Positions 1-64,000 of a stretch of DNA of 64,000 nucleotides are shown here, in pieces (positions within the stretch are counted from its first letter, which is position 1; each line of letters begins with the position of its first letter). Origin of the DNA: Escherichia phage vB_EcoM-pEB20. Location: sequence record OP114733. The stretch is one strand, 5' to 3'. Position numbers and translations under genes: made by a program. The notes beneath the pieces were generated by a model. That model was not told the origin of the DNA, searched no databases, and saw nothing but the letters and a program-made list of their open reading frames with translations.

Positions 1-1
1 G

Positions 2-238
2 TTAGGATTTATAGGGAACACTGGTGGATTCACAGACCAATGGCAGGACTTACGATATACTCAAGCCTTTGCATCCATTGCATCATTTTGTACTATAGTC
101 TATTTTTACTACGATTTTATAAACCATAACAAGAAAAATAAAAAGGTTTACGCTTCTCAAATGATTAGTTATAATGAACTCCTAGCTAGACGTGAAAATG
201 AAACAATCGAAAACTTTATTAAGGAATGTAGAAAATGA
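2..238 (+). CDS. 5'-truncated hydrophobic protein; C-terminus ENFIKECRK shared with ORF 2387..2692 (paralog)
   Basis: Open frame from window edge to TGA 236-238; ATGA overlap with next start; C-terminal motif match to 2387..2692. Confidence 0.4.
   Translation, partial: LGFIGNTGGFTDQWQDLRYTQAFASIASFCTIVYFYYDFINHNKKNKKVYASQMISYNELLARRENETIENFIKECRK
146..175 (+). promoter_or_regulatory. sigma70-type early promoter (GTTTAC -35, TATAAT -10) embedded in 3' end of upstream CDS
   Basis: GTTTAC at 146-151, 17-18 nt spacer, TATAAT about 170-175, upstream of ATG 235. Confidence 0.45.
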
Positions 239-540
239 GTAAGATTATTGAAATTAAAGTACCAGAGTTTAATGATGCCAAATCCGCTTCAGATGCAATT
301 TATAAACTTCTGAATCAAGCTGAACGTATCGAAGAAGAAGCAACAAAGATCGCAGACCAATATGCCGTATCATTTTCTGTAGGTGATTATGGTAGCGGTC
401 GTACTTATTATCCTAAGGGTGAAATCGTATCCCAGTGGATGAAAGATGAAATTGAAAATAATGGTGGCGATGTTAAGCGTGAAGGTAATGGTTACGTTAT
501 TACTGAAGGTGCTTGGGTTTCGTCTTCTGCGTTGTGCTAA
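235..540 (+). CDS. small acidic protein, member 1 of tandem paralog trio with conserved C-terminal GxWVxSSxxC
   Basis: ORF track; ends ...GAWVSSSALC; two paralogs immediately downstream. Confidence 0.6.
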   Translation: MSKIIEIKVPEFNDAKSASDAIYKLLNQAERIEEEATKIADQYAVSFSVGDYGSGRTYYPKGEIVSQWMKDEIENNGGDVKREGNGYVITEGAWVSSSALC

Positions 541-549
541 GGAATCATT

Positions 550-822
550 ATGTCTAAAGAACAAACCGAACTGGCTGAAGCTGTAGCAAAAATCTATGCA
601 GCTATTGAGGCTGCCAAAGAAATTGCTGATAAACAAAACACAACATTCGACTTGTACCCAGCTTATGGTATGGGTGGAACCTATCATTCACCCGGACATC
701 TTAAAGCCGATCTTGAACGTTGTACAAAAAACGGCTATGCTGAATGGGCTGACGTTTACCAATACGACTACAACCTGAGCCTTGAAGATGGCGGTTGGGT
801 TGCATCTTCTCACACTTGCTAA
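550..822 (+). CDS. paralog 2 of GxWVxSSxxC family
   Basis: ORF track; ends ...GGWVASSHTC. Confidence 0.6.
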   Translation: MSKEQTELAEAVAKIYAAIEAAKEIADKQNTTFDLYPAYGMGGTYHSPGHLKADLERCTKNGYAEWADVYQYDYNLSLEDGGWVASSHTC

Positions 823-831
823 GGAAACAAT

Positions 832-1029
832 ATGTCTCGTGAATTAGATTGTGCTGTACGTACGGCAGTAGCTGCTCTGGAAAACCTGTTCCAAATTGCA
901 ACAGAAGAACGCGAAGAAGTTACATTATGGATTGAAGATAACGCAGGTCTGAATCTCCAGGACGCGATCTCATTATCCCACAATAGTATCACTGTTCAAG
1001 GCTGGGTATCATCTAGTTATTCTTGCTAA
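832..1029 (+). CDS. paralog 3 of GxWVxSSxxC family
   Basis: ORF track; ends ...QGWVSSSYSC. Confidence 0.6.
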   Translation: MSRELDCAVRTAVAALENLFQIATEEREEVTLWIEDNAGLNLQDAISLSHNSITVQGWVSSSYSC

Positions 1030-1033
1030 AACA

Positions 1034-1063
1034 GTTTACAACAAGATAGGGCTATGTTATAGT
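1034..1063 (+). promoter_or_regulatory. early promoter inside imperfect inverted repeat (PeSL-like cassette)
   Basis: GTTTAC 1034-1039; -10 TATAGT near 1058; arms GATAGG/CCTATC flank the -10. Confidence 0.5.
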
Positions 1064-1091
1064 AGTCCTATCAAAACAAATGGAGTCCACA

Positions 1092-1331
1092 ATGATTTAT
1101 TACGAAAGTATCGGAACCAAAGTGGTTGGTAAAACCATTACTCGTGAAAAGTTTGCAAAGATATTCGATATGCGTTATAAAAAATCTGAACACAAAGGCA
1201 TCCGATTCGAAGATGCGCACTGTACAATTTGCCCTTATAATGAAGACATAAACGGTACAATCGTTCCATTGGTAGAGGCTTCACATGATGACCTCTGGGA
1301 TGAATATGATATCGCATGTCGTGAAATTTAA
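1092..1331 (+). CDS. hypothetical protein
   Basis: ORF 1080..1331; second in-frame ATG (M5) follows GGAG RBS in right arm of cassette. Confidence 0.5.
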   Translation: MIYYESIGTKVVGKTITREKFAKIFDMRYKKSEHKGIRFEDAHCTICPYNEDINGTIVPLVEASHDDLWDEYDIACREI

Positions 1332-1359
1332 GTTAATGAATTAATCCGAGGAAAATATT

Positions 1360-2316
1360 ATGATGTTGGTTATTGGTTCTCGTGCACTTCACTATCACGG
1401 TCTTATTGATTCTAGCGCTATTAAAAATAGTGATTGGGACTTTATTGCGGACCAATGTTCTTGGAATGCATTCAAAAATCAAATGATGGGTGTATATGTT
1501 CACCAAGATAACCCTGATGTCCAAGTTTTCAAATGCTTCCATAATGGACGCGAAACTCATTTTGAAGCATATATTGTTCCGGCAATCACTAATGTCCGTG
1601 AATTAGTCGGTGAACTCACTCCTGAAGATTTCACGTCTTCTTATGACCTTTTAAAATACGCCAAGAAAAATTTGACTAAAGACCGTTTGAACGGGTTTTA
1701 CTGGGCAACTCCTGAGATATGTCTTGCAATTAAGATGTCTCATCGTTTCAAGAAAAATAATCCATTCTTTTTAAAGACTATGAACCATATTCAGTATCTT
1801 CGTGGTAAAGGTGTTACACTGGACGATGAACTTACTGAAATTATGCTGAAACGCCAGAAAGAAACCTTGAATTATGCTCACCCAGTTCTTGACACTTCTA
1901 AAAGTGCGTTCTTTAAAGATGACATCTATACATATGACCATGATACTATTCATGAAGCCATTGCACTAACAGACCGTCCAGCGTATACATTTTACATGAA
2001 AGATGGTTCTGAAGTCATGACCTCACGCGAGAAGTTCGAATCATTACCAGAAATGGTCAAATTGGCTGGTGTATACGAAGAATCATGTGTACTAGCGTTA
2101 GAACGTTCTCAGATTCCTAATAACTTTGAAATCCATCCACGTGATAGTTTTATGATGGCTCTTGAAAAGGTCTGTACTTCAATCACATCAGGTTGGTTCC
2201 GTGAATACGCCTGGGAAAACCACAGCAAAGTAGTAAGTATGTACCAAAGCTTAGGACATGACGATTACGTCAAACGTTTCAAACAAAATTTCCATATGGT
2301 AAAACCTTTCAAATAA
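1360..2316 (+). CDS. nucleotidyltransferase-fold protein (GS-x13-DxD motif near N-terminus)
   Basis: IGSRALHYHGLIDSSAIKNSDWDF resembles Pol-beta superfamily hG[GS]x9-13Dh[DE]h motif. Confidence 0.55.
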   Translation: MMLVIGSRALHYHGLIDSSAIKNSDWDFIADQCSWNAFKNQMMGVYVHQDNPDVQVFKCFHNGRETHFEAYIVPAITNVRELVGELTPEDFTSSYDLLKYAKKNLTKDRLNGFYWATPEICLAIKMSHRFKKNNPFFLKTMNHIQYLRGKGVTLDDELTEIMLKRQKETLNYAHPVLDTSKSAFFKDDIYTYDHDTIHEAIALTDRPAYTFYMKDGSEVMTSREKFESLPEMVKLAGVYEESCVLALERSQIPNNFEIHPRDSFMMALEKVCTSITSGWFREYAWENHSKVVSMYQSLGHDDYVKRFKQNFHMVKPFK

Positions 2317-2328
2317 TTTCGCAAAACT

Positions 2329-2366
2329 GTTTACATCTTGATAGGACTATGTTATAGTAGTCCTAT
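2329..2366 (+). promoter_or_regulatory. early promoter in perfect 9-bp inverted repeat (PeSL-like)
   Basis: GTTTAC 2329-2334; arms ATAGGACTA 2341-2349 and TAGTCCTAT 2358-2366 flank -10. Confidence 0.55.
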
Positions 2367-2386
2367 TAAAACATGAGGAGAATATT

Positions 2387-2692
2387 ATGAAATTAGGCGA
2401 AACCAACCGAATTGGTCTTTTAACAATATTTGTATCACTTTTTTACGCAGCTCTTTCTGTTGCAGTATTACAAAAGGCTTACAGTATGGATGGTGTTCCT
2501 GGTTTTGTATTCTTATCGCCGTTTTTGCTATTCGTTGGAGCATTGTTATTATATGCCACGACTAGTTTCGACCATAATGTCTGGGTCAATTATAAATGTA
2601 AATTGTCTGAAGAAGAACACGCAGAAGCTCGTAAAAAAGCTATTGAATCTACCAATCTAGAAAATTTCATTAAAGAATGTCGAGGAAAATAA
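2387..2692 (+). CDS. small membrane protein (2 predicted TM helices)
   Basis: ORF track; hydrophobic N-terminal half; C-terminus ENFIKECRGK. Confidence 0.6.
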   Translation: MKLGETNRIGLLTIFVSLFYAALSVAVLQKAYSMDGVPGFVFLSPFLLFVGALLLYATTSFDHNVWVNYKCKLSEEEHAEARKKAIESTNLENFIKECRGK

Positions 2693-2693
2693 T

Positions 2694-3380
2694 ATGAATA
2701 GTTCTAAAGTGTTTAATAGTCAAGCTCGTGCAGTAGGTGGTTTTGCTCATGCGATTAAAAATGACCAGATTAAAAACGAGCCTATGTTCTTTAACTGCGA
2801 TTTGAATTTTGCTTTTGATAATGGCGGCCCAATTACTCGTAGCTTTATCCAAAATCTTCCTGACGATTGGAAAGACTCGGATGTAGTATTTGATTCACGA
2901 GTCCACATGTTGATGCCTGGTTGGTATCCTGCTATCCCAGGTTATCACCATGACGATGTACCACGCCCGGATATTCCGGTTGGTCAACATTTTATTACTG
3001 CAGGACAACCTGACTATGACAACCCTCGTTACCATTCTGAACATATTCTTGGTCTTGTTAACGCTGATGTGTGTCCTACTCATTTTGCAACAGGAACTGC
3101 AGAGTTCAGTCAGATTCCTGATGGCGAACTTATCTATCGCCAGTGGCACAAAGAAGTCCTCGAAAAAATTGAAAAAGGTGAACTAGAGAAATGGGAAGCT
3201 CCAGACCGTACTCTTCTTCAGTTTGATTGGCAAACATGGCACACTGGCTCTCATGCAATTAGTAATGGATGGCGTTGGTTCGGACGTGTATCTCGTAATA
3301 CAGACCGAGTTAAAAAGATTACCAATGAAATTCGTGTCAATGCTCAAGTTTATCTGGAATTCCCTATGGAAGGCTGGTAA
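2694..3380 (+). CDS. hypothetical protein, His-rich (possible metal-dependent enzyme)
   Basis: ORF track; motifs YHHDD, HFATG, WHTGSH. Confidence 0.55.
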   Translation: MNSSKVFNSQARAVGGFAHAIKNDQIKNEPMFFNCDLNFAFDNGGPITRSFIQNLPDDWKDSDVVFDSRVHMLMPGWYPAIPGYHHDDVPRPDIPVGQHFITAGQPDYDNPRYHSEHILGLVNADVCPTHFATGTAEFSQIPDGELIYRQWHKEVLEKIEKGELEKWEAPDRTLLQFDWQTWHTGSHAISNGWRWFGRVSRNTDRVKKITNEIRVNAQVYLEFPMEGW

Positions 3381-3871
3381 TGATTAACAAAACATATTGG
3401 TCTAATATTGACGACGGCAATGAAGGTATTTCGTACTATTCAGTGGATTGGACAGGATGTCCATCCTACTTAGTGAAACATATTTGCCAAGAATTTAAAA
3501 TCGACCAGCCAGCAGGTATTATTGTGAACAGATACATTAATGGATATCAACCTATCGATGAAGTAATACGAACAACTCAAGCTGAGCTTGAAAAGTTTTT
3601 CAATAAGTGCCAATGGATAACAGGATGGATTATATTTGTACCGTCGGTATGGTTTTTTAGTACTAAGGTGAGTTCTTTCGGTTTTGTTGATATTACTGCT
3701 ATCTTATTAGCATCTAGTATCATAAGTGTTGTTGGTGGCATCATTGGCGGCGGTGCCGCCGCTATCATTATTAATCTTATTAAAAGTAGTTTACAAGAAC
3801 GTAAAGACAAGATAAAAGCCAAGAATAATGAAGTTGAACGTTTTATTACCGAATGCAGGAATTTGAGATGA
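3380..3871 (+). CDS. membrane protein with Gly-rich TM segment
   Basis: ORF track; IISVVGGIIGGGAAAIIINLI hydrophobic stretch. Confidence 0.55.
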   Translation: MINKTYWSNIDDGNEGISYYSVDWTGCPSYLVKHICQEFKIDQPAGIIVNRYINGYQPIDEVIRTTQAELEKFFNKCQWITGWIIFVPSVWFFSTKVSSFGFVDITAILLASSIISVVGGIIGGGAAAIIINLIKSSLQERKDKIKAKNNEVERFITECRNLR

Positions 3872-4104
3872 GTATAGCAATTTACATTAAATCAGAATCA
3901 TGTGATAGTTATCTGTACACATACGATAAAGATGTGTCAGAAGAAAAAATCAAAGACGACCTTAATATGGACCTTGATATGTTCTGTCCTATTGCAGATT
4001 ACAAACTTGCGGTCTCTAATAGTGAAAGTCCATCTAAAGAAACGCGCATTGAAGAATTTATGTCCGAATTAATGGCCAAATCATGGGACCGAGATGATGA
4101 GTAA
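3868..4104 (+). CDS. hypothetical acidic protein
   Basis: ORF 3853..4104; M6 start gives ATGA overlap with upstream stop. Confidence 0.5.
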   Translation: MSIAIYIKSESCDSYLYTYDKDVSEEKIKDDLNMDLDMFCPIADYKLAVSNSESPSKETRIEEFMSELMAKSWDRDDE

Positions 4105-4552
4105 GAAAAATAAAGTGAAAGAACTATCAGCCGGTATTATTTTCCTTACCGAAGATAAAGAATTATTCATGGGGCGTGTAACTGGTTCTCGTCCTAAAGG
4201 TTCTTTAGCTCATCGGTGGGATATTCCTAAAGGACGTGTCGAGCCCGGTGAATCTCCTATTGAAGCCGCTATTCGCGAATGCGAAGAAGAAACTGGGTTT
4301 ACACAATATGACCCTGCCTTCCTGAAAGACCTAGGTGAACATCATTACTCAGACAATAAGAATATTCATCTGTTCCTATATACCATCCCTGTAGAGCACG
4401 AGCAATTCAGAAACAGTGTTTGTAATTCCTATCATACATTCCCAGACGGACGACAGATTCCTGAATTTGATGCATTCGCTTTAATTAAACCTTCTCAATG
4501 GGAATATGTAATGGGCAAATCATTATATAGGGTGCTCACTACCCTCCTATAA
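4094..4552 (+). CDS. nudE: Nudix hydrolase (T4 e.1/NudE-like)
   Basis: Nudix box GRVEPGESPIEAAIRECEEETG; sits immediately upstream of lysozyme as in T4. Confidence 0.85.
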   Translation: MMSKKNKVKELSAGIIFLTEDKELFMGRVTGSRPKGSLAHRWDIPKGRVEPGESPIEAAIRECEEETGFTQYDPAFLKDLGEHHYSDNKNIHLFLYTIPVEHEQFRNSVCNSYHTFPDGRQIPEFDAFALIKPSQWEYVMGKSLYRVLTTLL

Positions 4553-4553
4553 G

Positions 4554-4562
4554 TAATAAATA
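4554..4562 (+). promoter_or_regulatory. candidate late promoter (TAATAAATA, one mismatch to T4 late TATAAATA)
   Basis: Sequence at 4554-4562 just upstream of hairpin and e start codon. Confidence 0.4.
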
Positions 4563-4584
4563 CCTCCTATAAACATGGGAGGTA
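4561..4584 (+). promoter_or_regulatory. RBS-sequestering hairpin of lysozyme gene
   Basis: TACCTCC 4561-4567 pairs with GGAGGTA 4578-4584, which contains the SD GGGAGG. Confidence 0.55.
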
Positions 4585-4586
4585 TT

Positions 4587-5075
4587 ATGAATATATTTGA
4601 AATGCTTCGTAATGACGAAGGTCTTAGACTGACTTTATACAAAGACACTGAAGGCTTTTGGACGATTGGCATCGGCCATTTAGTAACAAAGAACCCGTCT
4701 TTAGCCGTAGCTAAAGCTGAACTTGACAGAATGATCGGTCGTAAATGCAACGGTACAATTACCCTTGATGAGGCTGAAAAGCTATTTAATGAAGACGTTG
4801 ATAAAGCCGTCCGCGGAATCTTGGGTAATGCTAAACTTAAACCGGTATATGATTCTTTAGATGCGGTTCGTCGATGCGCATTGGTTAATATGGTCTTCCA
4901 AATGGGTGTATCAGGCGTCGCCGGTTTTACTAATTCTCTTCGTATGCTTCAACAGAAACGTTGGGATGAAGCGGCAGTAAATCTAGCCCAATCTAAATGG
5001 TATCGTCAGACACCTAATCGTGCGAAACGCGTAATCTCAACATTTAAAACAGGAACTTGGAAAGCGTATATATGA
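4587..5075 (+). CDS. e: endolysin, T4 lysozyme (gp e)
   Basis: [31 protein letters not shown] nearly identical to T4 lysozyme as recalled; 162 aa. Confidence 0.95.
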
Positions 5076-5353
5076 AAACATATAGTGAATTTTTATCAGA
5101 ATCTATTCTTAACGAAGCTACTGACACATTTGCAACTAAGCTAGGTGCAGCTTTGGTTGAAGCTGAAAGTCTATTAGCACGTATTTCTGAACTTGCTAGT
5201 AAGATAGATACTCGCAAATTTGAACGTACCAGCGATATCGCTAAGCTTGAAGCCTTGTTACGTATGTGCGATAAACCGGAAGAAATCGCTAAGAACGGCT
5301 CGCTAATGAAACAACGTCTTGAAAAATATATTTCAGGCGCTTCGGAAAAATAG
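5072..5353 (+). CDS. internal-protein-like with capsid targeting sequence [10 protein letters not shown]
   Basis: N-terminal CTS-like decapeptide typical of T4 IPI/IPII/IPIII; ATGA overlap with e. Confidence 0.6.
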
Positions 5354-5411
5354 TGTTTACTTCCTCCAAGGACTTTGATACTATACATTCATCAACTACT
5401 TGGAGGAAATT

Positions 5412-5825
5412 ATGACCCGTATCAATTTAACACTTGTTTCTGAACTGTCCGACCAACATCTTATGGCTGAGTATCGTGAATTACCACGCGTATTTGGTGC
5501 AGTCCGTAAACATGTTCAAAACGGTAAACGTGTAAAGGATTTTAAAATCTCTCCAACATTTATCTTAGGCACAGGTCACGTAACATTCTTTTACGACAAA
5601 CTCGAATTTTTACGTTTACGACAAATCGAGCTAATCGCTGAATGCTTGAAACGTGGTTTCAAAATCAAGGACACGACTGTCCAGGATATTTCCGACATCC
5701 CTGCCGAATTTCGTAATAATTATGTCCCGTCCGAAGCGTCCATTGCGATAAGTCAAGCACGCTTAGATGAAAAAATTGCTCAACGTCCGACTTGGTACAA
5801 ATACTATGGTAAATCAATTTACTAA
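5412..5825 (+). CDS. denV: endonuclease V, pyrimidine-dimer DNA glycosylase
   Basis: [24 protein letters not shown].. near-identical to T4 EndoV as recalled. Confidence 0.9.
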
Positions 5826-5832
5826 GGAAAAA

Positions 5833-6093
5833 ATGAAAATGTATCAAGAATTTATCACTGAAGCAGATGCCAAAGGTCCTAAATTTAAAGTTAAAGCTTT
5901 CATTGGTGATGCGGAAGACTTTGGCTCATTAAAACGTAATGGGTATTCTTTCTTAGGTGGCAATGGTAAAGAAATCAACACCTATGCAAAACGTAGTGAA
6001 ATTGCTTATGTTGTAGCAAGCCCTAAAGTAGATGTTGACGATATTGGATACGATTTTAACAACTTCGGAATTATTTCTGGCGGTAAAGATTAA
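5833..6093 (+). CDS. internal-protein-like with CTS MKMYQEFITE
   Basis: Start taken at M23 of ORF 5767 (after denV stop, AAGGAAA RBS). Confidence 0.6.
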   Translation: MKMYQEFITEADAKGPKFKVKAFIGDAEDFGSLKRNGYSFLGGNGKEINTYAKRSEIAYVVASPKVDVDDIGYDFNNFGIISGGKD

Positions 6094-6157
6094 ATTGTTT
6101 ACGCTTAAGTATTAATATGGTATAATTACTCTATCAAAACAAACAAGGAAACAAAAA

Positions 6158-6472
6158 ATGAAAACGTATAAAGAATTTATTGCAGAATCCGCCAACCAAC
6201 GCGTTGAAGGTGGTTATATTTGGATTGAACAAGTTGAGCCACCGAGCCGCACTTCTACAGGTAAATGGAAAATTACTGTTGACGGTCCTGGCGGTAAACG
6301 TAGGACTCTTAAAGAAATTAACGGGTACTATGAAGAAGCTCTTTCGGATGCAGGAACTTACATGATGCAAATCATGATTAAAAACCCTGAAAACCGTTTT
6401 GCAGCTAAAGTCTTCCGCCGTATTGGTAATAAACTTTATGATGCATACTCTAAAAACTTCCCTAAAGAATAA
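6158..6472 (+). CDS. internal-protein-like with CTS MKTYKEFIAE
   Basis: ORF track; CTS-like N-terminus. Confidence 0.65.
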   Translation: MKTYKEFIAESANQRVEGGYIWIEQVEPPSRTSTGKWKITVDGPGGKRRTLKEINGYYEEALSDAGTYMMQIMIKNPENRFAAKVFRRIGNKLYDAYSKNFPKE

Positions 6473-6497
6473 CATAAATTAAAACAATAGGAACAAA

Positions 6498-6827
6498 ATG
6501 AAAACATATCAGGAGTTTATCACTGAAGTTACATTATCTGCGGAACAGAAAGCTGCTATCGAAGAAGGTAAAAATCCCAAAGTAACATATAAAGTAAATA
6601 GTAAAGGCGTTTTTGATGGCTTGGTTCAAGACCCTGAATTGAAAAAAGCTCTTTCTAAAACTAATGCGTACTTTGCTCCTAAATTTAACACAGCCGGTGT
6701 ACTTATTGGATTGGATGTATTCAACTCTAAAGGTGTTCTATCTAATGCCTTTGGTTATGCCGCTAACAAAATTACCAAAGCCGCATGGGAATCCAATACC
6801 AAACAAGCTCAAAAGCCTAGAGTATAA
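6498..6827 (+). CDS. internal-protein-like with CTS MKTYQEFITE
   Basis: ORF track; CTS-like N-terminus. Confidence 0.65.
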   Translation: MKTYQEFITEVTLSAEQKAAIEEGKNPKVTYKVNSKGVFDGLVQDPELKKALSKTNAYFAPKFNTAGVLIGLDVFNSKGVLSNAFGYAANKITKAAWESNTKQAQKPRV

Positions 6828-6999
6828 TTCTTGCCTAATAAATGGAAACGCAACCTCTCCTCATGAACGTCGAGTCCTCTGAGTGATGTACCTTTTCCAA
6901 CCTGTAATAAGGTCGAGCGCAATGCGGTAATGGGTTTACATAGCGAGTCGAAGGACCTAACATGTGCCACGGAATGGCCCAAACCTTAAGAGAAATAAT

Positions 7000-7539
7000 A
7001 TGAGAACATTTTTAACTGGACCTTATCTATCCCTGATGAATGCTTTTACACACCATTCTGATGCTAGAGTAGAAGAAATTTGTAAGAACGGTTATGTCCC
7101 GCCATTTGAAGACGTACTCAAGCAGTACTGCACACTTCGTTTAGACGGCGGCCGACAATCAGGTAAATCAATTGCTGTGACTAACTTTGCTGCTAATTGG
7201 CTGTATGATGGTGGAACAGTTATTGTTCTTTCTAATACTTCAGCTTATGCTAAAATTTCTGCTGGCAACATTAAAAAAGAATTTTCTCGTTATTCTAGCG
7301 ATGATATTCGATTCCGTTTATTTACTGATTCTGTTCGTAGTTTTATTGGCAATGAAGGTTCTAAATTCCGTGGATTAACGCTTTCTCGTATTCTGTATAT
7401 AATTGACGAGCCTATTAAAGCTCCTGATATGGATAAGATTTACAATGTACATATTAAAACAGTCCAACACTGTTGCAAAAGCAAATATTGCATCGGCGGT
7501 AATGCTCGTCCTCAATTTTTTGTGATTGGAATGCAATGA
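7000..7539 (+). CDS. hypothetical protein with Walker-A-like GGRQSGKS
   Basis: Start at M13 of ORF 6964 after AGAGAAATAAT; P-loop-like motif. Confidence 0.5.
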   Translation: MRTFLTGPYLSLMNAFTHHSDARVEEICKNGYVPPFEDVLKQYCTLRLDGGRQSGKSIAVTNFAANWLYDGGTVIVLSNTSAYAKISAGNIKKEFSRYSSDDIRFRLFTDSVRSFIGNEGSKFRGLTLSRILYIIDEPIKAPDMDKIYNVHIKTVQHCCKSKYCIGGNARPQFFVIGMQ

Positions 7540-7844
7540 TGACAACTATTGAAGTTTTTGAGTATTGTTATAACAGCCCAGTATGCAATAAAAGGGCTCT
7601 TGTAGAAAATTACGAGATTTACCATTTTAAACCTAAACGATACCGTTTGACTAAAGGTCCGTTCGCAGGGCAGCAGGTTCTTTGTACTGCTCCTAATGCA
7701 CGGTTGATGACTAGTATTCCGCATTTCAAAATGGAATTTATTGACGGGCCATTTAAGGGATTAATCACTCAAAGTTTAATGGCGTTTAATTCCGACCCAT
7801 TTTTGATTAAAGAAAAAACTTGGATAAATTTATTTTCTAATTGA
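7536..7844 (+). CDS. hypothetical protein
   Basis: ORF track; overlaps upstream stop. Confidence 0.5.
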   Translation: MMTTIEVFEYCYNSPVCNKRALVENYEIYHFKPKRYRLTKGPFAGQQVLCTAPNARLMTSIPHFKMEFIDGPFKGLITQSLMAFNSDPFLIKEKTWINLFSN

Positions 7845-7850
7845 GGTTAT

Positions 7851-8213
7851 ATGAAAGCATATCAAATTCTTGAAGGTACACATAAAGGCACTATTTATTT
7901 TGAAGATGGTACTCAAGCCCGGATTATTGTCTCTAAAACTTTTAAAGAAGACGCTATTGTAGACCCAGAAATTTTCTACGGTTTGCATGCCCGTGAAATT
8001 GAAATTGAACATCAACCTAAAGTTAAAATTGAAGGTGGTCAACATCTGAATGTTAACGTTCTGCGTCGTGAAACTCTAGAAGATGCAGTTAAGCATCCGG
8101 AAAAATATCCGCAGCTGACCATCCGTGTATCCGGTTATGCAGTTCGCTTTAACTCTCTGACTCCGGAACAGCAGCGCGACGTTATCGCTCGCACCTTTAC
8201 TGAGAGTCTATAA
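7851..8213 (+). CDS. autonomous glycyl-radical cofactor (GrcA/YfiD-like; T4 Y06I-type)
   Basis: C-terminal [29 protein letters not shown] glycyl radical motif, near identical to E. coli GrcA as recalled. Confidence 0.85.
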
Positions 8214-8437
8214 TGGCTAAATTGATTATAGAAGGGTCTGAAGATGTTTTAAAATGTTTTGCCGCCTGGTTTAGTTGCTCAGGCGAGCAATCATTCACTG
8301 AAGCATTTAGAACGGGTGATATTACTGGAAAATATCCGACAACCGATATCACTGTACGTGGATATGGTATTAATGAGCCTATCCAATTGGTCGAATATGA
8401 CCTTGCCACCGATGAGGAAATTCCTTATGTCGATTGA
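8213..8437 (+). CDS. hypothetical protein
   Basis: ORF track. Confidence 0.5.
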   Translation: MAKLIIEGSEDVLKCFAAWFSCSGEQSFTEAFRTGDITGKYPTTDITVRGYGINEPIQLVEYDLATDEEIPYVD

Positions 8438-8693
8438 AGACATCAAAGGCTACAAGCCGCATACCGATGATAAAATCGGTAAAGTGAACGCTATTAAAGA
8501 TGCAGAAGTCCGTCTTGGATTGTTGTTTGATGCTCTGATTGAAGAAGCATATATCTTGAAAGAAAATGAAACAGAGCAACAAACCAAAGAAGATATGGAT
8601 GCAGTGCAGGCTCTTAAGTATGCTAAGCAACATCTAAAAGAAGCCAGCATGTGGGCGTGTCGTGCAGTATTTCGACCTGAGGAAAAATACTAA
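8427..8693 (+). CDS. hypothetical protein
   Basis: Start at M57 of ORF 8259, GAGGAAA RBS 6 nt upstream. Confidence 0.5.
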   Translation: MSIEDIKGYKPHTDDKIGKVNAIKDAEVRLGLLFDALIEEAYILKENETEQQTKEDMDAVQALKYAKQHLKEASMWACRAVFRPEEKY

Positions 8694-8908
8694 TGGCTTC
8701 TACTATTACTGGGTTATTGGACTTTCAAGAAAAGGTCAACAAAATTTGTAGTGAATACTTAAAGTATCTTGAAGAAGACCTTGAAGATTGTAAGGAAGAA
8801 GGCGAAGAAGACTATGCTGACCAGCGTCGACGCCAAATCGAAGAGATGAGGCATTTCGCCAATATAGTATCTAAAGAATCTTGGGCTTTAACTCCATTTT
8901 ATCAATAA
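8693..8908 (+). CDS. hypothetical acidic protein
   Basis: ORF track. Confidence 0.5.
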   Translation: MASTITGLLDFQEKVNKICSEYLKYLEEDLEDCKEEGEEDYADQRRRQIEEMRHFANIVSKESWALTPFYQ

Positions 8909-8912
8909 AGTA

Positions 8913-8960
8913 GTTTACTTCTCCTCTAGTTGTGTTACTATAGACCTGTCAACTAGAGGA
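8913..8960 (+). promoter_or_regulatory. early promoter within 11-bp perfect inverted repeat (PeSL-like); right arm carries SD
   Basis: GTTTAC 8913-8918; arms TCCTCTAGTTG 8922-8932 and CAACTAGAGGA 8950-8960. Confidence 0.6.
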
Positions 8961-8969
8961 GAAATCAAA

Positions 8970-9428
8970 ATGACTATCAATTCAGACGTTTTTATCCGCC
9001 GTAATAAACTCCGTCGAATCTTTGAAACGGAGTTCCGCAAAATAAATGCCGGTATAAAAGATGCTGCAAAGTCTCTTGGACTACCAGGCTTTCATATCAA
9101 GTATTCTCAACATCTCTTAGATCGTGCCATCCAGAGAGAAATAGATGAGAATTACGTTTTTGAATTATTTCATAAAGTAAAAAATCACGTTAAAGAAGTT
9201 GCAGAATTTTTGTCAATGCCGGCACGTCCAGATGTTGATGAAGATTTTGTCGAAGGTGTCGAGTATCGTCCAGGCCGTTTAGAAATAACTGACGGAAATC
9301 TTTGGTTAGGACTTACAGTTTGTCGCGAAAATCCGGCATTCAAAATGAAGACTCTTCAATGCAGAATGGCTATTATTAACAGTAAACGACTACCAGGAAA
9401 AGCTTCTAAAGCAGTGATTAAAATCTAG
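8970..9428 (+). CDS. regB: RegB endoribonuclease (cleaves GGAG in early mRNAs)
   Basis: MTINSDVFIRRNKLRR..YSQHLLDRAIQREIDE..RLPGKASKAVIK resembles T4 RegB as recalled; 152 aa; synteny. Confidence 0.7.
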   Translation: MTINSDVFIRRNKLRRIFETEFRKINAGIKDAAKSLGLPGFHIKYSQHLLDRAIQREIDENYVFELFHKVKNHVKEVAEFLSMPARPDVDEDFVEGVEYRPGRLEITDGNLWLGLTVCRENPAFKMKTLQCRMAIINSKRLPGKASKAVIKI

Positions 9429-9436
9429 AGGTAAAC

Positions 9437-9979
9437 ATGAGAAAAGCACTACTCGCTGGTCTATTTGCTCTTTCATTATCAGCACATAGCTCCGAGCATA
9501 CTTTTAGTAATGTCCAACTCGATAACTTGAATTATGCTTATCAGTTTGGGGAACAGTTTTCTAAGGACGGAAAATTTAAAACGCATGAAAATATGCATAA
9601 GAAAGGACTTGGATACATAATGGCCGCAATACTATGGCAGGAATCATCCGCCGGTATTAATCTTAAAGATAAGAAAGGTCACCATGCGTATGGAATGTTC
9701 CAAAATTATCTACCAACAATGAGGGCAAGAATTAACCAGCTTGGTTATAATATGACTGATGCCCAAATTAAGAAAATGCTATCTAAGCGGTCTAATTCAG
9801 CCAGATGGGCTTATATCGAATTTTCTTATTGGTTAAATATACATAACGGGGATATAAGAAAAGCTATATCCTCATATAATGCGGGATGGAAGACAAGTGC
9901 TGGAAGTAAATATGCTTCTGAAGTCCTAGAAAAGGCTAATTACCTTAAATCAAATAAACTACTGGAAATAAAAGAATGA
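9437..9979 (+). CDS. secreted lytic-transglycosylase-like protein (SLT motif ES...AYGMFQ) with signal peptide
   Basis: N-terminal signal peptide MRKALLAGLFALSLSAHS; QESSAG..AYGMFQ matches SLT catalytic pattern. Confidence 0.6.
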   Translation: MRKALLAGLFALSLSAHSSEHTFSNVQLDNLNYAYQFGEQFSKDGKFKTHENMHKKGLGYIMAAILWQESSAGINLKDKKGHHAYGMFQNYLPTMRARINQLGYNMTDAQIKKMLSKRSNSARWAYIEFSYWLNIHNGDIRKAISSYNAGWKTSAGSKYASEVLEKANYLKSNKLLEIKE

Positions 9980-10323
9980 CCAAAATGTTGGCTTTAATAG
10001 TTGGCTTGGTTTCATTTAACGCTCTTGCTAATACTACATATACTGATGTAACGGAGTATACAAACAGAACGGCGTCTGATTATTGCGGTAAAAGTCAAGA
10101 GTGTAAAGTAGATTTTTCACAAAAATTGTTATATGCGTATAAAGACGGAGAAAAAGATGGGGCGTCTAGTAGGTTCAAGGCGTCTACCTTAATTAAAAGA
10201 TACTATAAAAAATGGCAAATATTAGAATGCTCGGTGGCGGAACCTAAAGATAAGGCAGCATGCAATTCTATGGTGGACCGTCTAGTTGACTCTTATAATA
10301 GAGGACTTGCAGCAAGTGATTAA
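9976..10323 (+). CDS. small secreted protein (signal peptide, 4 Cys)
   Basis: MTKMLALIVGLVSFNALA signal peptide; 115 aa. Confidence 0.55.
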   Translation: MTKMLALIVGLVSFNALANTTYTDVTEYTNRTASDYCGKSQECKVDFSQKLLYAYKDGEKDGASSRFKASTLIKRYYKKWQILECSVAEPKDKAACNSMVDRLVDSYNRGLAASD

Positions 10324-10783
10324 AAACTATATCAAGGGCGATATTGTCGCCCTGTTTTCTAAAGGTAATAATATTGCTCACGGGTGTAATTGTTTTCATA
10401 CAATGGGCGCCGGTGTAGCAGGCCAATTAGCAAAGGCTTATCCAAAAATTTTAGAAGCCGATAAACTTCAAACCGAATTCGGAGACGAGTCTAAACTCGG
10501 GACTTATTCGGTTTATGAAAAATATTTTAAGACCCATAAAGCTTATTGCTTTAATCTTTATACACAGTTTGAGCCGGGACCTAATTTTGAGTACTCTGCT
10601 TTAATGAATTGTATAATAGAATTAAATGAATTCGGAAAGAATAAGATAACAAAGCCTGTAATTTATATGCCAAGAATTGGTGCAGGTATTGGTGGTGGAA
10701 ACTGGGATGTCATCGAAGAGATTTTAGATACGTATTCCACTAAACTAGAAATTGTGATTGTTGATTGGGAACCGTTATTATGA
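10286..10783 (+). CDS. macro-domain protein (ADP-ribose binding/processing, Macro_2-like)
   Basis: AHGCNCFHTMGAGVAGQLAKAYP and PRIGAGIGGGNW motifs; start is non-ATG (TTG 10286 or GTG 10316). Confidence 0.65.
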   Translation: MTLIIEDLQQVIKNYIKGDIVALFSKGNNIAHGCNCFHTMGAGVAGQLAKAYPKILEADKLQTEFGDESKLGTYSVYEKYFKTHKAYCFNLYTQFEPGPNFEYSALMNCIIELNEFGKNKITKPVIYMPRIGAGIGGGNWDVIEEILDTYSTKLEIVIVDWEPLL

Positions 10784-10992
10784 ATATACATTATCCACAT
10801 CCATATGATCCAAAGAATAAGGCAGTAATTATTCGTCAATGGGAACGCATTTGTCGTACTAAATGTCCAATTAATAGTCCACATGATGTAGATAAAGACT
10901 ACATCGGAACATTCGTTGAATATACCTTTATTGATAAGAAAGGCCGTAAACAACATGTAGAAGAATATTGCTTAAAGGTGACATGGCTATGA
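10780..10992 (+). CDS. hypothetical protein
   Basis: M6 of ORF 10765; ATGA overlap. Confidence 0.45.
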   Translation: MNIHYPHPYDPKNKAVIIRQWERICRTKCPINSPHDVDKDYIGTFVEYTFIDKKGRKQHVEEYCLKVTWL

Positions 10993-11195
10993 GTCAAACA
11001 AAAATTCTTACAGGTGCTAAATGCGAAAAATGCGAATGGCCTGTAGTTTTTGCTTTATGCAATGACGAAATGGCTTGTGATTTTGATTATTGGTGTTACT
11101 GTTCGAACAAAGGTTGTAGCAATCATAAAGGTGAAGGGTTTTACTCAGGATTTTACCCTTACCCAGATTTCGTTAAAGAAGGTGAACCTAAATGA
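10989..11195 (+). CDS. Cys-rich small protein (putative zinc binding)
   Basis: CEKCEW..CNDEMACDFDYWCYCSNKGC; ATGA overlap. Confidence 0.5.
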   Translation: MSQTKILTGAKCEKCEWPVVFALCNDEMACDFDYWCYCSNKGCSNHKGEGFYSGFYPYPDFVKEGEPK

Positions 11196-11374
11196 AATTG
11201 ACTAAAGAAGAGAAAGCTAAACTGTTCGAACTTATCCATGACCTATTGGATGAGCAAGCAGCCACCAATGCGTACGATGAATATGCTCCTTTAACAGATG
11301 AAGAATATAATGCATTGATGGAATCATTTGACAGGAAAGAACAAGAACTCATTGACTACGTGAATTCACTATAA
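11192..11374 (+). CDS. hypothetical acidic protein
   Basis: ORF track. Confidence 0.5.
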   Translation: MKLTKEEKAKLFELIHDLLDEQAATNAYDEYAPLTDEEYNALMESFDRKEQELIDYVNSL

Positions 11375-11383
11375 AGGACTCTT

Positions 11384-11965
11384 ATGGCTAGTTTAATTTT
11401 TACCTATGCCGCTATGAACGCTGGTAAGTCTGCTTCATTACTTACTGCCGCACATAACTATAAAGAACGTGGCATGGGTGTATTAGTTCTTAAACCGGCT
11501 ATTGATACTCGCGATTCAAAAGGTGAAATAGTCTCTCGTATTGGTATTCGTCAGGATGCCAATATAATTACAAAAGACATGGATATCTTTGAATTCTATA
11601 AATGGGCTGCAGCACAAAAGGATATTCACTGTGTATTTGTTGACGAAGCTCAGTTCTTAACTACTGAAAAGGTGTATCAACTTAGTCGTATTGTTGACGT
11701 ATACAATGTGCCGGTAATGGCATATGGACTACGAACAGATTTTAAAGGTAATCTATTTGAAGGTTCTCAAGCATTAATGGCTATTGCCGATAAGCTTGTT
11801 GAACTTAAAGGTGTCTGTCATTGTGGTAAAAAGGCCACAATGGTAGCTAGAGTCACGGAAGACGGACTTCCAATTACAGATGGCAGTCAAATTGAAATTG
11901 GTGATACAGATAGATACGTGTCATTATGCCGGAAGCATTGGAACGATTTGACAGGGTTGTTATAA
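11384..11965 (+). CDS. tk: thymidine kinase
   Basis: MASLIFTYAAMNAGKSASLL P-loop; 193 aa as T4 Tk. Confidence 0.9.
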   Translation: MASLIFTYAAMNAGKSASLLTAAHNYKERGMGVLVLKPAIDTRDSKGEIVSRIGIRQDANIITKDMDIFEFYKWAAAQKDIHCVFVDEAQFLTTEKVYQLSRIVDVYNVPVMAYGLRTDFKGNLFEGSQALMAIADKLVELKGVCHCGKKATMVARVTEDGLPITDGSQIEIGDTDRYVSLCRKHWNDLTGLL

Positions 11966-11992
11966 ATACTAATATCTAACCAAGAGGTATAT

Positions 11993-12205
11993 ATGCAGCA
12001 ATTAAACGAAAGACAACTTCGTAATCTTACTGTAACCCAATTGGATGAAATCCGAAGAGAATTAGGACATTCTATTTCTCATTTAAACGAGGATATCCGT
12101 CAAACTGGTTCTAAAGCTGATTATACACGCAAGCGCAAGCTGGAAAAATACCTCACAGATGTTAAGGCCGTCCAAAGGCGAAAAATAAATACTGGCCAAA
12201 ATTAA
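11993..12205 (+). CDS. hypothetical basic protein
   Basis: ORF track. Confidence 0.5.
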
Positions 12206-12217
12206 CAGGAGGCCTAT

Positions 12218-12520
12218 ATGGCCTTAAGAGCGATAGCTGTCATGGCGATGCTGGGGTTTTTTGCAGCAACAACTCCTATCGTTGGTACTGCATATATCGA
12301 CCCATATTTTGATAACTTTATGGAATCAGGGATTAAAAACGTATATACTTTGTTTGAAATTCAAAATGTCGAGAATTCTGAAAAATTCTATAAGTATATG
12401 GCAAAGCATTACAAAAATAGCCCCTGTGATGATGCATTTGAATGTCATGAACAAGGCATAAAAACTGCCAGACAATTTGCTGAGTTCATGAAAATAAAAT
12501 TAGAGCCTACATCTATCTAA
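12218..12520 (+). CDS. rI: lysis-inhibition protein RI (antiholin)
   Basis: MALRAIAVMAMLGFF..DPYFDNFMESGIKNVY resembles T4 RI as recalled; signal-anchor; adjacent to tk. Confidence 0.75.
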   Translation: MALRAIAVMAMLGFFAATTPIVGTAYIDPYFDNFMESGIKNVYTLFEIQNVENSEKFYKYMAKHYKNSPCDDAFECHEQGIKTARQFAEFMKIKLEPTSI

Positions 12521-12526
12521 TTTACT

Positions 12527-12555
12527 AGCCCCTTCCTTATGGTTGGGGCTTTTTG
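12527..12555 (+). terminator. rho-independent terminator after rI
   Basis: AGCCCCTTCC/GGTTGGGGCT stem followed by TTTTT. Confidence 0.6.
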
Positions 12556-12565
12556 GCATCTATCA

Positions 12566-12616
12566 GTTTACTTCTCCTCAGGTTGTGTTATAGTAGTCCT
12601 TACTTACTAGAGGAGA
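12566..12616 (+). promoter_or_regulatory. early promoter in inverted repeat (PeSL-like)
   Basis: GTTTAC 12566-12571; arms TCTCCTC/GAGGAGA. Confidence 0.5.
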
Positions 12617-12621
12617 ACGTT

Positions 12622-12801
12622 ATGACACGTAAAGAAAAGATTTCTAAGTTAATGTTTTTGATTGAAGAGTACGCTAATGCGGTATCTGATTGGGAAAATG
12701 CCCATGGTTGCGAAGATGGAGACATCGACATTAACAGAGCTATGAAAAAGATGGCCGAAGCCCACACCGAATTGCAAATGTATGTTAACGAGATTATGTG
12801 A
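12622..12801 (+). CDS. hypothetical protein
   Basis: M24 of ORF 12553 (upstream part of ORF lies in promoter). Confidence 0.5.
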   Translation: MTRKEKISKLMFLIEEYANAVSDWENAHGCEDGDIDINRAMKKMAEAHTELQMYVNEIM

Positions 12802-12808
12802 GGATATT

Positions 12809-13015
12809 ATGCTTTACGATTATACTGGAAAATCTGAAGACGGTGTACTTGAACTTTTACCTGAAAGCGCTGAAGATGATGATATGGTGGTGATGTTTTG
12901 TAAAAATGGTCCTGGGGATAAGGGATGGATTTATCTTCGCCAAGAAAATGACCTAATTGTTTTGGACCCTAAACAAGTTGAAGAACTTTATCAACATTTA
13001 AAACATAATCGGTAG
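12809..13015 (+). CDS. hypothetical acidic protein
   Basis: M10 of ORF 12782. Confidence 0.5.
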   Translation: MLYDYTGKSEDGVLELLPESAEDDDMVVMFCKNGPGDKGWIYLRQENDLIVLDPKQVEELYQHLKHNR

Positions 13016-13052
13016 TTTACATGCTAATAGGACTATGATATAGTAGTCCTAT
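13015..13052 (+). promoter_or_regulatory. early promoter in inverted repeat (PeSL-like)
   Basis: GTTTAC 13015-13020; AGGACTA/TAGTCCT arms. Confidence 0.5.
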
Positions 13053-13072
13053 CAAATCAATTGGAGAACAAA

Positions 13073-13183
13073 ATGAAACTTTTGCTTATCGCTTATGTTG
13101 TAGTACAATACAATTATCCGATGTTTACTTATAACATGGTAAACGGCATAGTGAATCTTATTGAAACGAGTATGGTAAAATGA
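13073..13183 (+). CDS. possible 36-aa hydrophobic peptide (below ORF-track cutoff)
   Basis: ATG after GGAGAAC RBS of cassette; MKLLLIAYVVVQYNYPMF... Confidence 0.3.
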   Translation: MKLLLIAYVVVQYNYPMFTYNMVNGIVNLIETSMVK

Positions 13184-13295
13184 CCCGTGAACAAGCTAAT
13201 AAATTGATGGACCTTATTTAATTTTTATAGAAATCAGGTTGATGCTCGTCAGAATGATTTGGTGAATTTTGTTGAAACTTTAATTGGTGAATAAT

Positions 13296-13826
13296 ATGAA
13301 AACTGTAATTGAAACGACTGAGTTGTTTGGTGATTTATGTATCGAAAAACGTGGTTATGCGTACGTTCTGACGCAAGAAGATGATGTTGTTACTATTCTT
13401 CCTATGGAACTAGACAAGATTTTGAAACTCAATCCACCCGGCCATGCATCTGTAATTAACATTGATGAAGACCTTCAAGTTCGTTTTTATCACAGTCTTT
13501 ATAGTGGGGTTAATATCGAAACAGAAGATGAATGCCTTTCTATCAATAATTGGAAAACATTCGTCACTAAGGTGAAAGAATTCATAGAATCTGAAACAGC
13601 CAAAAAGGCCAAACTTCAATGGGCTAAATGCCGTAATGCTTTTATTACAAATCAGGACCGCCCTGACTATACAACAGTCCTAGGCGTTAATCCTTCTTAT
13701 GAAGACGGTGATGTCGTAGTTATTCGCCAAATTGATGACCTTCGTCAGCATATCATTACATTAGACAAAGATGAAGCAGTTGCTCTTAAAGCTTATCTCG
13801 ATTCTATTATCCCGACTTTGAAATAA
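13296..13826 (+). CDS. hypothetical protein
   Basis: M5 of ORF 13284. Confidence 0.55.
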   Translation: MKTVIETTELFGDLCIEKRGYAYVLTQEDDVVTILPMELDKILKLNPPGHASVINIDEDLQVRFYHSLYSGVNIETEDECLSINNWKTFVTKVKEFIESETAKKAKLQWAKCRNAFITNQDRPDYTTVLGVNPSYEDGDVVVIRQIDDLRQHIITLDKDEAVALKAYLDSIIPTLK

Positions 13827-13835
13827 GGAATTATT

Positions 13836-14309
13836 ATGATTATCAATGAAAACTCTTGGCATTTTAAAATTTATGCCGCGTTCAATAGTACATGGAATCG
13901 CCCGAAAACGTTGTGTGCTTATTTTTGGAAAACGTTAATCCCAGTATTGGCTGTTTCAATTATTGGATTTGCGATTTTAGCAGCAGTCACAATCATTGGC
14001 CATGAAATTTTAACTAAATTCTTTGTTTTTAGCAGTCTATGGACATTAGTTCCAGCCTCAATTGGTGTAGGCATTTTATTGGTAGCAGTCATGGCTTTTA
14101 TTTCTACCGGGTTGGTAATTGGTCCGTCTTGGTTGTTAGACAAATATAACGACAGAAAATATTATAAAGAAATTGAGCTCATTGCACAAAACCAAGAACG
14201 AATTAAAAATGGACTTGAGCCTATTGAACGTAAGAAATCATTAATAGGCGAATACCTTAAAGCTCGTAAAGAAAAAGTCTGTCCTACTCTTGAATATAAG
14301 GCTAAATGA
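13836..14309 (+). CDS. membrane protein (3-4 TM helices)
   Basis: ORF track; long hydrophobic segments. Confidence 0.55.
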   Translation: MIINENSWHFKIYAAFNSTWNRPKTLCAYFWKTLIPVLAVSIIGFAILAAVTIIGHEILTKFFVFSSLWTLVPASIGVGILLVAVMAFISTGLVIGPSWLLDKYNDRKYYKEIELIAQNQERIKNGLEPIERKKSLIGEYLKARKEKVCPTLEYKAK

Positions 14310-15295
14310 TGAAAACAATTATGAAAGGCTACTTTGGTAGCCACCTTTATGGAACGTCTACCCCAGAATCTGACGTTGATTTTAAAGAAATTTATGTCCC
14401 TCATGCTCGTGATATCTTGACCGGTAACGTTAAAGAACATATGAGCAAGAACACGAATAACACATCTTCTAAGAACACAAAAGACGACGTGGACCATGAG
14501 TTATATAGTCTCAAATATTTCTTTAAACTAGCTGCGGATGGTGAAACTGTCGCATTAGATATGCTTCACACTCCACCAAGTCTAGTAGTTAAATCTGATT
14601 TGCCTGATGTATGGAAGTATATTCAAGATAACAGGTCTCGTTTCTATACCACTAACATGAAATCTTATTTAGGGTATGTCCGTAAGCAAGCTTCTAAATA
14701 TGGTGTCAAGGGTTCTCGACTGGCTGTTCTTCGTCAAGCCCTTAAACGTTCTAATGAATGGGGACAATACTTTGATAACGGTGCAGTAATTCGTTTATCA
14801 CATATGAAGAATGTTCTGCCTGTAGGTGAATTTGCTTCATGGGTTGAAATCGAAAACGAGAAAACAGGTAAGCAAACATTCTATAATCTGTTAGACCGTA
14901 AATTCCAAGACACGTTAACCAATAAAGAGTTCAATGCCATCCTGGTTAAACTGGAAGAGAACTATGGTGAACGTGCTCGTAAGGCAGAAGCTAACGAAGG
15001 TATTGACTGGAAAGCATTGAGTCATGCATGTCGTGGTGGACTTCAATTATTGGAAATTTACAAAACCGGCGACCTGGTTTACCCACTTCAGGATGCTCCA
15101 TTTATTCTCGATGTTAAGCTTGGTAAACATACGTTTAAAACTGTACAAGAATTCCTAGAAGATATCGTTGACCAAGTTGAACATGCGTCAGAACAAGCTG
15201 CCAAGAATGGTATGCAACAAAAAGTAGATATGAGTTTCTGGGATGATTTCCTTGAGCAGGTCTATCTCGAAAATCATAATTCTTACTATAAATAA
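14306..15295 (+). CDS. nucleotidyltransferase-fold protein (YFGSHLYGTSTPESDVDF)
   Basis: Classic GS...DxD minimal NTase motif near N-terminus. Confidence 0.6.
   Translation: MMKTIMKGYFGSHLYGTSTPESDVDFKEIYVPHARDILTGNVKEHMSKNTNNTSSKNTKDDVDHELYSLKYFFKLAADGETVALDMLHTPPSLVVKSDLPDVWKYIQDNRSRFYTTNMKSYLGYVRKQASKYGVKGSRLAVLRQALKRSNEWGQYFDNGAVIRLSHMKNVLPVGEFASWVEIENEKTGKQTFYNLLDRKFQDTLTNKEFNAILVKLEENYGERARKAEANEGIDWKALSHACRGGLQLLEIYKTGDLVYPLQDAPFILDVKLGKHTFKTVQEFLEDIVDQVEHASEQAAKNGMQQKVDMSFWDDFLEQVYLENHNSYYK
15287..15294 (+). promoter_or_regulatory. candidate late promoter TATAAATA
   Basis: Exact TATAAATA 33 nt upstream of ATG 15327. Confidence 0.4.
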
Positions 15296-15326
15296 ATAGA
15301 TAAATAACCATTAACTTGAGGTAAAT

Positions 15327-15608
15327 ATGAAAAAATTAGTAATTGGTTTATTCGCAGTAATGATGGCATTCTCTGTTGGTGCTACCACGGGTTCAGCCAG
15401 CGGTAGTGCAGGAACTGGTGGTAACCAGTCTTCTGGGCCTTCCAACGGTTCGGTAAATGCATCACATTCTCAGGGTATTGAGAATATCAAATCAAGCTAT
15501 ATTAATAGCACGGCCGGACAAGCAACTGAAGCATGGTCAAAGGGTCGAGTAGTTACACGCTCCGTATTCTGTGATATGCCTAATTATGTTGCTAAGTGCG
15601 ATAAGTAA
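15327..15608 (+). CDS. secreted Gly/Ser-rich small protein with signal peptide
   Basis: MKKLVIGLFAVMMAFSVGA signal peptide; GSASGSAGTGG low complexity. Confidence 0.55.
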   Translation: MKKLVIGLFAVMMAFSVGATTGSASGSAGTGGNQSSGPSNGSVNASHSQGIENIKSSYINSTAGQATEAWSKGRVVTRSVFCDMPNYVAKCDK

Positions 15609-15612
15609 ATGT

Positions 15613-15633
15613 GGGGACCTTCGGGTCCCTTTA
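15613..15633 (+). terminator. stem-loop terminator with UUCG tetraloop
   Basis: GGGACC-TTCG-GGTCCC then T-rich. Confidence 0.5.
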
Positions 15634-15726
15634 GGGGGTTAAAATATTTTTAAAAAGTGGTGTACATGCTTTTAGGATATGTTATTATAGACCTATCGAA
15701 ACGAAATGAGTAAATTGGAGAATAAA

Positions 15727-16707
15727 ATGTTCAACGTTCAAATCAAAAAAGGTATCTATCGTAATAACGAAATCTCTGGTTCTTATGTTGCCACAAAGAC
15801 CTGGTTCCCGGCAAAGCTTAATCCTGAATGTTCCCACTTAGGTGATGGTAAAATTTTCGTTATGATTGATGGTTCTGAACGTGGAGTATGGGTCTTCAAA
15901 TCAGACATCGTAATGGAAGGAGTTGAGACGTCACCGGTTGCAGTTGTTGAAAGCACTGAAGATATGAAAACTCGTATCAACAAACGCTTTAAAGTAATGA
16001 ACATGATGACGAATGGTATTATCGATGGCAAAATTCGTTCACTCATTATTTCAGGTGCAGCCGGTATCGGTAAGACGTATTCTCTGGATAAAGCACTTAA
16101 TAGTGCTAATGATAACGGTTTCATCAAATACAAAAGCATTAATGGTAAAATCTCTGGTATTGGCCTTTACGAACAACTTTGGCTCAACCGTGATGCAGAC
16201 AGCGTTCTCTTAATCGACGACGTTGATGTATTCTCAGATATGGATATCTTGAACCTTCTTAAAGCAGCATTAGATACCGGTGATAAACGCAAAGTTTGTT
16301 GGAGCACTGCGTCATCTTATCTTGATGATAAGGGTATTGATAAAGAATTTGAGTTTGAAGGTACTATCGTTTTCATTACAAACGTTGATATTGATAAAGA
16401 GTTAGAACGCGGTTCGAAACTTGCTCCGCACCTTCAAGCTTTAGTATCTCGTTCAGTGTATCTCGACCTTGGAGTACACTCTAATGAAGAGATTATGGTT
16501 CGAGTTGAAGATGTAATATTATCTACTGACATGATGCAGAAACGTGGCTTGACTGATGCTGAAACGTACAAAGCATTGTCCTGGATGAAGGCTAACGTAT
16601 CTCGTCTTCGCAATGTATCATTACGTACGGCTCTTTATGTAGCAGATTTTATTTCAACTGATAAAGATGGTTGGGAGGAAATCTCTGAAGTAACTTTACT
16701 GAAATAA
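15727..16707 (+). CDS. AAA+/P-loop ATPase (Walker A GAAGIGKT, Walker B LLIDDVD)
   Basis: M8 of ORF 15706 after GGAGAAT RBS; Walker motifs. Confidence 0.6.
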   Translation: MFNVQIKKGIYRNNEISGSYVATKTWFPAKLNPECSHLGDGKIFVMIDGSERGVWVFKSDIVMEGVETSPVAVVESTEDMKTRINKRFKVMNMMTNGIIDGKIRSLIISGAAGIGKTYSLDKALNSANDNGFIKYKSINGKISGIGLYEQLWLNRDADSVLLIDDVDVFSDMDILNLLKAALDTGDKRKVCWSTASSYLDDKGIDKEFEFEGTIVFITNVDIDKELERGSKLAPHLQALVSRSVYLDLGVHSNEEIMVRVEDVILSTDMMQKRGLTDAETYKALSWMKANVSRLRNVSLRTALYVADFISTDKDGWEEISEVTLLK

Positions 16708-16845
16708 GCTTATAGGAAGTTCTGAGGTAACAAAAGCCATAAAGATGAATAATCATATGGCTTACCTCAAAGAAGGACACCAGGAACCTACTGAGGGCAT
16801 AGAAATATTTAAAAATAATGATGTACAAATCAAAGAGGATATGTT

Positions 16846-17133
16846 ATGGATTTTATGCAAAAAATTAAAGCCGCAGTCGAACTGTATGCTCATCGTATGG
16901 TTAGTTCTACAATGCAATATAGCGAGGAGGTTCGCCAGGACTCTTCCTTGAAAGGAAAAACTAAAGCCTTAATTACCTTAGATCGTTTGCAAAAGAATGC
17001 CATAGAGATGCTCCAGTACGACAAGGGTGTATATAAGAAAGAACAGGAAGAGAAACTTAAATCTGAAAAATTACAAAAAATCCCGAAGTCTGTTTGGTTC
17101 AGTGGAAAAAATACCGAAAAAAGTTTCTTTTAG
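16846..17133 (+). CDS. hypothetical protein
   Basis: ORF track; AAAGAGGA RBS 6 nt upstream. Confidence 0.5.
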   Translation: MDFMQKIKAAVELYAHRMVSSTMQYSEEVRQDSSLKGKTKALITLDRLQKNAIEMLQYDKGVYKKEQEEKLKSEKLQKIPKSVWFSGKNTEKSFF

Positions 17134-17135
17134 TT

Positions 17136-17170
17136 GTTTACAAGGTCTATGGTTATGTTATTATAGACCT
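17136..17170 (+). promoter_or_regulatory. early promoter in inverted repeat (PeSL-like)
   Basis: GTTTAC 17136-17141; AGGTCTAT/ATAGACCT arms. Confidence 0.5.
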
Positions 17171-17191
17171 ATCAACTACTGGAGGTAAAAC

Positions 17192-17719
17192 ATGAACGCT
17201 AAAGATATTTTCAACCTGGTAAATTATAACGACGGTAAATTTAAATCTGAAGCACAAAGCAAGTTCTTTAATGACGTTGCTTATGGTAACGAGATTACCG
17301 TGGACGGAGGTCAGATTTTCAAATCTCGCTGGAATTGGATTGTTATCATCGATTCAGTTGGAATTGTGGAAGTCTACAAAAACACTAACAAAAAACGTAC
17401 ATTATTCTGGTCTCGTGAAACTAACGAGCAGTACAAAAAGGATAAAGCATCTCGTTTATCCAAAGTAACCCAGGAAGATATCGAGTTTATCAAGAAAGAT
17501 ATCGAGATGTACGAAAATTTAATCGCTGAAGACCAGGCAGTACTCGATAAGTTTGATGAAATTAAAGCTTCTCGTGAAATCCCTGACTTCATGAAAGAAT
17601 CAGTAAACGAACGATACGCTCTCACTTCAGAACGTATTGCAAACTATACAAAACAGAAAGCAGAACGTATTAGTACTCTTCGGAAATTTGAAGAACGTTT
17701 AAAGACGGTTCACGCATAA
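17192..17719 (+). CDS. hypothetical protein
   Basis: ORF track. Confidence 0.55.
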   Translation: MNAKDIFNLVNYNDGKFKSEAQSKFFNDVAYGNEITVDGGQIFKSRWNWIVIIDSVGIVEVYKNTNKKRTLFWSRETNEQYKKDKASRLSKVTQEDIEFIKKDIEMYENLIAEDQAVLDKFDEIKASREIPDFMKESVNERYALTSERIANYTKQKAERISTLRKFEERLKTVHA

Positions 17720-17781
17720 ACGCTTTACCCAAGGACGGGTTATAATGGTTCTGAGTTCCAATTCAATCTGAGGAAATAGTT

Positions 17782-18777
17782 ATGAGCATTACATCTGATG
17801 CGGTAAAACATGAAATTAACGGTTTATGTGCTTCACAGATTAAAGTGTGGTTTAAAGACCATAATGATCGCAGAGCACTTAATTATGAACAAATTGCTAT
17901 CCAAGTTCATCAATTACTGGTTAGTAAATTTGATTTTCATATGCCGTCTGAAATCTATACTAATCTGCCGCGAGCACTTATTAAAGCGTGTAAAGGTTAT
18001 GGAAAATCAATGGCTGATGGAATCTTCAGCGCGCTGAATAAACTTAACGTTCTGTCGATGATTAACTCTAACAACATCCTTCGTAATCTAGGACGTACTG
18101 ATTTGTTCGGTCGTGAACAGGGTAAAATGCCTTTGAAATGGATTGTTGCTCATCTTAACGAGAACCAAACACGTTTTATGGCCGTAACAGCACGCTTACA
18201 AATGGGCCTAGATCGTCAGATGAACTTTAAAACTCATCCACGTTATTCAGGTTCAACTGACTTTTATAAATGTGAGCTTCAAAAGGTTGCAGGTAAAACT
18301 GTCTTAGTAGTTCGTGTAACGTTTGAAGGACGACGTCAAGGATATTTTGACATAATCGGCTCCGGGCTTAAACATTGTGGATTTATCGACGAAGTTGATA
18401 TCAAGCGAGACGGCATTGGATACCGTATTGGATATGTTTGTACTCTTAAAGAAGAGATTTCAGGACCAGCACCAGGACTAAAAGACGTTAGATATAAAGA
18501 CGAGCTCATTGAAGAAATAAAAGAAGTTGAATATGATATCAACCAAGAAGATGCTCTTAAAGACCTTATTGACGAACTAAACCAAGACTTTATTCCGGTT
18601 CAGAAATTTGAATCAAAACATGCTGAGCAAATCAAATACTTTGAAGCTTTGATTAACGAACTTAATGTAACTATTCAACAGACCGACGATGAAATCTCAC
18701 GATTAGCAGGCTTAAATGGTAAAAATAAAACAGAACGAGCTAATCTTATTCAAGTAGTAAAACTTCTTAAGGAATGA
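17782..18777 (+). CDS. hypothetical protein with C-terminal coiled coil
   Basis: ORF track; own promoter. Confidence 0.55.
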   Translation: MSITSDAVKHEINGLCASQIKVWFKDHNDRRALNYEQIAIQVHQLLVSKFDFHMPSEIYTNLPRALIKACKGYGKSMADGIFSALNKLNVLSMINSNNILRNLGRTDLFGREQGKMPLKWIVAHLNENQTRFMAVTARLQMGLDRQMNFKTHPRYSGSTDFYKCELQKVAGKTVLVVRVTFEGRRQGYFDIIGSGLKHCGFIDEVDIKRDGIGYRIGYVCTLKEEISGPAPGLKDVRYKDELIEEIKEVEYDINQEDALKDLIDELNQDFIPVQKFESKHAEQIKYFEALINELNVTIQQTDDEISRLAGLNGKNKTERANLIQVVKLLKE

Positions 18778-18832
18778 TGTACAACCAAGGAAGGTTGGAG
18801 TATAATAAATTTTTCAACATGAGGAATATAAA

Positions 18833-19768
18833 ATGGCTTCTATTACACGTAGAGAACTTATCAAAGAATTTACCTCGAACGCATATACCCCAGGACCTAA
18901 TCCTATCCGTATGCCTGTAAAGACTCCTGAAGAGATTGAGGAAATCTGTTCATATTATGGGATTAATTCTCGTAAGTTTACTCAATTTGAATGCGTTACT
19001 AACACACCCGTTAAAGAGTTCATTAAAAATGGTGAGTTCAGCCGTTTATTAGCCAAACAGAAACTTCGTAATTTTTGTATCGGCGGTTACGGACAATATT
19101 TCGCTAAGCAGTTCCGGAATAACCTTAACAATCTGATGGCCATTGCTTCTCGTATTCGTCCTCAAGCAATTAACATGAAACATTTGAAATATACTTACGA
19201 TAAGTTGGAAATCATGGTTATCAGTGAGAATGAGTTCACTCTCACGTATAAACCTAAGAATGATAACGTTGCTCGTGTATTCCACCAAGCGTTGGAAGTG
19301 TTAGGTGATAATATTCACCAGATTAAAGCAATTTATTCTCGTGAGCTTAATATTATCAACCCTATCAAGAATAAGGGCCATATCGCTATCCAGGCTCGTG
19401 TATCTATTGGTAAAAAGGTTCCTGCGCCATGGTGGCACAAAGACTCTGAATACTATCAAAATCTTAAAAAGGAAAATGCAACGTTCGAAGCGTCAATTAC
19501 TGCAACACCAATTGGCCATGCTGAAGTTCTAGGTGCATATTCTACTGCTCCATCTATACACATTTCACCGTCGACTAAACTGGAAATCTCTAACGGTCTT
19601 CTTCCTGCCGAAGATTACCATTATAATCAAATCAAGGCCACTGTAGACCAACTATCCGTTGAACTTGACAAAGCACAAGCTAAGCTTCGTGATGCTCAAC
19701 AAGTAGTTACCAAGCTCCAGTTGCAGTACTCTAAACTTTTTAACGCAATGAATGCGTTAAAATCATAA
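18833..19768 (+). CDS. hypothetical protein with C-terminal coiled coil
   Basis: ORF track; own promoter. Confidence 0.55.
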   Translation: MASITRRELIKEFTSNAYTPGPNPIRMPVKTPEEIEEICSYYGINSRKFTQFECVTNTPVKEFIKNGEFSRLLAKQKLRNFCIGGYGQYFAKQFRNNLNNLMAIASRIRPQAINMKHLKYTYDKLEIMVISENEFTLTYKPKNDNVARVFHQALEVLGDNIHQIKAIYSRELNIINPIKNKGHIAIQARVSIGKKVPAPWWHKDSEYYQNLKKENATFEASITATPIGHAEVLGAYSTAPSIHISPSTKLEISNGLLPAEDYHYNQIKATVDQLSVELDKAQAKLRDAQQVVTKLQLQYSKLFNAMNALKS

Positions 19769-19772
19769 ATCA

Positions 19773-19802
19773 GTTTACAACCAAGGATGGTTGGAGTATA
19801 AT
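19773..19802 (+). promoter_or_regulatory. early promoter with spacer hairpin CAACCA-AGGA-TGGTTG
   Basis: GTTTAC 19773-19778; 6-bp stem in spacer; TATAAT 19797-19802. Confidence 0.55.
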
Positions 19803-19830
19803 GAATTTATCTTAACGAGAGGAAAATATT

Positions 19831-20781
19831 ATGACACGTTCACATTACATTGAATACTTTGCAGGTCTTATCGCTAACGTTCATGCCCAACGTGCTTCTG
19901 GTGCACTAGGATTTGATGTTCCACACCGAGATGTAGTAAGTGGTATTCTTCGCGATTTTGGTACATACACAGGCCAAGAAAATCATATCTGTAAAGATAC
20001 TCAGAATGCGTATTCTCATTCATTAGGGACGCTGCTTCAATGGTTCAAACGTTCTCGTTTATTATCTTCTACTGTAGCTCGCGATAACATTAAAAACTTT
20101 ATGAAACCGAGCTTTATTAAATCTGTGACATCTAAAACTGATTTGGTTGAATTCACTATTGTTAATGATGTTAAAAAGACTCATTTGGCTGATTGGTTAT
20201 CTACCATTCCTGAAACTAAATTTGCTGATAAATTTGCTTGTGAATTCAATAAACAAGTGAATATGCTTTTTAAACATTCTCGTAAATTATTCACTGGCGG
20301 TGATGGCCGTACAAATAAAGTTCATGTTAAAGATTGGGTTACTGCAGTATTCAAACCAACTGGTAATGGTAACGCATCATTATCAATTGATATCCAGGTT
20401 CCTTATTACTACTCACGTAATCTCGGTACCATGAAAGCCGAAGAAATTAATAAGCACAACAAAACTATTCGTTCGTTGTCTTATAAACTTATTACATTGT
20501 TAGAGACTATGGATGTTGTTGAAACGTTCGACGAATCCGAAGATAACGGTTCAATGTTATATAGTTCTCGTACCCGAATTAAGTTGAAGAACCCTAACGA
20601 GTATAAACTTAAGACTATTAAAGAACCTAAAGTAGAAAAGGTTGATATCATGGCTGAAGAACGTGAATATCTCAAATCTCGTCTGAAAGAAGTCGAAGCC
20701 CAGATTGCAGAACAAACTAAATCGTTAAAAGCTCTGAATGCGAAAGCGGATGGTTTACGAAATGCCATTGAGGTGTTATAA
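19831..20781 (+). CDS. hypothetical protein with C-terminal coiled coil
   Basis: ORF track. Confidence 0.55.
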   Translation: MTRSHYIEYFAGLIANVHAQRASGALGFDVPHRDVVSGILRDFGTYTGQENHICKDTQNAYSHSLGTLLQWFKRSRLLSSTVARDNIKNFMKPSFIKSVTSKTDLVEFTIVNDVKKTHLADWLSTIPETKFADKFACEFNKQVNMLFKHSRKLFTGGDGRTNKVHVKDWVTAVFKPTGNGNASLSIDIQVPYYYSRNLGTMKAEEINKHNKTIRSLSYKLITLLETMDVVETFDESEDNGSMLYSSRTRIKLKNPNEYKLKTIKEPKVEKVDIMAEEREYLKSRLKEVEAQIAEQTKSLKALNAKADGLRNAIEVL

Positions 20782-21086
20782 TGAGCCTACGTCTTTTAGA
20801 GGATATTGATATGAGCACTAATCATGACTTGGTTAAGTTTATTGACGATAGTTCAAAGATTGAATTTGTTCAGCGAGATAAAATCCACGGTGAAGAAGAG
20901 TTCGTTCCTCCGGCATGGAACGAAATAATGAAAATGGTTGAACGACGTGAAAATGCTGCCAAATCGGCAGCAAAACATCCATGCCCGGAATGTGGAACTA
21001 TCCAAGTCCAACTGGTTAACTGGACCACTGATAACTTGAAATTGAAATGCCGTAAATGCTTCCACAAATTTGAGAGAACATTATAA
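20781..21086 (+). CDS. zinc-ribbon protein
   Basis: CPECG...CRKC pair. Confidence 0.5.
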   Translation: MSLRLLEDIDMSTNHDLVKFIDDSSKIEFVQRDKIHGEEEFVPPAWNEIMKMVERRENAAKSAAKHPCPECGTIQVQLVNWTTDNLKLKCRKCFHKFERTL

Positions 21087-21499
21087 TGAGATATAGCCTT
21101 CGTTGTTTTATCGCAGCTTTAGTTTTTGCTATTATTCCATTCATTTGGAACAGCCAGAATACTTACATGGAAACTAAAGTAATTCCTGTGGAGGTAGTGG
21201 AATTAATCTCAGGCCAATCTACAGGAAAATATTCTAAATTAGAATTTATTGCAGTCTATAAAGATGAGCAAGGACGAGTTTTTGACAGGCGTGTATCACC
21301 GTCGTTTTATACGCTTCTGAATAAAGGTGATACGATAGCTATAGAAATTCGTGAGATGGATATCAAACAAACTACTAAAGATAACTTGATTTGGTTCTTT
21401 GGTACGGTGTTGTTGGTTTCTATCTGTATCACAGGTTTTATTACATGTATTGTATTTGGCATTGCATATTTAATCGATGAAAGGAAAAATAATGTTTAA
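21086..21499 (+). CDS. membrane protein (N- and C-terminal TM helices)
   Basis: ORF track. Confidence 0.5.
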   Translation: MRYSLRCFIAALVFAIIPFIWNSQNTYMETKVIPVEVVELISGQSTGKYSKLEFIAVYKDEQGRVFDRRVSPSFYTLLNKGDTIAIEIREMDIKQTTKDNLIWFFGTVLLVSICITGFITCIVFGIAYLIDERKNNV

Positions 21500-21755
21500 A
21501 GTGTACGGGTATGACTCTACTATTCATAAATGCATTTATTGTGATAATGCGAAACGATTGCTGACTGTTAAGAAACAGCCGTTCGAATTCATTAACGTGA
21601 TGCCAGAAAAAGGTGTTTTTGATGATGAGAAAATTGCTGAGCTTCTGGTTAAGCTTGGACGTGAATCACAAGTCGGATTGACTATGCCTCAAGTGTTTGC
21701 TCCTGACGGAAGTCACATTGGTGGATTTGATCAACTGCGAGAATATTTTAAATGA
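21492..21755 (+). CDS. nrdC: phage thioredoxin/glutaredoxin NrdC
   Basis: MFKVYGYDSTIHKCIYCDNAKRLL...GGFDQLREYFK resembles T4 NrdC as recalled. Confidence 0.9.
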   Translation: MFKVYGYDSTIHKCIYCDNAKRLLTVKKQPFEFINVMPEKGVFDDEKIAELLVKLGRESQVGLTMPQVFAPDGSHIGGFDQLREYFK

Positions 21756-21967
21756 TGCTTGAAGGAACTGATTATATCCATGACTACCGCGGAAGCGCGG
21801 TATATGTAGGTGATGAAGTTGCAGTTTATTATGGGTATGGAACTTTGATGACAGCCAAGGTTATTCAAATTAAAAATAATCGTGCTAAACTCGAAGTTTA
21901 TTATTCTAATGGCGAAAAGTCTATTTCTAAATGGAAATACGGCGATTGCATGGTCAAACTGGGGTAA
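21752..21967 (+). CDS. hypothetical protein
   Basis: ORF track; ATGA overlap. Confidence 0.5.
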   Translation: MMLEGTDYIHDYRGSAVYVGDEVAVYYGYGTLMTAKVIQIKNNRAKLEVYYSNGEKSISKWKYGDCMVKLG

Positions 21968-21969
21968 AT

Positions 21970-22140
21970 ATGATTTACGATATTAGTGCAGCAAGAGCTC
22001 CATCAATGGTTACTATTCCTGTTGAAGAATTAGATCGTCTTCAGAAAATTGAAGAGCTTCTTTGGGAAATTGAATCTGATTTGCCATCTGGGCTAGAATC
22101 CTGGATTGATTATGAAGAACTTAATAAGCTCCGCGGTTAA
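21970..22140 (+). CDS. hypothetical protein
   Basis: M14 of ORF 21931. Confidence 0.45.
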   Translation: MIYDISAARAPSMVTIPVEELDRLQKIEELLWEIESDLPSGLESWIDYEELNKLRG

Positions 22141-22268
22141 ACCATGGTATTCGGCTCGATGGGAGACGGTCGAGCCAGACGTCGAAACAGTTTACAACGA
22201 CGAAGAAACGTGTTATGATGAACCTTCAATAAATGAATTAATTGATATGGAAATGGGAAGAGATTATT

Positions 22269-22439
22269 ATGCAAGTTAAATTATTGTACCGTTTATTAAA
22301 AAATGGCAAGCATGATTGGTATTTGCTTATTAAAACCGATCCGAATTTTTTCTCTGGACAACCATTTACAGTTCGTCCTACTAAACGTCAGCTTCGCAAA
22401 GCTAAACGTTCTCATCGTAACTTTTATAGAGAATATTGA
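22269..22439 (+). CDS. small basic protein
   Basis: M10 of ORF 22242 after GGGAAGAG. Confidence 0.45.
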   Translation: MQVKLLYRLLKNGKHDWYLLIKTDPNFFSGQPFTVRPTKRQLRKAKRSHRNFYREY

Positions 22440-22440
22440 T

Positions 22441-22866
22441 ATGAATATTTCTGAAACTCGCGGTAAATGGTTCAAGATTGTTAAAGAAGATGAAGAACTA
22501 CAAGTCAAGTTTCCTGAATTAAAGAAAGGAACAATCATCAAGGTAATTGGTACTACGACCGAAGATGGTTATGGCGACCATGGCATTATTGAAGTGATGT
22601 TGAACACTGGTGAGAAACTTTGCATCTATGACCGTGATACTTCTCTTTGGTGCTTCTGGGAATCACATTCAATAGATGAACTCGAAGAAATTGATTCGGC
22701 TGATATTGCGGATGTGCTAGGTAGTAAACTTGGCGAATTCGAAGGTGAACGTATTTCTTATGCATTAGCTAAATTAGCCGGACAAGAAAATAACGACGGC
22801 TATGAAGGTAACCTGATGCAAGCAGCCGCAGAATACATTGAATATTTAGAAAGACGTTTAAGTTAA
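22441..22866 (+). CDS. hypothetical acidic protein
   Basis: M47 of ORF 22303. Confidence 0.5.
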   Translation: MNISETRGKWFKIVKEDEELQVKFPELKKGTIIKVIGTTTEDGYGDHGIIEVMLNTGEKLCIYDRDTSLWCFWESHSIDELEEIDSADIADVLGSKLGEFEGERISYALAKLAGQENNDGYEGNLMQAAAEYIEYLERRLS

Positions 22867-22872
22867 TAAATA
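22864..22872 (+). promoter_or_regulatory. candidate late promoter TAATAAATA upstream of gene 49
   Basis: Same motif as upstream of e. Confidence 0.4.
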
Positions 22873-22896
22873 CCCTTATCTATTTAAGGTAAGGGT
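22872..22896 (+). promoter_or_regulatory. RBS-sequestering hairpin of gene 49
   Basis: ACCCTTA 22872-22878 pairs with TAAGGGT 22890-22896, which contains the SD. Confidence 0.5.
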
Positions 22897-22901
22897 TTAT
22901 C

Positions 22902-23375
22902 ATGTTATTATCAGGCGCAAAATATAAAGAAGAAAAACAAAAATTTTATGATGCACAGAACGGTAAGTGTCCTATTTGCCACCGTGAATTAGACCCTGAT
23001 GTTCAAGGTAACCATCTTGACCACGACCACGAATTAAACGGGCCAAAAGCAGGTAGAGTTCGTGGGTTACTCTGTTCTCTGTGCAACGCAGCAGAAGGTC
23101 AAATGAAGCATAAGTTCAACCGTTCCGGTCTTAAAGGTCGTGATGTCAACTACCTAGAATGGCTTGAAGCTCTTCTTGCTTATTTGAAACAAGATTATTC
23201 TGATAATAATATCCATCCTAATTTTGTTCCAGACAAAACTAAAGAGTTCTCAAGACTAGGTAAAGAGGAAATGATGGCCGAGATGCTTCAAAGAGGATTT
23301 GAATATAATGAATCTGATACTAAAACACAATTAATAGCTTCATTCAAAAAGCAGCTTAGAAAGAGTTTAAAATGA
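22902..23375 (+). CDS. 49: endonuclease VII (Holliday junction resolvase)
   Basis: MLLSGAKYKEEKQKFYDAQNGKCPICHRELDPDVQGNHLDHDHE... resembles T4 gp49 as recalled; 157 aa. Confidence 0.9.
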   Translation: MLLSGAKYKEEKQKFYDAQNGKCPICHRELDPDVQGNHLDHDHELNGPKAGRVRGLLCSLCNAAEGQMKHKFNRSGLKGRDVNYLEWLEALLAYLKQDYSDNNIHPNFVPDKTKEFSRLGKEEMMAEMLQRGFEYNESDTKTQLIASFKKQLRKSLK

Positions 23376-25189
23376 AAATTGAAAAAGAAATTGAAGGATT
23401 AATTCATAAAACTAATAAAGATCTTTTGAACGAGAACGCTAATAAAGATTCTCGTGTTTTTCCAACTCAACGGGACCTTATGGCTGGTATTGTGTCTAAG
23501 CACATTGCCAAAAATATGGTCCCGTCTTTTATTATGAATGCGCATGAAAGCGGAATCATTCACATGCATGATATTGATTATTCTCCTGCTCTTCCGTTTA
23601 CCAATTGCTGTTTAGTCGATTTAAAGGGGATGCTTGAGAATGGATTTAAATTAGGCAATGCTCAAATTGAAACGCCTAAATCTATTGGTGTTGCTACTGC
23701 AATTATGGCACAAATTACTGCACAAGTTGCTTCACACCAGTATGGCGGAACTACATTTGCGAATGTCGATAAAGTTCTTTCTCCTTATGTTAAACGCACA
23801 TACGCTAAACATGTTGAAGATGCAGAAAAATGGCAAATCGCTGATGCGTTGAATTATGCTCAATCCAAAACAGAAAAAGATGTCTATGACGCGTTCCAAG
23901 CTTATGAATATGAAGTAAATACTCTCTTTAGTTCAAACGGACAAACGCCTTTTGTAACAATTACATTTGGTATGGGAACTGACTGGACTGAACGAATGAT
24001 TCAGAAGGCAATTCTTAAAAACCGCATTAAAGGTCTTGGTCGTGATGGAATAACTCCTATTTTTCCTAAACTTGTTATGTTTGTTGAAGAAGGTGTTAAT
24101 CTTTATAAAGATGATCCAAACTATGATATTAAACAACTTGCGTTAGAATGTGCAAGCAAAAGAATGTATCCTGACATTATTTCGGTTAAGAATAATAAAG
24201 CTATTACCGGTTCTTCAGTTCCAGTTTCTCCAATGGGTTGCCGTAGTTTCTTGAGCGTATGGAAAGATTCGACTGGTAATGAAATTCTTGATGGACGTAA
24301 TAATCTTGGTGTTGTAACACTGAATCTTCCTCGTATCGCATTAGATTCTTATATTGGAACACAGTTCAATGAACAGAAATTTATCGAATTGTTTAATGAA
24401 CGAATGGATCTGTGTTTTGAAGCTTTGATGTGTAGAATTAGTTCCTTAAAAGGAGTTAAAGCGACTGTTGCTCCTATTCTTTACCAAGAAGGTGCATTCG
24501 GGGTTCGTCTTAAACCTGATGACGATATAATTGAGTTATTTAAAAACGGTAGAAGTTCAGTGTCTTTGGGATACATTGGTATTCACGAATTGAATATTCT
24601 TGTCGGTCGTGATATTGGACAAGAAATTTTAACTAAAATGAATGCTCATCTTAAACAGTGGACTGAAAGAACTGGTTTTGCTTTTAGTTTATATTCTACT
24701 CCTGCTGAAAACCTTTGTTATCGCTTCTGTAAACTCGATACAGAAAAATATGGAAGTGTAAAGGATGTTACCGATAAAGGCTGGTACACTAATAGTTTCC
24801 ATGTTTCAGTAGAAGAAAATATTACTCCGTTTGAAAAGATTTCTCGTGAAGCGCCATATCATTTCATTGCGACAGGTGGTCACATTTCTTATGTTGAACT
24901 TCCAGATATGAAAAACAATTTAAAGGGACTTGAGGCTGTCTGGGATTATGCTGCACAACATTTAGATTATTTTGGTGTTAATATGCCAGTGGATAAATGT
25001 TTTACATGCGGAAGTACTCATGAAATGACTCCCACTGAAAACGGATTTGTTTGTTCAGTTTGTGGAGAAACTGATCCTAAAAAGATGAACACAATAAGAA
25101 GAACATGTGGTTATTTGGGAAATCCGAACGAACGCGGATTTAATCTCGGTAAAAATAAAGAAATCATGCATAGGGTTAAACACCAATGA
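23372..25189 (+). CDS. nrdD: anaerobic ribonucleoside-triphosphate reductase
   Basis: 605 aa; C-terminal glycyl radical site RTCGYLG; Cys cluster CFTCG...CSVCG; uninterrupted ORF. Confidence 0.9.
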   Translation: MKIEKEIEGLIHKTNKDLLNENANKDSRVFPTQRDLMAGIVSKHIAKNMVPSFIMNAHESGIIHMHDIDYSPALPFTNCCLVDLKGMLENGFKLGNAQIETPKSIGVATAIMAQITAQVASHQYGGTTFANVDKVLSPYVKRTYAKHVEDAEKWQIADALNYAQSKTEKDVYDAFQAYEYEVNTLFSSNGQTPFVTITFGMGTDWTERMIQKAILKNRIKGLGRDGITPIFPKLVMFVEEGVNLYKDDPNYDIKQLALECASKRMYPDIISVKNNKAITGSSVPVSPMGCRSFLSVWKDSTGNEILDGRNNLGVVTLNLPRIALDSYIGTQFNEQKFIELFNERMDLCFEALMCRISSLKGVKATVAPILYQEGAFGVRLKPDDDIIELFKNGRSSVSLGYIGIHELNILVGRDIGQEILTKMNAHLKQWTERTGFAFSLYSTPAENLCYRFCKLDTEKYGSVKDVTDKGWYTNSFHVSVEENITPFEKISREAPYHFIATGGHISYVELPDMKNNLKGLEAVWDYAAQHLDYFGVNMPVDKCFTCGSTHEMTPTENGFVCSVCGETDPKKMNTIRRTCGYLGNPNERGFNLGKNKEIMHRVKHQ

Positions 25190-25656
25190 ATTATGATAGA
25201 TTTTATCCTTGCGATTTTGTGAATGGCCCTGGCTGCAGGGTCGTTCTTTTCGTTACAGGTTGTTTGCATAAATGCGAAGGGTGTTATAATAAATCAACAT
25301 GGAATGCTAGAAATGGTATTCCATTCACTGGAGAGACACTAGAACAATTGATTGAATGTTTGAATAATGATTATATAGAAGGATTAACTATAACCGGAGG
25401 AGACCCTCTCTATCCTGATAATCGAGATGTTATTCATTGCATTGTTCAAACAGTAAAACATCTTTATCCCAATAAAAGCATTTGGTTGTGGACAGGATAT
25501 AAGTTTGAAGATATTAAACAACTAGAAATGCTTAAATATGTTGATGTTATTATTGATGGGAAGTATGAGAAAAATCTTCCGACTAAAAAGCTGTGGCGAG
25601 GATCAGATAATCAGCGACTTTGGTCAAATACCGATGGGGTGTGGAAACATGATTAA
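25186..25656 (+). CDS. nrdG: anaerobic RNR activating enzyme (radical SAM)
   Basis: GCLHKCEGC CxxxCxxC motif; follows nrdD. Confidence 0.85.
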   Translation: MNYDRFYPCDFVNGPGCRVVLFVTGCLHKCEGCYNKSTWNARNGIPFTGETLEQLIECLNNDYIEGLTITGGDPLYPDNRDVIHCIVQTVKHLYPNKSIWLWTGYKFEDIKQLEMLKYVDVIIDGKYEKNLPTKKLWRGSDNQRLWSNTDGVWKHD

Positions 25657-25766
25657 ATTGAATTACATTATGGATACTATAAATGATATGATTTTTCGTT
25701 TTGGTCCAGAATTTTATTCGCAATATAGTTTAGTGCTTATCAATGCTTAGTTAATTAAGGGCAAAT

Positions 25767-25982
25767 ATGTATAAATTTCGTAAAGGTTTAGCTGATTTTC
25801 TTACAACTGTAACGTTCTTTTTGTTTATGGCAGTTGGAGCTATTTTTCTTATTCCTTTTACTGTTGTATTTTTCGTGATTAGTTTAATTTCTCCGGAAAA
25901 GGGTTTATCCTCCAGCGAATTCAATGAACGTTTGGACAAAATTACTAATAAACTGAATTCTGTTCTTGATAAAAAGGCTTAA
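25767..25982 (+). CDS. small membrane protein
   Basis: ORF track; hydrophobic core. Confidence 0.5.
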   Translation: MYKFRKGLADFLTTVTFFLFMAVGAIFLIPFTVVFFVISLISPEKGLSSSEFNERLDKITNKLNSVLDKKA

Positions 25983-25984
25983 TT

Positions 25985-26302
25985 ATGATTAGTTTTGAGC
26001 GGTATGTAGTAGAGAGTTGGAATGGTTTTGATATGTTCGGTAATGACTATTATTTCTATGAATGTAGTCTGAACCCAAGCTTCTGGGCTGGACGTGAACA
26101 AGACCTCGAAGAAATCAACGCTCGTGCCGATTTGTTAGGTGAACTGCCTACGGTTTATTTTACCTTTGATGAATCCGGCTTCGTTATCCAGGTTTATTTT
26201 CCTGAAGAAAACTCTGGTGAGGATTCTGTTAATCCTCCTTATTGGGCTTACCAAGGAATTATTTCTCGTGGAACAAAACTCGAACTTAAAGAACAAGATT
26301 GA
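25985..26302 (+). CDS. hypothetical protein
   Basis: ORF track. Confidence 0.5.
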   Translation: MISFERYVVESWNGFDMFGNDYYFYECSLNPSFWAGREQDLEEINARADLLGELPTVYFTFDESGFVIQVYFPEENSGEDSVNPPYWAYQGIISRGTKLELKEQD

Positions 26303-26591
26303 AATTTATGGCATCCCTGAAGAAGTTGGACGTTGTCCAGGATGTTATACTGTTACAAAACTTTTAAAGGAGCTCAATGCTCCTTATACATTTTATAAAG
26401 TCCTCACTAATAATGGTAAGATTGAATATGACCGTCCTTTAATCGTATCTCTTGCTAAACGTGCAGGATTCACTTCACTTAATATTCGTTATCCTGTCAT
26501 ATTTTTAAATGATAAGAAACAAAAGAATATTGCAGAGTTTAAAAAGTCCTTGATTTCATTAGGATATGACTCTGATATCATAGAAGATTGA
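26298..26591 (+). CDS. glutaredoxin-like protein (CPGC active site); no in-frame ATG start
   Basis: IEIYGIPEEVGRCPGCYTVTKLL redoxin fold pattern; start uncertain (ATT 26298 or frameshift from upstream ORF). Confidence 0.4.
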   Translation: MEIYGIPEEVGRCPGCYTVTKLLKELNAPYTFYKVLTNNGKIEYDRPLIVSLAKRAGFTSLNIRYPVIFLNDKKQKNIAEFKKSLISLGYDSDIIED

Positions 26592-26616
26592 CCAGGTGCC
26601 GCCTGGTCTTCTTTAT
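26590..26616 (+). terminator. rho-independent terminator
   Basis: GACCAGG-TGCCG-CCTGGTC then T-rich. Confidence 0.55.
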
Positions 26617-26757
26617 CTCATTTCTAATATAATCCATTGGAATCTTCACTTCACTATCTCCTTGTGCCCCTCTCAAATCAAAAATATTTCATAAAACCAG
26701 TTTACATCCTCGATAGATATGTTAAGATTAACACCATCTACTATAGAGGAAAATAAA

Positions 26758-27006
26758 ATGATTAGTTTAGATTCAAAGAAAGTTGTTCTAACCCTTAAAG
26801 TTAATGACGAGCGTCTGGTATTCGTTACCATTTCCGATTTGCATGTTGAAATTGCTAATGGCGTTCGTACTTATCAAGCAAATAAAACTCATTGGGATTA
26901 TATCCCAATGTTGACGCTTACTCAGCGTTTAGAATCAATCGGTCTTAAAGACCTTTCAGTAAGTGAAGTGAATTTTATCAAACGCGTTGTATCAATCAAC
27001 CTCTGA
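26758..27006 (+). CDS. hypothetical protein
   Basis: M14 of ORF 26719 after AGAGGAAAATAAA. Confidence 0.5.
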   Translation: MISLDSKKVVLTLKVNDERLVFVTISDLHVEIANGVRTYQANKTHWDYIPMLTLTQRLESIGLKDLSVSEVNFIKRVVSINL

Positions 27007-27013
27007 GGTACTT

Positions 27014-27307
27014 ATGGGTAAAACATATCGTCGTAAAGATTTGAAAGTTCGCGATTACGACTATTTTGGTAAGCGTAAAGCTCCTGACGGTGTTAGCCAC
27101 AAAGACATGGTTGAAAACATTTTCCGCTCAGATAAATGGAAACGTATGAAAGGCGTTGATTCTGAAGTCAAGAACGAAATGAATCGACAACTCCGCAAAG
27201 AAGTTCGTAAGTTGAAAAAAGATGTTTACAGTAAAGAAGATTATGATTATAATACTTCTCATACTGAAGCCAAACGTAAAGCTAACGAATGTTATCGTTA
27301 CAGTTGA
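27014..27307 (+). CDS. hypothetical basic protein
   Basis: M10 of ORF 26987. Confidence 0.5.
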   Translation: MGKTYRRKDLKVRDYDYFGKRKAPDGVSHKDMVENIFRSDKWKRMKGVDSEVKNEMNRQLRKEVRKLKKDVYSKEDYDYNTSHTEAKRKANECYRYS

Positions 27308-27314
27308 GGAAATT

Positions 27315-27449
27315 ATGAATATCAAACGAATGCTTTTTAAGCAGGGATTATATACTTTAAATGTTAATCCAAAGGGTGATACAACTAAATGGTCTGTAAA
27401 TGACTGGATTAAGTTCATCGATGAAAATGGGGCCTGGAACACAAAATGA
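27315..27449 (+). CDS. hypothetical small protein
   Basis: M32 of ORF 27222. Confidence 0.4.
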   Translation: MNIKRMLFKQGLYTLNVNPKGDTTKWSVNDWIKFIDENGAWNTK

Positions 27450-27646
27450 ATCCTGAATCTATGTTATCGCAAAAGCTTCGTGAAGAACGTGCCGAATTCT
27501 TTGCCAATATGAAACTCAACGGCGTTGAGGATGAAGACTTCTTACGCTGGTTCTGGATTTACAAATACAAAGAATGCCAACATGCCGTGCTATTGACTTG
27601 CGCAGTTATGTACGAAGGCTGGAAAGGCGCTAAAAAGTTCGGTTAA
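27446..27646 (+). CDS. hypothetical protein
   Basis: ORF track. Confidence 0.5.
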   Translation: MNPESMLSQKLREERAEFFANMKLNGVEDEDFLRWFWIYKYKECQHAVLLTCAVMYEGWKGAKKFG

Positions 27647-27709
27647 TAATGTACAACGATAGGAAGATAATAACATGACTTCCTATCGTCTTAAAATGAG
27701 GAAAATATC

Positions 27710-27949
27710 ATGGCCCAAGAATTAGATTTTATCAAATTCAAAAAACACCTCGACGTTAAAATTGGGGATTCAATTGTTAGGATTGAGTATGACATTTTAA
27801 CAGATGCTATTACTGTTAGTTGTGATGGAAATAGTTTCAGCTTCGATACAACCGAAAACAAATACCCAATCTATAAAGGCATCTTTGATATGGGTGTTGA
27901 TATTACTCCACGTGATACAAATTACTTACTTTTCATGCTTAAAAAATAA
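27710..27949 (+). CDS. hypothetical protein
   Basis: ORF track. Confidence 0.5.
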   Translation: MAQELDFIKFKKHLDVKIGDSIVRIEYDILTDAITVSCDGNSFSFDTTENKYPIYKGIFDMGVDITPRDTNYLLFMLKK

Positions 27950-28015
27950 TATACAAACTCTTGAGAGATGAGTATAATGCTCTCGTTGGATAATAAAATA
28001 ACCGAGGAAAATAAT

Positions 28016-28348
28016 ATGTCTACTAAAATCAAAAACGTAGTTAATTCTTTCGCTTTCGATAAAGTTGTTGCTCTTCTGGAATCCGGCAATATTGTTACTC
28101 CTCAAGTTCTTGACGCGTGGGAATTCCGTCTTTATGAAATCATGCAAAAACACGACCAGAAAATTGGACGTAATTCTATTCGTGAAATTCTAGTACAATA
28201 TATTCTTTCTGAATTTGGCGTTGCTGCATTTGGTGTTGAATCTAAAGCTTATCAGAAACATGAAATCTCTGAAAAGACTATCCGTCGTATGAAAAATCAA
28301 CGTAAGAAAAAATTCGTTGACCTGAAAATTGTTAAGGCGGCAAAATGA
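28016..28348 (+). CDS. hypothetical protein
   Basis: M17 of ORF 27968. Confidence 0.5.
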   Translation: MSTKIKNVVNSFAFDKVVALLESGNIVTPQVLDAWEFRLYEIMQKHDQKIGRNSIREILVQYILSEFGVAAFGVESKAYQKHEISEKTIRRMKNQRKKKFVDLKIVKAAK

Positions 28349-28572
28349 GCGTATTAACAGAAACTTTGATTAATGACCTGCGTCTAGCTGGTTACGAAGT
28401 TGGTACAAATAGCCTAGGTCTTCCTCAGATTGAAGGTCCTGGATTTATTCTAGAATATGAATTCAAACAATGGTGGTTATATGCTACGGTTGATGATGCG
28501 ATGAATATTGATTTCGTCGACCAATTTGATTCGCTGGATGCTGCTCTTGAAGCAGCAAAGGAACTAGAATGA
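28345..28572 (+). CDS. hypothetical acidic protein
   Basis: ORF track. Confidence 0.5.
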   Translation: MSVLTETLINDLRLAGYEVGTNSLGLPQIEGPGFILEYEFKQWWLYATVDDAMNIDFVDQFDSLDAALEAAKELE

Positions 28573-28838
28573 AATTAACTCGAATCAGTATAACTGAAGA
28601 AAAGCTGGGCGAATTTTATGTTGACGAATACATGAAAGTTACGTATTTTCCATTCGTTAAAGGTGTTGGTTTTTGGGAAACTCATGTATCTCAATTAAAC
28701 GAAGGCGACTATAACGAAACACATGAGAACTTTTTAGATTTTCTTTATAATGCCGGTCTTACTGAGCTTTATATCGATATCCATGAGTTCAAACGTTTAA
28801 TGGAAAAAGTGTTTCAGGCTTATTGTTTGCTCCGATAG
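28569..28838 (+). CDS. hypothetical protein
   Basis: ORF track. Confidence 0.5.
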   Translation: MKLTRISITEEKLGEFYVDEYMKVTYFPFVKGVGFWETHVSQLNEGDYNETHENFLDFLYNAGLTELYIDIHEFKRLMEKVFQAYCLLR

Positions 28839-28910
28839 TATCTCGTGCTTTAAGATAGGTCTCTAAATATTATGATATAATAGACCTATGAATTGAGCCA
28901 AGAGGTACTT

Positions 28911-29468
28911 ATGACTGAACAAAAACCTAAAAATAACTATGTGAATAATAAAGAGCTTCTCGCCGCTATAATCGAGTGGAAAAAGGAGCTCTTAAATAAT
29001 AAAGACCCAAACAAAATTATTCGTCAGAATGATACCATCGGTTTAGCAATTATGCTTATCGCCGAAGGCCTGTCCAAACGTTTCAACTTTTCAGGATATA
29101 CCCAGTCTTGGAAGCAGGAGATGATTGCAGATGGGATTGAAGCCTCTATTAAGGGACTTCATAATTTCGACGAAACTAAGTACAATAACCCACATGCATA
29201 CATAACTCGAGCTTGTTTTAATGCTTTTGTCCAACGTATCAAAAAAGAACGTAAGGAAGTTGCAAAGAAATACAGTTACTTCGTTCATAATGTCTACGAC
29301 AGTCATGACGATGATATGGTAGCGTTGGTAGATGAAACGTTTATTCAAGACATCTACGATAAAATGACGCATTATGAAGAATCCGCTTATAAAGCTCCTG
29401 GGGCTGAAAAGAAGGAAGTTGTTAGCGATTCGCCTAGTTTGGATTTTTTATATGAGGATGACAATTGA
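28911..29468 (+). CDS. 55: late-transcription sigma factor gp55
   Basis: [50 protein letters not shown] resembles T4 gp55 as recalled; 185 aa. Confidence 0.9.
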
Positions 29469-29667
29469 CATCTCTAACTACTTAGAAGAACCTTTTGACG
29501 AAGCAATCCCTTATTTGGTAAAACTGTTGGGTCGGGAATTTAAAATTAATTTTGACATCGACCCTTTGAACCCACATGACGTGTCATTTTCGATAAATGG
29601 GACTCCGGTTGAGTATGAGTTCTGTATTGAAGAGGATGGACGTTTTTATTTTAATTTAATGAGATAA
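29452..29667 (+). CDS. hypothetical protein
   Basis: M27 of ORF 29374. Confidence 0.45.
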
Positions 29668-29668
29668 T

Positions 29669-29992
29669 ATGACTACCGAGATTATTGAAAATAAAGAAGC
29701 AGAAGATGCAGTAGCTAAAATGCTACAAGAAATCCAAAAGAAAAATGAAGCTGAAGCACGTAAAAAATCCGAAAAGATTCTTAAAAAGAATCGTTTTGAA
29801 CTAAACCGTCTTTATGCTCATGCTCAAGAAGCAGCAATTCAAAACAACTTCGAAGCTTACGAATATGCTATTAAGAAATCTCGGGATATTCTACGACAAC
29901 CATATAATGACAAGTTAATTAAAATCCAGTGGGTTACTACTCGTCAGGCTATTGAGGACATCATTAATGGCGCTAGTTCAAACAAAGTTTAA
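29669..29992 (+). CDS. hypothetical protein
   Basis: ORF track. Confidence 0.5.
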   Translation: MTTEIIENKEAEDAVAKMLQEIQKKNEAEARKKSEKILKKNRFELNRLYAHAQEAAIQNNFEAYEYAIKKSRDILRQPYNDKLIKIQWVTTRQAIEDIINGASSNKV

Positions 29993-30173
29993 ACGTCTGA
30001 AGCTGAACGCAGGGTTCACCCTTAAATTGGGAGGTCCTCTTTGTGTTAAAATTTCTGAAAAGGAATATCACGATGGTTCTATTACAGAAATTTGTCCGCC
30101 TATTGTAAAGGCAGACCCAAAACAACTTGTGTGGGTTGATTCATTTCAAGTTAAGAAATGGTGGAAACGATGA
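29967..30173 (+). CDS. hypothetical protein
   Basis: M6 of ORF 29952. Confidence 0.45.
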   Translation: MALVQTKFKRLKLNAGFTLKLGGPLCVKISEKEYHDGSITEICPPIVKADPKQLVWVDSFQVKKWWKR

Positions 30174-30212
30174 GAGAAATTGATTTAGGCATTTTCTGAG
30201 AGGTGCTTATGC

Positions 30213-30386
30213 ATGACGAACATCCCGACTTCTGAAAATTTCGATAAAATCCGTAAAGGCAAAGCAGAAAGAATGAGACGTTTTAAAGAGTCTTATGATA
30301 AAGCTAAAGCCGAAGGAACTATTACGTACAAGCCCATTCGATTTAAAAGTTCAAATGAGCCTCTGTACGGTGTACTATGTGGATAG
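30213..30386 (+). CDS. 57-aa basic protein at the position of T4 alpha-gt (below ORF-track cutoff)
   Basis: ATG after GAGAGGTG RBS; followed immediately by terminator. Confidence 0.4.
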   Translation: MTNIPTSENFDKIRKGKAERMRRFKESYDKAKAEGTITYKPIRFKSSNEPLYGVLCG

Positions 30387-30409
30387 GAACTCTTCGGAGT
30401 TCCTTTTTT
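30386..30409 (+). terminator. rho-independent terminator (UUCG tetraloop)
   Basis: GGAACTC-TTCG-GAGTTCC-TTTTTT. Confidence 0.7.
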
Positions 30410-30432
30410 GCTTTATAAACGGATGATAGAAT
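30409..30432 (+). promoter_or_regulatory. candidate MotA-type middle promoter for gene 47
   Basis: TGCTTTA box 30409-30415, about 11 nt, then TAGAAT. Confidence 0.3.
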
Positions 30433-30455
30433 GAATTAACTAATGAGGAAATAAT

Positions 30456-31475
30456 ATGAAAATTTTGCACTTAGGCGACTTCCATATCGGAGTCAAACAA
30501 GACGACCCATGGGTTCAAGATATTCAACGTGATGGTATTCGTCAAGCAATTGAATACTCTAAGAAACACGGGATTAAAACTTGGATTCAGTACGGTGATT
30601 GGTTTGACGTCCGTAAAGCAATAACACATCGTACAATGGAATTCAATCGTGAAATCGTTGATATGATTTCTAAAGCAGACATTCACGTTCATGTCACGAT
30701 AGGAAACCATGACATGGCGTTTAAGAATACAATAACACCTAACACTGTTTCTGAATTGTTAACTCAATTTGAAAACTTTACTATTTACGAGCATCCGACT
30801 ACTGTAGATTTTGATGGATGTCTGATTGATATCGTTCCATGGATGTGTGAAGAAAATACAGGTGAAATCTTAGAGCACATCAAGACTTCTTCTGCCGCAT
30901 ATTGTGTTGGTCACTGGGAATTAAATGGCTTCTATTTCTATAAAGGAATGAAGTCTCATGGGCTTGAACCTGATTTCTTAAAGACCTATAAACAAGTCTG
31001 GTCCGGCCACTTCCACACAATCTCTGAAGCTGCTAACGTCAAATATATTGGGACACCATGGACCCTTACTGCAGGCGATGAGAACGACCCACGCGGATTC
31101 TGGGTATTTGACACTGATGTTGAACATATGGAATTTATTCCTAATGAAACAACATGGCATCGACGAATCACTTATCCGTTTAAAGGCAAAATTAATTATT
31201 CTGATTATACTAATCTAGCCGTACGTGTTATAGTATCAGAAATTGATTCAGAGTTGACTAAGTTTGAATCTGAACTTGAAAAAGTAGTTCACTCTCTTCG
31301 TATGGTTTCTAAAGTTGATAACAGTGTTGAATCTGATGATGACCAGGAAATCGAGATTAAATCACTTCAAGATATCATTAAAGAATATATTGACGCGATT
31401 CCAGATATCTCAGACGAAGACAGAGAAGCGCTGGTCAAATATTCCAACGAACTTTATATTGAGGCAACACAATGA
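30456..31475 (+). CDS. 47: recombination nuclease subunit gp47 (Mre11-like)
   Basis: HLGDFH and GNHD phosphoesterase motifs; 339 aa; synteny with 46. Confidence 0.9.
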   Translation: MKILHLGDFHIGVKQDDPWVQDIQRDGIRQAIEYSKKHGIKTWIQYGDWFDVRKAITHRTMEFNREIVDMISKADIHVHVTIGNHDMAFKNTITPNTVSELLTQFENFTIYEHPTTVDFDGCLIDIVPWMCEENTGEILEHIKTSSAAYCVGHWELNGFYFYKGMKSHGLEPDFLKTYKQVWSGHFHTISEAANVKYIGTPWTLTAGDENDPRGFWVFDTDVEHMEFIPNETTWHRRITYPFKGKINYSDYTNLAVRVIVSEIDSELTKFESELEKVVHSLRMVSKVDNSVESDDDQEIEIKSLQDIIKEYIDAIPDISDEDREALVKYSNELYIEATQ

Positions 31476-31729
31476 CTTTAGATGAATTTAACAATGCTGG
31501 GCTCGGGCTTGAAGTTGAAATGGACGTTAAAGATGATGATGGATTCGAGAACACTATCAAGTATTGGATTGAACCATTACGTGTTGAAGGCAATGAAGTT
31601 AAAGCAGTTCATGTTTGTACCGACTGGGCTATTGAATTTAGCTTTAATATAATGGACAATGATACTCCTGGCTCTATTCTTAAAATGGCTGAAGCGTGTA
31701 TCGAGGATGCGTATAATGACGAAGACTGA
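31472..31729 (+). CDS. hypothetical acidic protein
   Basis: ORF track. Confidence 0.5.
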   Translation: MTLDEFNNAGLGLEVEMDVKDDDGFENTIKYWIEPLRVEGNEVKAVHVCTDWAIEFSFNIMDNDTPGSILKMAEACIEDAYNDED

Positions 31730-31955
31730 TTATGAAATCCATCGTCATGAATTTAGTATTGGTGACGGTTATATTGGTATTGTTGAATGGACTGAGAATT
31801 ACGAGGAATCAACTCCTCGTTTCTTTGGAACAATGTATGTTACCTGTGAGTATGCACCAGGTGTTGTTATGTATGCAGAACTAGATGAGTATTTTGCTGA
31901 TAGAGATGACATGTTAAAATATGTAGAGGACTTCATTCGAAGAGAATACATATGA
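31716..31955 (+). CDS. hypothetical protein
   Basis: M20 of ORF 31659 after GAGGA RBS. Confidence 0.45.
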   Translation: MTKTDYEIHRHEFSIGDGYIGIVEWTENYEESTPRFFGTMYVTCEYAPGVVMYAELDEYFADRDDMLKYVEDFIRREYI

Positions 31956-33640
31956 AATCATTTAAATTAAATCGTGTTCGTTATCAAAACATCATGTCGG
32001 TAGGTGGGAATCCTATTGATATCCAATTAGATAAAGTCCAAAAGACATTAATCACTGGTAAAAATGGCGGTGGTAAATCTACGATGTTAGAAGCCATTAC
32101 TTTCGGACTTTTCGGTAAACCATTTCGTGATGTTAAGAAAGGACAAATCATTAATAGCACGAACAAGAAAGAGCTCTTAGTTGAGCTTTGGATGGAATTC
32201 GATGATAAAAAATACTTCATTAAACGTGGCCAAAAGCCCAATATTTTCGAAATCTCCGTTGACGGTGTTCGTCTTGATGAATCTGCCAGCAGTCGTGACT
32301 TCCAAGAAGAATTTGAACGTAGCATCGGAATGTCATACGCGTCTTTTAAACAAATCGTTGTGCTTGGGACGGCAGGGTATACCCCTTTCATGGCTCTTAG
32401 CACCCCTGCTCGTAGAAAACTTGTCGAAGACCTTTTAGAAGTAGGCACACTCGCTGAAATGGATAAAATCAATAAGTCTCAAGTTCGAGAACTTAATTCC
32501 CAGGGACAAGTTCTCGATGCCAAGAAAGATGGTGTTATCCAACAAATTAAGATTTATAATGAGAATATCGAACGTCAAAAGAAATTATCTGGTGATAATG
32601 TAGCGCGTCTACAGAATATGTATGACGACCTAGCCAAAGAAGCTCGTTCATTAAAAGCAGAAATCGAAGAAGCTAATGAGCGACTACTTAATATCGTTCT
32701 TGATGAAGACCCTACTGAGGCATTCAACAAGATAGGACAAGAAGCATTCTTGATTAAATCTAAAATCGACTCATATAACAAAGTTATTAAGATGTATCAT
32801 GATGGCGGTACATGTCCTACTTGTGCATCACAGTTGCACCAGGGTGATCCTATTGTCTCTAAGATTACCGATAAGCTTCATGAATGTAATCACTCATTCG
32901 AGCAACTTACCTGTCACAGAGATAATCTGAGTGTCCTAGTGGACGAATATAGAGCTAATGTTAAGACTAAACAGGACCTTGCATCTGATATTCGTACCAA
33001 GAAACAAGCAATGATTGCCACTATTGATAAAGCTAAGAAAGTTAAAGCTGCAATAGAACAAGCCTCAGCAGAATTTATCGACCATGCCGATGAGATAGCT
33101 TTGCTTCAAAAAGAACTTGATAAAATCATTAAAACAAAATCGGATATCGTTCTTGAAAAATACCATCGTGGTATTATCACAGATATGTTAAAAGATTCTG
33201 GTATTAAAGGTGCTATCATTAAAAAATATGTGCCTCTGTTTAATAAGCAGATTAACCATTATCTTAAAATCATGGAAGCTGATTACGTGTTTTCTATTGA
33301 TGAAGAATTCAATGAATCTATAAAATCACGTGGTCGTGAAGAGTTCAGTTATGCTTCATTTAGTCAAGGTGAAAAAGCACGTATCGATATTGCACTGTTG
33401 TTTACATGGCGAGATATTGCTGAAAAGGTCTCTGGTGTTAGAATCAATACATTAATTATGGACGAAGTCATGGATTCCGCGACTGATTCTGAAGGTATTA
33501 AAGCTATTTCAACAATTCTTAACTCTCTAACCGATGCAAACGTGTTTATAATTAGTCACAGAGACCATGACCCACAAGCTTATGGACAACATCTTCAAAT
33601 GAGCAAAGTTGGACGATTTACTGTAATGACTGTTTCATAA
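31952..33640 (+). CDS. 46: recombination ATPase gp46 (Rad50/SbcC-like)
   Basis: Walker A GKNGGGKST, central coiled coil with CPTC zinc hook, C-terminal Walker B LIMDE; 562 aa. Confidence 0.9.
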   Translation: MKSFKLNRVRYQNIMSVGGNPIDIQLDKVQKTLITGKNGGGKSTMLEAITFGLFGKPFRDVKKGQIINSTNKKELLVELWMEFDDKKYFIKRGQKPNIFEISVDGVRLDESASSRDFQEEFERSIGMSYASFKQIVVLGTAGYTPFMALSTPARRKLVEDLLEVGTLAEMDKINKSQVRELNSQGQVLDAKKDGVIQQIKIYNENIERQKKLSGDNVARLQNMYDDLAKEARSLKAEIEEANERLLNIVLDEDPTEAFNKIGQEAFLIKSKIDSYNKVIKMYHDGGTCPTCASQLHQGDPIVSKITDKLHECNHSFEQLTCHRDNLSVLVDEYRANVKTKQDLASDIRTKKQAMIATIDKAKKVKAAIEQASAEFIDHADEIALLQKELDKIIKTKSDIVLEKYHRGIITDMLKDSGIKGAIIKKYVPLFNKQINHYLKIMEADYVFSIDEEFNESIKSRGREEFSYASFSQGEKARIDIALLFTWRDIAEKVSGVRINTLIMDEVMDSATDSEGIKAISTILNSLTDANVFIISHRDHDPQAYGQHLQMSKVGRFTVMTVS

Positions 33641-33694
33641 ACGCTTTAACACGATGTGGTTATAATGACCACATCAAATTAAATGGAGAACAAC

Positions 33695-33883
33695 ATGGAG
33701 TATTCAACCGGACAACATCTTCTTGTTGTCCCTGAAATTAAAAAATATGTTTTGACCAATACGTTTTCAGGTGAAGAACATATTGTTACTGAACAAATGC
33801 TCAAATCTGCTTTTAAAGATGAGTATAATAAAATAATGTCTAATCGCAATTCCGCATGGACAGTTACCGACTTCTACGAATAA
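33695..33883 (+). CDS. hypothetical protein (T4 45.2 position)
   Basis: M5 of ORF 33683. Confidence 0.5.
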   Translation: MEYSTGQHLLVVPEIKKYVLTNTFSGEEHIVTEQMLKSAFKDEYNKIMSNRNSAWTVTDFYE

Positions 33884-33895
33884 GAGAGAAATAAT

Positions 33896-34312
33896 ATGTT
33901 TACTACTGCTAAAGGTTTCACTGCTGCTGATCTGAAAGTTACTTCTATCCGTACTGACGCTAACCCACATAACCATAATCGTGTTCGTAAAGCATGGGTC
34001 CTGCATTGTGATGACGCAAGTGCTAAAAAGCTTCAATCTCTTCCACAAGAAACTCGTTTCATGATTTATGGCTTTATTGATAACGATGTGTCTGATATGT
34101 GGATTCATTTGATGCGTAAGCACTATAAAGATTCTATCGAAGCAGGTGCTAAAATCGTTCTTGATAAAGACGGTTCTGAACGCCTTGAAGATTTTTACTG
34201 TGTTGATGCCGACGAACAACTAATTGCAGCTGGCGAAATTGTTGCTTCTAAAATTCCAGAATATATTGAATCACTGCCTGAAGCTATTAAAAAGCAGATG
34301 GTTGCTGCATAA
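33896..34312 (+). CDS. rpbA: RNA polymerase binding protein RpbA-like
   Basis: Position between 46 and 45 as in T4; size; weak sequence recall. Confidence 0.55.
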   Translation: MFTTAKGFTAADLKVTSIRTDANPHNHNRVRKAWVLHCDDASAKKLQSLPQETRFMIYGFIDNDVSDMWIHLMRKHYKDSIEAGAKIVLDKDGSERLEDFYCVDADEQLIAAGEIVASKIPEYIESLPEAIKKQMVAA

Positions 34313-34354
34313 TAAATTTGTTATAAACTTTGAATTGTCTTGAAAGGAAATAAA

Positions 34355-35041
34355 ATGAAACTGTCTAAAGATACTATCGCTATTCTGAAAAACTTCGCTT
34401 CTATTAACTCTGGCATCCTGCTGAGTCAAGGTAAATTTATTATGACTCGTGCAGTTAATGGCACCACTTACGCAGAAGCAAATATCTCTGATGAAATTGA
34501 TTTTGACGTAGCACTTTATGATTTGAATAGCTTCTTAAGCATTTTGAGTCTAGTGTCTGATGATGCTGAAATTTCAATGCACACCGATGGCAATATTAAA
34601 ATTGCAGATACACGTTCTACTGTTTATTGGCCTGCCGCAGACAAGAGCACTATCGTGTTCCCGAATAAGCCAATTCAGTTCCCAGTAGCTTCCGTTATTA
34701 CTGAAATTAAAGCTGAAGACCTCCAACAATTGCTCCGAGTTTCACGTGGACTGCAGATTGATACAATTGCTATTACAAATAAAGATGGTAAAATTGTTAT
34801 CAATGGCTATAATAAAGTTGAAGATTCTGGACTAACTCGTCCTAAGTATTCTTTGACTCTTACCGATTATGATGGTTCTAACAACTTTAACTTCGTAATC
34901 AATATGGCTAATATGAAAATCCAGCCAGGTAACTATAAAGTAATGTTGTGGGGAGCTGGTGATAAAGTTGCAGCCAAGTTTGAAAGCTCTCAAGTAAGTT
35001 ATGTTATTGCGATGGAAGCCGATTCTACTCACGACTTCTAA
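34355..35041 (+). CDS. 45: sliding clamp gp45
   Basis: 228 aa from M6 of ORF 34340; MKLSKDTIAILKNFASINSGILL as T4/RB69 gp45. Confidence 0.9.
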   Translation: MKLSKDTIAILKNFASINSGILLSQGKFIMTRAVNGTTYAEANISDEIDFDVALYDLNSFLSILSLVSDDAEISMHTDGNIKIADTRSTVYWPAADKSTIVFPNKPIQFPVASVITEIKAEDLQQLLRVSRGLQIDTIAITNKDGKIVINGYNKVEDSGLTRPKYSLTLTDYDGSNNFNFVINMANMKIQPGNYKVMLWGAGDKVAAKFESSQVSYVIAMEADSTHDF

Positions 35042-35116
35042 GTCAAAGCTTTACGTTTATTGTGATACGATTATGGAGGAGAAATCCTCCAGTTTAATGA
35101 TAATGAGGAAAATTAC

Positions 35117-36079
35117 ATGATTACTATCAATTCCAAAGAACACATTCTAGAACAGAAATATCGTCCTTCTTCCATTGACGAATGTATTCTGCCTGCGTAT
35201 GACCATGAAACATTCAAGTCTTTAGTATCTAAAGGAAAACTTCCTCATATTATTTTACACTCTCCATCTCCTGGTACCGGTAAAACAACCGTGGCAAAAG
35301 CATTATGTAACGATATCAACGCTGAAATGATGTTCGTCAACGGTTCTGATTGTAAAATTGATTTTGTACGTGGTCCGTTAACTGCATTCGCTCGTTCAGT
35401 CTCAATGGAAGGCAAGCCGAAAGTTATCGTTATCGATGAATTTGACCGTAGTGGCCTTGCTGAATCACAACGGCACCTTCGTACGTTTATGGAAGAATTC
35501 TCTAGTAACTGTTCTATTATTATTACTGCCAACAACATCGATGGAATTATCGAACCGTTACGTAGTCGTTGTCGAGTTATCGAATTCGGACGTCCAACCG
35601 AAGAAGATAAAATCTCAATGATGAAGAAAATGATTCATCGCATGGTTGAAATCTGTAAGAACGAAAATATCGAAATCGCTGATATGAAAGTTGTTGCAGC
35701 TCTGGTTAAAAAGAACTTCCCAGACTTTCGTCGTACAATTGGCCAATTAGACCAGTACTCGTCTAAAGGTGTTCTTGATGCGGGTATTTTGTCGATTGTA
35801 ACCAATGATCGTGGCACGGTAGATGATGTCATAGAAGCAATGAAAAATAAAGATATCAAACAGCTTCGTGCATTAGCTCCAAAATATGCCGCTGATTATT
35901 CATGGTTCATCGATAAATTAGTTTCTGAGTGTTATGACAAAGTTGCACCGGGTAAAAGTATTATTTCGCTTTACGAAATTGCAGGCGAAAATAATAAGTT
36001 TCATGGGCTAGCTAGTAATATTGAATTACATGTTATGTATATGCTTCTTCAATTGACTTGTGAATTGACTTGGAAATAA
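35117..36079 (+). CDS. 44: clamp loader large subunit gp44 (AAA+)
   Basis: Walker [11 protein letters not shown]; 320 aa; synteny. Confidence 0.9.
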
Positions 36080-36080
36080 T

Positions 36081-36644
36081 ATGAACTTATTTGATGATGA
36101 CGTCCAACTTAACGAGCACCAAATCGCATGGAAGTCTAATGACGCTGATGCGATTCAAAAATGTGCTGATATGTTTAAAGAAAAACCTGAGAATGAATTC
36201 TTTAAAATCATTAATGCTATTAATGAAAAGAAATCTATGTCAATTGCTCAGGTTGACTACTCAAAATTTATGGTTGAGAACTCATTATCCCAGTTCCCGG
36301 AATGTATGCCTGCAGTTTACATGATGAACTTGGTCGGCTCTGAATTAAGCGATGAAGCACACTTCAACTACATGATGGCCGCCATTCCGCGTGGTCGTCG
36401 ATTCTCTAAATGGGCTAAACTAGTTGAAGACACTTCAGAGTTACTAGTTATCAAACTGTTGATGAAACATTACATAATCAACATGAATGATGCCACCGAG
36501 TATAAGCGGCTCCTTGAAAAAAATAACAAGTTGCCAATAGTCCTTAAAGAACTGAAGGCCATGGTCACTGATGAGTTTCTCAAAGAAGTTACAAAAAATG
36601 TGAAAGAACAAAAACAATTTAAAAAATTAGCATTGGAATGGTAA
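36081..36644 (+). CDS. 62: clamp loader small subunit gp62
   Basis: 187 aa; between 44 and regA. Confidence 0.85.
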
Positions 36645-36646
36645 AA

Positions 36647-37015
36647 ATGATTGAAATTAAATTGAAGAACCCTGAAGATTTTCTGAAAGTCAAAGAGACT
36701 TTGACCCGTATGGGCATCGCTAATAACAAGGATAAAGTCCTTTATCAGTCCTGTCATATCCTCCAAAAGCAAGGTAAATATTACATCGTCCACTTTAAAG
36801 AAATGCTGCGAATGGACGGACGTCAGGTTGATATTGATGGTGAAGACTATCAGCGACGTGATTCGATTGCTCAGTTGCTTGAAGACTGGGGATTGATTGT
36901 TATTGAAGACTCTGCTCGTGAAGATCTGTTTGGCCTGACTAATAACTTCCGTGTTATCTCTTTTAAACAGAAAGATGACTGGACTTTGAAAGCAAAATAT
37001 ACAATTGGTAATTAA
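36647..37015 (+). CDS. regA: translational repressor RegA
   Basis: MIEIKLKNPEDFLKVKETLTRMGIANNKDKVLYQSCHILQK resembles T4 RegA as recalled. Confidence 0.9.
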   Translation: MIEIKLKNPEDFLKVKETLTRMGIANNKDKVLYQSCHILQKQGKYYIVHFKEMLRMDGRQVDIDGEDYQRRDSIAQLLEDWGLIVIEDSAREDLFGLTNNFRVISFKQKDDWTLKAKYTIGN

Positions 37016-37018
37016 AGC

Positions 37019-37038
37019 AATGGGACTTCGGTCCCATT
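37019..37038 (+). promoter_or_regulatory. 8-bp stem / UUCG-loop hairpin between regA and gene 43 (terminator or part of gp43 operator)
   Basis: AATGGGAC-TTCG-GTCCCATT, no U-run; 59 nt upstream of gp43 ATG. Confidence 0.4.
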
Positions 37039-37096
37039 TGGAGTATAATAAGTTCATCAACAAACAAAAGACAATAACTCGTCTAAAGGAAATTAA

Positions 37097-39808
37097 ATGA
37101 AAGAATTTTACTTAACGGTTGAACAGATTGGTGATTCAATTTTTGAACGTTACATCGATTCTAATGGCCGTGAACGTACTCGTGAAGTAGAATATAAACC
37201 ATCACTGTTTGCTCATTGTCCAGAAAGTCAGGCTACAAAATATTTCGATATCTACGGTAAGCCGTGTACTCGTAAGTTGTTCGCTAATATGCGTGATGCC
37301 TCCCAATGGATTAAACGCATGGAAGATATCGGACTTGAAGCACTTGGCATGGACGATTTCAAATTGGCGTATTTGTCTGACACTTATAACTATGAAATCA
37401 AATACGACCATACAAAAATTCGTGTGGCTAACTTCGACATCGAAGTAACATCTCCGGACGGGTTCCCTGAGCCGTCACAAGCAAAACATCCGATTGATGC
37501 TATCACCCATTATGACTCAATTGACGACAGGTTCTACGTATTTGATCTATTGAATTCTCCATATGGTAATGTAGAAGAATGGTCTATTGAAATCGCTGCT
37601 AAGCTTCAAGAACAAGGTGGTGATGAAGTTCCATCTGAAATTATCGATAAAATCATTTATATGCCGTTCGATAGCGAAAAAGAATTGTTGATGGAATATC
37701 TCAACTTCTGGCAACAGAAAACTCCTGTCATTTTGACTGGATGGAACGTTGAGTCATTTGATATTCCATATGTGTATAACCGAATCAAGAATATTTTTGG
37801 CGAATCTACTGCGAAACGTTTATCACCACATCGTAAAACTCGTGTTAAAGTTATCGAAAACATGTATGGTTCTCGTGAAATCATTACATTGTTCGGTATC
37901 TCTGTTCTTGATTACATTGACCTTTACAAAAAATTCTCTTTTACCAATCAACCGTCGTATTCTCTGGATTACATTTCAGAATTTGAATTGAACGTTGGTA
38001 AACTGAAATATGACGGCCCTATTTCTAAGCTTCGTGAAAGCAATCACCAACGATATATTTCTTATAACATTATCGACGTGTATCGTGTATTGCAAATTGA
38101 TGCTAAGCGTCAGTTCATCAACTTGAGCTTGGACATGGGTTATTATGCTAAGATACAGATTCAATCTGTGTTCAGCCCAATTAAAACATGGGATGCCATT
38201 ATTTTTAATAGCCTTAAAGAGCAGAACAAGGTGATTCCACAAGGTCGTTCTCACCCGGTTCAACCTTATCCTGGCGCTTTTGTTAAGGAACCTATTCCAA
38301 ATCGATACAAATATGTAATGAGTTTCGACCTTACATCTCTGTATCCAAGTATTATTCGCCAAGTGAATATTAGCCCGGAAACAATAGCAGGAACGTTTAA
38401 AGTAGCTCCACTGCATGATTATATTAACGCTGTTGCTGAACGTCCTTCAGATGTGTACAGTTGTTCTCCTAACGGCATGATGTATTATAAAGACCGTGAT
38501 GGTGTAGTTCCAACTGAAATCACTAAGGTCTTTAATCAACGTAAAGAACATAAAGGTTACATGCTTGCAGCTCAACGTAATGGTGAAATAATTAAAGAGG
38601 CATTGCATAATCCTAATCTTTCTGTTGACGAACCATTAGATGTTGATTATCGTTTCGACTTCAGCGATGAGATTAAAGAAAAGATTAAAAAGTTGTCTGC
38701 TAAATCTCTTAATGAAATGTTGTTTAGAGCTCAACGTACTGAAGTTGCAGGTATGACTGCACAAATTAACCGTAAATTGCTCATCAACTCACTTTATGGT
38801 GCACTTGGAAACGTTTGGTTCCGTTATTATGATTTGCGTAATGCTACTGCAATCACAACATTCGGGCAAATGGCTTTACAGTGGATTGAACGTAAAGTTA
38901 ATGAATATCTGAATGAGGTTTGTGGTACAGAAGGCGAAGCTTTCGTTCTATATGGTGATACAGACTCCATTTACGTATCTGCAGATAAAATTATTGATAA
39001 GGTTGGTGAATCTAAATTCCGTGATACCAACCATTGGGTAGACTTCTTAGATAAGTTCGCTCGTGAACGTATGGAACCAGCTATTGATAGAGGTTTCCGT
39101 GAAATGTGTGAATACATGAACAATAAACAACACTTAATGTTCATGGACCGAGAAGCTATCGCTGGGCCTCCGCTCGGTTCTAAAGGTATTGGTGGATTCT
39201 GGACTGGTAAGAAACGTTATGCATTAAACGTGTGGGATATGGAAGGTACTCGTTACGCTGAGCCTAAACTCAAAATCATGGGTCTCGAAACACAGAAATC
39301 TTCGACTCCTAAAGCAGTACAGAAAGCTCTTAAGGAATGTATTCGTCGTATGCTTCAAGAAGGTGAAGAATCATTACAAGAATATTTTAAAGAGTTTGAA
39401 AAAGAATTCCGTCAATTGAATTATATTAGCATCGCGTCGGTATCTTCTGCGAATAACATTGCTAAATATGACGTCGGTGGATTCCCTGGCCCCAAATGTC
39501 CGTTCCATATTCGTGGAATTCTGACATATAACCGGGCTATCAAAGGTAATATTGATGCTCCACAAGTTGTAGAAGGTGAAAAAGTATATGTTCTGCCTTT
39601 ACGTGAAGGAAACCCATTCGGTGATAAATGTATCGCATGGCCTTCTGGTACTGAAATCACAGATTTAATTAAAGACGACGTACTTCATTGGATGGACTAC
39701 ACTGTTCTCCTTGAGAAGACATTTATTAAACCACTTGAAGGATTCACATCAGCAGCGAAACTCGATTACGAGAAGAAAGCATCTCTGTTCGATATGTTCG
39801 ATTTTTGA
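37097..39808 (+). CDS. 43: DNA polymerase gp43 (family B)
   Basis: 903 aa; exo motifs FDIEV and YGDTDS; matches RB69 gp43 as recalled. Confidence 0.97.
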   Translation: MKEFYLTVEQIGDSIFERYIDSNGRERTREVEYKPSLFAHCPESQATKYFDIYGKPCTRKLFANMRDASQWIKRMEDIGLEALGMDDFKLAYLSDTYNYEIKYDHTKIRVANFDIEVTSPDGFPEPSQAKHPIDAITHYDSIDDRFYVFDLLNSPYGNVEEWSIEIAAKLQEQGGDEVPSEIIDKIIYMPFDSEKELLMEYLNFWQQKTPVILTGWNVESFDIPYVYNRIKNIFGESTAKRLSPHRKTRVKVIENMYGSREIITLFGISVLDYIDLYKKFSFTNQPSYSLDYISEFELNVGKLKYDGPISKLRESNHQRYISYNIIDVYRVLQIDAKRQFINLSLDMGYYAKIQIQSVFSPIKTWDAIIFNSLKEQNKVIPQGRSHPVQPYPGAFVKEPIPNRYKYVMSFDLTSLYPSIIRQVNISPETIAGTFKVAPLHDYINAVAERPSDVYSCSPNGMMYYKDRDGVVPTEITKVFNQRKEHKGYMLAAQRNGEIIKEALHNPNLSVDEPLDVDYRFDFSDEIKEKIKKLSAKSLNEMLFRAQRTEVAGMTAQINRKLLINSLYGALGNVWFRYYDLRNATAITTFGQMALQWIERKVNEYLNEVCGTEGEAFVLYGDTDSIYVSADKIIDKVGESKFRDTNHWVDFLDKFARERMEPAIDRGFREMCEYMNNKQHLMFMDREAIAGPPLGSKGIGGFWTGKKRYALNVWDMEGTRYAEPKLKIMGLETQKSSTPKAVQKALKECIRRMLQEGEESLQEYFKEFEKEFRQLNYISIASVSSANNIAKYDVGGFPGPKCPFHIRGILTYNRAIKGNIDAPQVVEGEKVYVLPLREGNPFGDKCIAWPSGTEITDLIKDDVLHWMDYTVLLEKTFIKPLEGFTSAAKLDYEKKASLFDMFDF

Positions 39809-39848
39809 TATAATGTCATGGACGGTAAACTAATTAAATGAGAGAAAT

Positions 39849-40484
39849 ATGAAAACTACTCCTATTACTATCGCTATTGACGCAATTATAAAACAAGCTT
39901 CTTCTTTGGCCGCTATGGCCAAAGTAATTAGTCAAAACCCTGCTCGTTATAATGCTATTCTAGAAACTCTTCGACGCCCTGGACTTAGTAATTATGAAAG
40001 CCGGGTAATTATTACAGGTGTTGGTAAGAATGCTAATATCGCAACTAAAGCTTCCGAGACTTTTGCTTCACTCGGTATCCCGAGTATGTACTTGAACACT
40101 GGGCATTATTCTCACGGTGATGCAGGATTCATTGCGCCTAATGATGTGTTGATTCATATTAGTCGTTCTGGTAAAACTGAAGAAATGATAGGCGTGGCTA
40201 AGCATCTTAAAATGATTCGTCCGAATGTCAAACAGATTCTGTTGCATTGTAACCCAGACATTCCACAAGAAAATGAAGCCCTTTTTGATTACTCTTTCTG
40301 TACAGGCATCGCGGTAGAGGTTGATGAGAATTCTCTGGCTCCGACTATGTCCACTACATTGTTGTTAGCGCTTATCGATACGTTTGCTATCAACCTTTCG
40401 TCTGAGCGTGGATTTACCTCTAATGACTTCCTTAAGTTCCATCCAGGCGGTGCACTAGGTGCCATGTTACGAGGCGAACAATGA
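39849..40484 (+). CDS. SIS-domain sugar-phosphate isomerase (KdsD/GutQ-like arabinose-5-phosphate isomerase core, no CBS domains)
   Basis: VIITGVGKNANIATK, HGDAGF, LAPTMSTT, FHPGGALGAML match KdsD SIS domain pattern. Confidence 0.7.
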   Translation: MKTTPITIAIDAIIKQASSLAAMAKVISQNPARYNAILETLRRPGLSNYESRVIITGVGKNANIATKASETFASLGIPSMYLNTGHYSHGDAGFIAPNDVLIHISRSGKTEEMIGVAKHLKMIRPNVKQILLHCNPDIPQENEALFDYSFCTGIAVEVDENSLAPTMSTTLLLALIDTFAINLSSERGFTSNDFLKFHPGGALGAMLRGEQ

Positions 40485-40624
40485 AAGCAATAACAATAGG
40501 ACTTTTACTATTGATGCTTGTCATGACTATCTACTGGAGCTTAACGGCTCCAGTAATGATTCCAACACTTGTAATTGGATGGATTATGATTGGACTACAA
40601 GCAAAGTATGAATGCTTTAACTAG
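40481..40624 (+). CDS. 47-aa two-TM membrane peptide (below ORF-track cutoff)
   Basis: ATGA overlap with SIS gene stop. Confidence 0.35.
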   Translation: MKAITIGLLLLMLVMTIYWSLTAPVMIPTLVIGWIMIGLQAKYECFN

Positions 40625-40665
40625 AATAGTGTACAATACTCCTACTTACCAATGAGGACTTCAAC

Positions 40666-42351
40666 ATGAAAAAAGCTGTTATTCTTGGTGCTGGACTGGC
40701 AACTCGTTTGTATCCAATAACGCACCATATTCCTAAGGTGCTTGTTAACTATAAACAAGACACTATTCTAAGCAATTTGTATACAATTTATTCTGACCTT
40801 GGCGCAGATGAAATTATTGTAGTAGTTCATTCAAAATTTGCTGAAACTGTTCGAGCTTATTGTGAGCAAGAAGGGTTCAATGTGACTATTCGTACAGTTG
40901 ATGAAGCGTATGGTTCTGCTTATGCTCTTGCTAAATTACACAAAGATTTAGACGGCCATAATGTAATTGTTAACTGGTGTGATATTATTCCTGATTTTGG
41001 TTCATGGTCTTGGAATGTTAACGCAATCTATGTTAAGGGTGACGAATGTCGATATAATTTCGACGGTGAAAATATCACTAACGTAGGTTCAACAGGTGGT
41101 AATGTTGTAGGAATTTATCAGTTCAAAGACTGGGAATTCTATATGGGTTCTACTGATGAGGAAATTCATGAATACTGCAAAGGACGTGATTTCGTAGAAT
41201 TCCTTTACGGCAGCGCATTCAATAAATCAGAGCTTATGAATCTAATTGATTTAGGTGATATGCCTAAACTTGAAAAAGCTCATGAAGTTCGTGAACTTAA
41301 TCGTAGTTTTAATGCAGTTGAAATTGGTGAAGAAACTGTAACTAAATTCGCATTAACCGAACAGGGTCGAGCTCTTCAGAAAGATGAGATTTCATGGTAT
41401 CTTAAAGTGAAATCAGATTCAGTTCCTCAGTTAGTTTCGGTAAATGAAAATAATTTTGAAATGGAACGTATTAAAGGTAAGCCGGCATTTGAATATATTA
41501 AATCCAAATCAAGTCTTGCTCGTCCACAAATTGTTGATGCAATTTTAGATGCACTGAAATTCAGCACAGACACTTATTTTGTAAGTCCTGAAACTGTTCG
41601 TCGTGATTTCACTAAAGAGTTCTATACGAAAGTTATTGATCGTTGTGAAAGCATTCAACCATTGATTGATTCATTTGGTAAAATCACACATGTGAACTAC
41701 ACTAAGATTGGACGTCTGAAGCCAATGCTGAAACAAGCTTTAGAACACCTTATTCGTTATCATAACCGTTCTCAGGGACAGTACTCTGTTATTCATGGTG
41801 ACCCGAACTTCAGTAATACTATGATTACTGATAACGGCGAAGTCAAGTTTATAGACCCTCGTGGATATTTTGGCGAAACCAAGATTTATGGGCCAAAATT
41901 GTATGATGAAGCTAAAGTGCTTTATGCTGTTTCAGGATATGATGAATTCAATGCTAATCCGACCTGGGGACAGTTTACTATTGATGAAACAACTTGTAAT
42001 GTGACTATTAACATCAATCCATTAGTTTACAAATATGGAAAGATGAGTTCGTTTAACGAGTATCATCATTTGGCTGTAGCAATTATCTGGATTGCATTAG
42101 GTGGTTATTTCAAGAATAATCCACTTAAAGCGGTAGCCGCATATTATAAAGGTATGGAACTTCTGACTAAGCAATTACGTAACATGGGCCGTGTACTTCA
42201 GGACGGCTCTATTAGTTATGACGTAGCAGAACCTGTAACGGCTACTCTGATTACAAAAAATCCTGGTAAATGGGTACTAACTGATAAAGAAACCGGTGTT
42301 TCCTATCGTCCAATCGGTGGCGATATCACTCATCAATGGGAACGAATTTAA
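40666..42351 (+). CDS. bifunctional sugar-1-phosphate nucleotidyltransferase (N) / sugar kinase of APH-ChoK fold (C)
   Basis: N-terminal GAGLATRLYPIT (RmlA-like); C-terminal HGDPNFSN...IDPRG (Brenner motif plus metal-binding Asp). Confidence 0.7.
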   Translation: MKKAVILGAGLATRLYPITHHIPKVLVNYKQDTILSNLYTIYSDLGADEIIVVVHSKFAETVRAYCEQEGFNVTIRTVDEAYGSAYALAKLHKDLDGHNVIVNWCDIIPDFGSWSWNVNAIYVKGDECRYNFDGENITNVGSTGGNVVGIYQFKDWEFYMGSTDEEIHEYCKGRDFVEFLYGSAFNKSELMNLIDLGDMPKLEKAHEVRELNRSFNAVEIGEETVTKFALTEQGRALQKDEISWYLKVKSDSVPQLVSVNENNFEMERIKGKPAFEYIKSKSSLARPQIVDAILDALKFSTDTYFVSPETVRRDFTKEFYTKVIDRCESIQPLIDSFGKITHVNYTKIGRLKPMLKQALEHLIRYHNRSQGQYSVIHGDPNFSNTMITDNGEVKFIDPRGYFGETKIYGPKLYDEAKVLYAVSGYDEFNANPTWGQFTIDETTCNVTININPLVYKYGKMSSFNEYHHLAVAIIWIALGGYFKNNPLKAVAAYYKGMELLTKQLRNMGRVLQDGSISYDVAEPVTATLITKNPGKWVLTDKETGVSYRPIGGDITHQWERI

Positions 42352-42716
42352 TGCAACTATGCTTCGATGTCGATGATTGTATAACCGAATGGAATAACAA
42401 TCGTGATTACGCTAATTTTAAACCGGACCTAGAAATGGTGGCAGCCATTAATGCCTTGTATGACGCAGGGCATACCATCACGCTTTACACTGCTCGTGGT
42501 ATGAAGTCTGTAGGTCCTGGACGTATTGCTGTAGATATCCTACCAGGTCTGTTACAGAACTTAGCTAACATTGGTTTGAAGTATCATAATTTGCTAACAC
42601 ATAAACCAGTATATGATTGGATTATCGACGACAAAGCTATGCGTCCTGACGAATTCAAAGCTCTTATGAATAAAGGCGAATTCGAAACATTTAAATCATA
42701 TAAACCAAATCTATAA
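42351..42716 (+). CDS. small HAD-superfamily phosphatase
   Basis: N-terminal FDVDDCIT (DxD motif I), ITLYTARG, WIIDDKAM; TAATG coupling to upstream gene. Confidence 0.6.
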   Translation: MQLCFDVDDCITEWNNNRDYANFKPDLEMVAAINALYDAGHTITLYTARGMKSVGPGRIAVDILPGLLQNLANIGLKYHNLLTHKPVYDWIIDDKAMRPDEFKALMNKGEFETFKSYKPNL

Positions 42717-42762
42717 TAATTTAAGTAAGACCTGCAAAAACCGTCGCATCAATTAACGCGAG

Positions 42763-43932
42763 ATGCAAAAAATGAATACTTTTAAAATTGGAACGAATTT
42801 CGATTTAGCTCTTCTTGATAAAATCGTAGAGCTCAATAAAACTTATCCTAATAGCTTGATAAATGAAGTATACGGCTCTACAAGAGAAATGGCTTTTGTA
42901 GCAGCCAGACCTGATTTTAGGCTTCCTGACGTTGACAAAAAGATGTTAGAAGACTACGTTAAACGTTGTAACGAATTAGGTATTTGCTTTAACTATACAC
43001 TCAACACGATAAATCCTGGTTCAAAAAGAGAACTAGTTGAGTGGAAGAAGAAAGCTATTCAGGATTATGTTCAGTATCTTTGGTCAATAGGCGTATGGCG
43101 TATTACTATCGCTAACCCTGTTGTTATGGAAATTGTTCGTGAAGTCAATAAAGACATTGAGATTGAAGTTTCAACAATTCTACATGTCGATGCTGTAACT
43201 CAAATCAAATACTTGCATGACCAGTATAATATCAAAAAGGTCTGCTGTGGAATTCATAAGAACCGTTCAGTTTCTTTCCTGAAGCGTGCAGCAGAGTTTT
43301 GCAATAAGAACAATATAATATTTGAAGTTCTTGTAAATGAGTTCTGTTCTAATGCTGGTAAAGGGTATACAACACATTGTAGCTATCGTGACTCTTGCTA
43401 TATTTTCCATAGTACTGATGTTACAGCTGATGATGCTAAATCCTTAAACGGATATCCTATGCAGCACTGTATTAAAGCTCGTGATACAGACCCATTTAAC
43501 TGGTTGAGAACTCGTTTTGTTCGTCCTCAAGATTTGAAACTTTATAATGATATTGGTATCACTCAATTTAAAGTTTCAGGACGTACAGGTAGCACAGACT
43601 ACATTTTGAAAGTTCTTGAAGCATACGCTTCTGAAAAGTTTGAAGGTAATTTGTTAGAACTGTGGAAGCCTTTAGAGACTATTTTCACTCTTGAAAACGA
43701 AACTGAGTTTTCACATACGGTAAATATTGAAACCTCTTTGTTAGACGGCTTTTTAGAAAAAAGGTGGTTCAGACATCCAGATTTCGATTGTGCTAATGAA
43801 ATCTGCGGGACGACGTGTACATATTGTGAAAGATATTATAAACGTCAGTTATCTAAAAATGGGTTATCAGAAAACTCTATATCTATTATTGATATAACTA
43901 ACTCTGATGACGCTTTGAGGTACCCGGAATGA
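42763..43932 (+). CDS. Cys-rich enzyme of unknown function (C-terminal CX4CX3CX2C); candidate Fe-S protein or transferase
   Basis: ORF track; CANEICGTTCTYC near C-terminus. Confidence 0.55.
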   Translation: MQKMNTFKIGTNFDLALLDKIVELNKTYPNSLINEVYGSTREMAFVAARPDFRLPDVDKKMLEDYVKRCNELGICFNYTLNTINPGSKRELVEWKKKAIQDYVQYLWSIGVWRITIANPVVMEIVREVNKDIEIEVSTILHVDAVTQIKYLHDQYNIKKVCCGIHKNRSVSFLKRAAEFCNKNNIIFEVLVNEFCSNAGKGYTTHCSYRDSCYIFHSTDVTADDAKSLNGYPMQHCIKARDTDPFNWLRTRFVRPQDLKLYNDIGITQFKVSGRTGSTDYILKVLEAYASEKFEGNLLELWKPLETIFTLENETEFSHTVNIETSLLDGFLEKRWFRHPDFDCANEICGTTCTYCERYYKRQLSKNGLSENSISIIDITNSDDALRYPE

Positions 43933-44168
43933 TTTCTAGAAAAACTTTTAACCACCAACTTAATGAAGAGATTTTGACTATAAAACTGAACACTAACGAA
44001 CAAATTCTTAAAAAGGCCCTGATGGGCCTGTTTGAAACTAAAGCGGCTAAAGTGATTAAAGAACCTGTTCAATTGGAATACTACGCTGATGCATTTCTTC
44101 ATAGTGTTCTTGGAAGTATCGATGCTGAAGCTTTACGTTATATCAACATTGTCAAGAAATTCAAATAA
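43929..44168 (+). CDS. hypothetical protein
   Basis: ORF track. Confidence 0.5.
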   Translation: MISRKTFNHQLNEEILTIKLNTNEQILKKALMGLFETKAAKVIKEPVQLEYYADAFLHSVLGSIDAEALRYINIVKKFK

Positions 44169-44210
44169 GCTTTACGAATTGAGTATATAATAAATTGTAT
44201 TGAGGTAAAC

Positions 44211-44927
44211 ATGGGAAAACATAACACAATGAAATATATCAAAGCCGCAGATTTTCAAACCGCATTTAAAGCAGTCAATCGTGAAATTTTAGAAAACCCG
44301 GAATTCGTAACTGATTCTCGTATTGGACGTTGTAATGAAATTGGGTCTATGACAGTAGTTGTTGACACTCCATCATCATTCAAAATGACCGACCCACGTA
44401 TTAACCGCATCTCTTATGAATATGCCGAAGACTTCTGGAAGTTTATGATTTCTGGTGGTACCAACGCAGAAGAAGCGTTTAAGGCATATCCTAATGTCGC
44501 TAAATTTATTTCTAAACCAAAATCAGATGTTTTGCCGGCGAACTTCAACACTTTCTATGGTCCTCGCATTGCGGCCCAATTACCAGCTCTTCTAAAAGAA
44601 CTTAAAGAGAAGCCTAACTCTCGAAGAGTTGTGTTCCAAATTCTAGAAAGTTCTGATCAGGCTTTGCTTGATTCAGACGAAACGCTTGAATATCCATGTA
44701 CTGACTCAGTGACTTATTATATTCGTGATGGTAAGCTTTATACCCACTGTCATATGCGTTCTCAGAACTGTGCTGTTGTTATGCAGTTGGATTTTTATCT
44801 CCAAGGAAAATTACTTCATTATATCGCTAACGAATGCGGTGTAGAAGTTGGTGATTATACTCATACCATGGTAAGTGCCCATGTGTTTGAACGTGATTTT
44901 GATTATGTTAAAGGATTCCTTGACTAA
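44211..44927 (+). CDS. 42: thymidylate-synthase-fold pyrimidine hydroxymethylase (gp42-like dCMP hydroxymethylase)
   Basis: NSRR..PCTDSVTYYIRDGKL..HMRSQN pattern parallels T4 gp42 active-site region as recalled; position between 43 and uvsX. Confidence 0.6.
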   Translation: MGKHNTMKYIKAADFQTAFKAVNREILENPEFVTDSRIGRCNEIGSMTVVVDTPSSFKMTDPRINRISYEYAEDFWKFMISGGTNAEEAFKAYPNVAKFISKPKSDVLPANFNTFYGPRIAAQLPALLKELKEKPNSRRVVFQILESSDQALLDSDETLEYPCTDSVTYYIRDGKLYTHCHMRSQNCAVVMQLDFYLQGKLLHYIANECGVEVGDYTHTMVSAHVFERDFDYVKGFLD

Positions 44928-45826
44928 TGGCTATTTTCCGCGTACCTATCTTGAGTATGCGGTCTTATGAAACTGGACAGTATGCTATCCTTAAGGATGG
45001 CAACTTCCAACTTCATTTGCACCGTGCTAATCCGGGTGATGTGATTACATATCCACGTAATGCATCTGATATTAAAGAATGCGAACGTCTTTTCCCAGAA
45101 TTTAAGTTTGTTCCGTTATGGTATAAAGATAACGCATATAATACTCGTAAATATTTCTGGTCTGAAAATGAATTTGTAGTTGATTCGTTGATTGCTTATT
45201 ATGATTGTGATTTTCTCATCACGGATATCACTGGATATGATGGTGCTTTTGACGTAGAATTCAATTTCAATATCACTGCAGACCCTAATAAACCACGTTT
45301 TTATATTGACGAATTCTTAAAAACTGATATGTTGTCGGTTAATCGTTCACTTCAAACTACTGTGTTGAATGAACGTCAAAAAGAAGTGCTGGTTAACGCA
45401 GGTGCAGATGGTAATAAGATTATCGTAACGCAGAAAGTTATACGTCCTTCCATCATGCAGCGTCTTGTAGGTGATTTGGCTCCTATTCATCTAGATGGTA
45501 TTTTTCATCCATTTCGAATTAGTGACCCGTGCTATCGTTTTGAACAAGTGGTTGAATGTGCAATTCAATTAGGCCAACCGCTTTATATAACCGATCCAAA
45601 TAATAGCTTCGACAGAAATAAGTATCCTGAAGAAGCACTGATTCGAATTTTTAAACCAACTAAAACTGAGTACTATCAAATTCTTAAAGGACGTCCGAAG
45701 ATTCAATATTTCGAAAATCCTGAAGAAGTATTCCATCCAGGTCTTGGTGAGTTCATCTACTTTAACGCTTTAATTTCTTCGCCGTATAATATACCTAAAT
45801 ATGAAGATGTCGTAATCGAGGAATAA
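44927..45826 (+). CDS. hypothetical 299-aa protein at beta-gt position; candidate DNA glycosyltransferase
   Basis: ORF track; no motif recognised; synteny only. Confidence 0.5.
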   Translation: MAIFRVPILSMRSYETGQYAILKDGNFQLHLHRANPGDVITYPRNASDIKECERLFPEFKFVPLWYKDNAYNTRKYFWSENEFVVDSLIAYYDCDFLITDITGYDGAFDVEFNFNITADPNKPRFYIDEFLKTDMLSVNRSLQTTVLNERQKEVLVNAGADGNKIIVTQKVIRPSIMQRLVGDLAPIHLDGIFHPFRISDPCYRFEQVVECAIQLGQPLYITDPNNSFDRNKYPEEALIRIFKPTKTEYYQILKGRPKIQYFENPEEVFHPGLGEFIYFNALISSPYNIPKYEDVVIEE

Positions 45827-45827
45827 A

Positions 45828-46376
45828 ATGGCTAAAATTATTTTAGTAGATGGCCCGGATAATGCTGGTAAAACAACTTTCATTAATGACATAATGGAAA
45901 TTAGTGAAAGATATGTAAAGATTGATTTCCCTAAACGAACAGTTGATGGGCGTTTCGATGTTAAGTCTCGAAATGAAGTTGGCTGTTTCGAAACGATGTT
46001 GAATTATTTAGACCCTACTAAGATTTATCTGTTAGACCGTGGATATATTAGTAACTGGGTTTATGGACGTATTCGACAAGATGCGGACTCGATTCTTGAC
46101 GTTTATGAACAGGACTATGTTCGTCTTTGCCAAAACCATGATGTGTTCACAATTATTTTAACACGTAACGAAATGACTGAAAGTTTTGAAGACGACCTTA
46201 TTACTTTGTCTTCACTCAGTTTCAATACAGTCATTTCACATTTTGAAGAGTTTGCAATTCATAACAAAATCCAAACGTATCAATTACTTAATCATGATGG
46301 TGCTAACAAAGTTATAGGATTTAATGCAAGCGAACGTAATTATTTGATTACAGAAATTATCAAATGGGCTCGTTAA
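45828..46376 (+). CDS. P-loop (deoxy)nucleotide/nucleoside kinase-like
   Basis: Walker A GPDNAGKTT; LLDRGYISNWVYG resembles dNK/TMPK DR motif. Confidence 0.6.
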   Translation: MAKIILVDGPDNAGKTTFINDIMEISERYVKIDFPKRTVDGRFDVKSRNEVGCFETMLNYLDPTKIYLLDRGYISNWVYGRIRQDADSILDVYEQDYVRLCQNHDVFTIILTRNEMTESFEDDLITLSSLSFNTVISHFEEFAIHNKIQTYQLLNHDGANKVIGFNASERNYLITEIIKWAR

Positions 46377-46474
46377 GAGCCATTTAAAGTTTTAAATGCT
46401 GTATAACCCTTAGTATATAATCATCTTATCTTTTAAACATGAGTAAAATATAATGATGCCTATGGAAAAATACA

Positions 46475-47647
46475 ATGTCTGATTTAAAATCTCGTCTGAT
46501 TAAAGCTTCTACTTCTAAAATGACTGCGGACTTGACTAAGTCTAAGCTGTTTAATAATCGCGATGAAGTCCCTACTCGTATTCCGATGTTGAATATTGCA
46601 TTAGGCGGTGCACTGAATGCCGGGTTGCAATCAGGCTTAACTATTTTTGCTGCTCCTTCTAAACACTTTAAAACGTTGTTTGGACTGACCATGGTTGCAG
46701 CGTATATGAAGAAATATAAAGATGCAATCTGTTTGTTTTATGACTCAGAATTCGGTGCTTCAGAATCTTATTTTCGTTCAATGGGTGTTGATTTAGACCG
46801 TGTAGTTCATACTCCTATTCAATCTGTCGAACAACTTAAAGTTGATATGACTAATCAGCTAGATGCAATCGAACGTGGCGAGAAAGTTATTATCTTTATT
46901 GACTCAATCGGTAACACTGCATCTAAGAAAGAAACCGAAGATGCTTTGAACGAGAAAGTTGTAGGCGATATGTCTCGTGCTAAGGCACTTAAATCTTTAT
47001 TTCGTATCGTAACGCCTTATCTGACTATTAAAGATATTCCGTGCGTTGCAATTAACCACACTGCTATGGAAATTGGTGGATTATATCCTAAAGAGATTAT
47101 GGGTGGTGGTACAGGTATTCTTTATTCAGCCAACACCGTATTCTTTATCTCTAAACGTCAGGTTAAAGAAGGTACAGAATTGACCGGTTATGACTTCACG
47201 TTGAAAGCAGAAAAATCTCGTACAGTTAAAGAGAAATCTACTTTCCCAATCACGGTTAATTTTGATGGCGGTATTGACCCATTCAGTGGCTTGTTAGAAA
47301 TGGCAACTGAAATTGGTTTTGTAGTTAAGCCTAAAGCCGGTTGGTATGCTCGTGAATTCCTTGACGAAGAAACAGGTGAAATGATTCGTGAAGAGAAATC
47401 GTGGCGTGCTAAAGCTACTGATTGTGTAGAATTCTGGGGACCTTTGTTTAAACATAAGCCTTTCCGTGACGCAATTGAAATGAAATATAAGCTAGGCGCT
47501 ATCTCGTCTATTAAAGAAGTTGATGACGCTGTTAACGACCTTATTAATTGCAAAGCAACAACTAAAGTTCCGGTTAAAGCTTCTGATGCTCCATCTGCAG
47601 CAGATATTGAAAACGACCTGGACGAAATGGAAAATTTTGATGAATAA
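46475..47647 (+). CDS. uvsX: recombinase UvsX (RecA-like)
   Basis: MSDLKSRLIKASTSKMTA...; 390 aa; resembles T4 UvsX as recalled. Confidence 0.95.
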   Translation: MSDLKSRLIKASTSKMTADLTKSKLFNNRDEVPTRIPMLNIALGGALNAGLQSGLTIFAAPSKHFKTLFGLTMVAAYMKKYKDAICLFYDSEFGASESYFRSMGVDLDRVVHTPIQSVEQLKVDMTNQLDAIERGEKVIIFIDSIGNTASKKETEDALNEKVVGDMSRAKALKSLFRIVTPYLTIKDIPCVAINHTAMEIGGLYPKEIMGGGTGILYSANTVFFISKRQVKEGTELTGYDFTLKAEKSRTVKEKSTFPITVNFDGGIDPFSGLLEMATEIGFVVKPKAGWYAREFLDEETGEMIREEKSWRAKATDCVEFWGPLFKHKPFRDAIEMKYKLGAISSIKEVDDAVNDLINCKATTKVPVKASDAPSAADIENDLDEMENFDE

Positions 47648-47981
47648 TCTCGATGATTTAAATCTAGAAATCGTTGATGAATCCCCTTCTTCGGAAGGGG
47701 AAGACATTCGCAAAGAACGAGTGTTTAATGAATCTCTTAAAATTGTCCGTTCAGCAATGGAAAATGTCATTCAAGAGATTCTGATTACACTTGAAGACGG
47801 TTCCCATCATATAGTCTATATTACAAAACTAGACTGGGTTGATGGTAAAATCGTAATGGACTTTGCAGTTCTTGACCAGGACAGAAAAGCAGAACTTGCA
47901 CCACACGTTGAAAAATGTGTTACAATGCAAGTACAACAAGCTTTTAATGAACGGACCAAGAAAAAATTTAAATTCTTTTAA
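47640..47981 (+). CDS. gp40-like protein (by synteny)
   Basis: M41 of ORF 47520; 113 aa between uvsX and 41. Confidence 0.5.
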   Translation: MNNLDDLNLEIVDESPSSEGEDIRKERVFNESLKIVRSAMENVIQEILITLEDGSHHIVYITKLDWVDGKIVMDFAVLDQDRKAELAPHVEKCVTMQVQQAFNERTKKKFKFF

Positions 47982-47990
47982 GGAGTTATC

Positions 47991-49433
47991 GTGGTAGAAA
48001 TTATTTTGTCTCATCTAGTATATGACCAGGCTTATTTTTCTAAGGTCTGGCCTTATATGGATTCTGAGTATTTTGAGCGTGGACCGGCAAAAAATGTCTT
48101 TAAAATTATAAAGAGCCACGTTAACGAATATAATGCAATGCCATCTATCAATGCGTTAAAGGTGGCTTTAGATAACAGTTCTTTAACTGAAGCCGAATAT
48201 AAAGGAACTTCAGACCTAATTGAAAAATTGGCTGATACTCCTGAAGACCACGAATGGTTGGTTAAAGAAACCGAGAAATATGTCCAGCAAAAAGCGATGT
48301 ATAATGCTACGTCCAAAATCATTGAGATTCAGTCTAATGCTGAACTACCTCCAGAACAACGTAACAAGAAAATGCCTGACGTAGGAGCTATTCCTGATAT
48401 TATGCGTCAAGCACTTTCAATTTCGTTCGATAGTTATGTTGGACATGACTGGATGGAAGACTACGAAGCACGCTGGCTTTCTTATCTAAATAAAGCACGT
48501 AAGGTCCCGTTCAAATTAAACATTTTGAATAAAATCACTAAAGGTGGTGCTGAAACCGGTACACTGAATGTTTTAATGGCCGGTGTTAACGTTGGTAAAT
48601 CTTTAGGCCTTTGTTCACTTGCTGCAGATTATCTTCAAACAGGTCATAACGTTCTTTATATTTCTATGGAAATGGCTGAAGAAGTTTGTGCTAAGCGTAT
48701 CGATGCAAACATGCTTGACGTATCACTTGATGATATTGATGATGGTAACGTATCTTATGCTGAATATAAAGCCAAGATGGAAAAATGGCGTTCAAAATCC
48801 ACATTAGGACGTTTAGTAGTTAAACAGTATCCTACTGGTGGAGCTAATGCTAATACATTTCGTGCATTGCTTAATGAGTTAAAACTTAAGAAGAACTTTG
48901 TACCATCTGTAATCATGGTTGATTACTTAGGTATTTGTGGGTCTTGTCGTATCAGAGTTTACACTGAAAATAGCTACACATTAGTTAAAGCTATCGCAGA
49001 AGAACTTCGTGCATTAGCAGTAGAATCTGAAACAGTTCTATGGACTGCAGCTCAAGTAGGACGTGCAGCATGGGATGCTTCAGACATGAACATGAGTGAT
49101 ATCGCAGAATCAGCAGGTTTACCAGCAACGGCAGATTTCATGTTGGCCGTAATTGAAACCGAAGAACTTGCACAAGCTGAACAACAACTTATCAAACAAA
49201 TCAAATCACGATATGGCGATAAGAATAAGTGGAATAAATTCCTGATGGGTGTACGTAAAGGCAACCAGAAATGGGTTGAGATTGAGCAAGAAGGCATGAA
49301 CACACCTAACACAGTAAATGAAAACGCAGGTGCTCAGATGCGTCAGGCAGAGGTGAATCGTACGGAACGCGTAGGTAAAGCCAAAGCAACACGTGCTGAC
49401 CTAGATAGCTTAGCCAATGAGTTAAAATTTTAA
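47991..49433 (+). CDS. 41: replicative DNA helicase gp41 (DnaB-like)
   Basis: Walker A GVNVGKS; 480 aa; start in ORF track is GTG after AAGGAG. Confidence 0.9.
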   Translation: MVEIILSHLVYDQAYFSKVWPYMDSEYFERGPAKNVFKIIKSHVNEYNAMPSINALKVALDNSSLTEAEYKGTSDLIEKLADTPEDHEWLVKETEKYVQQKAMYNATSKIIEIQSNAELPPEQRNKKMPDVGAIPDIMRQALSISFDSYVGHDWMEDYEARWLSYLNKARKVPFKLNILNKITKGGAETGTLNVLMAGVNVGKSLGLCSLAADYLQTGHNVLYISMEMAEEVCAKRIDANMLDVSLDDIDDGNVSYAEYKAKMEKWRSKSTLGRLVVKQYPTGGANANTFRALLNELKLKKNFVPSVIMVDYLGICGSCRIRVYTENSYTLVKAIAEELRALAVESETVLWTAAQVGRAAWDASDMNMSDIAESAGLPATADFMLAVIETEELAQAEQQLIKQIKSRYGDKNKWNKFLMGVRKGNQKWVEIEQEGMNTPNTVNENAGAQMRQAEVNRTERVGKAKATRADLDSLANELKF

Positions 49434-49436
49434 TAA

Positions 49437-49458
49437 AAAGGAGACTTCGGTCTCCTTT
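49437..49458 (+). terminator. rho-independent terminator (UUCG tetraloop)
   Basis: AAAGGAGAC-TTCG-GTCTCCTTT. Confidence 0.6.
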
Positions 49459-49521
49459 CGGGGTTTACATCTTCCTCTAGGCATGATATGATGAACTTAC
49501 ACCAACCAAGAGGAAAACATT

Positions 49522-49896
49522 ATGAATATGTCTCAAGCAATTTTTACTGCAATCACCGAAAACACAACTGTTGAAGTAGTTTCTCCGCTGGCAACCTACG
49601 TTATTCTTGCTCCTAAAACTATTGTATCTCGTATGGAAAACATGGGCAAACGTATCGTACAAATTGTTGGAGCCGGAAATCAAAAACTTGATTATCTGCG
49701 AACCATCAAAGCTTATGAACATTTCCAACTCGAAAAAGGTTCTCCTATCCAGGTAGAACTCGTAAATGGTGATATCGTTCGAGCAATGTTCCATCATTTC
49801 TATGCATTGAATGACCCATCTAAAGCAGTTCGTTTAATTGCATACGACGCAAACCAAAACGAAATCAACGCGGATATATCTAAATTACGTTTTTAA
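49522..49896 (+). CDS. hypothetical protein
   Basis: ORF track. Confidence 0.55.
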   Translation: MNMSQAIFTAITENTTVEVVSPLATYVILAPKTIVSRMENMGKRIVQIVGAGNQKLDYLRTIKAYEHFQLEKGSPIQVELVNGDIVRAMFHHFYALNDPSKAVRLIAYDANQNEINADISKLRF

Positions 49897-49945
49897 GTTT
49901 ACTTCTCCAGTAGTTGTGTTATTATAGACCTATCAACTACTGGAG
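49897..49945 (+). promoter_or_regulatory. early promoter in 12-bp perfect inverted repeat (PeSL-like)
   Basis: GTTTAC 49897-49902; arms CTCCAGTAGTTG 49905-49916 and CAACTACTGGAG 49934-49945. Confidence 0.6.
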
Positions 49946-49951
49946 AACAAA

Positions 49952-50269
49952 ATGAAAACCATCGATTGTAAAGCAGAATTTAAGATTTTTTATCACGGTT
50001 CAAGTAGTTCAGCTAACATCGAAAACATGCTTTGTCCTCCTGAAGAAACAGGAGTTCTGTCTGAAACTGGACGTAAGAAAAACTTGGATCGTGTATTCTT
50101 TACTGAAGATATCGGTTTAGCAAAGATTTATGCAGGACGAGCAGCCCGCTCTTATGGAGGTGAACCACGTCTCTATCGAGTAATTTCTCCGGTAGATGTA
50201 GTTCAAATGAATGATACTAAAGGCGCTACAGTTTATCACGCTGAATGGGCCTTCTGTGAGGAAATATGA
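49952..50269 (+). CDS. hypothetical protein
   Basis: ORF track. Confidence 0.55.
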   Translation: MKTIDCKAEFKIFYHGSSSSANIENMLCPPEETGVLSETGRKKNLDRVFFTEDIGLAKIYAGRAARSYGGEPRLYRVISPVDVVQMNDTKGATVYHAEWAFCEEI

Positions 50270-50454
50270 GCAAATTAACTAAAGTTACTTTTATCGGTTG
50301 GTTTAAAAGCGGTGAGATGTTCACTAAAGATATCATGTTATCAGGTGATCGCGAAGAAATCGAGTGGGTTGCGGTACAACTTGCTGAAGTGAACAAAGCA
50401 TTAGTTAAAGCATTTGTTAATGACGAGAAAGTTTTCGAAGCAGATTTTCGATAA
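50266..50454 (+). CDS. dmd: Dmd antitoxin (inhibitor of RnlA/LsoA toxins)
   Basis: VTFIGWFKSGEMFTKDI..AEVNKALVKAF resembles T4 Dmd as recalled; about 60 aa. Confidence 0.8.
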   Translation: MSKLTKVTFIGWFKSGEMFTKDIMLSGDREEIEWVAVQLAEVNKALVKAFVNDEKVFEADFR

Positions 50455-50525
50455 TTTTAAAATAACTGTTTACAAGCCCCACATACTGTGTTACTATCTT
50501 TCTATCAACTACAGAGGAAATTGAA

Positions 50526-50894
50526 ATGAAAAAATTAATCGCTTTAGCAATGGTATTTGGATTAACCGGATGTGGTGCCCATGGCTTTATCCCTAATAAC
50601 GTTGGCCAACTGATTTACAATCCGAATGTTAAACAGTACGACCACCCTAAAGTTGAAGTGGAAGACCCGGTTACTGTAGGTAATCGAATGATTCAAGCTG
50701 ATGCCCATGCTCAACGTTATCGTGACTCTGATACTGTAGCATTGTCAAAAGAACAACGCGTTAAAGAACATTGCTTACAGGCTACTGAAATCGCATTCAT
50801 TCGCTATGTTGAAACAACTGGTAAAGAGCCTACCCAGAAACAAATCGCGAATAACTACGTACAGTGTATTGAACGTTTAAACAAATTTAATTAA
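50526..50894 (+). CDS. predicted lipoprotein
   Basis: Signal peptide with lipobox LTGC. Confidence 0.55.
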   Translation: MKKLIALAMVFGLTGCGAHGFIPNNVGQLIYNPNVKQYDHPKVEVEDPVTVGNRMIQADAHAQRYRDSDTVALSKEQRVKEHCLQATEIAFIRYVETTGKEPTQKQIANNYVQCIERLNKFN

Positions 50895-50955
50895 TTGGTT
50901 TACACCAAAGTTAAAATAAGATACTATAAACATAACAAATCAAGAGGAAATTAAC

Positions 50956-51204
50956 ATGGAATTATTCGTAGCTAGTTCAGTAGCAGTTTTAATCGCAGGT
51001 ATTGGTTCAATCATCATTTACATGTTGCCTTGGGTAATCGCACTTATTCGTGGTACAAAAAGCACAACAGCAATCTTCTTTGTATCTTTACTCTTTAACT
51101 GGACGATGATTGGTTGGATTGGAACTTTAATTTGGTCTATCGTTGCCGAAAAGAAATCTGCTCAGCAGCCTCAACAAGTAATTATTATTCGCGAAAAAGA
51201 ATAA
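50956..51204 (+). CDS. superinfection-immunity-family small membrane protein
   Basis: MLPWVIALIRGTKSTTAIFFVSLLFNWTMIGWIGTLIWSIV resembles Imm_superinfect family pattern. Confidence 0.55.
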   Translation: MELFVASSVAVLIAGIGSIIIYMLPWVIALIRGTKSTTAIFFVSLLFNWTMIGWIGTLIWSIVAEKKSAQQPQQVIIIREKE

Positions 51205-51208
51205 ACTT

Positions 51209-51243
51209 GTTTACATTATAGATGGACTATAGTATAGTAGTCC
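51209..51243 (+). promoter_or_regulatory. early promoter in inverted repeat (PeSL-like)
   Basis: GTTTAC 51209-51214; GGACTA/TAGTCC arms. Confidence 0.5.
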
Positions 51244-51267
51244 TATCAAATCAACTAAGGAGTTAAA

Positions 51268-51561
51268 ATGAAAAAGTTATCATTGGCAGCAATCTTACTT
51301 GCAGTATCATGTGCACCAGCTCCAGTTACGGCAGGTTATGATAAAGACCTCTGTGAGTGGTCAATGACTGCAAATCAAGAAGATGTTGAACAACAAATCT
51401 TCTCTGATATCATGAACATCACTAAAAGAGACCGTCCTAATATGGTTAATAAAGTTGTTGAACAACTTAAGTCTGGCGGTATCATGCAGTACAACTATGT
51501 TTTGTATTGTGACCCTAATTTCGATAACAAAGATATCGTAACCGAAATCACAGGTGAATAA
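51268..51561 (+). CDS. sp: spackle periplasmic protein (inhibitor of gp5 lysozyme)
   Basis: Signal peptide; GYDKDLCEWSMTA and MQYNYVLYCD resemble T4 Sp as recalled; 97 aa. Confidence 0.8.
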   Translation: MKKLSLAAILLAVSCAPAPVTAGYDKDLCEWSMTANQEDVEQQIFSDIMNITKRDRPNMVNKVVEQLKSGGIMQYNYVLYCDPNFDNKDIVTEITGE

Positions 51562-51562
51562 T

Positions 51563-52213
51563 ATGATTTATTATATGCACAAAAACGCGCCATTTAAATA
51601 TGGTAAATTTCCTAATGCACAATGTTATAATATAACGCCGAATGAAAATAATAATGGATACCATATTGGTGTAATTTTTGTAATTGTTAAAGATAATGAA
51701 ATCGTTGCCTGGGCAGATTTTAAAGGTACAACATATGATGTTAATCCGGTGCCTTTCACATATTACAATATAATGGATTTGGCATATGATTATAATTGGT
51801 TTAATCATGACACGTTGGCTCATATTGAAGGTGTAGGATTTGACATCTCTTATTCTAGCTATTCATTATGTCCTATGAGCCGAGCTCACGGTAAAGATGC
51901 ATCATATCTTTCAATTCGGAAACGTGTAAACTTCAAACGTAGTACAGAGTATGTTGGTGGACTCTTTGTTAAAGATAATAAAATAACCCGTATTAGTTAT
52001 CCTTTAAGTGTAGGTCAAAAAGATGTTGATGTTGATTTGGACTTAACTGAAAATAACATTAATCGCATTGCTTCTGTATATTTTGATATCGATGAAAAAA
52101 TTGTAGTGTGTGGATACGAATTACCACCTGAAGAAAAGGCTGAAGCAATTGAAGTCGAATTAGAAATTTCTGTTGATGACCAAATATTTAATGCATTTAT
52201 GAATCGAGGTTAA
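51563..52213 (+). CDS. hypothetical protein
   Basis: M4 of ORF 51554. Confidence 0.5.
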   Translation: MIYYMHKNAPFKYGKFPNAQCYNITPNENNNGYHIGVIFVIVKDNEIVAWADFKGTTYDVNPVPFTYYNIMDLAYDYNWFNHDTLAHIEGVGFDISYSSYSLCPMSRAHGKDASYLSIRKRVNFKRSTEYVGGLFVKDNKITRISYPLSVGQKDVDVDLDLTENNINRIASVYFDIDEKIVVCGYELPPEEKAEAIEVELEISVDDQIFNAFMNRG

Positions 52214-52214
52214 A

Positions 52215-52412
52215 ATGACTACTGCAATTTGCACTGGTTCTAAAATTAGTGTTTTTACAAGTTTTGAAGATTATGAAGTTGTTTCAAAACACCAATGCCA
52301 TATTAGCGTAAAAGCTAATGATGGTGTAATTTGGAATATTCCACAGTATGAAGGCACTACATATGAAGTCACAGATATAAATGGTGATAAAGCGATCTTT
52401 GTGATTGATTAA
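52215..52412 (+). CDS. hypothetical protein
   Basis: ORF track. Confidence 0.5.
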   Translation: MTTAICTGSKISVFTSFEDYEVVSKHQCHISVKANDGVIWNIPQYEGTTYEVTDINGDKAIFVID

Positions 52413-52431
52413 ATATACTCAGGAGGTACCT

Positions 52432-52899
52432 ATGGGTATTATTAACACTGCAATAGATTCTGTTTATGCATATAAGTTTATTCGACTAATGCAAAAACCT
52501 TTTACTGAATGGAAAGCATACGAAGCCAAAATCATCGATGAACGTGGAAGTGTTCTTAAACGTCCTTCCACTCCTGAAGAGAAAGCGGCTTATACACCTT
52601 TTCATGCTTCAGTTCGTTCAATGAAGCGAATGATGAGCACTGTTCCAGGTCTTAATGGAATGGCCTCAATGATGTCTGCTTGGAGTGCTGTAGCTTCACG
52701 CTATAACATTACGGAAGAACAACAGAAAGAAATATTTAAAGAACTCCCTTTATTTGAGGATATGGTTGCTGGCGATTCAGGTGGCAGCCCTCAAGCTATT
52801 GCATCAGGAACAACTACAGGTGCAGTCGTAAATAAAGGTCCAGAACAAATTCCTTCCAAGAAAAGAAAGCGAATTAAAGTAAATATTAACAAGTTGTGA
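52432..52899 (+). CDS. hypothetical protein
   Basis: M10 of ORF 52405 after CAGGAGG RBS. Confidence 0.5.
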   Translation: MGIINTAIDSVYAYKFIRLMQKPFTEWKAYEAKIIDERGSVLKRPSTPEEKAAYTPFHASVRSMKRMMSTVPGLNGMASMMSAWSAVASRYNITEEQQKEIFKELPLFEDMVAGDSGGSPQAIASGTTTGAVVNKGPEQIPSKKRKRIKVNINKL

Positions 52900-52938
52900 T
52901 ATGATGGCCTTATTAATTTAAGGCCTCTGGAGAATACT

Positions 52939-53961
52939 ATGGCTGAATGGATAGATAATGAATTTGCTTATCGTGCGTTTTCTCACCTACCTCGTTTTAG
53001 ACAAATCAATAATTCAAGCACATTTAAATTAACGTTTCGTTGTCCAGTTTGTGGCGACTCTCAGACAGATGCAATGAAAGCCCGCGGATGGTATTATGGC
53101 GGTACTCCTGGTAATGTACATTGCTATAACTGCCAATACCACAATACAATTTCCGGATACTTAAAAGAGTATGATGAAGAGCTTTATCGCGAATATCTAA
53201 TGGAAGTTCGTAAAGAAAAGGCTAGAATGGAACCAAAGATTGAAAAGGTTCCTGAACATAAACCAGAACCGGAGAAAAAGACTATAAATTCTTTGCCGTC
53301 TTGTTCTCGTCTAGACAAGTTGCCTGAAGAGCATCCTATTGTGAAATATGTTAAGTCTCGGTGTATTCCTAAAGAATCGTGGAACAGATTATGGTTCACA
53401 TTGGAATGGCCTAAATTGGTCAACAAGATTCAACCTGGCACATATAAGAAAGAGATTCCCGAACCACGTTTAGTTATTCCTATTTTTAATAAAGATGGGA
53501 AGGCCGAGTCATTCCAAGGACGTGCACTTCGTAAAGATGCTCCTCAGAAATATATCACTATTAAAGCGTTTGAGTCTGCAACAAAAATTTATGGTGTTGA
53601 ACGTGTTAAGGAAGGAGACGTCTGGGTAATGGAAGGCCCTATTGATAGTTTATTCATACCAAACGCAATCGCTATTACAGGCGGCTCAATAGATTTAGAT
53701 GTGGTACCATTTAAAGAACGTCGGGTATGGGTAATGGATAATGAACCTAGGCATCCAGATACTATAGCTCGCATGAAGCGATTAGTTGATGCAGGCGAAC
53801 GTGTCATGTTCTGGGACCGAGCTCCGTGGAGTTCAAAGGATGTGAATGATATGGTAATGAAAGAAAATGCAACACCACAAGAAATTTTAGAATATATGAA
53901 ACAGAATATTTCAAGTGGGTTGCATGCTAAAATGAGATTATCTCGTTATTCGAAGATTTAA
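52939..53961 (+). CDS. 61: DNA primase gp61
   Basis: Zinc ribbon CPVCGDS...CYNC, Toprim-like core; 340 aa; synteny. Confidence 0.9.
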   Translation: MAEWIDNEFAYRAFSHLPRFRQINNSSTFKLTFRCPVCGDSQTDAMKARGWYYGGTPGNVHCYNCQYHNTISGYLKEYDEELYREYLMEVRKEKARMEPKIEKVPEHKPEPEKKTINSLPSCSRLDKLPEEHPIVKYVKSRCIPKESWNRLWFTLEWPKLVNKIQPGTYKKEIPEPRLVIPIFNKDGKAESFQGRALRKDAPQKYITIKAFESATKIYGVERVKEGDVWVMEGPIDSLFIPNAIAITGGSIDLDVVPFKERRVWVMDNEPRHPDTIARMKRLVDAGERVMFWDRAPWSSKDVNDMVMKENATPQEILEYMKQNISSGLHAKMRLSRYSKI

Positions 53962-54155
53962 ACCAGTCCTACAATAGCAAAGGCCAAATCAACTACAGTA
54001 TCCAATGGAACAGAAGGAACTATAATACCATGGGCAACTAACAATGGTGCAATCCCGAAGTTCCATGAAATAATGCCACCTACAACTATTGCAGCGATAG
54101 CAGTTTTCTTTTTATTGCCTTTAATAGCGTTGATTAACGATGGAAGTTTAAACAT
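53958..54155 (-). CDS. small membrane protein on minus strand (convergent with primase); probable late gene
   Basis: Only minus-strand ORF lying in a + strand gap; AAGGAG RBS 7 nt upstream on minus strand; TAATAAATA-like motif upstream. Confidence 0.6.
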   Translation of the reverse strand: MFKLPSLINAIKGNKKKTAIAAIVVGGIISWNFGIAPLLVAHGIIVPSVPLDTVVDLAFAIVGLV

Positions 54156-54245
54156 AATAATCTCCTTAGTTACCTATTATTTATTACGCTTTATAAAATT
54201 AATGTTAGAATTAAACTCTCTTATACTGAATTGAAAGGAAAAATA

Positions 54246-54767
54246 ATGGCGCACTTTAACGAATGTTCACAACTTATTTCTGGTGTTGATAAAGCAGAAG
54301 AAGCTTATTTTAATGCTCTGATTCACGAAGATAAAGACCCACTGCAGGTAATGCTTGATATGCAGAAATCTTTACAGGTTCGTCTGGCAAATGACAAGCC
54401 TGAACATAACAAACATCCTGATGAATTGGCTACTGCTGGTGATGTTGTTGATTGGCTGCGTAATCAGAAAGATTATATTGATGACGAATTCCGTGAACTA
54501 CTGACTTCACTTGGTGGTATGTCCAATGGTGAAAAAGCCGCTAGCTCTGTGTGGAAGCCATGGAAAGCACAACATGCCGAATATCGTAATCGTCGTATCG
54601 ATGAACTGTCTCCTGAAGACCAGCTTGAAATTAAATTTGAGATGATTGATATCCTCCACTTTGTTCTGAATATGTTCCAAGGTCTGGGTCTTTCTGCTGA
54701 AGAAATCTTTAAACTTTACTACTTGAAAAACCAACACAACTTTGAACGCCAGAATAATGGTTACTGA
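54246..54767 (+). CDS. 56: dCTP pyrophosphatase (dCTPase/dUTPase) gp56
   Basis: MAHFNEC...DPLQVMLDMQ...LEIKFE..DILHFVLNMF resembles T4 gp56 as recalled. Confidence 0.9.
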   Translation: MAHFNECSQLISGVDKAEEAYFNALIHEDKDPLQVMLDMQKSLQVRLANDKPEHNKHPDELATAGDVVDWLRNQKDYIDDEFRELLTSLGGMSNGEKAASSVWKPWKAQHAEYRNRRIDELSPEDQLEIKFEMIDILHFVLNMFQGLGLSAEEIFKLYYLKNQHNFERQNNGY

Positions 54768-54773
54768 TTAAGT

Positions 54774-54781
54774 TATAAATA
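54774..54781 (+). promoter_or_regulatory. late promoter TATAAATA upstream of soc
   Basis: Exact TATAAATA 32 nt upstream of soc ATG. Confidence 0.6.
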
Positions 54782-54812
54782 CACCTGTAATTAAACAACA
54801 AAGGAGTTAATT

Positions 54813-55049
54813 ATGGGTGGTTATGTAAACATCAAAACCTTTACGCATCCTGCGGGTGAAGGTAAAGAAGTTAAAGGTATGGAAGTTTCTGTACCGTTTG
54901 AGATTTATTCAAACGAACATCGGATTGCAGATTCTCATTACCAAATCTTTCCATCAGAAAAGGCAGCTTATTCTACTGTAGTTTCTGATGCAGCTGACTG
55001 GAAAACTAAGAACGCTGCAATGTTTACCCCTACACCAGTAAGTGGTTAA
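54813..55049 (+). CDS. soc: small outer capsid protein Soc
   Basis: GYVNIKTF and HYQIFPSEKAAYSTV resemble T4 Soc as recalled; 78 aa. Confidence 0.85.
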   Translation: MGGYVNIKTFTHPAGEGKEVKGMEVSVPFEIYSNEHRIADSHYQIFPSEKAAYSTVVSDAADWKTKNAAMFTPTPVSG

Positions 55050-55056
55050 ATAATTT

Positions 55057-55086
55057 AAGGAATCCTTCGGGATTCCTTTTTTTTTT
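55057..55086 (+). terminator. rho-independent terminator (UUCG tetraloop, long U-run)
   Basis: AAGGAATCC-TTCG-GGATTCCTT then run of T. Confidence 0.8.
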
Positions 55087-55153
55087 GTTTCTACAGTTTA
55101 CAACCACTAAAAACTGTGTTAAGATATTCTTACTTACTCAAGAGGAGAACAAT

Positions 55154-55381
55154 ATGTTAAATCGTTGGATTAAACCTAATAACACATTAGGTGCTTTGAT
55201 TGCTCAAGAAGTTTCGTTGAAATACGGTCTTGGATATTACGATGATGTAGTCGTACACTCATTCATGATGGATGTTGAAGACGTCAAATTTAATGCCGAA
55301 ATCCGCTGGGATGATGGTGGTGTTCGTTTTGTTCGAGGAACAATTAATGCTTACGATACTGAAGAAGTTGTTTGCTGTTAA
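55154..55381 (+). CDS. hypothetical protein
   Basis: M24 of ORF 55085 after AGAGGAGAAC. Confidence 0.5.
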   Translation: MLNRWIKPNNTLGALIAQEVSLKYGLGYYDDVVVHSFMMDVEDVKFNAEIRWDDGGVRFVRGTINAYDTEEVVCC

Positions 55382-55394
55382 ACCAGGCGAAGGT

Positions 55395-55595
55395 ATGATG
55401 CCTATTCCTGATACACACGAAAAAAGTTGGGAATATATCGGTGACGGAATGATGGAAGAAGTTGTTCGTCCAAAAACAAAACAGGTTAATGCTTCAAGCT
55501 CTTCAAGTTATAATCATTCATACGTATCGTCTTGGCCTGGTGATTCCGGGTCAAGTTATTCTGATTGTGGTTCAAGCTCAGGGAGCTGCGAATGA
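55395..55595 (+). CDS. hypothetical Ser-rich protein
   Basis: M42 of ORF 55272. Confidence 0.45.
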   Translation: MMPIPDTHEKSWEYIGDGMMEEVVRPKTKQVNASSSSSYNHSYVSSWPGDSGSSYSDCGSSSGSCE

Positions 55596-55771
55596 ACAAG
55601 ATAGTTAAATGGTTTAAAAGCTGGGACGATGGTGTCGGTCCAGAAGATTGGCTGGATGTTCTTGAAGAGAATATGGCTAAAGAATTCCAGAAACATGAAG
55701 AAAAGCTCGTCGAAGATGAAGGCGAACGTATTGTAAAACTTTATATGGGTGAACCATCGAGGAAATTATAA
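55592..55771 (+). CDS. hypothetical protein
   Basis: M10 of ORF 55565. Confidence 0.45.
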   Translation: MNKIVKWFKSWDDGVGPEDWLDVLEENMAKEFQKHEEKLVEDEGERIVKLYMGEPSRKL

Positions 55772-56235
55772 TGGATGCTATGCTATTTAAAATGTATTTG
55801 CTTGAAGCCAAGTCATTTAAACATATACCAGTGGAAGATAAGACTCCACTAGAAATAGCTATTCTCATTAACAAAAGTCTAAATAATCCGCAATATATCG
55901 TAGAAGAATTCTGCAAATTGCAGATTCCTAAAGGTTACAAAATTCGTGTAGAGCGAGTTGGAGCTATTACTCGTTCTAAAAATTCTCCGTTTAGTCTTGA
56001 AGAAGGCATAAAGGACTTAGGTTACGAATCTACGGAAAATGCCGTTTATGTGAATCCTGAAAAGCGTTTAGACTTGTTTGAAAAGCGAGACCATAAGTAT
56101 TTTGCCAAAAAATACTTTATTACATCATTAGCAGATTTAATCCATTTGCAACGAGCTATTTGGAAATTTTTTAAGACAAAAGGTGTAGCGCTAGAAACAT
56201 TCTCCGAGCAGCCTAGTTTTTATTTAGGTGAATAA
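55771..56235 (+). CDS. hypothetical protein
   Basis: ORF track. Confidence 0.5.
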   Translation: MDAMLFKMYLLEAKSFKHIPVEDKTPLEIAILINKSLNNPQYIVEEFCKLQIPKGYKIRVERVGAITRSKNSPFSLEEGIKDLGYESTENAVYVNPEKRLDLFEKRDHKYFAKKYFITSLADLIHLQRAIWKFFKTKGVALETFSEQPSFYLGE

Positions 56236-56236
56236 T

Positions 56237-56416
56237 ATGGACCTTATGAGTATGTTTGACGAGCCTGAAGTTGAGGCTCCTAAAGTGCATCGTAGTGAAC
56301 TTGTTGATGAACTAGATAGTATTATACAACGACACGGCTTTAGTTTACCTGTTGAAGTCCTGAAAGACCTCGCCTCTTATTATGACGACCCTCCACCATG
56401 GAGTCCTTGGAAATGA
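56237..56416 (+). CDS. hypothetical acidic protein
   Basis: M4 of ORF 56228. Confidence 0.45.
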   Translation: MDLMSMFDEPEVEAPKVHRSELVDELDSIIQRHGFSLPVEVLKDLASYYDDPPPWSPWK

Positions 56417-56577
56417 AAGAGAAATTGAAAGAGAAATTCTTACTAGAAATCAAGGAAAAAGACTTTGAGACATGGTATCGAATGGTGAAAGGGTTGACAT
56501 TGCTTTTTAAAGCATCTTTATTCATGTTAGAACAACCTGGTCCTGATGGACCTTTAGTAGGAAAGCTTAAAAAGTAG
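56413..56577 (+). CDS. 54-aa ORF (below cutoff) with tandem 12-nt repeat at 5' end
   Basis: ATGA overlap with upstream stop; stop codon overlaps next -35. Confidence 0.35.
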   Translation: MKEKLKEKFLLEIKEKDFETWYRMVKGLTLLFKASLFMLEQPGPDGPLVGKLKK

Positions 56578-56632
56578 TTTACATTCCCTCCTCTCGTGTT
56601 ATGATAGGCTTATCTTTAAATGGAGGTCTATC

Positions 56633-57214
56633 ATGACATGTCAATCTGAACTTCAAGAACGTGAATACCTAACAAATCTGATTGATAGCAAATTCACCCG
56701 CCAAGAACAAAACATTCTCTGGGCTTGCACCGATTCTAAGGAAGACCCGGATTTCCACTATGAATTAGACCATCTTGTTCGTAAGCATATGACTTCTACA
56801 GTACCAGTAGAACTCTACCGTGGTGTAACTCCAGAAGAAGTAGAACGTCTTTCACTTCTTTCTGTTGGATGCCATTGGTCTCCTGGACGAGTAACATCGT
56901 TCACAACTGATTTCAGTACAGCTCGTCAATTCTCCGGGAGATGGGAATACCAGACGTACACTATTCTTAGTCTCAGGAATGCTCCATTCATTTTTGATTA
57001 CTACCAAAACATGGTTAACATTGTACTCGCCGGAAAGAACCCTAAGCATGTTATGGAAGAAACGCGTGTTGATGTCCTAGATATGATTGAATCTGAACAA
57101 GAGTACATGGTCTCAGGTATCTCTAGATTTGAGATTGTGGAAATTGAAGACTTAGAATATGACCCTTTATCTCGATTATACAAAATCATTCATTTGAAAA
57201 TGTTGAATTTTTAG
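56633..57214 (+). CDS. mono-ADP-ribosyltransferase, ModA/ModB family (first paralog)
   Basis: R-S-E triad: LYRGV, FTTDFST, SEQEYMVSG; about 193 aa. Confidence 0.7.
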   Translation: MTCQSELQEREYLTNLIDSKFTRQEQNILWACTDSKEDPDFHYELDHLVRKHMTSTVPVELYRGVTPEEVERLSLLSVGCHWSPGRVTSFTTDFSTARQFSGRWEYQTYTILSLRNAPFIFDYYQNMVNIVLAGKNPKHVMEETRVDVLDMIESEQEYMVSGISRFEIVEIEDLEYDPLSRLYKIIHLKMLNF

Positions 57215-57271
57215 TGTACAAACTCTTCCGATGATGATACTATACCTTTATCAACCACAGGAGAAACCTAA

Positions 57272-57880
57272 ATGTTTATGCCGTATAACGAGTGTGAAAT
57301 TGAAGAAATGGTTCGTCGTGCTCAAAACCCCGAATATCAAGATGTATTGCAGTACGAAATTGATAGTCAATTCAGCGACATTGAACAAAGTGTACTGTGG
57401 CAGTGTATGGAAAACAAGCCAGACTGTATTCAACAGGAGTTAAGTTCAATCGTTCGTAGAAATTGGACGTCTTCTGTTCCTGAGACAATGTATCGTGGAA
57501 TCTCTAAGAAAACTATGGCCGCACTCGATGATAAAGGCGTTGGTAGTATTATTAAATTTGACAGAGTAATGAGCTTCAGCCCAGTGTTCGGTGTAGCACG
57601 TAACTTTGCTTCGTATAATTTTTACGGAACATTTAATATGTTCTGCATCAAAGATGCACCATTTGCTTTCAACTTCCGTGAACATATGCTTAACATGATT
57701 CTGGCTGCGCCATCTTGTGAGTTCAATGGAGCTTTCCCTGAAGCGACAAGACGGTCTAATGCTAGACTTATATCCGACGAATGTGAATTTATGCTCCCTA
57801 TAGGGACTACACTGCGTGTAGATTCTATTATTCAAGATGGACATTATACAATCTGGAATCTGTCTATTGTCAGTTACTGA
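57272..57880 (+). CDS. mono-ADP-ribosyltransferase, ModA/ModB family (second paralog)
   Basis: MYRGI, SFSPVFG, DECEFMLP; about 202 aa. Confidence 0.7.
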   Translation: MFMPYNECEIEEMVRRAQNPEYQDVLQYEIDSQFSDIEQSVLWQCMENKPDCIQQELSSIVRRNWTSSVPETMYRGISKKTMAALDDKGVGSIIKFDRVMSFSPVFGVARNFASYNFYGTFNMFCIKDAPFAFNFREHMLNMILAAPSCEFNGAFPEATRRSNARLISDECEFMLPIGTTLRVDSIIQDGHYTIWNLSIVSY

Positions 57881-58033
57881 CTGAATTGGAATAACCGGAT
57901 GGAACTCAGAACCATTATAACACATAAAAAATTAAAGCATTTTACGAAAAAAGAGTGTACACTACCTGAGGGCATGATATTATAAGCTTATCAGCTAAAT
58001 GGCCTTAACGTCCGTAAGACAGAGGAAAATATT

Positions 58034-58780
58034 ATGTTATCAAATAATAAAATTAACAAAATCAATCGTCGTCTTGACCACACCAGAGCTTCTGCGAAGA
58101 GACGCTCTAAGGATTTTAACTTAGACTTTAATTACCTTAAAAACATTCTTGATCAAAAGGTCTGCGCTTACTCAGGTGAATCTTTTAATAACTCTGTTGA
58201 AGGTGAGAAATTATCCTTAGAACGTTTTAATAATGATATAGGCTACATTAAAGGTAATGTTATCCCAGTTAAGAAAAAATATAACACGGCTCGTTCTGAT
58301 TTAACACTAGAAGAACTTATTGAGAAACGTGACGCTGTTGCAAGACGTATTGCTAATCCTTCTGCCCGTAAAGTAGATAAACTTAATCTCGACGAGAAGA
58401 AATGGGCCCAAATTAAAAATGTTTATGGTACTATTTTAAAAATCCGAGCAAAACGTGAAAATCGTGTTAAGCATATGGCGAACATGATGAAAAATCAACC
58501 TTTATCTAACGAATCTAAACTTAGAATTGTTGCTTTGAAAGCACGCATTAATGGCTCACATCAAGCAGAAGGCCATGAACTTACTAAACTCAACGTTCTT
58601 CTTAAAGGCTCTGACTGGAAAACTAAAACTAAATTAACTGACGCTGAATCGCTTTTCGATACATATGATAAAGTTATCCAAGGTCTGCAACGTTTTGAAA
58701 AGATTGGTTTCATCGGTAAATTAAAATTGAAACGTGGCTTACCACTTAGCGCATCATTATTCCAACTGATTAAAGGTTAA
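58034..58780 (+). CDS. Srd-like protein (by synteny between mod genes and dda)
   Basis: 248 aa basic protein; position matches T4 srd. Confidence 0.45.
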   Translation: MLSNNKINKINRRLDHTRASAKRRSKDFNLDFNYLKNILDQKVCAYSGESFNNSVEGEKLSLERFNNDIGYIKGNVIPVKKKYNTARSDLTLEELIEKRDAVARRIANPSARKVDKLNLDEKKWAQIKNVYGTILKIRAKRENRVKHMANMMKNQPLSNESKLRIVALKARINGSHQAEGHELTKLNVLLKGSDWKTKTKLTDAESLFDTYDKVIQGLQRFEKIGFIGKLKLKRGLPLSASLFQLIKG

Positions 58781-58782
58781 TT

Positions 58783-59094
58783 ATGGTTTATGTATATGCA
58801 ATAGTTTATCGAGATATGGAAGGATTTACTGTCCCGGTTCCACTTGATGAGCATCGTCCTGCGGTATTTTTTAGAAAGGATATTGCAGATAAAGTTTTCG
58901 ATACTTTGAAAACACAATATAAAACAGATTTAAAAATGGGAGTTCTAAGAATGGTCGAAACTCCGCGTAAGTTCTGGTTTAATAAGCTTGAAATGAAACA
59001 CGTTAAACTAGATGCGGAGACGCAAAGATTGTATCAACGAATTCTGGACACAGGCCGTATTGTTAGTATTCCAATTGCAGGGACTTTACGATGA
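58783..59094 (+). CDS. hypothetical protein
   Basis: ORF track. Confidence 0.5.
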   Translation: MVYVYAIVYRDMEGFTVPVPLDEHRPAVFFRKDIADKVFDTLKTQYKTDLKMGVLRMVETPRKFWFNKLEMKHVKLDAETQRLYQRILDTGRIVSIPIAGTLR

Positions 59095-60404
59095 CATTTG
59101 ATGATTTGACTGAAGGCCAGAAAAACGCCTTCAACGTTGTTATGAACGCTATTAAAGAAAAGAAACATCATGTAACTATTAACGGTCCCGCTGGTACAGG
59201 TAAAACAACCCTTACTAGATTCATCGTTGAAGCTCTTATTTCTGCCGGAGAATCAGGTATTATTTTAGCAGCACCAACACATGCTGCTAAAAAGGTTCTA
59301 AGCAAACTTGCGGGTCAAGAAGCATCGACTATTCATAGTATTCTTAAAATCAACCCGATAACGTATGAAGAAAACGTATTGTTTGAACAGAAAAAGGTTC
59401 CCGACTTAGCCTTGTGTCGTGTACTGTTATTTGATGAAGCGTCAATGTGCGACCGTTCTCTGTTTAAAATAATGTTAGCTAGTATCCCTAAATGGTGTAC
59501 AGTAATTGGAATCGGCGACCGATGCCAGATTCGTCCGGTAGACCCAGGCGAATCAACTGCGTATCTAAGTCCTTTCTTCACTCACAAAGACTTTGTGCAA
59601 TGCAACCTTACAGAAGTTAAACGTAGCAATGCACCAATTATTGATGTTGCGACTGATATTCGTAATGGCAAATGGATTTACGATAAAGTAGTTGATGGGC
59701 ACGGTGTTCATGGATATACAGACCTTAAATCGTATATGATGAACTATTTTAACGTTGTTAAAACTCCTGAAGACCTTTTCGAAAATCGAATGATGGCATT
59801 CACAAATAAGTCGGTGGACAAGTTAAATTCAATTATTCGCCGAAAACTTCTTGAAACAGAAAAACCATTTATTAAAGACGAAGTCATTGTTCTACAAGAG
59901 CCATTTACTAAGACATATAAGCTAGATGGTAAAAATATGACCGAAATGCTTTTCAATAATGGGCAATTCGTTCGTATTCGAGATGCTGTAGAAACGTCTA
60001 CATTCGTTAAAGCACGTGGTGTTTCGGGCGAATATATGATACGATACTGGAATCTTACAGTAGAAACATATGGGGATGATGAAGAATACATCCGCGAAGA
60101 TATAAAGGTTATTTCTTCTGAAGAAGAGCTTTATAAATTCAATTTGTTTTTGGCTAAGACCGCAGAAACATACAAATTCTGGAATAAAGGTGGTAAAGCT
60201 CCATGGAGTGAATTCTGGGATGCTAAACGTATGTTCACTAAGGTGAAGGCACTACCAGTATCAACCTTCCATAAGGCCCAGGGTATGTCTGTTGACACGG
60301 CCTTTGTTTATACACCGTGTATCCATTATGCCGATTCAGAATTAGCTAAACAGTTATTGTATGTCGGCACAACTCGTGGTCGTTTTGACGTCCATTTTAT
60401 TTGA
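59091..60404 (+). CDS. dda: Dda SF1B DNA helicase
   Basis: Walker A GPAGTGKTT; 437 aa; synteny. Confidence 0.85.
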   Translation: MTFDDLTEGQKNAFNVVMNAIKEKKHHVTINGPAGTGKTTLTRFIVEALISAGESGIILAAPTHAAKKVLSKLAGQEASTIHSILKINPITYEENVLFEQKKVPDLALCRVLLFDEASMCDRSLFKIMLASIPKWCTVIGIGDRCQIRPVDPGESTAYLSPFFTHKDFVQCNLTEVKRSNAPIIDVATDIRNGKWIYDKVVDGHGVHGYTDLKSYMMNYFNVVKTPEDLFENRMMAFTNKSVDKLNSIIRRKLLETEKPFIKDEVIVLQEPFTKTYKLDGKNMTEMLFNNGQFVRIRDAVETSTFVKARGVSGEYMIRYWNLTVETYGDDEEYIREDIKVISSEEELYKFNLFLAKTAETYKFWNKGGKAPWSEFWDAKRMFTKVKALPVSTFHKAQGMSVDTAFVYTPCIHYADSELAKQLLYVGTTRGRFDVHFI

Positions 60405-60413
60405 GAGAAAATT

Positions 60414-61091
60414 ATGAGCACTGATGTTATTATAGATTTTGAAACATTCGGCAATACATCAAAAGCGGCTGTTATTGACCTTGCGGTTATTGCATATAAT
60501 TCCGACCCTGAAGTTGTTGAATCATTTGAAGAACTTGTTCAACGAGGTAAGCGAATTAAATTTAATTTAGCTTCTCAGAAAGGGAAGCGAGTTTTCGCTA
60601 AATCCACTATGAAATGGTGGAAAGAACAATCAGCAGAAGCACGTAAAAACCTGGCTCCGTCTGAAGACGATGTCACTACGCTTGAAGGCATTAAAATCTT
60701 TTTAGATTATTGTCGAGCTAATAAAGTTGACCAATGGAAATCACAGATGTGGTGCCGTGGTATGAGCTTTGACTTCCCGATCTTGGTCGATTTGATTCGT
60801 GACCTCTATCGTGATGAAGGTGTTCTTGAACCAGATATTGATACTGATAAATTAGAACCTGTTAAATTCTGGGCTCAACGTGATATTCGTACGGCAATCG
60901 AAGCTTACTCGTTGACACGAGGATTAAGTATGTGTCCATTACCGATGGGTACGCTAAAAGGATTCGTTGCCCATGATAGTATTCATGATTGTGCTAAAGA
61001 TATTTTGATGTTAAAATATGCTCAGCGTTATGCGCTTGGCCTTGAAGATGTCCCTGAGAATCCTGACCCGTTAAGTGTAAAACAGCGATAA
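60414..61091 (+). CDS. dexA: exonuclease A (DEDD-type)
   Basis: IIDFETFG..AVIDLAVIAY..CRGMSFDFPILVDLIRD resembles T4 DexA as recalled. Confidence 0.85.
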   Translation: MSTDVIIDFETFGNTSKAAVIDLAVIAYNSDPEVVESFEELVQRGKRIKFNLASQKGKRVFAKSTMKWWKEQSAEARKNLAPSEDDVTTLEGIKIFLDYCRANKVDQWKSQMWCRGMSFDFPILVDLIRDLYRDEGVLEPDIDTDKLEPVKFWAQRDIRTAIEAYSLTRGLSMCPLPMGTLKGFVAHDSIHDCAKDILMLKYAQRYALGLEDVPENPDPLSVKQR

Positions 61092-61096
61092 AAACA

Positions 61097-61126
61097 GTTT
61101 ACAACCAAGGATGGTTGGAGTATAAT
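61097..61126 (+). promoter_or_regulatory. early promoter with spacer hairpin CAACCA-AGGA-TGGTTG
   Basis: GTTTAC 61097-61102; stem 61102-61107/61112-61117; TATAAT 61121-61126. Confidence 0.55.
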
Positions 61127-61157
61127 TTTTCTATCTTAACCAAACAGGAAAAACATT

Positions 61158-61652
61158 ATGAATATCAATACCATGGCCACTTACATCCTGAAAGACGAAA
61201 AACAAATCAACTGGTACAGTGCTTCAGTGCGAGCTTATGAAAAGTTTTGTGAAATTTTAGGTGCCACTCAAGGTAATAGTTTCACTATTGTTAACTTCAT
61301 CAAACAAGCTGAAGGCCCTTGGTTATTCTTAGAAATTAAAAATTCATACGGTACAATTTCTACTACCGCCCTTCCAAGCACCGACTTTGAACTGTTGATT
61401 GAAGAAGTAGAACCCGTTAAAGACCTCTGTATTGATATGGATATCGCTTGTATGTACGGTACTCTGATTAAGCCTATTGAGCCTACTGATTTGTTGTGTA
61501 AAGCTGTTTCAATTCGACGTCCGTTCGCAGGTCCAGTGAGTGGATGGGTAACTGATCAGTGGATTGAAGATGGTGTTGAACTTCTGAACGTTGTTCACGC
61601 AGGTGATTTTAGTGTAGTTCCACGTAGTGCTGTAGTTAATATCCTTAATTAA
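61158..61652 (+). CDS. paralog family B member 1 (C-terminal DQW[IV]EDG motif)
   Basis: C-terminus ...GWVTDQWIEDGVELLNVVHAGDFSVV. Confidence 0.55.
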   Translation: MNINTMATYILKDEKQINWYSASVRAYEKFCEILGATQGNSFTIVNFIKQAEGPWLFLEIKNSYGTISTTALPSTDFELLIEEVEPVKDLCIDMDIACMYGTLIKPIEPTDLLCKAVSIRRPFAGPVSGWVTDQWIEDGVELLNVVHAGDFSVVPRSAVVNILN

Positions 61653-61712
61653 TGTTGTACATCCAAGGATGGATGGAGTATAATGAATTCAACTTAAACA
61701 AAGAGAGAAATT

Positions 61713-62177
61713 ATGATTACTATTGGTGAAATTAAACGTGTATCGACAGTGTCTCGTTCTAAAGCTGCAGGAAAGCTGGTTGAAGTAGTAGGACTTCGTA
61801 CTAATGGCATGGGCCGTATTAAAGAAGTTAAAGTTCGAATCATTCCTAGTTCTGGAAAAACTGAAACTCAGTTCGCCTATGTAAGTCCTAAATTCTTGGA
61901 AACTCCTGTGAGCGCTCATTTTGCTTCAAGCGATATCGTTGAGCCTACTACACAGTTCAAATGGGCCTTGTGTAAAGGTGTTGAATTCCAGACTGATAAA
62001 GAATTTGACTTCATCGATGAATACGGTTATCCAAGCAAAACTGATACTATGTGTGGCTTCATTAGTGACCAATGGGTAGAAGATGGTAAAAAGCTATACA
62101 ATATTGTATTCTTAGGTGACTTCCGAGTTGTTGAAGAATCTGAAATCACTCGCTATGTGTCTCCTCGTAAAGCTTAA
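61713..62177 (+). CDS. paralog family B member 2
   Basis: ...GFISDQWVEDGKKLYNIVFLGDFRVV; homologous over full length to next ORF. Confidence 0.6.
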   Translation: MITIGEIKRVSTVSRSKAAGKLVEVVGLRTNGMGRIKEVKVRIIPSSGKTETQFAYVSPKFLETPVSAHFASSDIVEPTTQFKWALCKGVEFQTDKEFDFIDEYGYPSKTDTMCGFISDQWVEDGKKLYNIVFLGDFRVVEESEITRYVSPRKA

Positions 62178-62186
62178 GGAATTATT

Positions 62187-62606
62187 ATGAATATTGCAAA
62201 TCTCTCTATTGGTGATTATGTACATGTATCGGATGCTTCTCGCTCTAAAGTTGCTGGGAAGTTGGTTGAAGTTCTTTCTGTGAGTGATCCGGTTTTTGGA
62301 CGTAACGAAGTTAAAGTTCGTGACGCCGATGGTAACATTGGTTACGTTAAAAGCCAGTTCATTGAGCCAGAAGAACGTACGTTCAAATGGAAACTGTGCA
62401 GGTCTGTTTTAGTTGTAAAAGACCATGAATTTACTATTGCTGCTGCAACTGACGGGTCTCCATGGACAACGAATCAAGTTGCTGGTTTTATTTCGGACCA
62501 ATGGGTAGAAGATGGTGTTAAGCTTTATAACATCGTTTTCGCTGGACAGTTCATGGTAGTTCCTGAGTTCCAAATCAAAAAATATTGTCCAGCATCTTTT
62601 GCATAA
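62187..62606 (+). CDS. paralog family B member 3
   Basis: ...GFISDQWVEDGVKLYNIVFAGQFMVV. Confidence 0.6.
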   Translation: MNIANLSIGDYVHVSDASRSKVAGKLVEVLSVSDPVFGRNEVKVRDADGNIGYVKSQFIEPEERTFKWKLCRSVLVVKDHEFTIAAATDGSPWTTNQVAGFISDQWVEDGVKLYNIVFAGQFMVVPEFQIKKYCPASFA

Positions 62607-62610
62607 AGTT

Positions 62611-62660
62611 GTTTACTTCTCCTCTGGTTTTGATATTATAACCGTATCAACCAGAGGAGA
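62611..62660 (+). promoter_or_regulatory. early promoter in 12-bp perfect inverted repeat (PeSL-like)
   Basis: GTTTAC 62611-62616; arms TCTCCTCTGGTT and AACCAGAGGAGA. Confidence 0.6.
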
Positions 62661-62665
62661 ATAAT

Positions 62666-63190
62666 ATGTTAGTTTACCGCGTAGAACGTAGTTTTTGTAC
62701 TCAACGTGAATCATTACCCGGAATTGCTATCGAAGACGGTAAAGCCGTCAGAATTTGGGAAACCTCTTGGAATAAAGAACCTCGCTCGCCATACGGTTGG
62801 TCGGGCACCGACAACTCTGAAGAAACATGGGAGTTCCTTGATAAGCATGGAATACTCTCAGGTAACTTCTACCATCACGGCGACAACTATAATGTCCCTA
62901 ATCGTCCTACAGTAAATGAAGACAAACTCCTTGAACAAAATATCTTAAGATACTATAGAATTGAGCACACATTTGAATTGAACGAAGATTGGGCTCAAGG
63001 GTTCTATTTTGGATTTGAAAGTGTTGATGCGGTTTATGCATGGTTTGACGACCAGGTGGATGTTGAACTCTTGAAAGCTAAAGGATACTATATCGCGGTC
63101 TATGAAGCACCTGATTTCATCCTCGGAAGTTGTCAATTAATGTTTAGACGTTCATTGGCAGAACAAGTTGATTTTATTTTGCTAAAATGA
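62666..63190 (+). CDS. hypothetical protein
   Basis: ORF track. Confidence 0.55.
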   Translation: MLVYRVERSFCTQRESLPGIAIEDGKAVRIWETSWNKEPRSPYGWSGTDNSEETWEFLDKHGILSGNFYHHGDNYNVPNRPTVNEDKLLEQNILRYYRIEHTFELNEDWAQGFYFGFESVDAVYAWFDDQVDVELLKAKGYYIAVYEAPDFILGSCQLMFRRSLAEQVDFILLK

Positions 63191-63247
63191 TGTACAATAA
63201 CTATAGTCTATGATACTATAAACCTATCAAAACAAGAGGAGAATATT

Positions 63248-63475
63248 ATGAAACGTCAAATCATTAAAAACGTAACTACTGATTCAAACATCGATGAGTT
63301 TGAAGATGTTCTGTTTAATCCTGATTTAGTTGTTGTACAGAAAAGCTGGACTGAATTTTTATGCTACACTGAAGTGGTTTACGTTTACGAAAAACTCGGT
63401 GACGAAATGCCTATCTATGGCATCTTCCGTGAAATCACTGAAAACGGTACAACTTATTGGAAGGAAACTTACTAA
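63248..63475 (+). CDS. hypothetical acidic protein
   Basis: ORF track. Confidence 0.5.
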
Positions 63476-63888
63476 TGGCTAATAAATTCCGCGTTAACTC
63501 ATGGTACCAATTTAAAGATAAACGTGCCCAAGAAGAGTTTATTAAAGACCACACCGATAATGGGATTTATGCACGACGTCTTGGCATGGAACCATTTAAA
63601 GTATTAGATGTTGACCATCTTGGTCGTCCTACTAAAATTGTGACATCTACTGGCATGGTTGGATACGCAACAGGCGGTGATATCCTTGATGAAAACTTTA
63701 TCTGGCTCTCCACGAATGAAGCAGAGTTCTTTGTCGAAGTTGGAAATCCGTATCAAGCGTCCGAAGAGCAAGATTCTGGTGAACTTGACGAATTGTCTGA
63801 ATTTCCGGTGATGACGATTACTATCGAAAATAACGACCAGGCGTGGTCTTTGTATAAAATGTTGAAAGCTCACTTTAAGGAACAATAA
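63475..63888 (+). CDS. hypothetical protein
   Basis: M7 of ORF 63457; TAATG coupling. Confidence 0.5.
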
Positions 63889-64000
63889 TGCCGTTATACG
63901 ACTATAAATGCCAATCTGAAGATTGTGGTCATGAATATGAAAAAATTAAAAGAATTTCTGAACGAGAAAACGATGTTTGCCCTGAATGTCATCGTCTGTC
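63888..64000 (+). CDS. 3'-truncated zinc-ribbon protein (CxxC...CxxC)
   Basis: ATG after AAGGAAC; [18 protein letters not shown]...VCPECHRL; runs off window. Confidence 0.45.
   Translation, partial: MPLYDYKCQSEDCGHEYEKIKRISERENDVCPECHRL

Follow-up and report, generated by a model that had tools for sequence, protein, structure and literature searches.

The 64-kb stretch of DNA analysed here (the window) is that of a Mosigvirus, a T4-like coliphage, and the gene of interest lies on its plus strand between two other small genes. The features of this locus are as follows.

7536..7844, plus strand: upstream neighbour, a vs.7-like ORF with about 40–80% nucleotide identity to T4
7843..7846, plus strand: ribosome-binding site GAGG, read from the sequence, 4 nt 5′ of the ATG
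7851..8213, plus strand: CDS of a phage autonomous glycyl radical cofactor, 120 aa (from the ORF list; ATG start; ortholog of T4 vs.6)
7851..8030, plus strand: phage-lineage 5′ half, codons 1–60, GC 0.33 (0.333) and GC3 0.18 (0.183), an old and diverged homolog of the GrcA N-terminus
8031..8201, plus strand (171 nt): putative host-derived conversion patch, codons 61–117, the glycyl radical domain, with 167 of 171 nt as in E. coli grcA
8133..8135, plus strand: Gly95 codon GGT within the RVSGYAV motif (from alignments to GrcA 6owr and PflB 1h16)
8202..8213, plus strand: phage-type last three codons and stop, GAG AGT CTA TAA (from dot alignments and the ORF list)
8213..8437, plus strand: downstream neighbour, a vs.5-like ORF with about 65–75% nucleotide identity to T4

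The GAGG overlaps the TGA stop codon (7842–7844) of the vs.7-like ORF, and the gene's own TAA overlaps the ATG (8213–8215) of the vs.5-like gene. The vs.7-like flank is far more diverged from T4 than the GrcA gene itself. The RVSGYAV motif occupies residues 92–98 of the phage protein, and its radical-type glycine is Gly95; the equivalent residue of E. coli GrcA is presumably Gly102, as counted from the alignment. Gly95 also aligns with Gly734 of PflB, the glycyl radical site of pyruvate formate-lyase (PFL) (PMC8683613). The original prediction described the neighbouring genes as being of unclear role, and this description holds: the flanking ORFs match no Pfam or NCBIfam family and, among the PHROGs, match solely groups of 'unknown function'. 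When the vs.8-, vs.7- and vs.5-like ORFs were searched against Pfam, NCBIfam and PHROGs, the vs.8 homolog gave a weak P-loop/terminase-like match, and no functional link between these neighbours and GrcA was found. A scan of positions 6300–9500 for promoters and terminators returned nine promoter-like and two terminator-like sites, numbers that do not exceed those of shuffled sequence, and so gave no expression signal; an Rfam search of positions 6000–10000 at E values up to 0.1 had no match, so that no RNA element is seen there that would constrain the DNA. The reverse-strand ORFs that overlap the gene (7830–8045 and 8197–8409) are mechanical ORFs without support.

The encoded protein has the layout that defines its family, a standalone polypeptide of about 14 kDa with a C-terminal glycyl radical domain homologous to the PflB C-terminus. 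Residues 60–101 match the Pfam Gly_radical family (E = 2.1e-18), among solved structures E. coli GrcA ranks first (6owr, E = 1.9e-42), and next come the C-terminal 64 residues of PflB, in which residues 696–759 of 1h16 align to phage residues 57–120. It had been predicted that the last 60 residues are those of E. coli GrcA and that the N-terminus differs, and both statements proved correct: residues 61–120 are 100% identical to GrcA (YfiD) 68–127, RVSGYAV and the peptide originally quoted included, and the first 60 residues are weakly similar to those of E. coli GrcA. The phage protein thus differs from the host protein in its distantly related N-terminal half, in being 7 residues shorter, and in being encoded in an early-gene cluster of a lytic phage as opposed to the host site between ung and eamB. 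Its score against the NCBIfam model TIGR04365, 158.6 bits, lies just below the 170-bit equivalog cut-off for the whole protein because the N-terminal half is divergent.

Over its full length the protein matches PHROG 1209, the T4 vs.6 group (5.2e-63). The predicted T4 homolog thus exists; it is vs.6 (AF158101, 63557–63919), with 93.9% nucleotide identity and 114 of 120 residues identical, and blastn places the region collinear with T4 denV-vs.8-vs.7-vs.6-vs.5-vs.4-vs.3-regB-vs.1. The position of vs.6 between vs.7 and vs.5 also matches the annotations of phages APCEc01 and PST. Within Mosigvirus the gene is 97–98% identical to those of AV115, APCEc01 and phiC120, RefSeq records of this genus already name it "autonomous glycyl radical cofactor GrcA", and an identical protein is listed by NCBI under GrcA of Shigella phage SHSML-52-1. 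Homologs are present in 1,506 phage records, T5-like and jumbo phages among them. Judged by its sequence, then, this Mosigvirus gene is orthologous to T4 vs.6, and both its identity and its function are already known. It shares with T4 Vs.6 the length of 120 aa, the vs.7–vs.5 position in the denV–regB early region and a mosaic with an E. coli-type patch. It differs from Vs.6 by six amino acids, five of them in the N-terminal half and the sixth due to R73H in T4, and in the changes within the patch, which are four synonymous ones, private or at genus level, in the window and a single non-synonymous one in T4.

The T4 Vs.6 protein is UniProt P13316 (GRCA_BPT4), which we equate with the Y06I of Wagner et al. 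2001 (BBRC 285:456); this link between the names is our own identification. According to the passage of PMC8683613 that cites Wagner 2001, the PFL activating enzyme (PFL-AE) installs a radical on both YfiD and T4 Y06I, and the activity of oxygen-cleaved PFL is restored through formation of a complex. We assign the same PFL-repair role to the protein encoded in the window because 114 of its 120 residues match the T4 protein (95% protein identity), so the role would follow by orthology to Y06I. The host activase PflA (PFL-AE) would place the radical on Gly95, and the activated C-terminal domain would dock on PflB cleaved by oxygen at Gly734, standing in for the fragment lost from the cleaved enzyme and restoring pyruvate formate-lyase; its activase and its target are thus expected to be those of E. 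coli GrcA. As the phage shuts off host expression, the infected cell would be left without new GrcA, a deficit for which the phage-encoded spare part might compensate. The benefit to the phage would be that fermentative production of acetyl-CoA and formate continues, in microaerobic habitats such as the gut.

At the DNA level, the resemblance to the host is concentrated in codons 61–117. Compared with our reference copy of E. coli grcA (L001), this tract has four differences in 171 nt, all of them synonymous (at 8045, 8051, 8078 and 8192; dS 0.10), and the longest exact run shared with E. coli is 113 nt (8079–8191). The original prediction had proposed nucleotide alignment to E. coli grcA as its check, with low identity to be taken as a sign of ancient divergence, and in this tract low identity was not found. 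In T4 the same codons differ from E. coli at one position (dS 0.00), the non-synonymous change R73H, and in three IMG/VR phages, one of the Mosigvirus (L092) and two of the Tequatrovirus type (L093 and L094), they do not differ at all (0/171). Among the hosts themselves, E. coli is separated over the same 171 nt from Citrobacter amalonaticus by 13 differences (dS 0.38), from K. pneumoniae by about 21 (dS 0.60) and from Salmonella by about 29 (dS 1.13). A neighbor-joining tree of the tract unites E. coli with the Tequatrovirus and Mosigvirus patches (bootstrap 181/200) and places the coliphages inside the Escherichia clade. The tract is short, with about 43 synonymous sites, so that event counts and dating are rough.

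Both base composition and the ends of the tract set it off from the rest of the phage DNA. Its GC content is 0.485 (GC3 0.386) against 0.372 for the window, which puts it in the top 0.1% of the 171-nt windows of the 64 kb. When the whole 64-kb window was compared by megablast with 5,426 complete E. coli genomes, the sole match was 8029–8221. Identity begins sharply at 8029–8031, where the phage reads GTT AAA ATT / GAA GGT GGT and the host GTT CGC GTT / GAA GGT GGT. The same host-like mosaic gene is seen at 90% identity or more in 648 phage records, and the T4 reference genome also carries the mosaic in frame.

The 5′ half has a different history. Its 180 nt differ from E. coli at 95 positions and from Karamvirus at 42, and it is saturated with respect to the host; it is also clearly related to the Jiaodavirus copies. 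Where phage and host use a codon for the same amino acid, synonymous differences affect 7 of the 17 such codons in the 5′ half and 4 of the 57 within the tract (p = 0.002). In a triplet test with the window, Karamvirus and E. coli, the informative sites that side with the phage relative and with the host number 63 and 10 in the 5′ half but 2 and 37 in the patch (Fisher p = 5e-18). Downstream of the patch, the last three codons are common to the Jiaodavirus, Slopekvirus and Pseudotevenvirus copies, whereas the host has GAA AGC CTG. The 5′ half, the 3′ codons and the position of the gene are thus common to distant T4-like genera in which the tract is not host-identical. Three marks of intragenic recombination between host and phage are present, namely an abrupt change in relatedness, nesting of the patch in a host clade that differs between phages of different hosts, and patchy G+C. 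As far as such comparisons allow, this is an old T4-like gene with an internal gene-conversion patch from the host that spans exactly the glycyl radical domain, and it is not a captured gene.

Near-identity of the proteins is in itself no sign of a recent transfer, since over its last 60 residues GrcA hardly varies between E. coli and Haemophilus (Enterobacterales and Pasteurellaceae). Other phages provide the needed comparison. Cronobacter phage GAP161 has the same 57 residues at a dS of 1.58 to E. coli, and the patch of Klebsiella phage phiKp13 encodes a protein identical to K. pneumoniae GrcA at a dS of 2.2 to K. pneumoniae. Two Krischvirus phages that infect E. coli, MIZ6 and KFS-EC, lie at distances of 41 and 55 nt from its grcA, T5-like BF23 lies at 42 nt, and the IMG/VR lineages other than the T4 and Mosigvirus types are all 29–55 nt from the nearest host gene in the panel. 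Since dS exceeds 1.5 in lineages that encode the same amino acids, constraint on the protein fails to explain the nucleotide identity seen here.

The tract follows the host in a second genus. The best 80 grcA loci of the genome scan did not include K. pneumoniae, and for this comparison its grcA came from a chromosome that PLSDB lists as a 'plasmid'; a K. aerogenes copy (L173) with a frameshift was left out. The last 183 nt of K. pneumoniae grcA match 106 phage records at 95–99%; among the top matches listed, all are Jiaodavirus-type T4-like phages and nearly all have Klebsiella as their isolation host. The patches of Nispero, KP17 and PSE-D1 have 5 differences in 171 nt from K. pneumoniae grcA and 20–22 from E. 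coli, their first 37 codons are those of K. pneumoniae, and they match Klebsiella-specific synonymous variants. K. pneumoniae and the Jiaodavirus patches group together in 157 of 200 neighbor-joining bootstrap replicates, and the apparent boundaries of the Jiaodavirus patch match those in the coliphages. Separate Klebsiella- and E. coli-derived patches require at least two independent host-to-phage events.

Several explanations other than conversion by host DNA were weighed. The original prediction read the near-identity to the host as recent horizontal capture, and one part of this stands: recent host DNA is present, in that the 3′ half is 96–98% identical to E. coli grcA and nested in Escherichia. 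Capture of a whole host grcA followed by fast divergence of its N-terminus would account for that identity and for the fact that the N-terminal half is still a recognisable GrcA homolog (EARCIVAKAGFAEDEVV against a 16-residue segment of the host), and the GrcA N-terminus, which has been described as disordered (PMC13450708), could evolve fast. However, only the internal 171-nt tract is host-like; synonymous sites of the 5′ half are saturated against a dS of 0.10 in the patch, with a sharp break at 8030/8031, and the 5′ half, last codons and position are found in Karamvirus, Jiaodavirus, Pseudotevenvirus and Slopekvirus, none of which has a patch of the E. coli type. In addition, vs.6 is one of just eleven ORFs of unknown function that T4 has in common with all of five divergent T4-like genomes (PMC1524935). 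Whole-gene capture is thus very improbable. The opposite extreme, that there was no transfer and that selection on codon usage or mRNA structure maintains nucleotide identity in an extremely constrained protein, would draw on the near-invariance of the C-terminal 60 residues across Enterobacterales and Pasteurellaceae, and grcA is a highly expressed host gene. We give it hardly any credence, given the identical-protein copies of GAP161 and phiKp13 at dS 1.6–2.2 to the host genes, the distances of Krischvirus (41–55 nt) and BF23 (42 nt) from E. coli grcA, and the Klebsiella-specific synonymous variants in Klebsiella phage patches. An assembly chimera or contamination by host reads has nothing in its favour beyond the presence of host-identical DNA, and as the same in-frame mosaic is found in the T4 reference and in hundreds of independently sequenced phages (the 648 records above), its probability is practically negligible.

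Two further alternatives concern the direction of transfer and the role of the protein. Exchange in both directions between host and phage has been reported for cyanophage psbA (PMC1484495), and bacteria might in principle have obtained the 3′ half of grcA from phages. Against this, distances among the host patches agree with how the hosts are related and run parallel to those of the host 5′ half, and in the tree the phage patches form short twigs within the clades of E. coli and K. pneumoniae. The patch is host-like in its GC (0.485) and its codon choice, in a phage of 37% GC, and three of the four window-specific changes are towards A/T. The direction thus points to host-to-phage transfer, and the reverse seems extremely improbable. 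As to function, Nolan et al. 2006 proposed that the protein acts in nucleotide metabolism, since NrdD likewise contains a Gly_radical domain (PMC1524935), and we found no in vivo vs.6 phenotype in the literature searched; the protein might therefore repair or modulate NrdD, the phage anaerobic ribonucleotide reductase, or act as a PflA decoy. The radical domain is, however, identical to that of GrcA, its 64 residues align to PflB 696–759 and not to NrdD, and the cited passage of PMC8683613 has T4 Y06I activated by PFL-AE and restoring cleaved PFL, so we consider another role very unlikely. What accounts best for all of these observations, in our judgment and with good confidence, is the combination of GrcA/Vs.6 function by orthology with a mosaic that arose by recent conversion from Escherichia grcA; conversion by host DNA would have occurred more than once, given the Klebsiella-derived patch of the Klebsiella-infecting T4-like phages.

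How often conversion took place is less certain. Each host genus might have given rise to a single conversion, with the patch or all of vs.6 then spreading among co-infecting T-even phages and no repeated conversion from E. coli. Between T4 and the window, vs.6 (about 92% identity in the 5′ half and 96–100% in the patch) is much better kept than its vs.7 and vs.5 flanks (65–80%), which suggests recent exchange between phage genera, and the apparent patch boundaries are the same in all coliphage copies. Phage-to-phage exchange does play a part, as the contrast between the 5′ half and the flanks indicates, and transfer of this kind, instead of two conversions, could explain why the patch lacks fixed differences between coliphage genera. 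Yet about 12 fixed differences, 7 of them synonymous, separate T4-type from Mosigvirus-type alleles in the 5′ half, and the patch has none (Poisson P ~0.0014); the final codon differs as well, CTA in the window and TTG in T4. Any phage-phage exchange would therefore have to have involved the patch alone. Certain phage variants coincide with segregating Escherichia alleles: AAT at 8049–8051 occurs in the E. coli copy L171, and TCT in APCEc01 and GTA in Nami occur in Escherichia sp. L011. These coincidences hint at several donor alleles, although the numbers are small.

Pairs of phages show the same decoupling of the 5′ half from the patch. The 5′ halves of T4 and Nami are 6 nt apart, yet the T4 patch is separated from E. 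coli by 1 nt and the Nami patch by 10; between Nispero and Phi_KR8, synonymous differences number 2 in the 5′ half against 10 within the patch (p = 0.03). Resting on 0–12 differences, the Poisson, binomial and Fisher tests used here are indicative only. Among the coliphages this decoupling fits repeated conversion. We regard spread from a single conversion per host genus as a possibility that is well short of an even chance, and we lean, with modest confidence, towards repeated overwriting of the radical half of vs.6 by the grcA of the current host, that is, ongoing concerted evolution through homeologous recombination during infection.

Repeated overwriting could come about as follows. The patch would be copied from the chromosomal grcA by homologous (homeologous) recombination, which amounts to gene conversion, and the old phage copy would have supplied the flanking homology. 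T4 degrades host DNA, which makes recombination with the chromosome plausible, and the roughly 80% identity between a phage copy and host grcA over the radical domain would probably suffice for the very active recombination system of T4 to take host fragments as donors. As conversion leaves the protein unchanged, such events would be neutral or slightly favourable.

The host-tracking patch is an addition to a known gene and function, and does not constitute a new system. We found no earlier description of the vs.6/grcA mosaic in the literature searched, a search whose scope did not extend to most subscription journals and which is accordingly weak evidence of novelty. As a case of recent host-to-phage transfer it is unusually clean, with up to 171 nt of perfect identity, sharp ends, two host genera and hundreds of genomes, and it indicates that strictly virulent T-even phages, the T4 reference included, recently recombined with the host chromosome at a common gene. 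It also illustrates that the recency of such a transfer is to be read from synonymous sites, which are informative where "host-likeness" of the protein is not. Phage GrcA genes are mosaics and therefore whole-gene trees mislead, a caution for annotators. If the patch reliably follows the host, it would mark a phage's recent host genus and give a natural read-out of host-to-phage recombination rates; if the overwriting is indeed repeated, the patch would be a datable record of host genus and a natural assay of host-DNA uptake by virulent phages. Examples of such a record would be Yersinia phage PST, with its E. coli patch, and 'Salmonella' phage PSE-D1, with its Klebsiella patch.

The closest evolutionary pattern described is the intragenic recombination of psbA and psbD between cyanophages and their hosts (Zeidner 2005; Sullivan 2006, PMC1484495), in which T4-like phages have genes with patchy G+C, host-exchanged segments and clustering by host. 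The vs.6 gene resembles psbA and psbD in being a host-like metabolic gene of a T4-like phage and in all three of these properties. It is the cleaner case, in that the vs.6 patch forms one tract with sharp ends, whose identity to a named host species reaches 100%; it further differs in occurring in strictly lytic enterobacterial phages, T4 among them, and in that the direction is apparently host to phage only. Closer relatives in protein terms are ORF trn 2.21 of BF23 and the Krischvirus and jumbo-phage genes, whose small standalone products likewise have this glycyl radical domain at the C-terminus. Unlike the gene studied here, however, these have radical-domain DNA that is 29–55 nt (of 171–183) from every sampled host gene, and thus no recent host patch, and their N-termini are unrelated to the T4 type.

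In two phages, the host grcA-like patch in the vs.6 (GrcA) gene mirrors the evolutionary host of the phage lineage and not the host of isolation. Counting nucleotide differences over the glycyl radical domain tract, the patch of Yersinia phage PST (L180, 101-463) lies 2 nt from E. coli grcA versus 29 nt from that of Yersinia, and the patch of Salmonella phage PSE-D1 (L176, 321-683) lies 5 nt from K. pneumoniae grcA versus 24 nt from that of Salmonella. The K. pneumoniae gene used here was taken from L172 (CP125156.1), a 5.37-Mb chromosome that is filed in PLSDB as 'plasmid unnamed2'. Some phage variants that had been scored as 'derived' are also found as segregating alleles in Escherichia: AAT at window positions 8049-8051 is present in E. 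coli 382634_2f (L171), and TCT and GTA, from the APCEc01 and Nami patches, are present in Escherichia sp. MOD1-EC7003 (L011). These three matches could be due to chance, or they could be a sign of several donor alleles.

Two E. coli phages of the genus Krischvirus, MIZ6 and KFS-EC (L178 and L179, 267-683), have identical N-terminal 78 residues and clearly unlike radical-domain tracts, with distances to E. coli of 41 nt (5 amino-acid differences) and 55 nt (12 amino-acid differences), respectively; because of this combination the Krischvirus tract also looks mosaic. IMG/VR contigs of 90-150 kb (L109-L114 and L120) encode a set of phage GrcA homologs, 130-137 amino acids long, whose N-terminus is far nearer to that of bacterial GrcA (SIWLIE.NKARCLVAKE). 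Their tract clusters with grcA of Haemophilus and Pasteurellaceae, at a distance of 30-39 nt. This set looks like a separate, older acquisition by phages of another host family. The vs.6 ortholog of Klebsiella phage KPV15 (L174, 322-683; RefSeq NC_055715) lacks one nucleotide of a T-run in its 5' half, and its annotation splits it into two ORFs, of which the second, 51 aa long, is called GrcA; the 1-nt deletion is either a sequencing error or the mark of a pseudogene.

Several IMG/VR 'viral' contigs (L119, which is IMGVR_UViG_2706794630_000006, and L160-L169) bear full-length host-type genes, among them a Yersinia-like grcA, which differs from that of Yersinia artesiana by 16 nt, and 3' ends of pflB. 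Their probable origin is host DNA or the flanks of prophages, not a GrcA gene of a phage. A K. aerogenes fragment in PLSDB (L173, LR134122.1) carries a grcA with a frameshift.

Upstream of the GrcA gene, window 7000-7090 is a second island of exceptionally high conservation with T4. It lies within the vs.8-like ORF (6964-7539) and has about 98% identity to T4 (59/60 in two adjoining sliding windows), whereas the rest of that ORF has 75-90% and the gene that follows it falls to 40-60%; by megablast, 7000-7090 has no match in E. coli. The vs.8-like protein belongs to PHROG 1488 and may be a P-loop NTPase, since it carries the P-loop-like motif GGRQSGKS and weakly matches PHROG_2, a terminase large subunit family (6e-05).

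The gap between the ORF at 6498-6827 and the vs.8-like ORF reaches a GC content of 0.50 (window 6860-6979), and Rfam returned no match there at E values up to 0.1. Farther downstream, window 8912-8975, which lies 5' of regB, is 84.6% identical to positions 6-70 of the T4 region L003, in the ipII-denV intergenic region 5' of denV. The two positions are non-syntenic between the window and T4, and the shared stretch is possibly an intergenic control element that occurs in more than one copy.

Follow-up and report, generated by a model that had tools for sequence, protein, structure and literature searches.

The PeSL elements of phages RB49 and phi1 consist of an early σ70-type promoter, a stem-loop, an A/T-rich region by the upstream stop codon, and a 3' Shine-Dalgarno sequence (SD) and ATG, and they are repeated in the hyperplastic regions of the genome (PMC2839356). 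An RB49 PeSL stem-loop lowered the expression of a downstream reporter much as a strong terminator would, and the same study detected mini-circles (PMC2839356). The elements of PST and T4, which belong to the same phage subfamily as the phage studied here, are given in the accessible part of Comeau 2014 (PMC4122927) as TTTACW-N17-TAYWAT with A/T-rich, variable stems; the legend sets the stem-loops just 5' of the promoter, as terminators and recombination sites, and the accessible part makes no mention of SD pairing. Elements at the internal-protein locus of the T-even phages were described by Repoila et al. 1994, as cited in PMC2839356. A different type of hairpin is found at T4 e, soc, 49 and I-TevI (PMC3014915), where the 5' strand of the helix lies 5' of an internal late promoter (TATAAATA), so that only the RNA started at that promoter is translatable and translation is restricted to late times. 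This gating effect was demonstrated experimentally for e and I-TevI (PMC3014915). The early promoters of T4 and RB69, 57 of which were predicted in RB69 (PMC1524935), share GTTTAC, an A-rich UP region, a TGn-type extended -10 and a C-rich stretch from -3 to -1, and neither consensus description (PMC1524935, PMC2988021) mentions inverted repeats or pairing of the ribosome site.

The DNA analysed here is a 64-kb window (64,000 nucleotides) of Escherichia phage vB_EcoM-pEB20 (OP114733) that comprises the early-gene region of a Mosigvirus (RB69/JS09-like), a T4-type phage. Twenty-six intergenic cassettes were found on the + strand, each with a GTTTAC-like -35, a 17-18 nt spacer, a TAnnnT -10, a 20-25 nt leader, an SD and an ATG. 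A motif search of the window gave 27 copies of GTTTAC-N17/18-TAnnnT, far above the 1.7 expected by chance, with 25 of the 27 on the + (gene) strand, and the strict TATAAT form occurred 6 times (0.1 expected); at each motif copy an SD and ATG lay 20-25 nt after the predicted start. The initial annotation had claimed that such promoters precede about 25 genes, a figure that was correct since three variant -35 copies, recovered in a direct-repeat search, bring the number of intergenic cassettes to 26. The -35, spacer and -10 that it proposed were likewise borne out by the motif count, and all nine of the examples it listed are genuine cassettes with an inverted repeat. In 17 of the 26 the upstream stop codon is 0-5 nt before the -35 or overlaps it. 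The cassettes make up the window's largest families of direct repeats (up to 10 copies, 60-85% identity over 53-69 nt) and are confined to the variable regions: 13 lie in 1-27 kb and another 13 in 49.4-64 kb, while the stretch from 27 to 49.4 kb, the 22-kb block of core replication genes, has none.

The features of a T4-type early promoter (Pe) are all present: GTTTAC, the 17-18 nt spacer, a TAnnnT often with TG upstream, and the A-rich UP region. The motif matches the RB69/T4 early-promoter consensus (PMC1524935), the cassettes precede orthologues of early genes on the early strand, and the orthologous T4 genes carry the same motif. We assign a probability of about 0.6 to the reading, taken as a whole, that the cassettes are early promoters of the T4 'Pe' type, dependent on σ70, in a phage of the RB69 group and each combined with a leader and an SD, and that in one subset, designated type B, a hairpin closes the SD only on RNA that started upstream. 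All cassette transcription starts were placed by σ70 geometry.

The cassette upstream of regB illustrates the type B arrangement. The -35 hexamer GTTTAC (8913-8918) is followed directly by the 5' arm TTCTCCTCTAGTTG (8919-8932), which is complementary to the SD and leader and lies in the promoter spacer, 5' of the predicted start. The -10 hexamer TACTAT, with TGT just before it, occupies 8936-8941, the predicted start is at about 8948, and the 3' arm CAACTAGAGGAGAA (8950-8963) includes the SD with a GGAG (8958-8961) that is a RegB-type site. The two arms form a perfect stem of 14 bp (-21.6 kcal/mol, z = -4.9) that was equalled in stability by none of 200 shuffles. The coding sequence begins with the ATG at 8970 and extends to 9428; its product matches Pfam PF10715 with E = 6e-69, which confirms that RegB is encoded here, and the description of the element at 8913-8969 in the initial annotation (-35, both arms, -10 and SD in the 3' arm) was exact. 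T4 regB reportedly has a typical early promoter (PMC3014915). The cutting of GGAG in SD sequences by RegB agrees with the literature (PMC3014915); the same source describes the protection of GGAG from RegB by RNA structure, a point that the annotation omitted.

The cassettes do not share one uniform architecture, as had been implied; three are present. Inverted repeats, described as flanking all copies with arms of 7-12 bp, occur in 17 of the 26 cassettes (8 of type B, 5 of type A, 4 of type C) with stems of 5 to 14 bp, and are lacking in the other 9. In type B the anti-SD 5' arm immediately follows the -35, at -30 to -17 from the predicted start by geometry, a loop of 17-24 nt holds the -10 and the predicted start, and the SD is inside the 3' arm. 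In type A the -10 is in the loop, the 3' arm spans about -6 to +5 and the SD lies beyond the stem, while in type C both arms of a mini-hairpin are within the promoter spacer. The claim that the downstream arm usually contains the SD was therefore wrong: counting arms with either the SD or the AUG, it is true of 8 of the 26 cassettes, about a third, and of 4 of the 9 examples.

Besides regB, the type B cassettes are those upstream of denV (5355-5414, arms TTCCTCCAAG and CTTGGAGGAA, z = -5.2), mobD.2a (12566-12624, TTCTCCTC and GAGGAGAA, z = -1.2), an ORF at 26700-26760 (TCCTCGATAG and CTATAGAGGA, z = -3.0), the homologues of RB69ORF041c (49463-49524, z = -1.6) and RB69ORF040c (49897-49954, TTCTCCAGTAGTTG and CAACTACTGGAGAA, z = -5.5), modB (56577-56640, z = -5.3) and motB.2 (62611-62668, TTCTCCTCTGGTT and AACCAGAGGAGAA, z = -7.4). 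The mobD.2a and RB69ORF041c stems are weak, and a terminator lies just 5' of the former and adjoins the -35 of the latter. In the modB cassette, a variant, the pairing partners are the -10 region (56595-56608) and the start-codon region (56627-56640).

The type A cassettes are at 1034-1094 (arms GATAGGGCTAT and GTAGTCCTATC, z = -3.1), 2329-2389 (z = -3.75), 13015-13075 (z = -2.8), 17136-17194 upstream of nrdC.8 (AGGTCTAT and ATAGACCT, z = -1.9) and 51209-51270 upstream of sp (arms 51221-51230 and 51237-51247, z = -1.8). At one stem position of the 13015 copy the pair is A-U in the window, G.U in RB69 and G-C in JS09, and the T4 orthologue of the nrdC.8 cassette is of type B. The T4 ipI and ipII promoters have type A stems. 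Type C is represented upstream of nrdC.5 (18777-18835, -35 ATGTAC, mini-hairpin CAACC/GGTTG), nrdC.3 (19773-19833, CAACCA-AGGA-TGGTTG), motB.1 (61097-61160, identical to the nrdC.3 copy from -35 to -10) and motB (61655-61715, -35 TTGTAC), where CATCCA/TGGATG is a compensatory change relative to CAACCA/TGGTTG.

The nine cassettes counted without a repeat are at 146-237, with a long leader; 6097-6160, in the internal-protein locus; 15660-15729, upstream of nrdC.10; 50468-50528, upstream of imm.1; 50898-50958, upstream of imm; 55096-55156, upstream of mrh.2; 57214-57274, upstream of modA; 57955-58037, upstream of srd, with a longer structured leader; and 63190-63250, upstream of cef, where a type A stem that is intact in JS09 and RB69 is broken by two changes. 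The -35 is GTGTAC in the nrdC.10, modA and srd copies and ATGTAC in the cef copy. Terminators lie just upstream of two of the nine (15660 and 55096), the second of them a strong one at 55057-55088.

It is very improbable that the inverted repeats are functionless, complementary by accident or simply because one ancestral cassette was copied. Some paralogous copies do share their arms, for example 1034, 2329, 13015 and 51209, as such copying would predict, but the reading is contradicted by shuffle and permutation tests, by orthologous arms that are unlike in sequence and nevertheless pair, and by formal covariation. Twelve of 22 tested cassettes paired better than spacer shuffles (p <= 0.022), cognate arms were distinguished from non-cognate arms with a permutation p of 1e-4, and in shuffles of whole cassettes z was -3 or below in 8 of 20 (-3.0 to -7.4), with a ninth at -2.8. 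The regB stems of four lineages are dissimilar in sequence, yet all pair: CTAGTTG/CAACTAG, CTTGACTG/CAGTTAAG, CTTTATG/CATAAAG and TGTAAG/CTTACA. In T4 the arrangement of regB, denV and motB.2 is as in pEB20, and the denV and motB.2 cassettes are of type B in both phages with differing arms.

The arms were extracted in register because a MAFFT alignment of entire regB cassettes misaligned them and was dropped. Among 18 in-register arm pairs, 85% of the cells were paired compared with 69% in shuffles (0/500), a percentage that is inflated since the sets were picked for pairing, although the compensatory pattern is not. Changes had occurred on both sides in 10 of 14 arm pairs, and the arm covariation score was 0.437, whereas shuffles scored 0.147 and slid controls 0.06-0.11. 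Judged by sequence, the cassette stems are under selection, those of types A and C included. A scan of IMG/VR with a 14-mer, GTTTACTTCTCCTC, returned mostly chance stretches and only about 12 real cassettes.

Selection on the stems could in principle operate on DNA, with cruciform extrusion or the binding of a phage factor altering promoter strength or the shut-off of early promoters. At least the 5' arm is in the spacer in all three types, the loop of type A holds the -10, and how early promoters are shut off is still unexplained (PMC3014915, PMC2988021). However, mismatches within the stems are G.U in 13 cases and A.C in 4, two of the G.U pairs being in the T4 regB stem, and a G.U pair in the RNA is an A.C mismatch on the other strand. 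This bias points to a role at the RNA level. There is also no common protein site, because the arm sequences vary freely among promoters, and nine strong-looking cassettes have no repeat at all. A DNA-level role is thus improbable.

The suggestion that the hairpin in read-through transcripts could terminate transcription found no support in canonical features. The stems are A/T-rich rather than GC-rich, no U-tract follows any cassette hairpin in the window, the 3' arms being followed by AUCAAAAUG-type sequence, and a terminator scan of the window picked up none of them. An intrinsic terminator function for the cassette stems was rejected on these sequence criteria. The true terminators are separate elements located 5' of the -35 at 4 cassettes. 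A rule that terminator-preceded cassettes have no internal stem was considered and did not prove clean, as 2 of the 4 are weak type B. A search of the whole window against Rfam gave no matches at the gathering score.

These results bear on the classical view of PeSL elements, in which the stems attenuate or terminate upstream transcription and the repeats of about 60 nt serve mainly as substrates for homologous recombination that shuffles small genes. The repeat families in variable regions, the published RB49 reporter result and mini-circles, and several indels are consistent with it. The 2329 cassette is a chimera of the two cassettes that JS09 has on either side of an additional ORF, so that cassette-ORF-cassette in JS09 corresponds to a single cassette here; the crossover, in the -35 at 2335, is a clean cassette-to-cassette event. 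Another two indels have an end at the edge of a cassette. Relative to JS09 and RB69, a deletion ends at the ATG of the 26700 cassette and another ends 15 nt 5' of the -35 at 50468. On the other side are the terminator-like features that the stems lack and the separate position of the true terminators. Moreover, indels touch a cassette in 4 of 9 cases relative to JS09 and in 5 of 13 when RB69 is added, and the latter is close to what whole-gene indels with intergenic end points would produce, given that about one intergenic region in four carries a cassette; an association between indels and cassettes was therefore dropped. Recombination also leaves the compensatory arm changes unexplained, because it requires similarity between copies and not complementarity within a copy. 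The classical view, which is compatible with our preferred reading, can be held only tentatively as an account of these stems.

The preferred reading, translation gated by the promoter of origin, may be set out as follows. The promoter, a short conserved leader (AUCAAC...), the SD and the start codon would be packed into about 57 nt that fill the whole intergenic space, and in about two-thirds of the cassettes the promoter spacer would have evolved complementarity to a downstream segment. The predicted start falls between the arms in type B, and inside or downstream of the 3' arm in types A and C. Because the start follows the 5' arm, the hairpin could form only in sense RNA from an upstream promoter and never in the cassette's own transcript. 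At the eight type B genes (regB, denV, mobD.2a, motB.2, modB and three ORFs), the SD, or the AUG in the case of modB, would be locked in a helix of 8-14 bp on read-through (delayed-early or middle) RNA, while on the promoter-proximal immediate-early transcript the SD would be free. These genes would then be translated chiefly from their own short-lived early transcript, the GGAG on longer RNAs would also be shielded from RegB, and the untranslated cistron could become open to Rho-dependent polarity.

Thermodynamic prediction is consistent with this scheme. The probability that the type B SD is unpaired was 0.40 in the cassette's own transcript, so accessibility is predicted to be only about 0.4 even there, and 0.04 in read-through RNA; the corresponding values for hairpin-free cassettes were 0.54 and 0.49. 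As a positive control, a scan for sequestered SDs recovered the known gene e hairpin at 4587. Strongly sequestered SDs were found at 6 of 23 promoter-bearing genes and 5 of 55 others (Fisher p = 0.07), an excess that is only suggestive. The occlusion logic put forward in the initial annotation, that the SD is free in cassette-initiated RNA and hidden in read-through RNA, thus fits 8 cassettes in their geometry and predicted accessibility, with covariation supporting the stems. It is not a general role of the cassettes, because the other 18 are outside its scope; in the 9 of types A and C the stems are selected and the SD is left free. Little read-through may reach the weak type B copies at 12566 and 49463, because a terminator lies upstream of both.

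[quoted passage not shown] Translation of the downstream gene would then require translation of the upstream one. The stop is 0-4 nt before the -35 or overlaps it in 5 of the 8 type B cassettes, and the anti-SD:SD pairs are the outermost of the stem. The anti-SD therefore starts 5-10 nt past the stop. A terminating ribosome covers about 9 nt past the stop codon and would consequently reach at most 1-3 nt of the arm at 5355 and 49897 and none of it at 8913 or 62611. For the 12566, 26700 and 49463 cassettes the distance to the stop is 29-108 nt, and types A and C are left unexplained. Coupling is accordingly doubtful as an explanation. A point against the preferred reading is that ribosomes which terminate 0-5 nt 5' of the -35 might, in vivo, open part of the stem's base.

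A role in RNA stability or processing would account for types A, B and C alike. Intercistronic hairpins would guard the upstream cistron from 3' exonucleases after cuts by RegB or RNase E, or would hide GGAG from RegB, and mRNA half-lives, not translation initiation, would be tuned in this way. The stems are located 10-15 nt 5' of GGAG-type SDs or over them, secondary structure blocks RegB, whose cuts fall in many of the GGAGs of early intergenic regions (PMC3014915), and the G.U bias is that of an element acting in RNA. The type C stems of 5-6 bp, however, are too weak to resist exonucleases, and nothing in the model requires the 5' arm to precede the start so precisely in every case. We regard this explanation as rather unlikely.

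Translation gated by the promoter of origin has its closest functional parallel in the T4 e, soc, 49 and I-TevI hairpins. In models of the eight cassettes, as in those genes, the SD or AUG is predicted to lie in a stable helix on upstream RNA, and the cassette's own transcript to lack the 5' strand. By analogy, type B would work as these hairpins do, with an early promoter inside; their internal promoter is late and translation late-only, whereas that of pEB20 is early and σ70-type, with translation predicted to be immediate-early only.

In composition, the cassettes resemble the RB49/phi1 elements in their early promoter, stem-loop, A/T-rich region by the upstream stop, 3' SD and ATG, and repetition in variable regions. 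Types C and A correspond to the two commonest RB49 layouts, seen upstream of ORFs 190, 205, 209 and 210 (type C) and ORFs 192, 204, 226 and 227 (type A). The two systems differ in the -35, which is GTTTAC in pEB20 and TTGACA in RB49, and in the stems, which in pEB20 are A/T-rich, variable and non-terminator-like and not polyG/polyC. The cassettes share the promoter form and A/T-rich variable stems given for PST and T4 in the accessible part of PMC4122927, but the stem-upstream layout of its legend is seen at only 4 pEB20 cassettes, as separate true terminators. They also have all four elements of the T4/RB69 early-promoter consensus named at the outset.

The label 'PeSL-like' mobile modules is thus fair as regards the early promoter, the stem-loop, the SD and ATG, the repeats in variable regions and one crossover. 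Its fit is incomplete in that nine cassettes are stemless and type B is outside the published subclasses: the 9 cassettes of types A and C fit them, while the 8 of type B fit none of the five (PMC2839356). No SD was found within a stem among the RB49 stems inspected, and an anti-SD in the spacer of an early promoter has no prior description in the accessible full-text literature, although Liebig & Rüger 1989 (J Mol Biol 208:517), a paper on the T4 early-promoter and ribosome-binding-site consensus, Repoila 1994 and Miller 2003 may describe it. The cassettes therefore belong to an already published PeSL-like kind, and the predicted hiding of the SD by type B is a modest extension of known biology.

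A broader proposal is possible, though tentative: that some early promoters, a set conserved throughout the Tevenvirinae and in T4 as well (those of regB, denV, motB.2 and modB are examples), carry a spacer anti-SD that gates translation by promoter of origin, open on its own immediate-early RNA, closed and RegB-resistant on read-through, and that the stems of types A and C have a second RNA function specific to read-through. If true, this would be a systematic early-only counterpart to the late-only gating of e, soc and 49, and an extra cis-acting layer in the control of T4-type early genes. It would explain how a gene inside a long polycistronic unit can give a brief immediate-early pulse, for which RegB is an apt case because its dosage is tightly limited, and why RegB leaves certain intergenic GGAG sites uncut. 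The cassette grammar (stop, -35, 17-18 nt, -10, 20-25 nt leader, ATG) can guide the annotation of start codons and transcription units in T4-like genomes. PeSL-type cassettes would also bring built-in translational insulation with them when they move, and a cassette with a promoter, a leader, an SD and its own insulator would be a self-contained expression module for newly acquired genes.

A 4-kb piece around the regB cassette, used as the query, matched many T4-like coliphages at approximately 98.8% identity, and the best matches were RB69-group phages such as JS09, APCEc01 and JK42. By the JS09 annotation, the window lies in the early-gene region, starting with the RB69ORF139c homologue and continuing through denV, regB, tk, the nrdC cluster, replication genes, dmd, imm, modA/B and the motB cluster; nearly all of its genes are on the + strand. 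The product of the ORF at 8970-9428 was RegB (Pfam PF10715, E = 6e-69). The ip locus, with gene starts at 5072, 5835, 6158 and 6498, was variable, with replacements relative to JS09, and its repeated starts, ATGAAAAC(A/G)TAT...GAATTTAT, are those of the N-terminal targeting sequence conserved in internal head proteins. Within the motB-family genes at 61554-62563, three diverged direct repeats, each about 68 nt long, pointed to tandem paralogues, each with its own cassette upstream (61097, 61655 and 62611).

The cassettes consist of a T4-type early promoter, a leader, the SD and the ATG. A motif search of the window found GTTTAC-N17/18-TAnnnT 27 times, 25 of them on the + strand, against 1.7 expected, and the strict TATAAT form six times against 0.1. 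Independent repeat finding recovered the cassettes as the largest direct-repeat families of the window and added three with ATGTAC or TTGTAC replacing GTTTAC. Together, the two approaches gave 26 intergenic cassettes, in agreement with the initial annotation of about 25: 13 in 1-27 kb and another 13 in 49.4-64 kb, with the core replication genes in between devoid of them. The cassettes are highly compact: in 17 of the 26, the preceding stop codon overlapped the -35 or ended 0-5 nt before it, and the predicted leader was 20-25 nt. The leader of the cassette upstream of srd (57955-58037) was unusually long, at about 45 nt, and a stable fold (-21.4 kcal/mol) was predicted for 57930-58060. The motif also occurred twice within coding sequence, at 20753 and 27224, both perfect GTTTAC-N18-TATAAT; conservation of the latter copy in T4 (41261, upstream of 55.4) makes it a probable genuine early promoter within a gene.

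In the regB cassette (8913-8969, + strand), the -35 GTTTAC (8913-8918) was followed by TTCTCCTCTAGTTG and TGT, the -10 TACTAT (8936-8941) by AGACCTGT, and the 3' arm CAACTAGAGGAGAA (8950-8963) by ATCAAA and the ATG. The two 14-nt arms were perfectly complementary, and the predicted RNA fold was -21.6 kcal/mol (z = -4.9). This cassette belongs to one of three stem architectures. In type B (denV 5355, regB 8913, mobD.2a 12566, 26700, 49463, 49897, modB 56577 and motB.2 62611), the 5' arm directly follows the -35 and opens with an anti-SD, TTCTCC or TCCTC; the SD forms the end of the 3' arm, and the 17-24 nt loop holds the -10 and the predicted start. In the modB cassette, the pairing partner of the start-codon region is the -10 region itself. 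Type A (1034, 2329, 13015, 17136 and 51209) has a 9-13 bp stem whose 5' arm lies within the spacer and whose 3' arm spans about -6 to +5; a 6-nt loop holds the -10, and the SD is free, 10-15 nt beyond the stem. Type C (18777, 19773, 61097 and 61655) has a mini-hairpin of 5-6 bp entirely inside the spacer. Nine cassettes lacked an inverted repeat, so that the earlier description of promoters flanked by inverted repeats applied to two thirds of them, and a downstream arm containing the SD, said to be usual, was found in only one third. Upstream of cef (63190-63250), the type A stem GGTCTAT/ATAGACC, intact in JS09 and RB69, was broken in the window by two substitutions and appears to be decaying.

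A chance origin of the stems was excluded. Of 22 cassettes, 12 outperformed shuffled versions of their spacer (p <= 0.022), and cognate arms paired better than non-cognate arms across all 22 (permutation p = 1e-4). In whole-cassette dinucleotide shuffles, z was <= -3 in eight cassettes, -2.8 in one and -1.2 to -1.9 in six, versus approximately 0 in the five repeat-less cassettes tested.

Comparison of regB in 16 loci from IMG/VR and in T4 itself showed a common anti-SD/SD hairpin whose inner sequences differed by lineage: CTAGTTG/CAACTAG in the RB69 group, CTTGACTG/CAGTTAAG with two G.U pairs in T4, and CTTTATG/CATAAAG or TGTAAG/CTTACA in others. One lineage had a G+C-rich type A stem in place of type B, and the most distant had no stem. 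The denV and motB.2 cassettes were type B in T4 as well, with different arms; other IMG/VR contigs held more arm variants. The first 80 kb of T4 contained 24 cassettes, including five of type B and five of type A, among them the ipI and ipII promoters; a sixth type A (trna.4) was borderline. Among 18 distinct type B arm pairs placed in register, 85% of cells paired versus 69% in shuffles (0/500), although these were chosen for pairing, so that the informative part is the compensatory pattern: both sides had changed in 10 of 14 pairs, and the covariation score was 0.437 versus 0.147 in shuffles and 0.06-0.11 in slid controls. One type A position was A-U, G.U and G-C in three RB69-group phages, and a type C stem had changed from CAACCA/TGGTTG to CATCCA/TGGATG. 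The stems are evidently under selection. Because their non-Watson-Crick positions were G.U in 13 cases and A.C in four, a structure in the sense-strand RNA is weakly favored over a DNA cruciform, and a role at the DNA level is disfavored.

From the sequence we infer each functional step of the following gating model. The predicted start, about 7 nt past the -10, would lie between the arms in type B, within the 3' arm in type A and 3' of both arms in type C, so the cassette's own transcript would be unable to form the hairpin, which would arise only in RNA initiated at an upstream promoter. T4 prereplicative transcription normally includes read-through RNA of this kind (PMC2988021). For the type B SD, the probability of being unpaired was predicted as 0.40 in the own transcript versus 0.04 in read-through RNA, compared with 0.54 and 0.49 in repeat-less cassettes; the type B third supports the proposed SD occlusion, which does not extend to the other cassettes. 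Experiments on T4 e, soc, 49 and I-TevI have demonstrated the same logic with a late promoter placed within an SD-sequestering hairpin (PMC3014915). In type B the internal promoter is early rather than late, reversing the timing effect: translation would proceed from the gene's own immediate-early RNA, whereas longer RNAs would keep the gene silent. Since RNA structure protects GGAG from RegB (PMC3014915), type B sites on long transcripts would be spared. As a positive control, the SD-sequestration scan recovered the gene e hairpin at 4587. The lysozyme start (4497-4590) lies in a 12-bp hairpin, ATACCTCCTATA/TGGGAGGTAT (G.U pairs counted), with late-promoter-like sequences immediately upstream, as is known for e in T4. 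Among other readings, translational coupling was geometrically marginal; RNA stability or shielding from RegB could cover types A, B and C alike.

The suggestion that the hairpins could terminate transcription found no support in canonical sequence features, as no cassette stem in the window resembled an intrinsic terminator by these criteria or in a terminator scan; the sole route seen is that untranslated cistrons would perhaps be open to Rho-dependent polarity. Where true terminators occurred, at 12566, 15660, 49463 and 55096, they stood apart from the stems, on the upstream side of the -35. At 37019-37062, a G+C-rich terminator hairpin, AATGGGACTTCGGTCCCATTT, ran straight into TGGAGTATAAT, whose -10 context is that of type C cassettes, with no GTTTAC -35. 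At 28846-28890, a MotA-box-like TGCTT preceded a TATAAT flanked by an 8-bp stem, ATAGGTCT/AGACCTAT, with the arms of the type A cassette at 17136; the SD of the gene starting at 28911 downstream was predicted to be fully paired. This element may be a middle-promoter (PmSL-like) counterpart.

The PeSL (promoter-early stem-loop) concept comes from RB49/phi1, where it denotes an early promoter with a stem-loop in any of five positions, serving as terminator and recombination site (PMC2839356), and it has been extended to PST/T4 (PMC4122927). The same authors described PeSL-like analogues with weaker, A/T-rich stems on T4 early promoters at the T-even internal protein locus. On this published reading, the stem-loops are attenuators and the cassettes recombination substrates, which fits their repeat structure, their confinement to variable regions and one clean event: the window junction at 2335 falls inside a -35 hexamer, forming a single chimeric cassette where JS09 (2077-2405) has an extra 201-nt ORF between two cassettes. 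This difference is a textbook example of gain or loss mediated by a cassette. Five of 13 indels relative to JS09 and RB69 touched a cassette, approximately the intergenic baseline, and recombination does not explain compensatory change within one copy. Two whole ORFs were deleted relative to both phages; one deletion (26747-26761) extends exactly from the ATG of the cassette to that of the next gene, which the cassette therefore now drives, and the other (50446) stops 15 nt 5' of a -35.

Direct inspection of RB49 revealed TTGACA-GGGGATC...GATCCCC-TATAAT, the counterpart of type C, and GGGAGT-[-10]-ACTCCC, that of type A. These counterparts place types A and C in the published kind, and the label "PeSL-like" was correct. 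No RB49 stem inspected contained an SD; type B falls outside the five published subclasses and joins the PeSL layout with e/soc-type gating. The RB69 early promoters have been catalogued with the repeats unmentioned (PMC1524935), and no description of type B was found in the accessible literature; as the arrangement is plainly visible in T4, earlier notice is likely. The stem-bearing cassettes are a real, non-random and evolutionarily maintained feature, ordinary in kind, of which the type B subclass may deserve experimental attention in T4.

What the first reader, a model, noticed from the sequence alone, without database searches (positions are those of the whole stretch)
9437..10783. Cluster of a secreted SLT-like transglycosylase, a small secreted Cys protein and a macro-domain protein
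The first two proteins carry signal peptides and would act in the periplasm (cell-wall remodelling or superinfection control). The macro-domain protein (HGCNC...MGAGVA; GAGIGGGNW) predicts ADP-ribose binding or removal. That fits a phage that also encodes two ADP-ribosyltransferases (56633-57880), or it could counter host ADP-ribosylating defences. Its start codon is non-ATG.
Basis: partly seen in the sequence, partly recalled or inferred. Interest (0 to 1): 0.55.

Follow-up and report, generated by a model that had tools for sequence, protein, structure and literature searches.

The report
T4 vs.1, vs and tk.4 orthologues
These are three well-known neighbouring early genes of a T4-like phage: an exported cell-wall-cutting enzyme (vs.1), a small exported four-cysteine protein (vs), and a macrodomain enzyme (tk.4/adfM) whose T4 counterpart was recently shown to protect the phage from the DNA-ADP-ribosylating defence DarTG2, so the finding is correct but mostly already known.

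Summary
Window 9437-10783 carries three consecutive, start/stop-overlapping + strand genes of a Mosigvirus (T4/RB69-like) phage, about 99% identical in DNA to deposited genomes. They are orthologues of T4 vs.1 (83% aa), vs (67%) and tk.4 (84%).

- **Vs.1** has a conserved Sec-type signal peptide, the three lytic-transglycosylase motifs (E69-S, GMFQ, SYNAG) and a predicted GH23/lysozyme-like fold.
- **The "small secreted Cys protein"** is Vs, annotated everywhere as "valyl-tRNA synthetase modifier".
- **The macrodomain protein** starts at GTG 10316, not TTG 10286. It passes Pfam Macro. It is a stand-alone, Gln-type macrodomain of the TARG1/DarG class: Q84 sits where DarG has K80, as in SCO6735, which cleaves ADP-ribosyl-thymidine.

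T4 tk.4 was named adfM in a 2025 preprint because deleting it sensitises T4 to DarTG2. The suggested link to the phage's own ModA/ModB has no support.

One loose end is worth noting. Vs keeps a signal peptide and four invariant cysteines, and it is translationally coupled to vs.1 in 8 of 9 lineages examined. That suggests a periplasmic partner of Vs.1, which does not fit its textbook cytoplasmic role.

The parts
9437..9979 (+). vs.1 orthologue: exported SLT-like (GH23-type) lytic transglycosylase, 180 aa. Catalytic-motif Glu69 is the codon at 9641-9643.
   Evidence: 83% identical to T4 Vs.1. phrog_600, E 3.7e-67. Pfam SLT 18.8 bits against a cut-off of 21.3; 31 of 35 family members hit SLT, best E 1.3e-7. 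Invariant E69, S71, G86, Q89, N90, Y147, N148 and G150. AF2 pLDDT 88.6. Foldseek top hits are GH23 chitinase, MltD, Slt, Slt70 and the phi6 lysin.
9437..9490 (+). Predicted Sec/SPase I signal peptide of Vs.1 (residues 1-18, cleavage after AHS).
   Evidence: Heuristic n/h/c analysis; the feature is present in all 35 homologues. pLDDT is about 56-61 over residues 1-20.
9976..10323 (+). vs orthologue ('valyl-tRNA synthetase modifier', PF26829): 115 aa with a signal-peptide-like N-terminus, four invariant Cys (37, 43, 85, 96) and a predicted four-helix fold.
   Evidence: phrog_1256, E 1.8e-35. 67% identical to T4 Vs. Homologues carry PF26829. AF2 pLDDT 84.5 with helices 15-37, 41-64, 69-85 and 90-114. 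No fold match outside its own family.
9976..10029 (+). Predicted signal peptide of Vs (residues 1-18, cleavage after ALA). The mature protein would be about 11 kDa.
   Evidence: pLDDT is below 50 for residues 1-15.
9976..9979 (+). ATGA overlap: vs start codon with vs.1 stop codon (translational coupling).
   Evidence: Sequence. The same kind of junction occurs in 7 other lineages.
10316..10783 (+). tk.4/adfM orthologue: stand-alone macrodomain, 155 aa, GTG start. N25 is the codon at 10388-10390 and Q84 the codon at 10565-10567.
   Evidence: 84% identical to T4 Tk.4. Pfam Macro 28.1 bits against 22. PDB sequence hits: BT1257 6.5e-11, Poa1p 1e-8, SCO6735 7e-5, DarG 9e-4, TARG1 1e-3. NCBIfam and PADLOC DarG models match over the macro part only. 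Q84 is 100% conserved in 117 family members and aligns with SCO6735 Q85, DarG K80 and TARG1 K84.
10316..10323 (+). GTGATTAA: tk.4 start overlapping the vs stop. The Shine-Dalgarno sequence AGAGGA lies at 10300-10305.
10335..10353 (+). GC-rich hairpin followed by a U-run, inside codons 7-13 of tk.4. The predicted outer helix pairs the tk.4 Shine-Dalgarno sequence with the U-run.
   Evidence: Terminator-like site. RNA fold -19.1 kcal/mol, z = -2.9. The stem sequence is also present in T4. Function untested.
10780..10783 (+). ATGA overlap between the tk.4 stop and the start of the next gene (tk.3-like, DUF7202).

Best explanation
The region is the vs.1 - vs - tk.4 segment of the early-gene block between regB and tk of a T4-like (Mosigvirus) phage. 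The three genes are tightly packed and translationally coupled, but they do at least two unrelated jobs.

(1) Vs.1 is made early and exported by the Sec pathway, and its signal peptide is removed. It then acts in the periplasm as a small family-1-type lytic transglycosylase, with Glu69 as the acid catalyst. Export and activity are inferred.

(2) Vs is a small protein annotated as the factor that binds host valyl-tRNA synthetase. Its sequence, however, predicts an exported, disulfide-bonded four-helix protein.

(3) Tk.4 is the orthologue of T4 AdfM, a cytoplasmic stand-alone macrodomain. It most likely removes the ADP-ribose that the host toxin DarT2 places on thymidines of single-stranded phage DNA, so replication can continue in cells carrying DarTG2.
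- Shown for T4: deleting tk.4 sensitises the phage to DarTG2.
- Inferred here: the chemistry. Tk.4 has Gln84 where DarG and TARG1 have the catalytic Lys. It therefore probably uses the water-mediated, Gln-positioned mechanism proposed for SCO6735, which carries the same Gln and does cleave ADP-ribosyl-thymidine.
For: Identity and synteny:
- The order regB, vs.1, vs, tk.4, tk.3-like, tk.2-like, tk is as in T4 and JK36/SA79RD.
- Amino-acid identity to T4 is 83% (Vs.1), 67% (Vs) and 84% (Tk.4).

Vs.1:
- The signal peptide is conserved in all 35 homologues.
- The ES, GMFQ and YNAG motifs are invariant.
- 31 of 35 members hit Pfam SLT.
- The model is confident (pLDDT 88.6) and its best PDB matches are almost all GH23 enzymes, at probability about 1.0 and TM about 0.5.
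- The SLT similarity was already noted in PMC1524935.

Tk.4:
- Pfam Macro is above its cut-off, and several solved macrodomains are hit.
- DarG models match only over their macro part.
- T4 tk.4 = adfM, and a clean knockout becomes sensitive to DarTG2.
- Q84 is invariant in 117 relatives and aligns with SCO6735 Q85; H22, C24 and N25 align with SCO6735 H24, C26 and N27.
- SCO6735 cleaves DarT-made ADP-ribosyl-thymidine, and Q85A abolishes this activity (PMC9411070; PMC9967889).
Against: - No biochemistry exists for Tk.4 of any T4-like phage. The preprint's mechanism is itself an inference.
- Tk.4 lacks the catalytic Lys of DarG and of PhiKZ AdfM. It also lacks the longer mobile loop of SCO6735, so its activity on DNA is not guaranteed.
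- Catalytically dead SCO6735 still inhibits DarT by binding, so hydrolysis need not be the whole story.
- For Vs.1, this copy falls below Pfam's SLT cut-off, a family profile finds no solved structure at E <= 0.01, and Foldseek E-values are weak at 2e-2.
- The signal peptides were judged by a simple heuristic, not a trained predictor.
- The anti-DarTG2 phenotype was shown for T4, not for this phage.
Confidence: 0.75

Rival explanations
1. Vs is not, or not only, a cytoplasmic valyl-tRNA synthetase modifier. It is exported and forms two disulfides. It then works in the periplasm with Vs.1, for example as a regulator or inhibitor that keeps an early-made lytic transglycosylase from damaging the wall prematurely.
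For: - The signal-peptide-like N-terminus and four invariant Cys (C-x5-C ... C-x7-10-C) are kept in 8 lineages, at down to about 20% identity.
- AF2 leaves residues 1-15 unstructured and folds the rest into a confident four-helix unit with the Cys pairs at helix ends.
- In 8 of 9 lineages examined, vs lies immediately after vs.1 with overlapping or abutting stop and start, while the genes on either side vary.
- N-terminally His-tagged T4 Vs was insoluble in E. coli (PMC8076793).
Against: - Classical genetics and biochemistry (Marchin and co-workers; cited, primary papers not held) tie the vs locus to modification of the cytoplasmic enzyme ValRS.
- A T4 vs deletion has a plaque defect specifically in minimal medium, which fits a translation-related role at least as well.
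- Aeromonas phage 31 has vs.1 without vs.
- The four Cys could bind a metal instead of forming disulfides.
Confidence: 0.3
2. Tk.4 is a small-molecule ADP-ribose-derivative hydrolase (an ADP-ribose-1''-phosphate phosphatase like yeast Poa1p, or an O-acetyl-ADP-ribose deacetylase), as its database labels 'phosphatase' and 'A1pp' suggest, rather than a DNA de-ADP-ribosylase.
For: - PHROG 335 carries the label 'phosphatase'.
- PDB hits to Poa1p reach E 1e-8.
- Source names include 'O-acetyl-ADP-ribose deacetylase' and 'A1pp phosphatase'.
- Aravind and colleagues argue that many phage macrodomains may prefer soluble ADP-ribose derivatives (PMC9503650).
Against: - The Poa1p match covers only residues 4-95.
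- The labels are homology transfers, not tested functions.
- The only phenotype known for the T4 orthologue is DarTG2 sensitivity.
- The active-site signature matches SCO6735, which acts on DNA and protein.
- The two activities are not mutually exclusive.
Confidence: 0.12
3. Tk.4 protects against DarTG2 mainly by binding and blocking DarT2 or ADP-ribosylated DNA, without needing catalysis.
For: - Tk.4 lacks the catalytic Lys of DarG and TARG1.
- Catalytically dead SCO6735 (Q85A), DarG (K80A) and TARG1 (K84A) all still inhibit DarT, with SCO6735 the strongest.
Against: - The ADP-ribose-binding and catalytic-site residues N25, N80 and Q84 and the Gly loops are 97-100% conserved across 117 relatives, as expected for an enzyme.
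- Tk.4 has no counterpart of DarG's C-terminal DarT-binding domain.
Confidence: 0.1
4. The macrodomain reverses or tunes ADP-ribosylation made by the phage's own Alt/ModA/ModB enzymes.
For: ModA/ModB-like genes are present at 56633-57880, and macrodomains and ARTs often co-occur in phages.
Against: - Alt, ModA and ModB modify arginine. Macrodomains cleave ester-, phosphate- or thymidine-linked ADP-ribose, not the arginine N-glycosidic bond (established knowledge; not tested here).
- tk.4 is not adjacent to the mod genes.
- T4 is still strongly blocked by the mRNA ADP-ribosyltransferase system CmdTAC, so Tk.4 is not a general eraser.
Confidence: 0.04
5. The three genes form one functional module in which the periplasmic and ADP-ribose functions are linked.
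For: Adjacency with overlapping stops and starts in the window, T4 and several relatives.
Against: - tk.4 is found without vs or vs.1 beside it in Aeromonas phage 65 and Acinetobacter phage Meroveus.
- In L009, L011, L012, L013 and ZZ1 no Macro hit is on record for the gene after vs.
- The predicted compartments differ.
Confidence: 0.03

Closest known systems
T4 Tk.4 = AdfM (anti-DarT factor, macrodomain; Humolli et al., bioRxiv 10.1101/2025.11.20.689424)
   Same: 84% identical over 155 aa. Same position after vs and before tk.3, same start position, and the same invariant residues.
   Different: GTG instead of ATG start, and an 8-nt rather than a 4-nt overlap with vs. The anti-DarTG2 phenotype has been shown only for T4.
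SCO6735 of Streptomyces coelicolor (PDB 5E3B) and BT1257 (2FG1/2AFC): Gln-type macrodomains of the ALC1/TARG1-like class
   Same: Gln at the position of the DarG/TARG1 catalytic Lys, an H-x-C-N motif and a PRIGxGxxGGxW loop. SCO6735 cleaves ADP-ribosyl-thymidine and Q85A kills that activity.
   Different: Only distant sequence similarity (E 7e-5 and 6.5e-11). Tk.4 has the short loop after the Gln, like TARG1 and DarG, not the five-residue-longer mobile loop of SCO6735. SCO6735 is a cellular protein, not a phage counter-defence.
DarG antitoxin of DarTG2 (PDB 5M31/5M3E, 5M3I)
   Same: Macrodomain of the same class, with a conserved Asn (Tk.4 N25 = DarG N22). DarG models in NCBIfam and PADLOC hit Tk.4 at E about 1e-8.
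   Different: Tk.4 has Gln in place of K80, no C-terminal DarT-binding domain, no adjacent darT, and scores 31.9 bits against an equivalog cut-off of 250.
PhiKZ gp104 'AdfM' (Cell Rep 2026, PMC13309987)
   Same: A phage stand-alone macrodomain that counters DarTG2. Hydrolysis of ADP-ribosyl-DNA was shown in vitro.
   Different: A different lineage. gp104 is DarG-like (E 1e-24 to Mtb DarG) and keeps the Lys (K78). BLASTP against Tk.4 aligns only 23 residues. The shared name hides two independent acquisitions.
Family-1 lytic transglycosylases / GH23 (Slt70, Slt, MltD, phi6 P5 lysin, Ralstonia GH23 chitinase)
   Same: ES, G-x-x-Q and YNxG motifs, and a lysozyme-like all-alpha fold.
   Different: Very divergent: sub-threshold Pfam score for this copy and no PDB hit by profile. 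It is a single 18.7-kDa catalytic domain with its own signal peptide, expressed from an early-gene block rather than a lysis cassette.
T4 Vs (valyl-tRNA synthetase modifier, PF26829)
   Same: 67% identical, same length, and same position after vs.1.
   Different: Nothing structural differs. The discrepancy lies between the family's predicted export features and its annotated cytoplasmic role.
T4 Spackle (periplasmic inhibitor of the gp5 tail lysozyme). This analogy is recalled from memory, not a tool result.
   Same: A small phage-encoded protein with a signal peptide, a helical fold and a disulfide, which acts on a phage muralytic enzyme in the periplasm. It is a precedent for the novel reading of Vs.
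   Different: No fold or sequence similarity was found; Spackle did not appear among the PDB matches of the Vs model.

Membership tests
Macro domain (Pfam PF01661) | Score above Pfam's gathering threshold over the whole domain | tested here: met
   28.1 bits against a cut-off of 22, profile positions 2-117 of 118.
Macro domain (Pfam PF01661) | Glycine-rich ADP-ribose/phosphate-binding loops | tested here: met
   MGAGVA (30-35) and PRIGAGIGGGNW (119-130). G33, G122 and G124 are 100% conserved in 117 relatives.
T4 AdfM/Tk.4 orthologous group | High identity and conserved genomic position | tested here: met
   84% identity; vs - tk.4 - tk.3 ... tk synteny.
T4 AdfM/Tk.4 orthologous group | Protects the phage from DarTG2 | not testable with these tools
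   Shown only for T4, by knockout.
DarG antitoxin (NCBIfam NF048014, equivalog) | Full-length score at or above the curated cut-off | tested here: not met
   31.9 bits against 250; only model positions 4-146 of 338 are matched.
DarG antitoxin (NCBIfam NF048014, equivalog) | Catalytic Lys (K80 in T. aquaticus DarG) | tested here: not met
   Gln84 aligns with K80 in both the MAFFT and the HMM alignment.
DarG antitoxin (NCBIfam NF048014, equivalog) | C-terminal DarT-binding domain and an adjacent darT gene | tested here: not met
   The protein is a 155-aa macrodomain only, and its neighbours are vs and a DUF7202 gene.
Gln-type ALC1/TARG1-like macrodomains (SCO6735 type) | Gln at the catalytic-Lys position plus the H-x-C-N motif | tested here: met
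   Q84 aligns with Q85, and H22/C24/N25 with H24/C26/N27. Q84 is invariant in the family.
Gln-type ALC1/TARG1-like macrodomains (SCO6735 type) | Extended mobile loop after the Gln (five residues longer than in DarG/TARG1) | tested here: not met
   The Tk.4 loop has TARG1/DarG length.
Gln-type ALC1/TARG1-like macrodomains (SCO6735 type) | Hydrolysis of thymidine-linked ADP-ribose on DNA | not testable with these tools
   Shown for SCO6735, not for Tk.4.
PhiKZ-type AdfM (gp104) | DarG-like sequence with the Lys retained | tested here: not met
   BLASTP aligns only 23 residues, E 6e-4; Gln versus Lys.
SLT / family-1 lytic transglycosylase (Pfam PF01464, GH23) | Pfam gathering score | tested here: inconclusive
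   This copy scores 18.8 bits against 21.3. 31 of 35 family members hit at E <= 0.01, best 1.3e-7, and several homologues carry precomputed PF01464.
SLT / family-1 lytic transglycosylase (Pfam PF01464, GH23) | Consensus motifs ES (catalytic Glu), GLMQ and AYNxG (motif definitions recalled from the literature) | tested here: met
   WQE69SS, YGMFQ89N and SY147N148AG150. All of these residues are invariant in 35 sequences.
SLT / family-1 lytic transglycosylase (Pfam PF01464, GH23) | Lysozyme-like (goose-type/GH23) fold | tested here: met
   AF2 pLDDT 88.6. The top 36 Foldseek PDB hits are almost all GH23 or lysozyme-like, at probability about 1.0 and TM 0.4-0.53, but with a best E-value of only 2e-2.
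SLT / family-1 lytic transglycosylase (Pfam PF01464, GH23) | Forms 1,6-anhydro-MurNAc products | not testable with these tools
   No assay is available.
Sec/SPase I signal peptide (Vs.1 and Vs) | Basic n-region, 10-15-residue uncharged hydrophobic h-region, small residues at -3 and -1 | tested here: met
   My own heuristic only. The layout is conserved in 35 of 35 Vs.1 and 8 of 8 Vs sequences. No trained predictor was available.
Vs / ValRS_modifier (PF26829, phrog_1256) | Sequence membership | tested here: met
   phrog_1256 at E 1.8e-35; homologues carry PF26829; 67% identical to T4 Vs.
Vs / ValRS_modifier (PF26829, phrog_1256) | Binds and modifies host valyl-tRNA synthetase | not testable with these tools
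   The classical papers are not held. The predicted export features sit awkwardly with this role.

The most novel reading that the evidence does not exclude
The protein annotated throughout T4-like genomes as 'valyl-tRNA synthetase modifier' (Vs) is in fact an exported, disulfide-bonded periplasmic protein. It functions together with the lytic transglycosylase Vs.1, to which its gene is translationally coupled in almost every lineage, for instance as a dedicated regulator or inhibitor. On this reading the ValRS label is either a mis-assignment of the classical vs locus to this ORF or a second, unexplained activity.
Probability: 0.25. Interest if true: 0.6.

Novelty: already known. Interest (0 to 1): 0.28.

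Why it matters
For the finding as stated, little is new. All three genes are named T4 genes. The SLT and macro similarities were published in 2003-2006, and the anti-DarTG2 role of tk.4 appeared in 2025. This copy is about 99% identical to deposited phage genomes.

Two points may be useful to specialists.

First, the two phage proteins now both called AdfM (T4 Tk.4 and PhiKZ gp104) are different macrodomain lineages with different catalytic residues, Gln versus Lys. Phages therefore acquired anti-DarT2 macrodomains at least twice, and the T4 type should be studied with SCO6735, not DarG, as the mechanistic template.

Second, Vs has the hallmarks of a secreted disulfide protein and is locked to vs.1 across distant T4-like phages. 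This gives a concrete, cheap experimental handle on two long-unexplained T4 genes. One of them (vs) has just been shown to matter in minimal medium.

Tried and rejected
- **TTG 10286 as the macro start.** Rejected. T4 has an in-frame TAG just before its ATG, which aligns with GTG 10316, and tblastn alignments to relatives more distant than about 90% begin at residue 11.
- **Sequence search of the PDB with Vs.1.** No hit with the single sequence at E <= 1 or with a 35-sequence profile at E <= 0.01.
- **Searches with Vs.** The PDB sequence search found nothing meaningful. Foldseek against the PDB returned only nonspecific helical proteins. Foldseek against BFVD returned only Vs orthologues. afdb50 was not available. 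A profile search of 1.84 billion representatives found only 7 relatives.
- **NCBIfam and PADLOC.** Nothing for Vs.1 or Vs.
- **Classical literature on vs/tau and the T4 genome review.** Not held in the library, so I could not check how the vs locus was assigned to this ORF.
- **"Tk.4 lacks the catalytic Lys, so it may be inactive."** Considered and rejected once the Gln turned out to match SCO6735 Q85, which is essential in an enzyme that does cleave ADP-ribosyl-thymidine.
- **HMMER's pairwise alignment of Tk.4 to 5E3B.** It placed the Gln region differently, at low posterior probability. MAFFT and the family-HMM alignment agree on Q84 = Q85, anchored by the conserved Asn four residues upstream.
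- **A SAR-type anchor for Vs.1.** Judged unlikely because the h-region has only about 13 residues and is followed by a good AHS cleavage site.
- **A tblastn of plasmids to fetch DarG.** It returned only stand-alone macro proteins.
Full report
**What is there.** The window is a T4-like phage. A 2.5-kb stretch around the finding matches 672 phage records. The best matches are 99% identical Mosigvirus genomes such as vB_EcoM_SA79RD and Shigella phage JK36. ORF listing and family scans give this + strand gene order:
- regB, 8970-9428 (Pfam REGB_T4, 6e-69)
- a 180-aa ORF, 9437-9979
- a 115-aa ORF, 9976-10323
- a macrodomain ORF ending at 10783
- two small conserved ORFs (DUF7202 and a phage zinc-binding domain)
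- thymidine kinase, 11384-11965

This is the T4 order regB - vs.1 - vs - tk.4 - tk.3 ... tk. Amino-acid identities to T4 are 83% for Vs.1, 67% for Vs and 84% for Tk.4. The genes are joined by overlapping stops and starts: ATGA at 9976-9979, GTGATTAA at 10316-10323 and ATGA at 10780-10783.

**Start of the macrodomain gene.** The mechanical ORF begins at TTG 10286, but the true start is GTG 10316. It aligns exactly with T4's ATG, and in T4 an in-frame TAG lies directly upstream, so no N-terminal extension is possible there. Relatives below about 90% identity align only from residue 11 of the long ORF. All annotated relatives start at this position. An AGAGGA Shine-Dalgarno sequence lies 10 nt upstream.

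**Vs.1.**
- *Pfam.* SLT scores 18.8 bits for this copy, below the 21.3 cut-off. However, 31 of 35 diverse homologues hit SLT at E <= 0.01, the best at 1.3e-7.
- *Motifs.* In an alignment of 35 homologues (down to 39% identity), the residues that define family-1 lytic transglycosylases are invariant: E69-S71 in WQESSAG, G86/Q89/N90 in YGMFQN, and Y147/N148/G150 in SYNAG.
- *Fold.* An AlphaFold2 model built on that alignment is confident (pLDDT 88.6, pTM 0.82). Its Foldseek matches in the PDB are almost exclusively GH23 or lysozyme-like enzymes: the Ralstonia GH23 chitinase, MltD, P. aeruginosa Slt, E. coli Slt70, LtgA, Cj0843 and the phi6 P5 lysin. Probabilities are near 1.0 and TM about 0.5, although E-values are weak at 2e-2 or worse. 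Sequence and profile searches of the PDB found nothing, so this is a distant member.
- *Export.* The N-terminus (MRK / ALLAGLFALSLS / AHS|SEH) has the n-h-c layout of a Sec signal peptide. This layout is retained in all 35 homologues even though the residues differ (my own heuristic, as no trained predictor was available).
- *Prior knowledge.* The SLT similarity of vs.1 was already reported (PMC1524935).

**Vs.**
- *Identity.* The "small secreted Cys protein" is the T4 vs product. It matches phrog_1256 'valyl tRNA synthetase modifier' at 1.8e-35, and its homologues carry Pfam PF26829 ValRS_modifier.
- *Sequence features.* It has a signal-peptide-like N-terminus (MTK / MLALIVGLVSF / NALA|NTT) and four cysteines (37, 43, 85, 96).
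- *Model.* An AF2 model (pLDDT 84.5) leaves residues 1-15 unstructured and folds the rest into four helices. One Cys pair brackets the first helix-helix turn and the other lies at the third.
- *Fold searches.* No similarity was found outside the family. A profile search of 1.84 billion representatives found only seven relatives.

**A conserved vs.1-vs pair.** I looked at the genes around divergent Vs.1 homologues.
- In Acinetobacter phage ZZ1 and in five further lineages (Vs.1 42-63% identical to the window copy), the ORF immediately after vs.1 is always a PF26829 protein. Its start overlaps or abuts the vs.1 stop (ATGA, TGATG, TAATG).
- The genes on either side vary: regB may or may not be upstream, and a macrodomain gene may or may not be downstream.
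- These Vs proteins are only 19-28% identical to the window's. All keep the hydrophobic N-terminus and the four Cys in a C-x5-C ... C-x7-10-C pattern.
- For ZZ1 the signal peptide appears only if the upstream ATG is used.
- Aeromonas phage 31 is the exception. It has vs.1 and tk.4 but no vs, and carries a lipoprotein-like ORF in between.

A conserved signal peptide plus invariant cysteine pairs is what one expects of a periplasmic, DsbA-oxidised protein. Tight coupling to an exported muralytic enzyme suggests a shared periplasmic function. That is hard to square with the textbook role of Vs as a factor binding cytoplasmic valyl-tRNA synthetase (as cited in PMC8076793). I could not read the primary papers.

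Two published observations bear on this. N-terminally His-tagged T4 Vs is insoluble in E. coli. A T4 vs deletion plaques poorly only in minimal medium, which fits a translation role at least as well. I therefore keep the periplasmic-partner idea as the most novel reading, not as the main conclusion.

**Tk.4.**
- *Family membership.* The protein passes Pfam Macro (28.1 bits against 22). By sequence it hits several solved macrodomains: BT1257 (6.5e-11), yeast Poa1p (1e-8, N-terminal half only), SCO6735 (7e-5), T. aquaticus DarG (9e-4) and human TARG1 (1e-3).
- *Relation to DarG.* NCBIfam's DarG equivalog and PADLOC's DarG model match at about 1e-8, but only over their macrodomain part and far below the cut-off (31.9 against 250 bits). 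Tk.4 therefore lacks DarG's C-terminal DarT-binding domain.
- *Distribution.* It is a stand-alone 155-aa macrodomain with relatives in 2799 phage records.
- *Published function.* A 2025 preprint (Humolli et al., HIDEN-SEQ) found tk.4 as the single T4 gene depleted on a DarTG2 host. It confirmed that a clean deletion sensitises T4 to DarTG2 and named the gene adfM. Enzymatic removal of ADP-ribose from DNA was proposed but not shown.

**Active site.** I aligned the window protein, T4 Tk.4 and 116 family members with TARG1 and with the DarG, PhiKZ gp104, BT1257 and SCO6735 sequences taken from PDB alignments. My recalled TARG1 sequence was verified against the PDB at 335 bits.
- Both MAFFT and a family-HMM alignment place Tk.4 Gln84 at the position of TARG1 K84, DarG K80 and PhiKZ K78. 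Gln84 is invariant in all 117 sequences.
- The same position is Gln in BT1257 and in SCO6735 (Q85).
- Tk.4 H22/C24/N25 align with SCO6735 H24/C26/N27.
- TARG1 D125 corresponds to Gly in Tk.4.

SCO6735 has been shown to cleave DarT-made ADP-ribosyl-thymidine, and Q85A abolishes its activity. A water-mediated mechanism with Gln positioning the distal ribose was proposed (PMC9411070; review PMC9967889). Tk.4's missing Lys is therefore not a sign of inactivity. Tk.4 belongs to the Gln-type branch of the class. It differs from SCO6735 in having the short loop after the Gln.

The PhiKZ protein also called AdfM, for which hydrolysis of ADP-ribosylated DNA was shown in vitro (PMC13309987), is a different, DarG-like lineage. 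It matches M. tuberculosis DarG at 1e-24. BLASTP aligns only 23 of its residues with Tk.4.

**Is it a functional cluster?** No. tk.4 lies away from vs and vs.1 in Aeromonas phage 65 and Acinetobacter phage Meroveus, and no Macro hit is on record for the gene after vs in several lineages. The predicted compartments also differ.

ModA/ModB-like genes do sit at 56633-57880. However, those enzymes modify arginine, a linkage that macrodomains are not known to cleave (established knowledge, not tested here). T4 also remains sensitive to the mRNA ADP-ribosyltransferase system CmdTAC, so Tk.4 is not a general eraser.

**Verdict.** The most pointed suggestion, to test against DarT, has already been borne out for the T4 orthologue. 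Everything in the finding corresponds to named, previously described T4 genes in a phage about 99% identical to deposited genomes, so it is already known and of low to moderate interest.

Two by-products are worth recording. The T4-type AdfM is a Gln-type macrodomain mechanistically akin to SCO6735, distinct from DarG and from PhiKZ AdfM. And Vs looks like an exported partner of Vs.1, which questions or complicates a 50-year-old annotation.

Noticed in passing
window 9437-10323; L002, L007, L009-L013: vs.1 and vs form a conserved, translationally coupled pair in 8 of 9 T4-like lineages examined. All the Vs proteins keep a signal-peptide-like N-terminus and four invariant Cys, which does not fit the annotated cytoplasmic role as ValRS modifier.
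   Followed up: partly
window 10299-10362: A GC-rich hairpin (10335-10353) followed by a U-run lies just inside tk.4. The predicted outer helix pairs the tk.4 Shine-Dalgarno sequence (AGAGGAC) with GUUUUCU. MFE is -19.1 kcal/mol, z = -2.9. The stem sequence is also present in T4. It could be an attenuator or a translational control element.
   Followed up: partly
L007:3025-3354 (Acinetobacter phage ZZ1): The called Vs homologue (98 aa) starts at an internal Met. The upstream in-frame ATG restores a full signal peptide (MKLINIIAVFCMIISMPVYA|QNT).
   Followed up: yes
L001:2035-2577 (Shigella phage JK36) and source names: Vs.1 orthologues are mislabelled 'endoribonuclease' or 'site-specific RNA endonuclease (RegB)' in some GenBank and UniRef entries. 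This is apparently annotation bleed from the neighbouring regB gene.
   Followed up: no
L006:3368-3808 (Aeromonas phage 31): This phage lacks vs. A 146-aa ORF with a lipoprotein-like N-terminus (MKKSIATLIAIGMYGC) lies between vs.1 and tk.4. It may be another envelope protein associated with vs.1.
   Followed up: no
window 7851-8213: A 120-aa protein carries a C-terminal glycyl-radical domain (Pfam Gly_radical, 2e-18). It is the T4 vs.6-type 'spare part', GrcA/YfiD-like protein, already noted in PMC1524935.
   Followed up: no
window 12218-12520: An rI-like antiholin ORF has a hydrophobic N-terminal segment. An antiholin gene (PF24205) recurs a few genes downstream of the vs.1-vs pair in several lineages (L007, L010, L011, L012).
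   Followed up: no
T4 Tk.4 (L002:1801-2268) and PhiKZ gp104 (L003:22518-23006): Two unrelated phage macrodomain lineages now share the name AdfM in the literature: Gln-type in T4 and Lys-type, DarG-like in PhiKZ. This is a likely source of confusion.
   Followed up: yes
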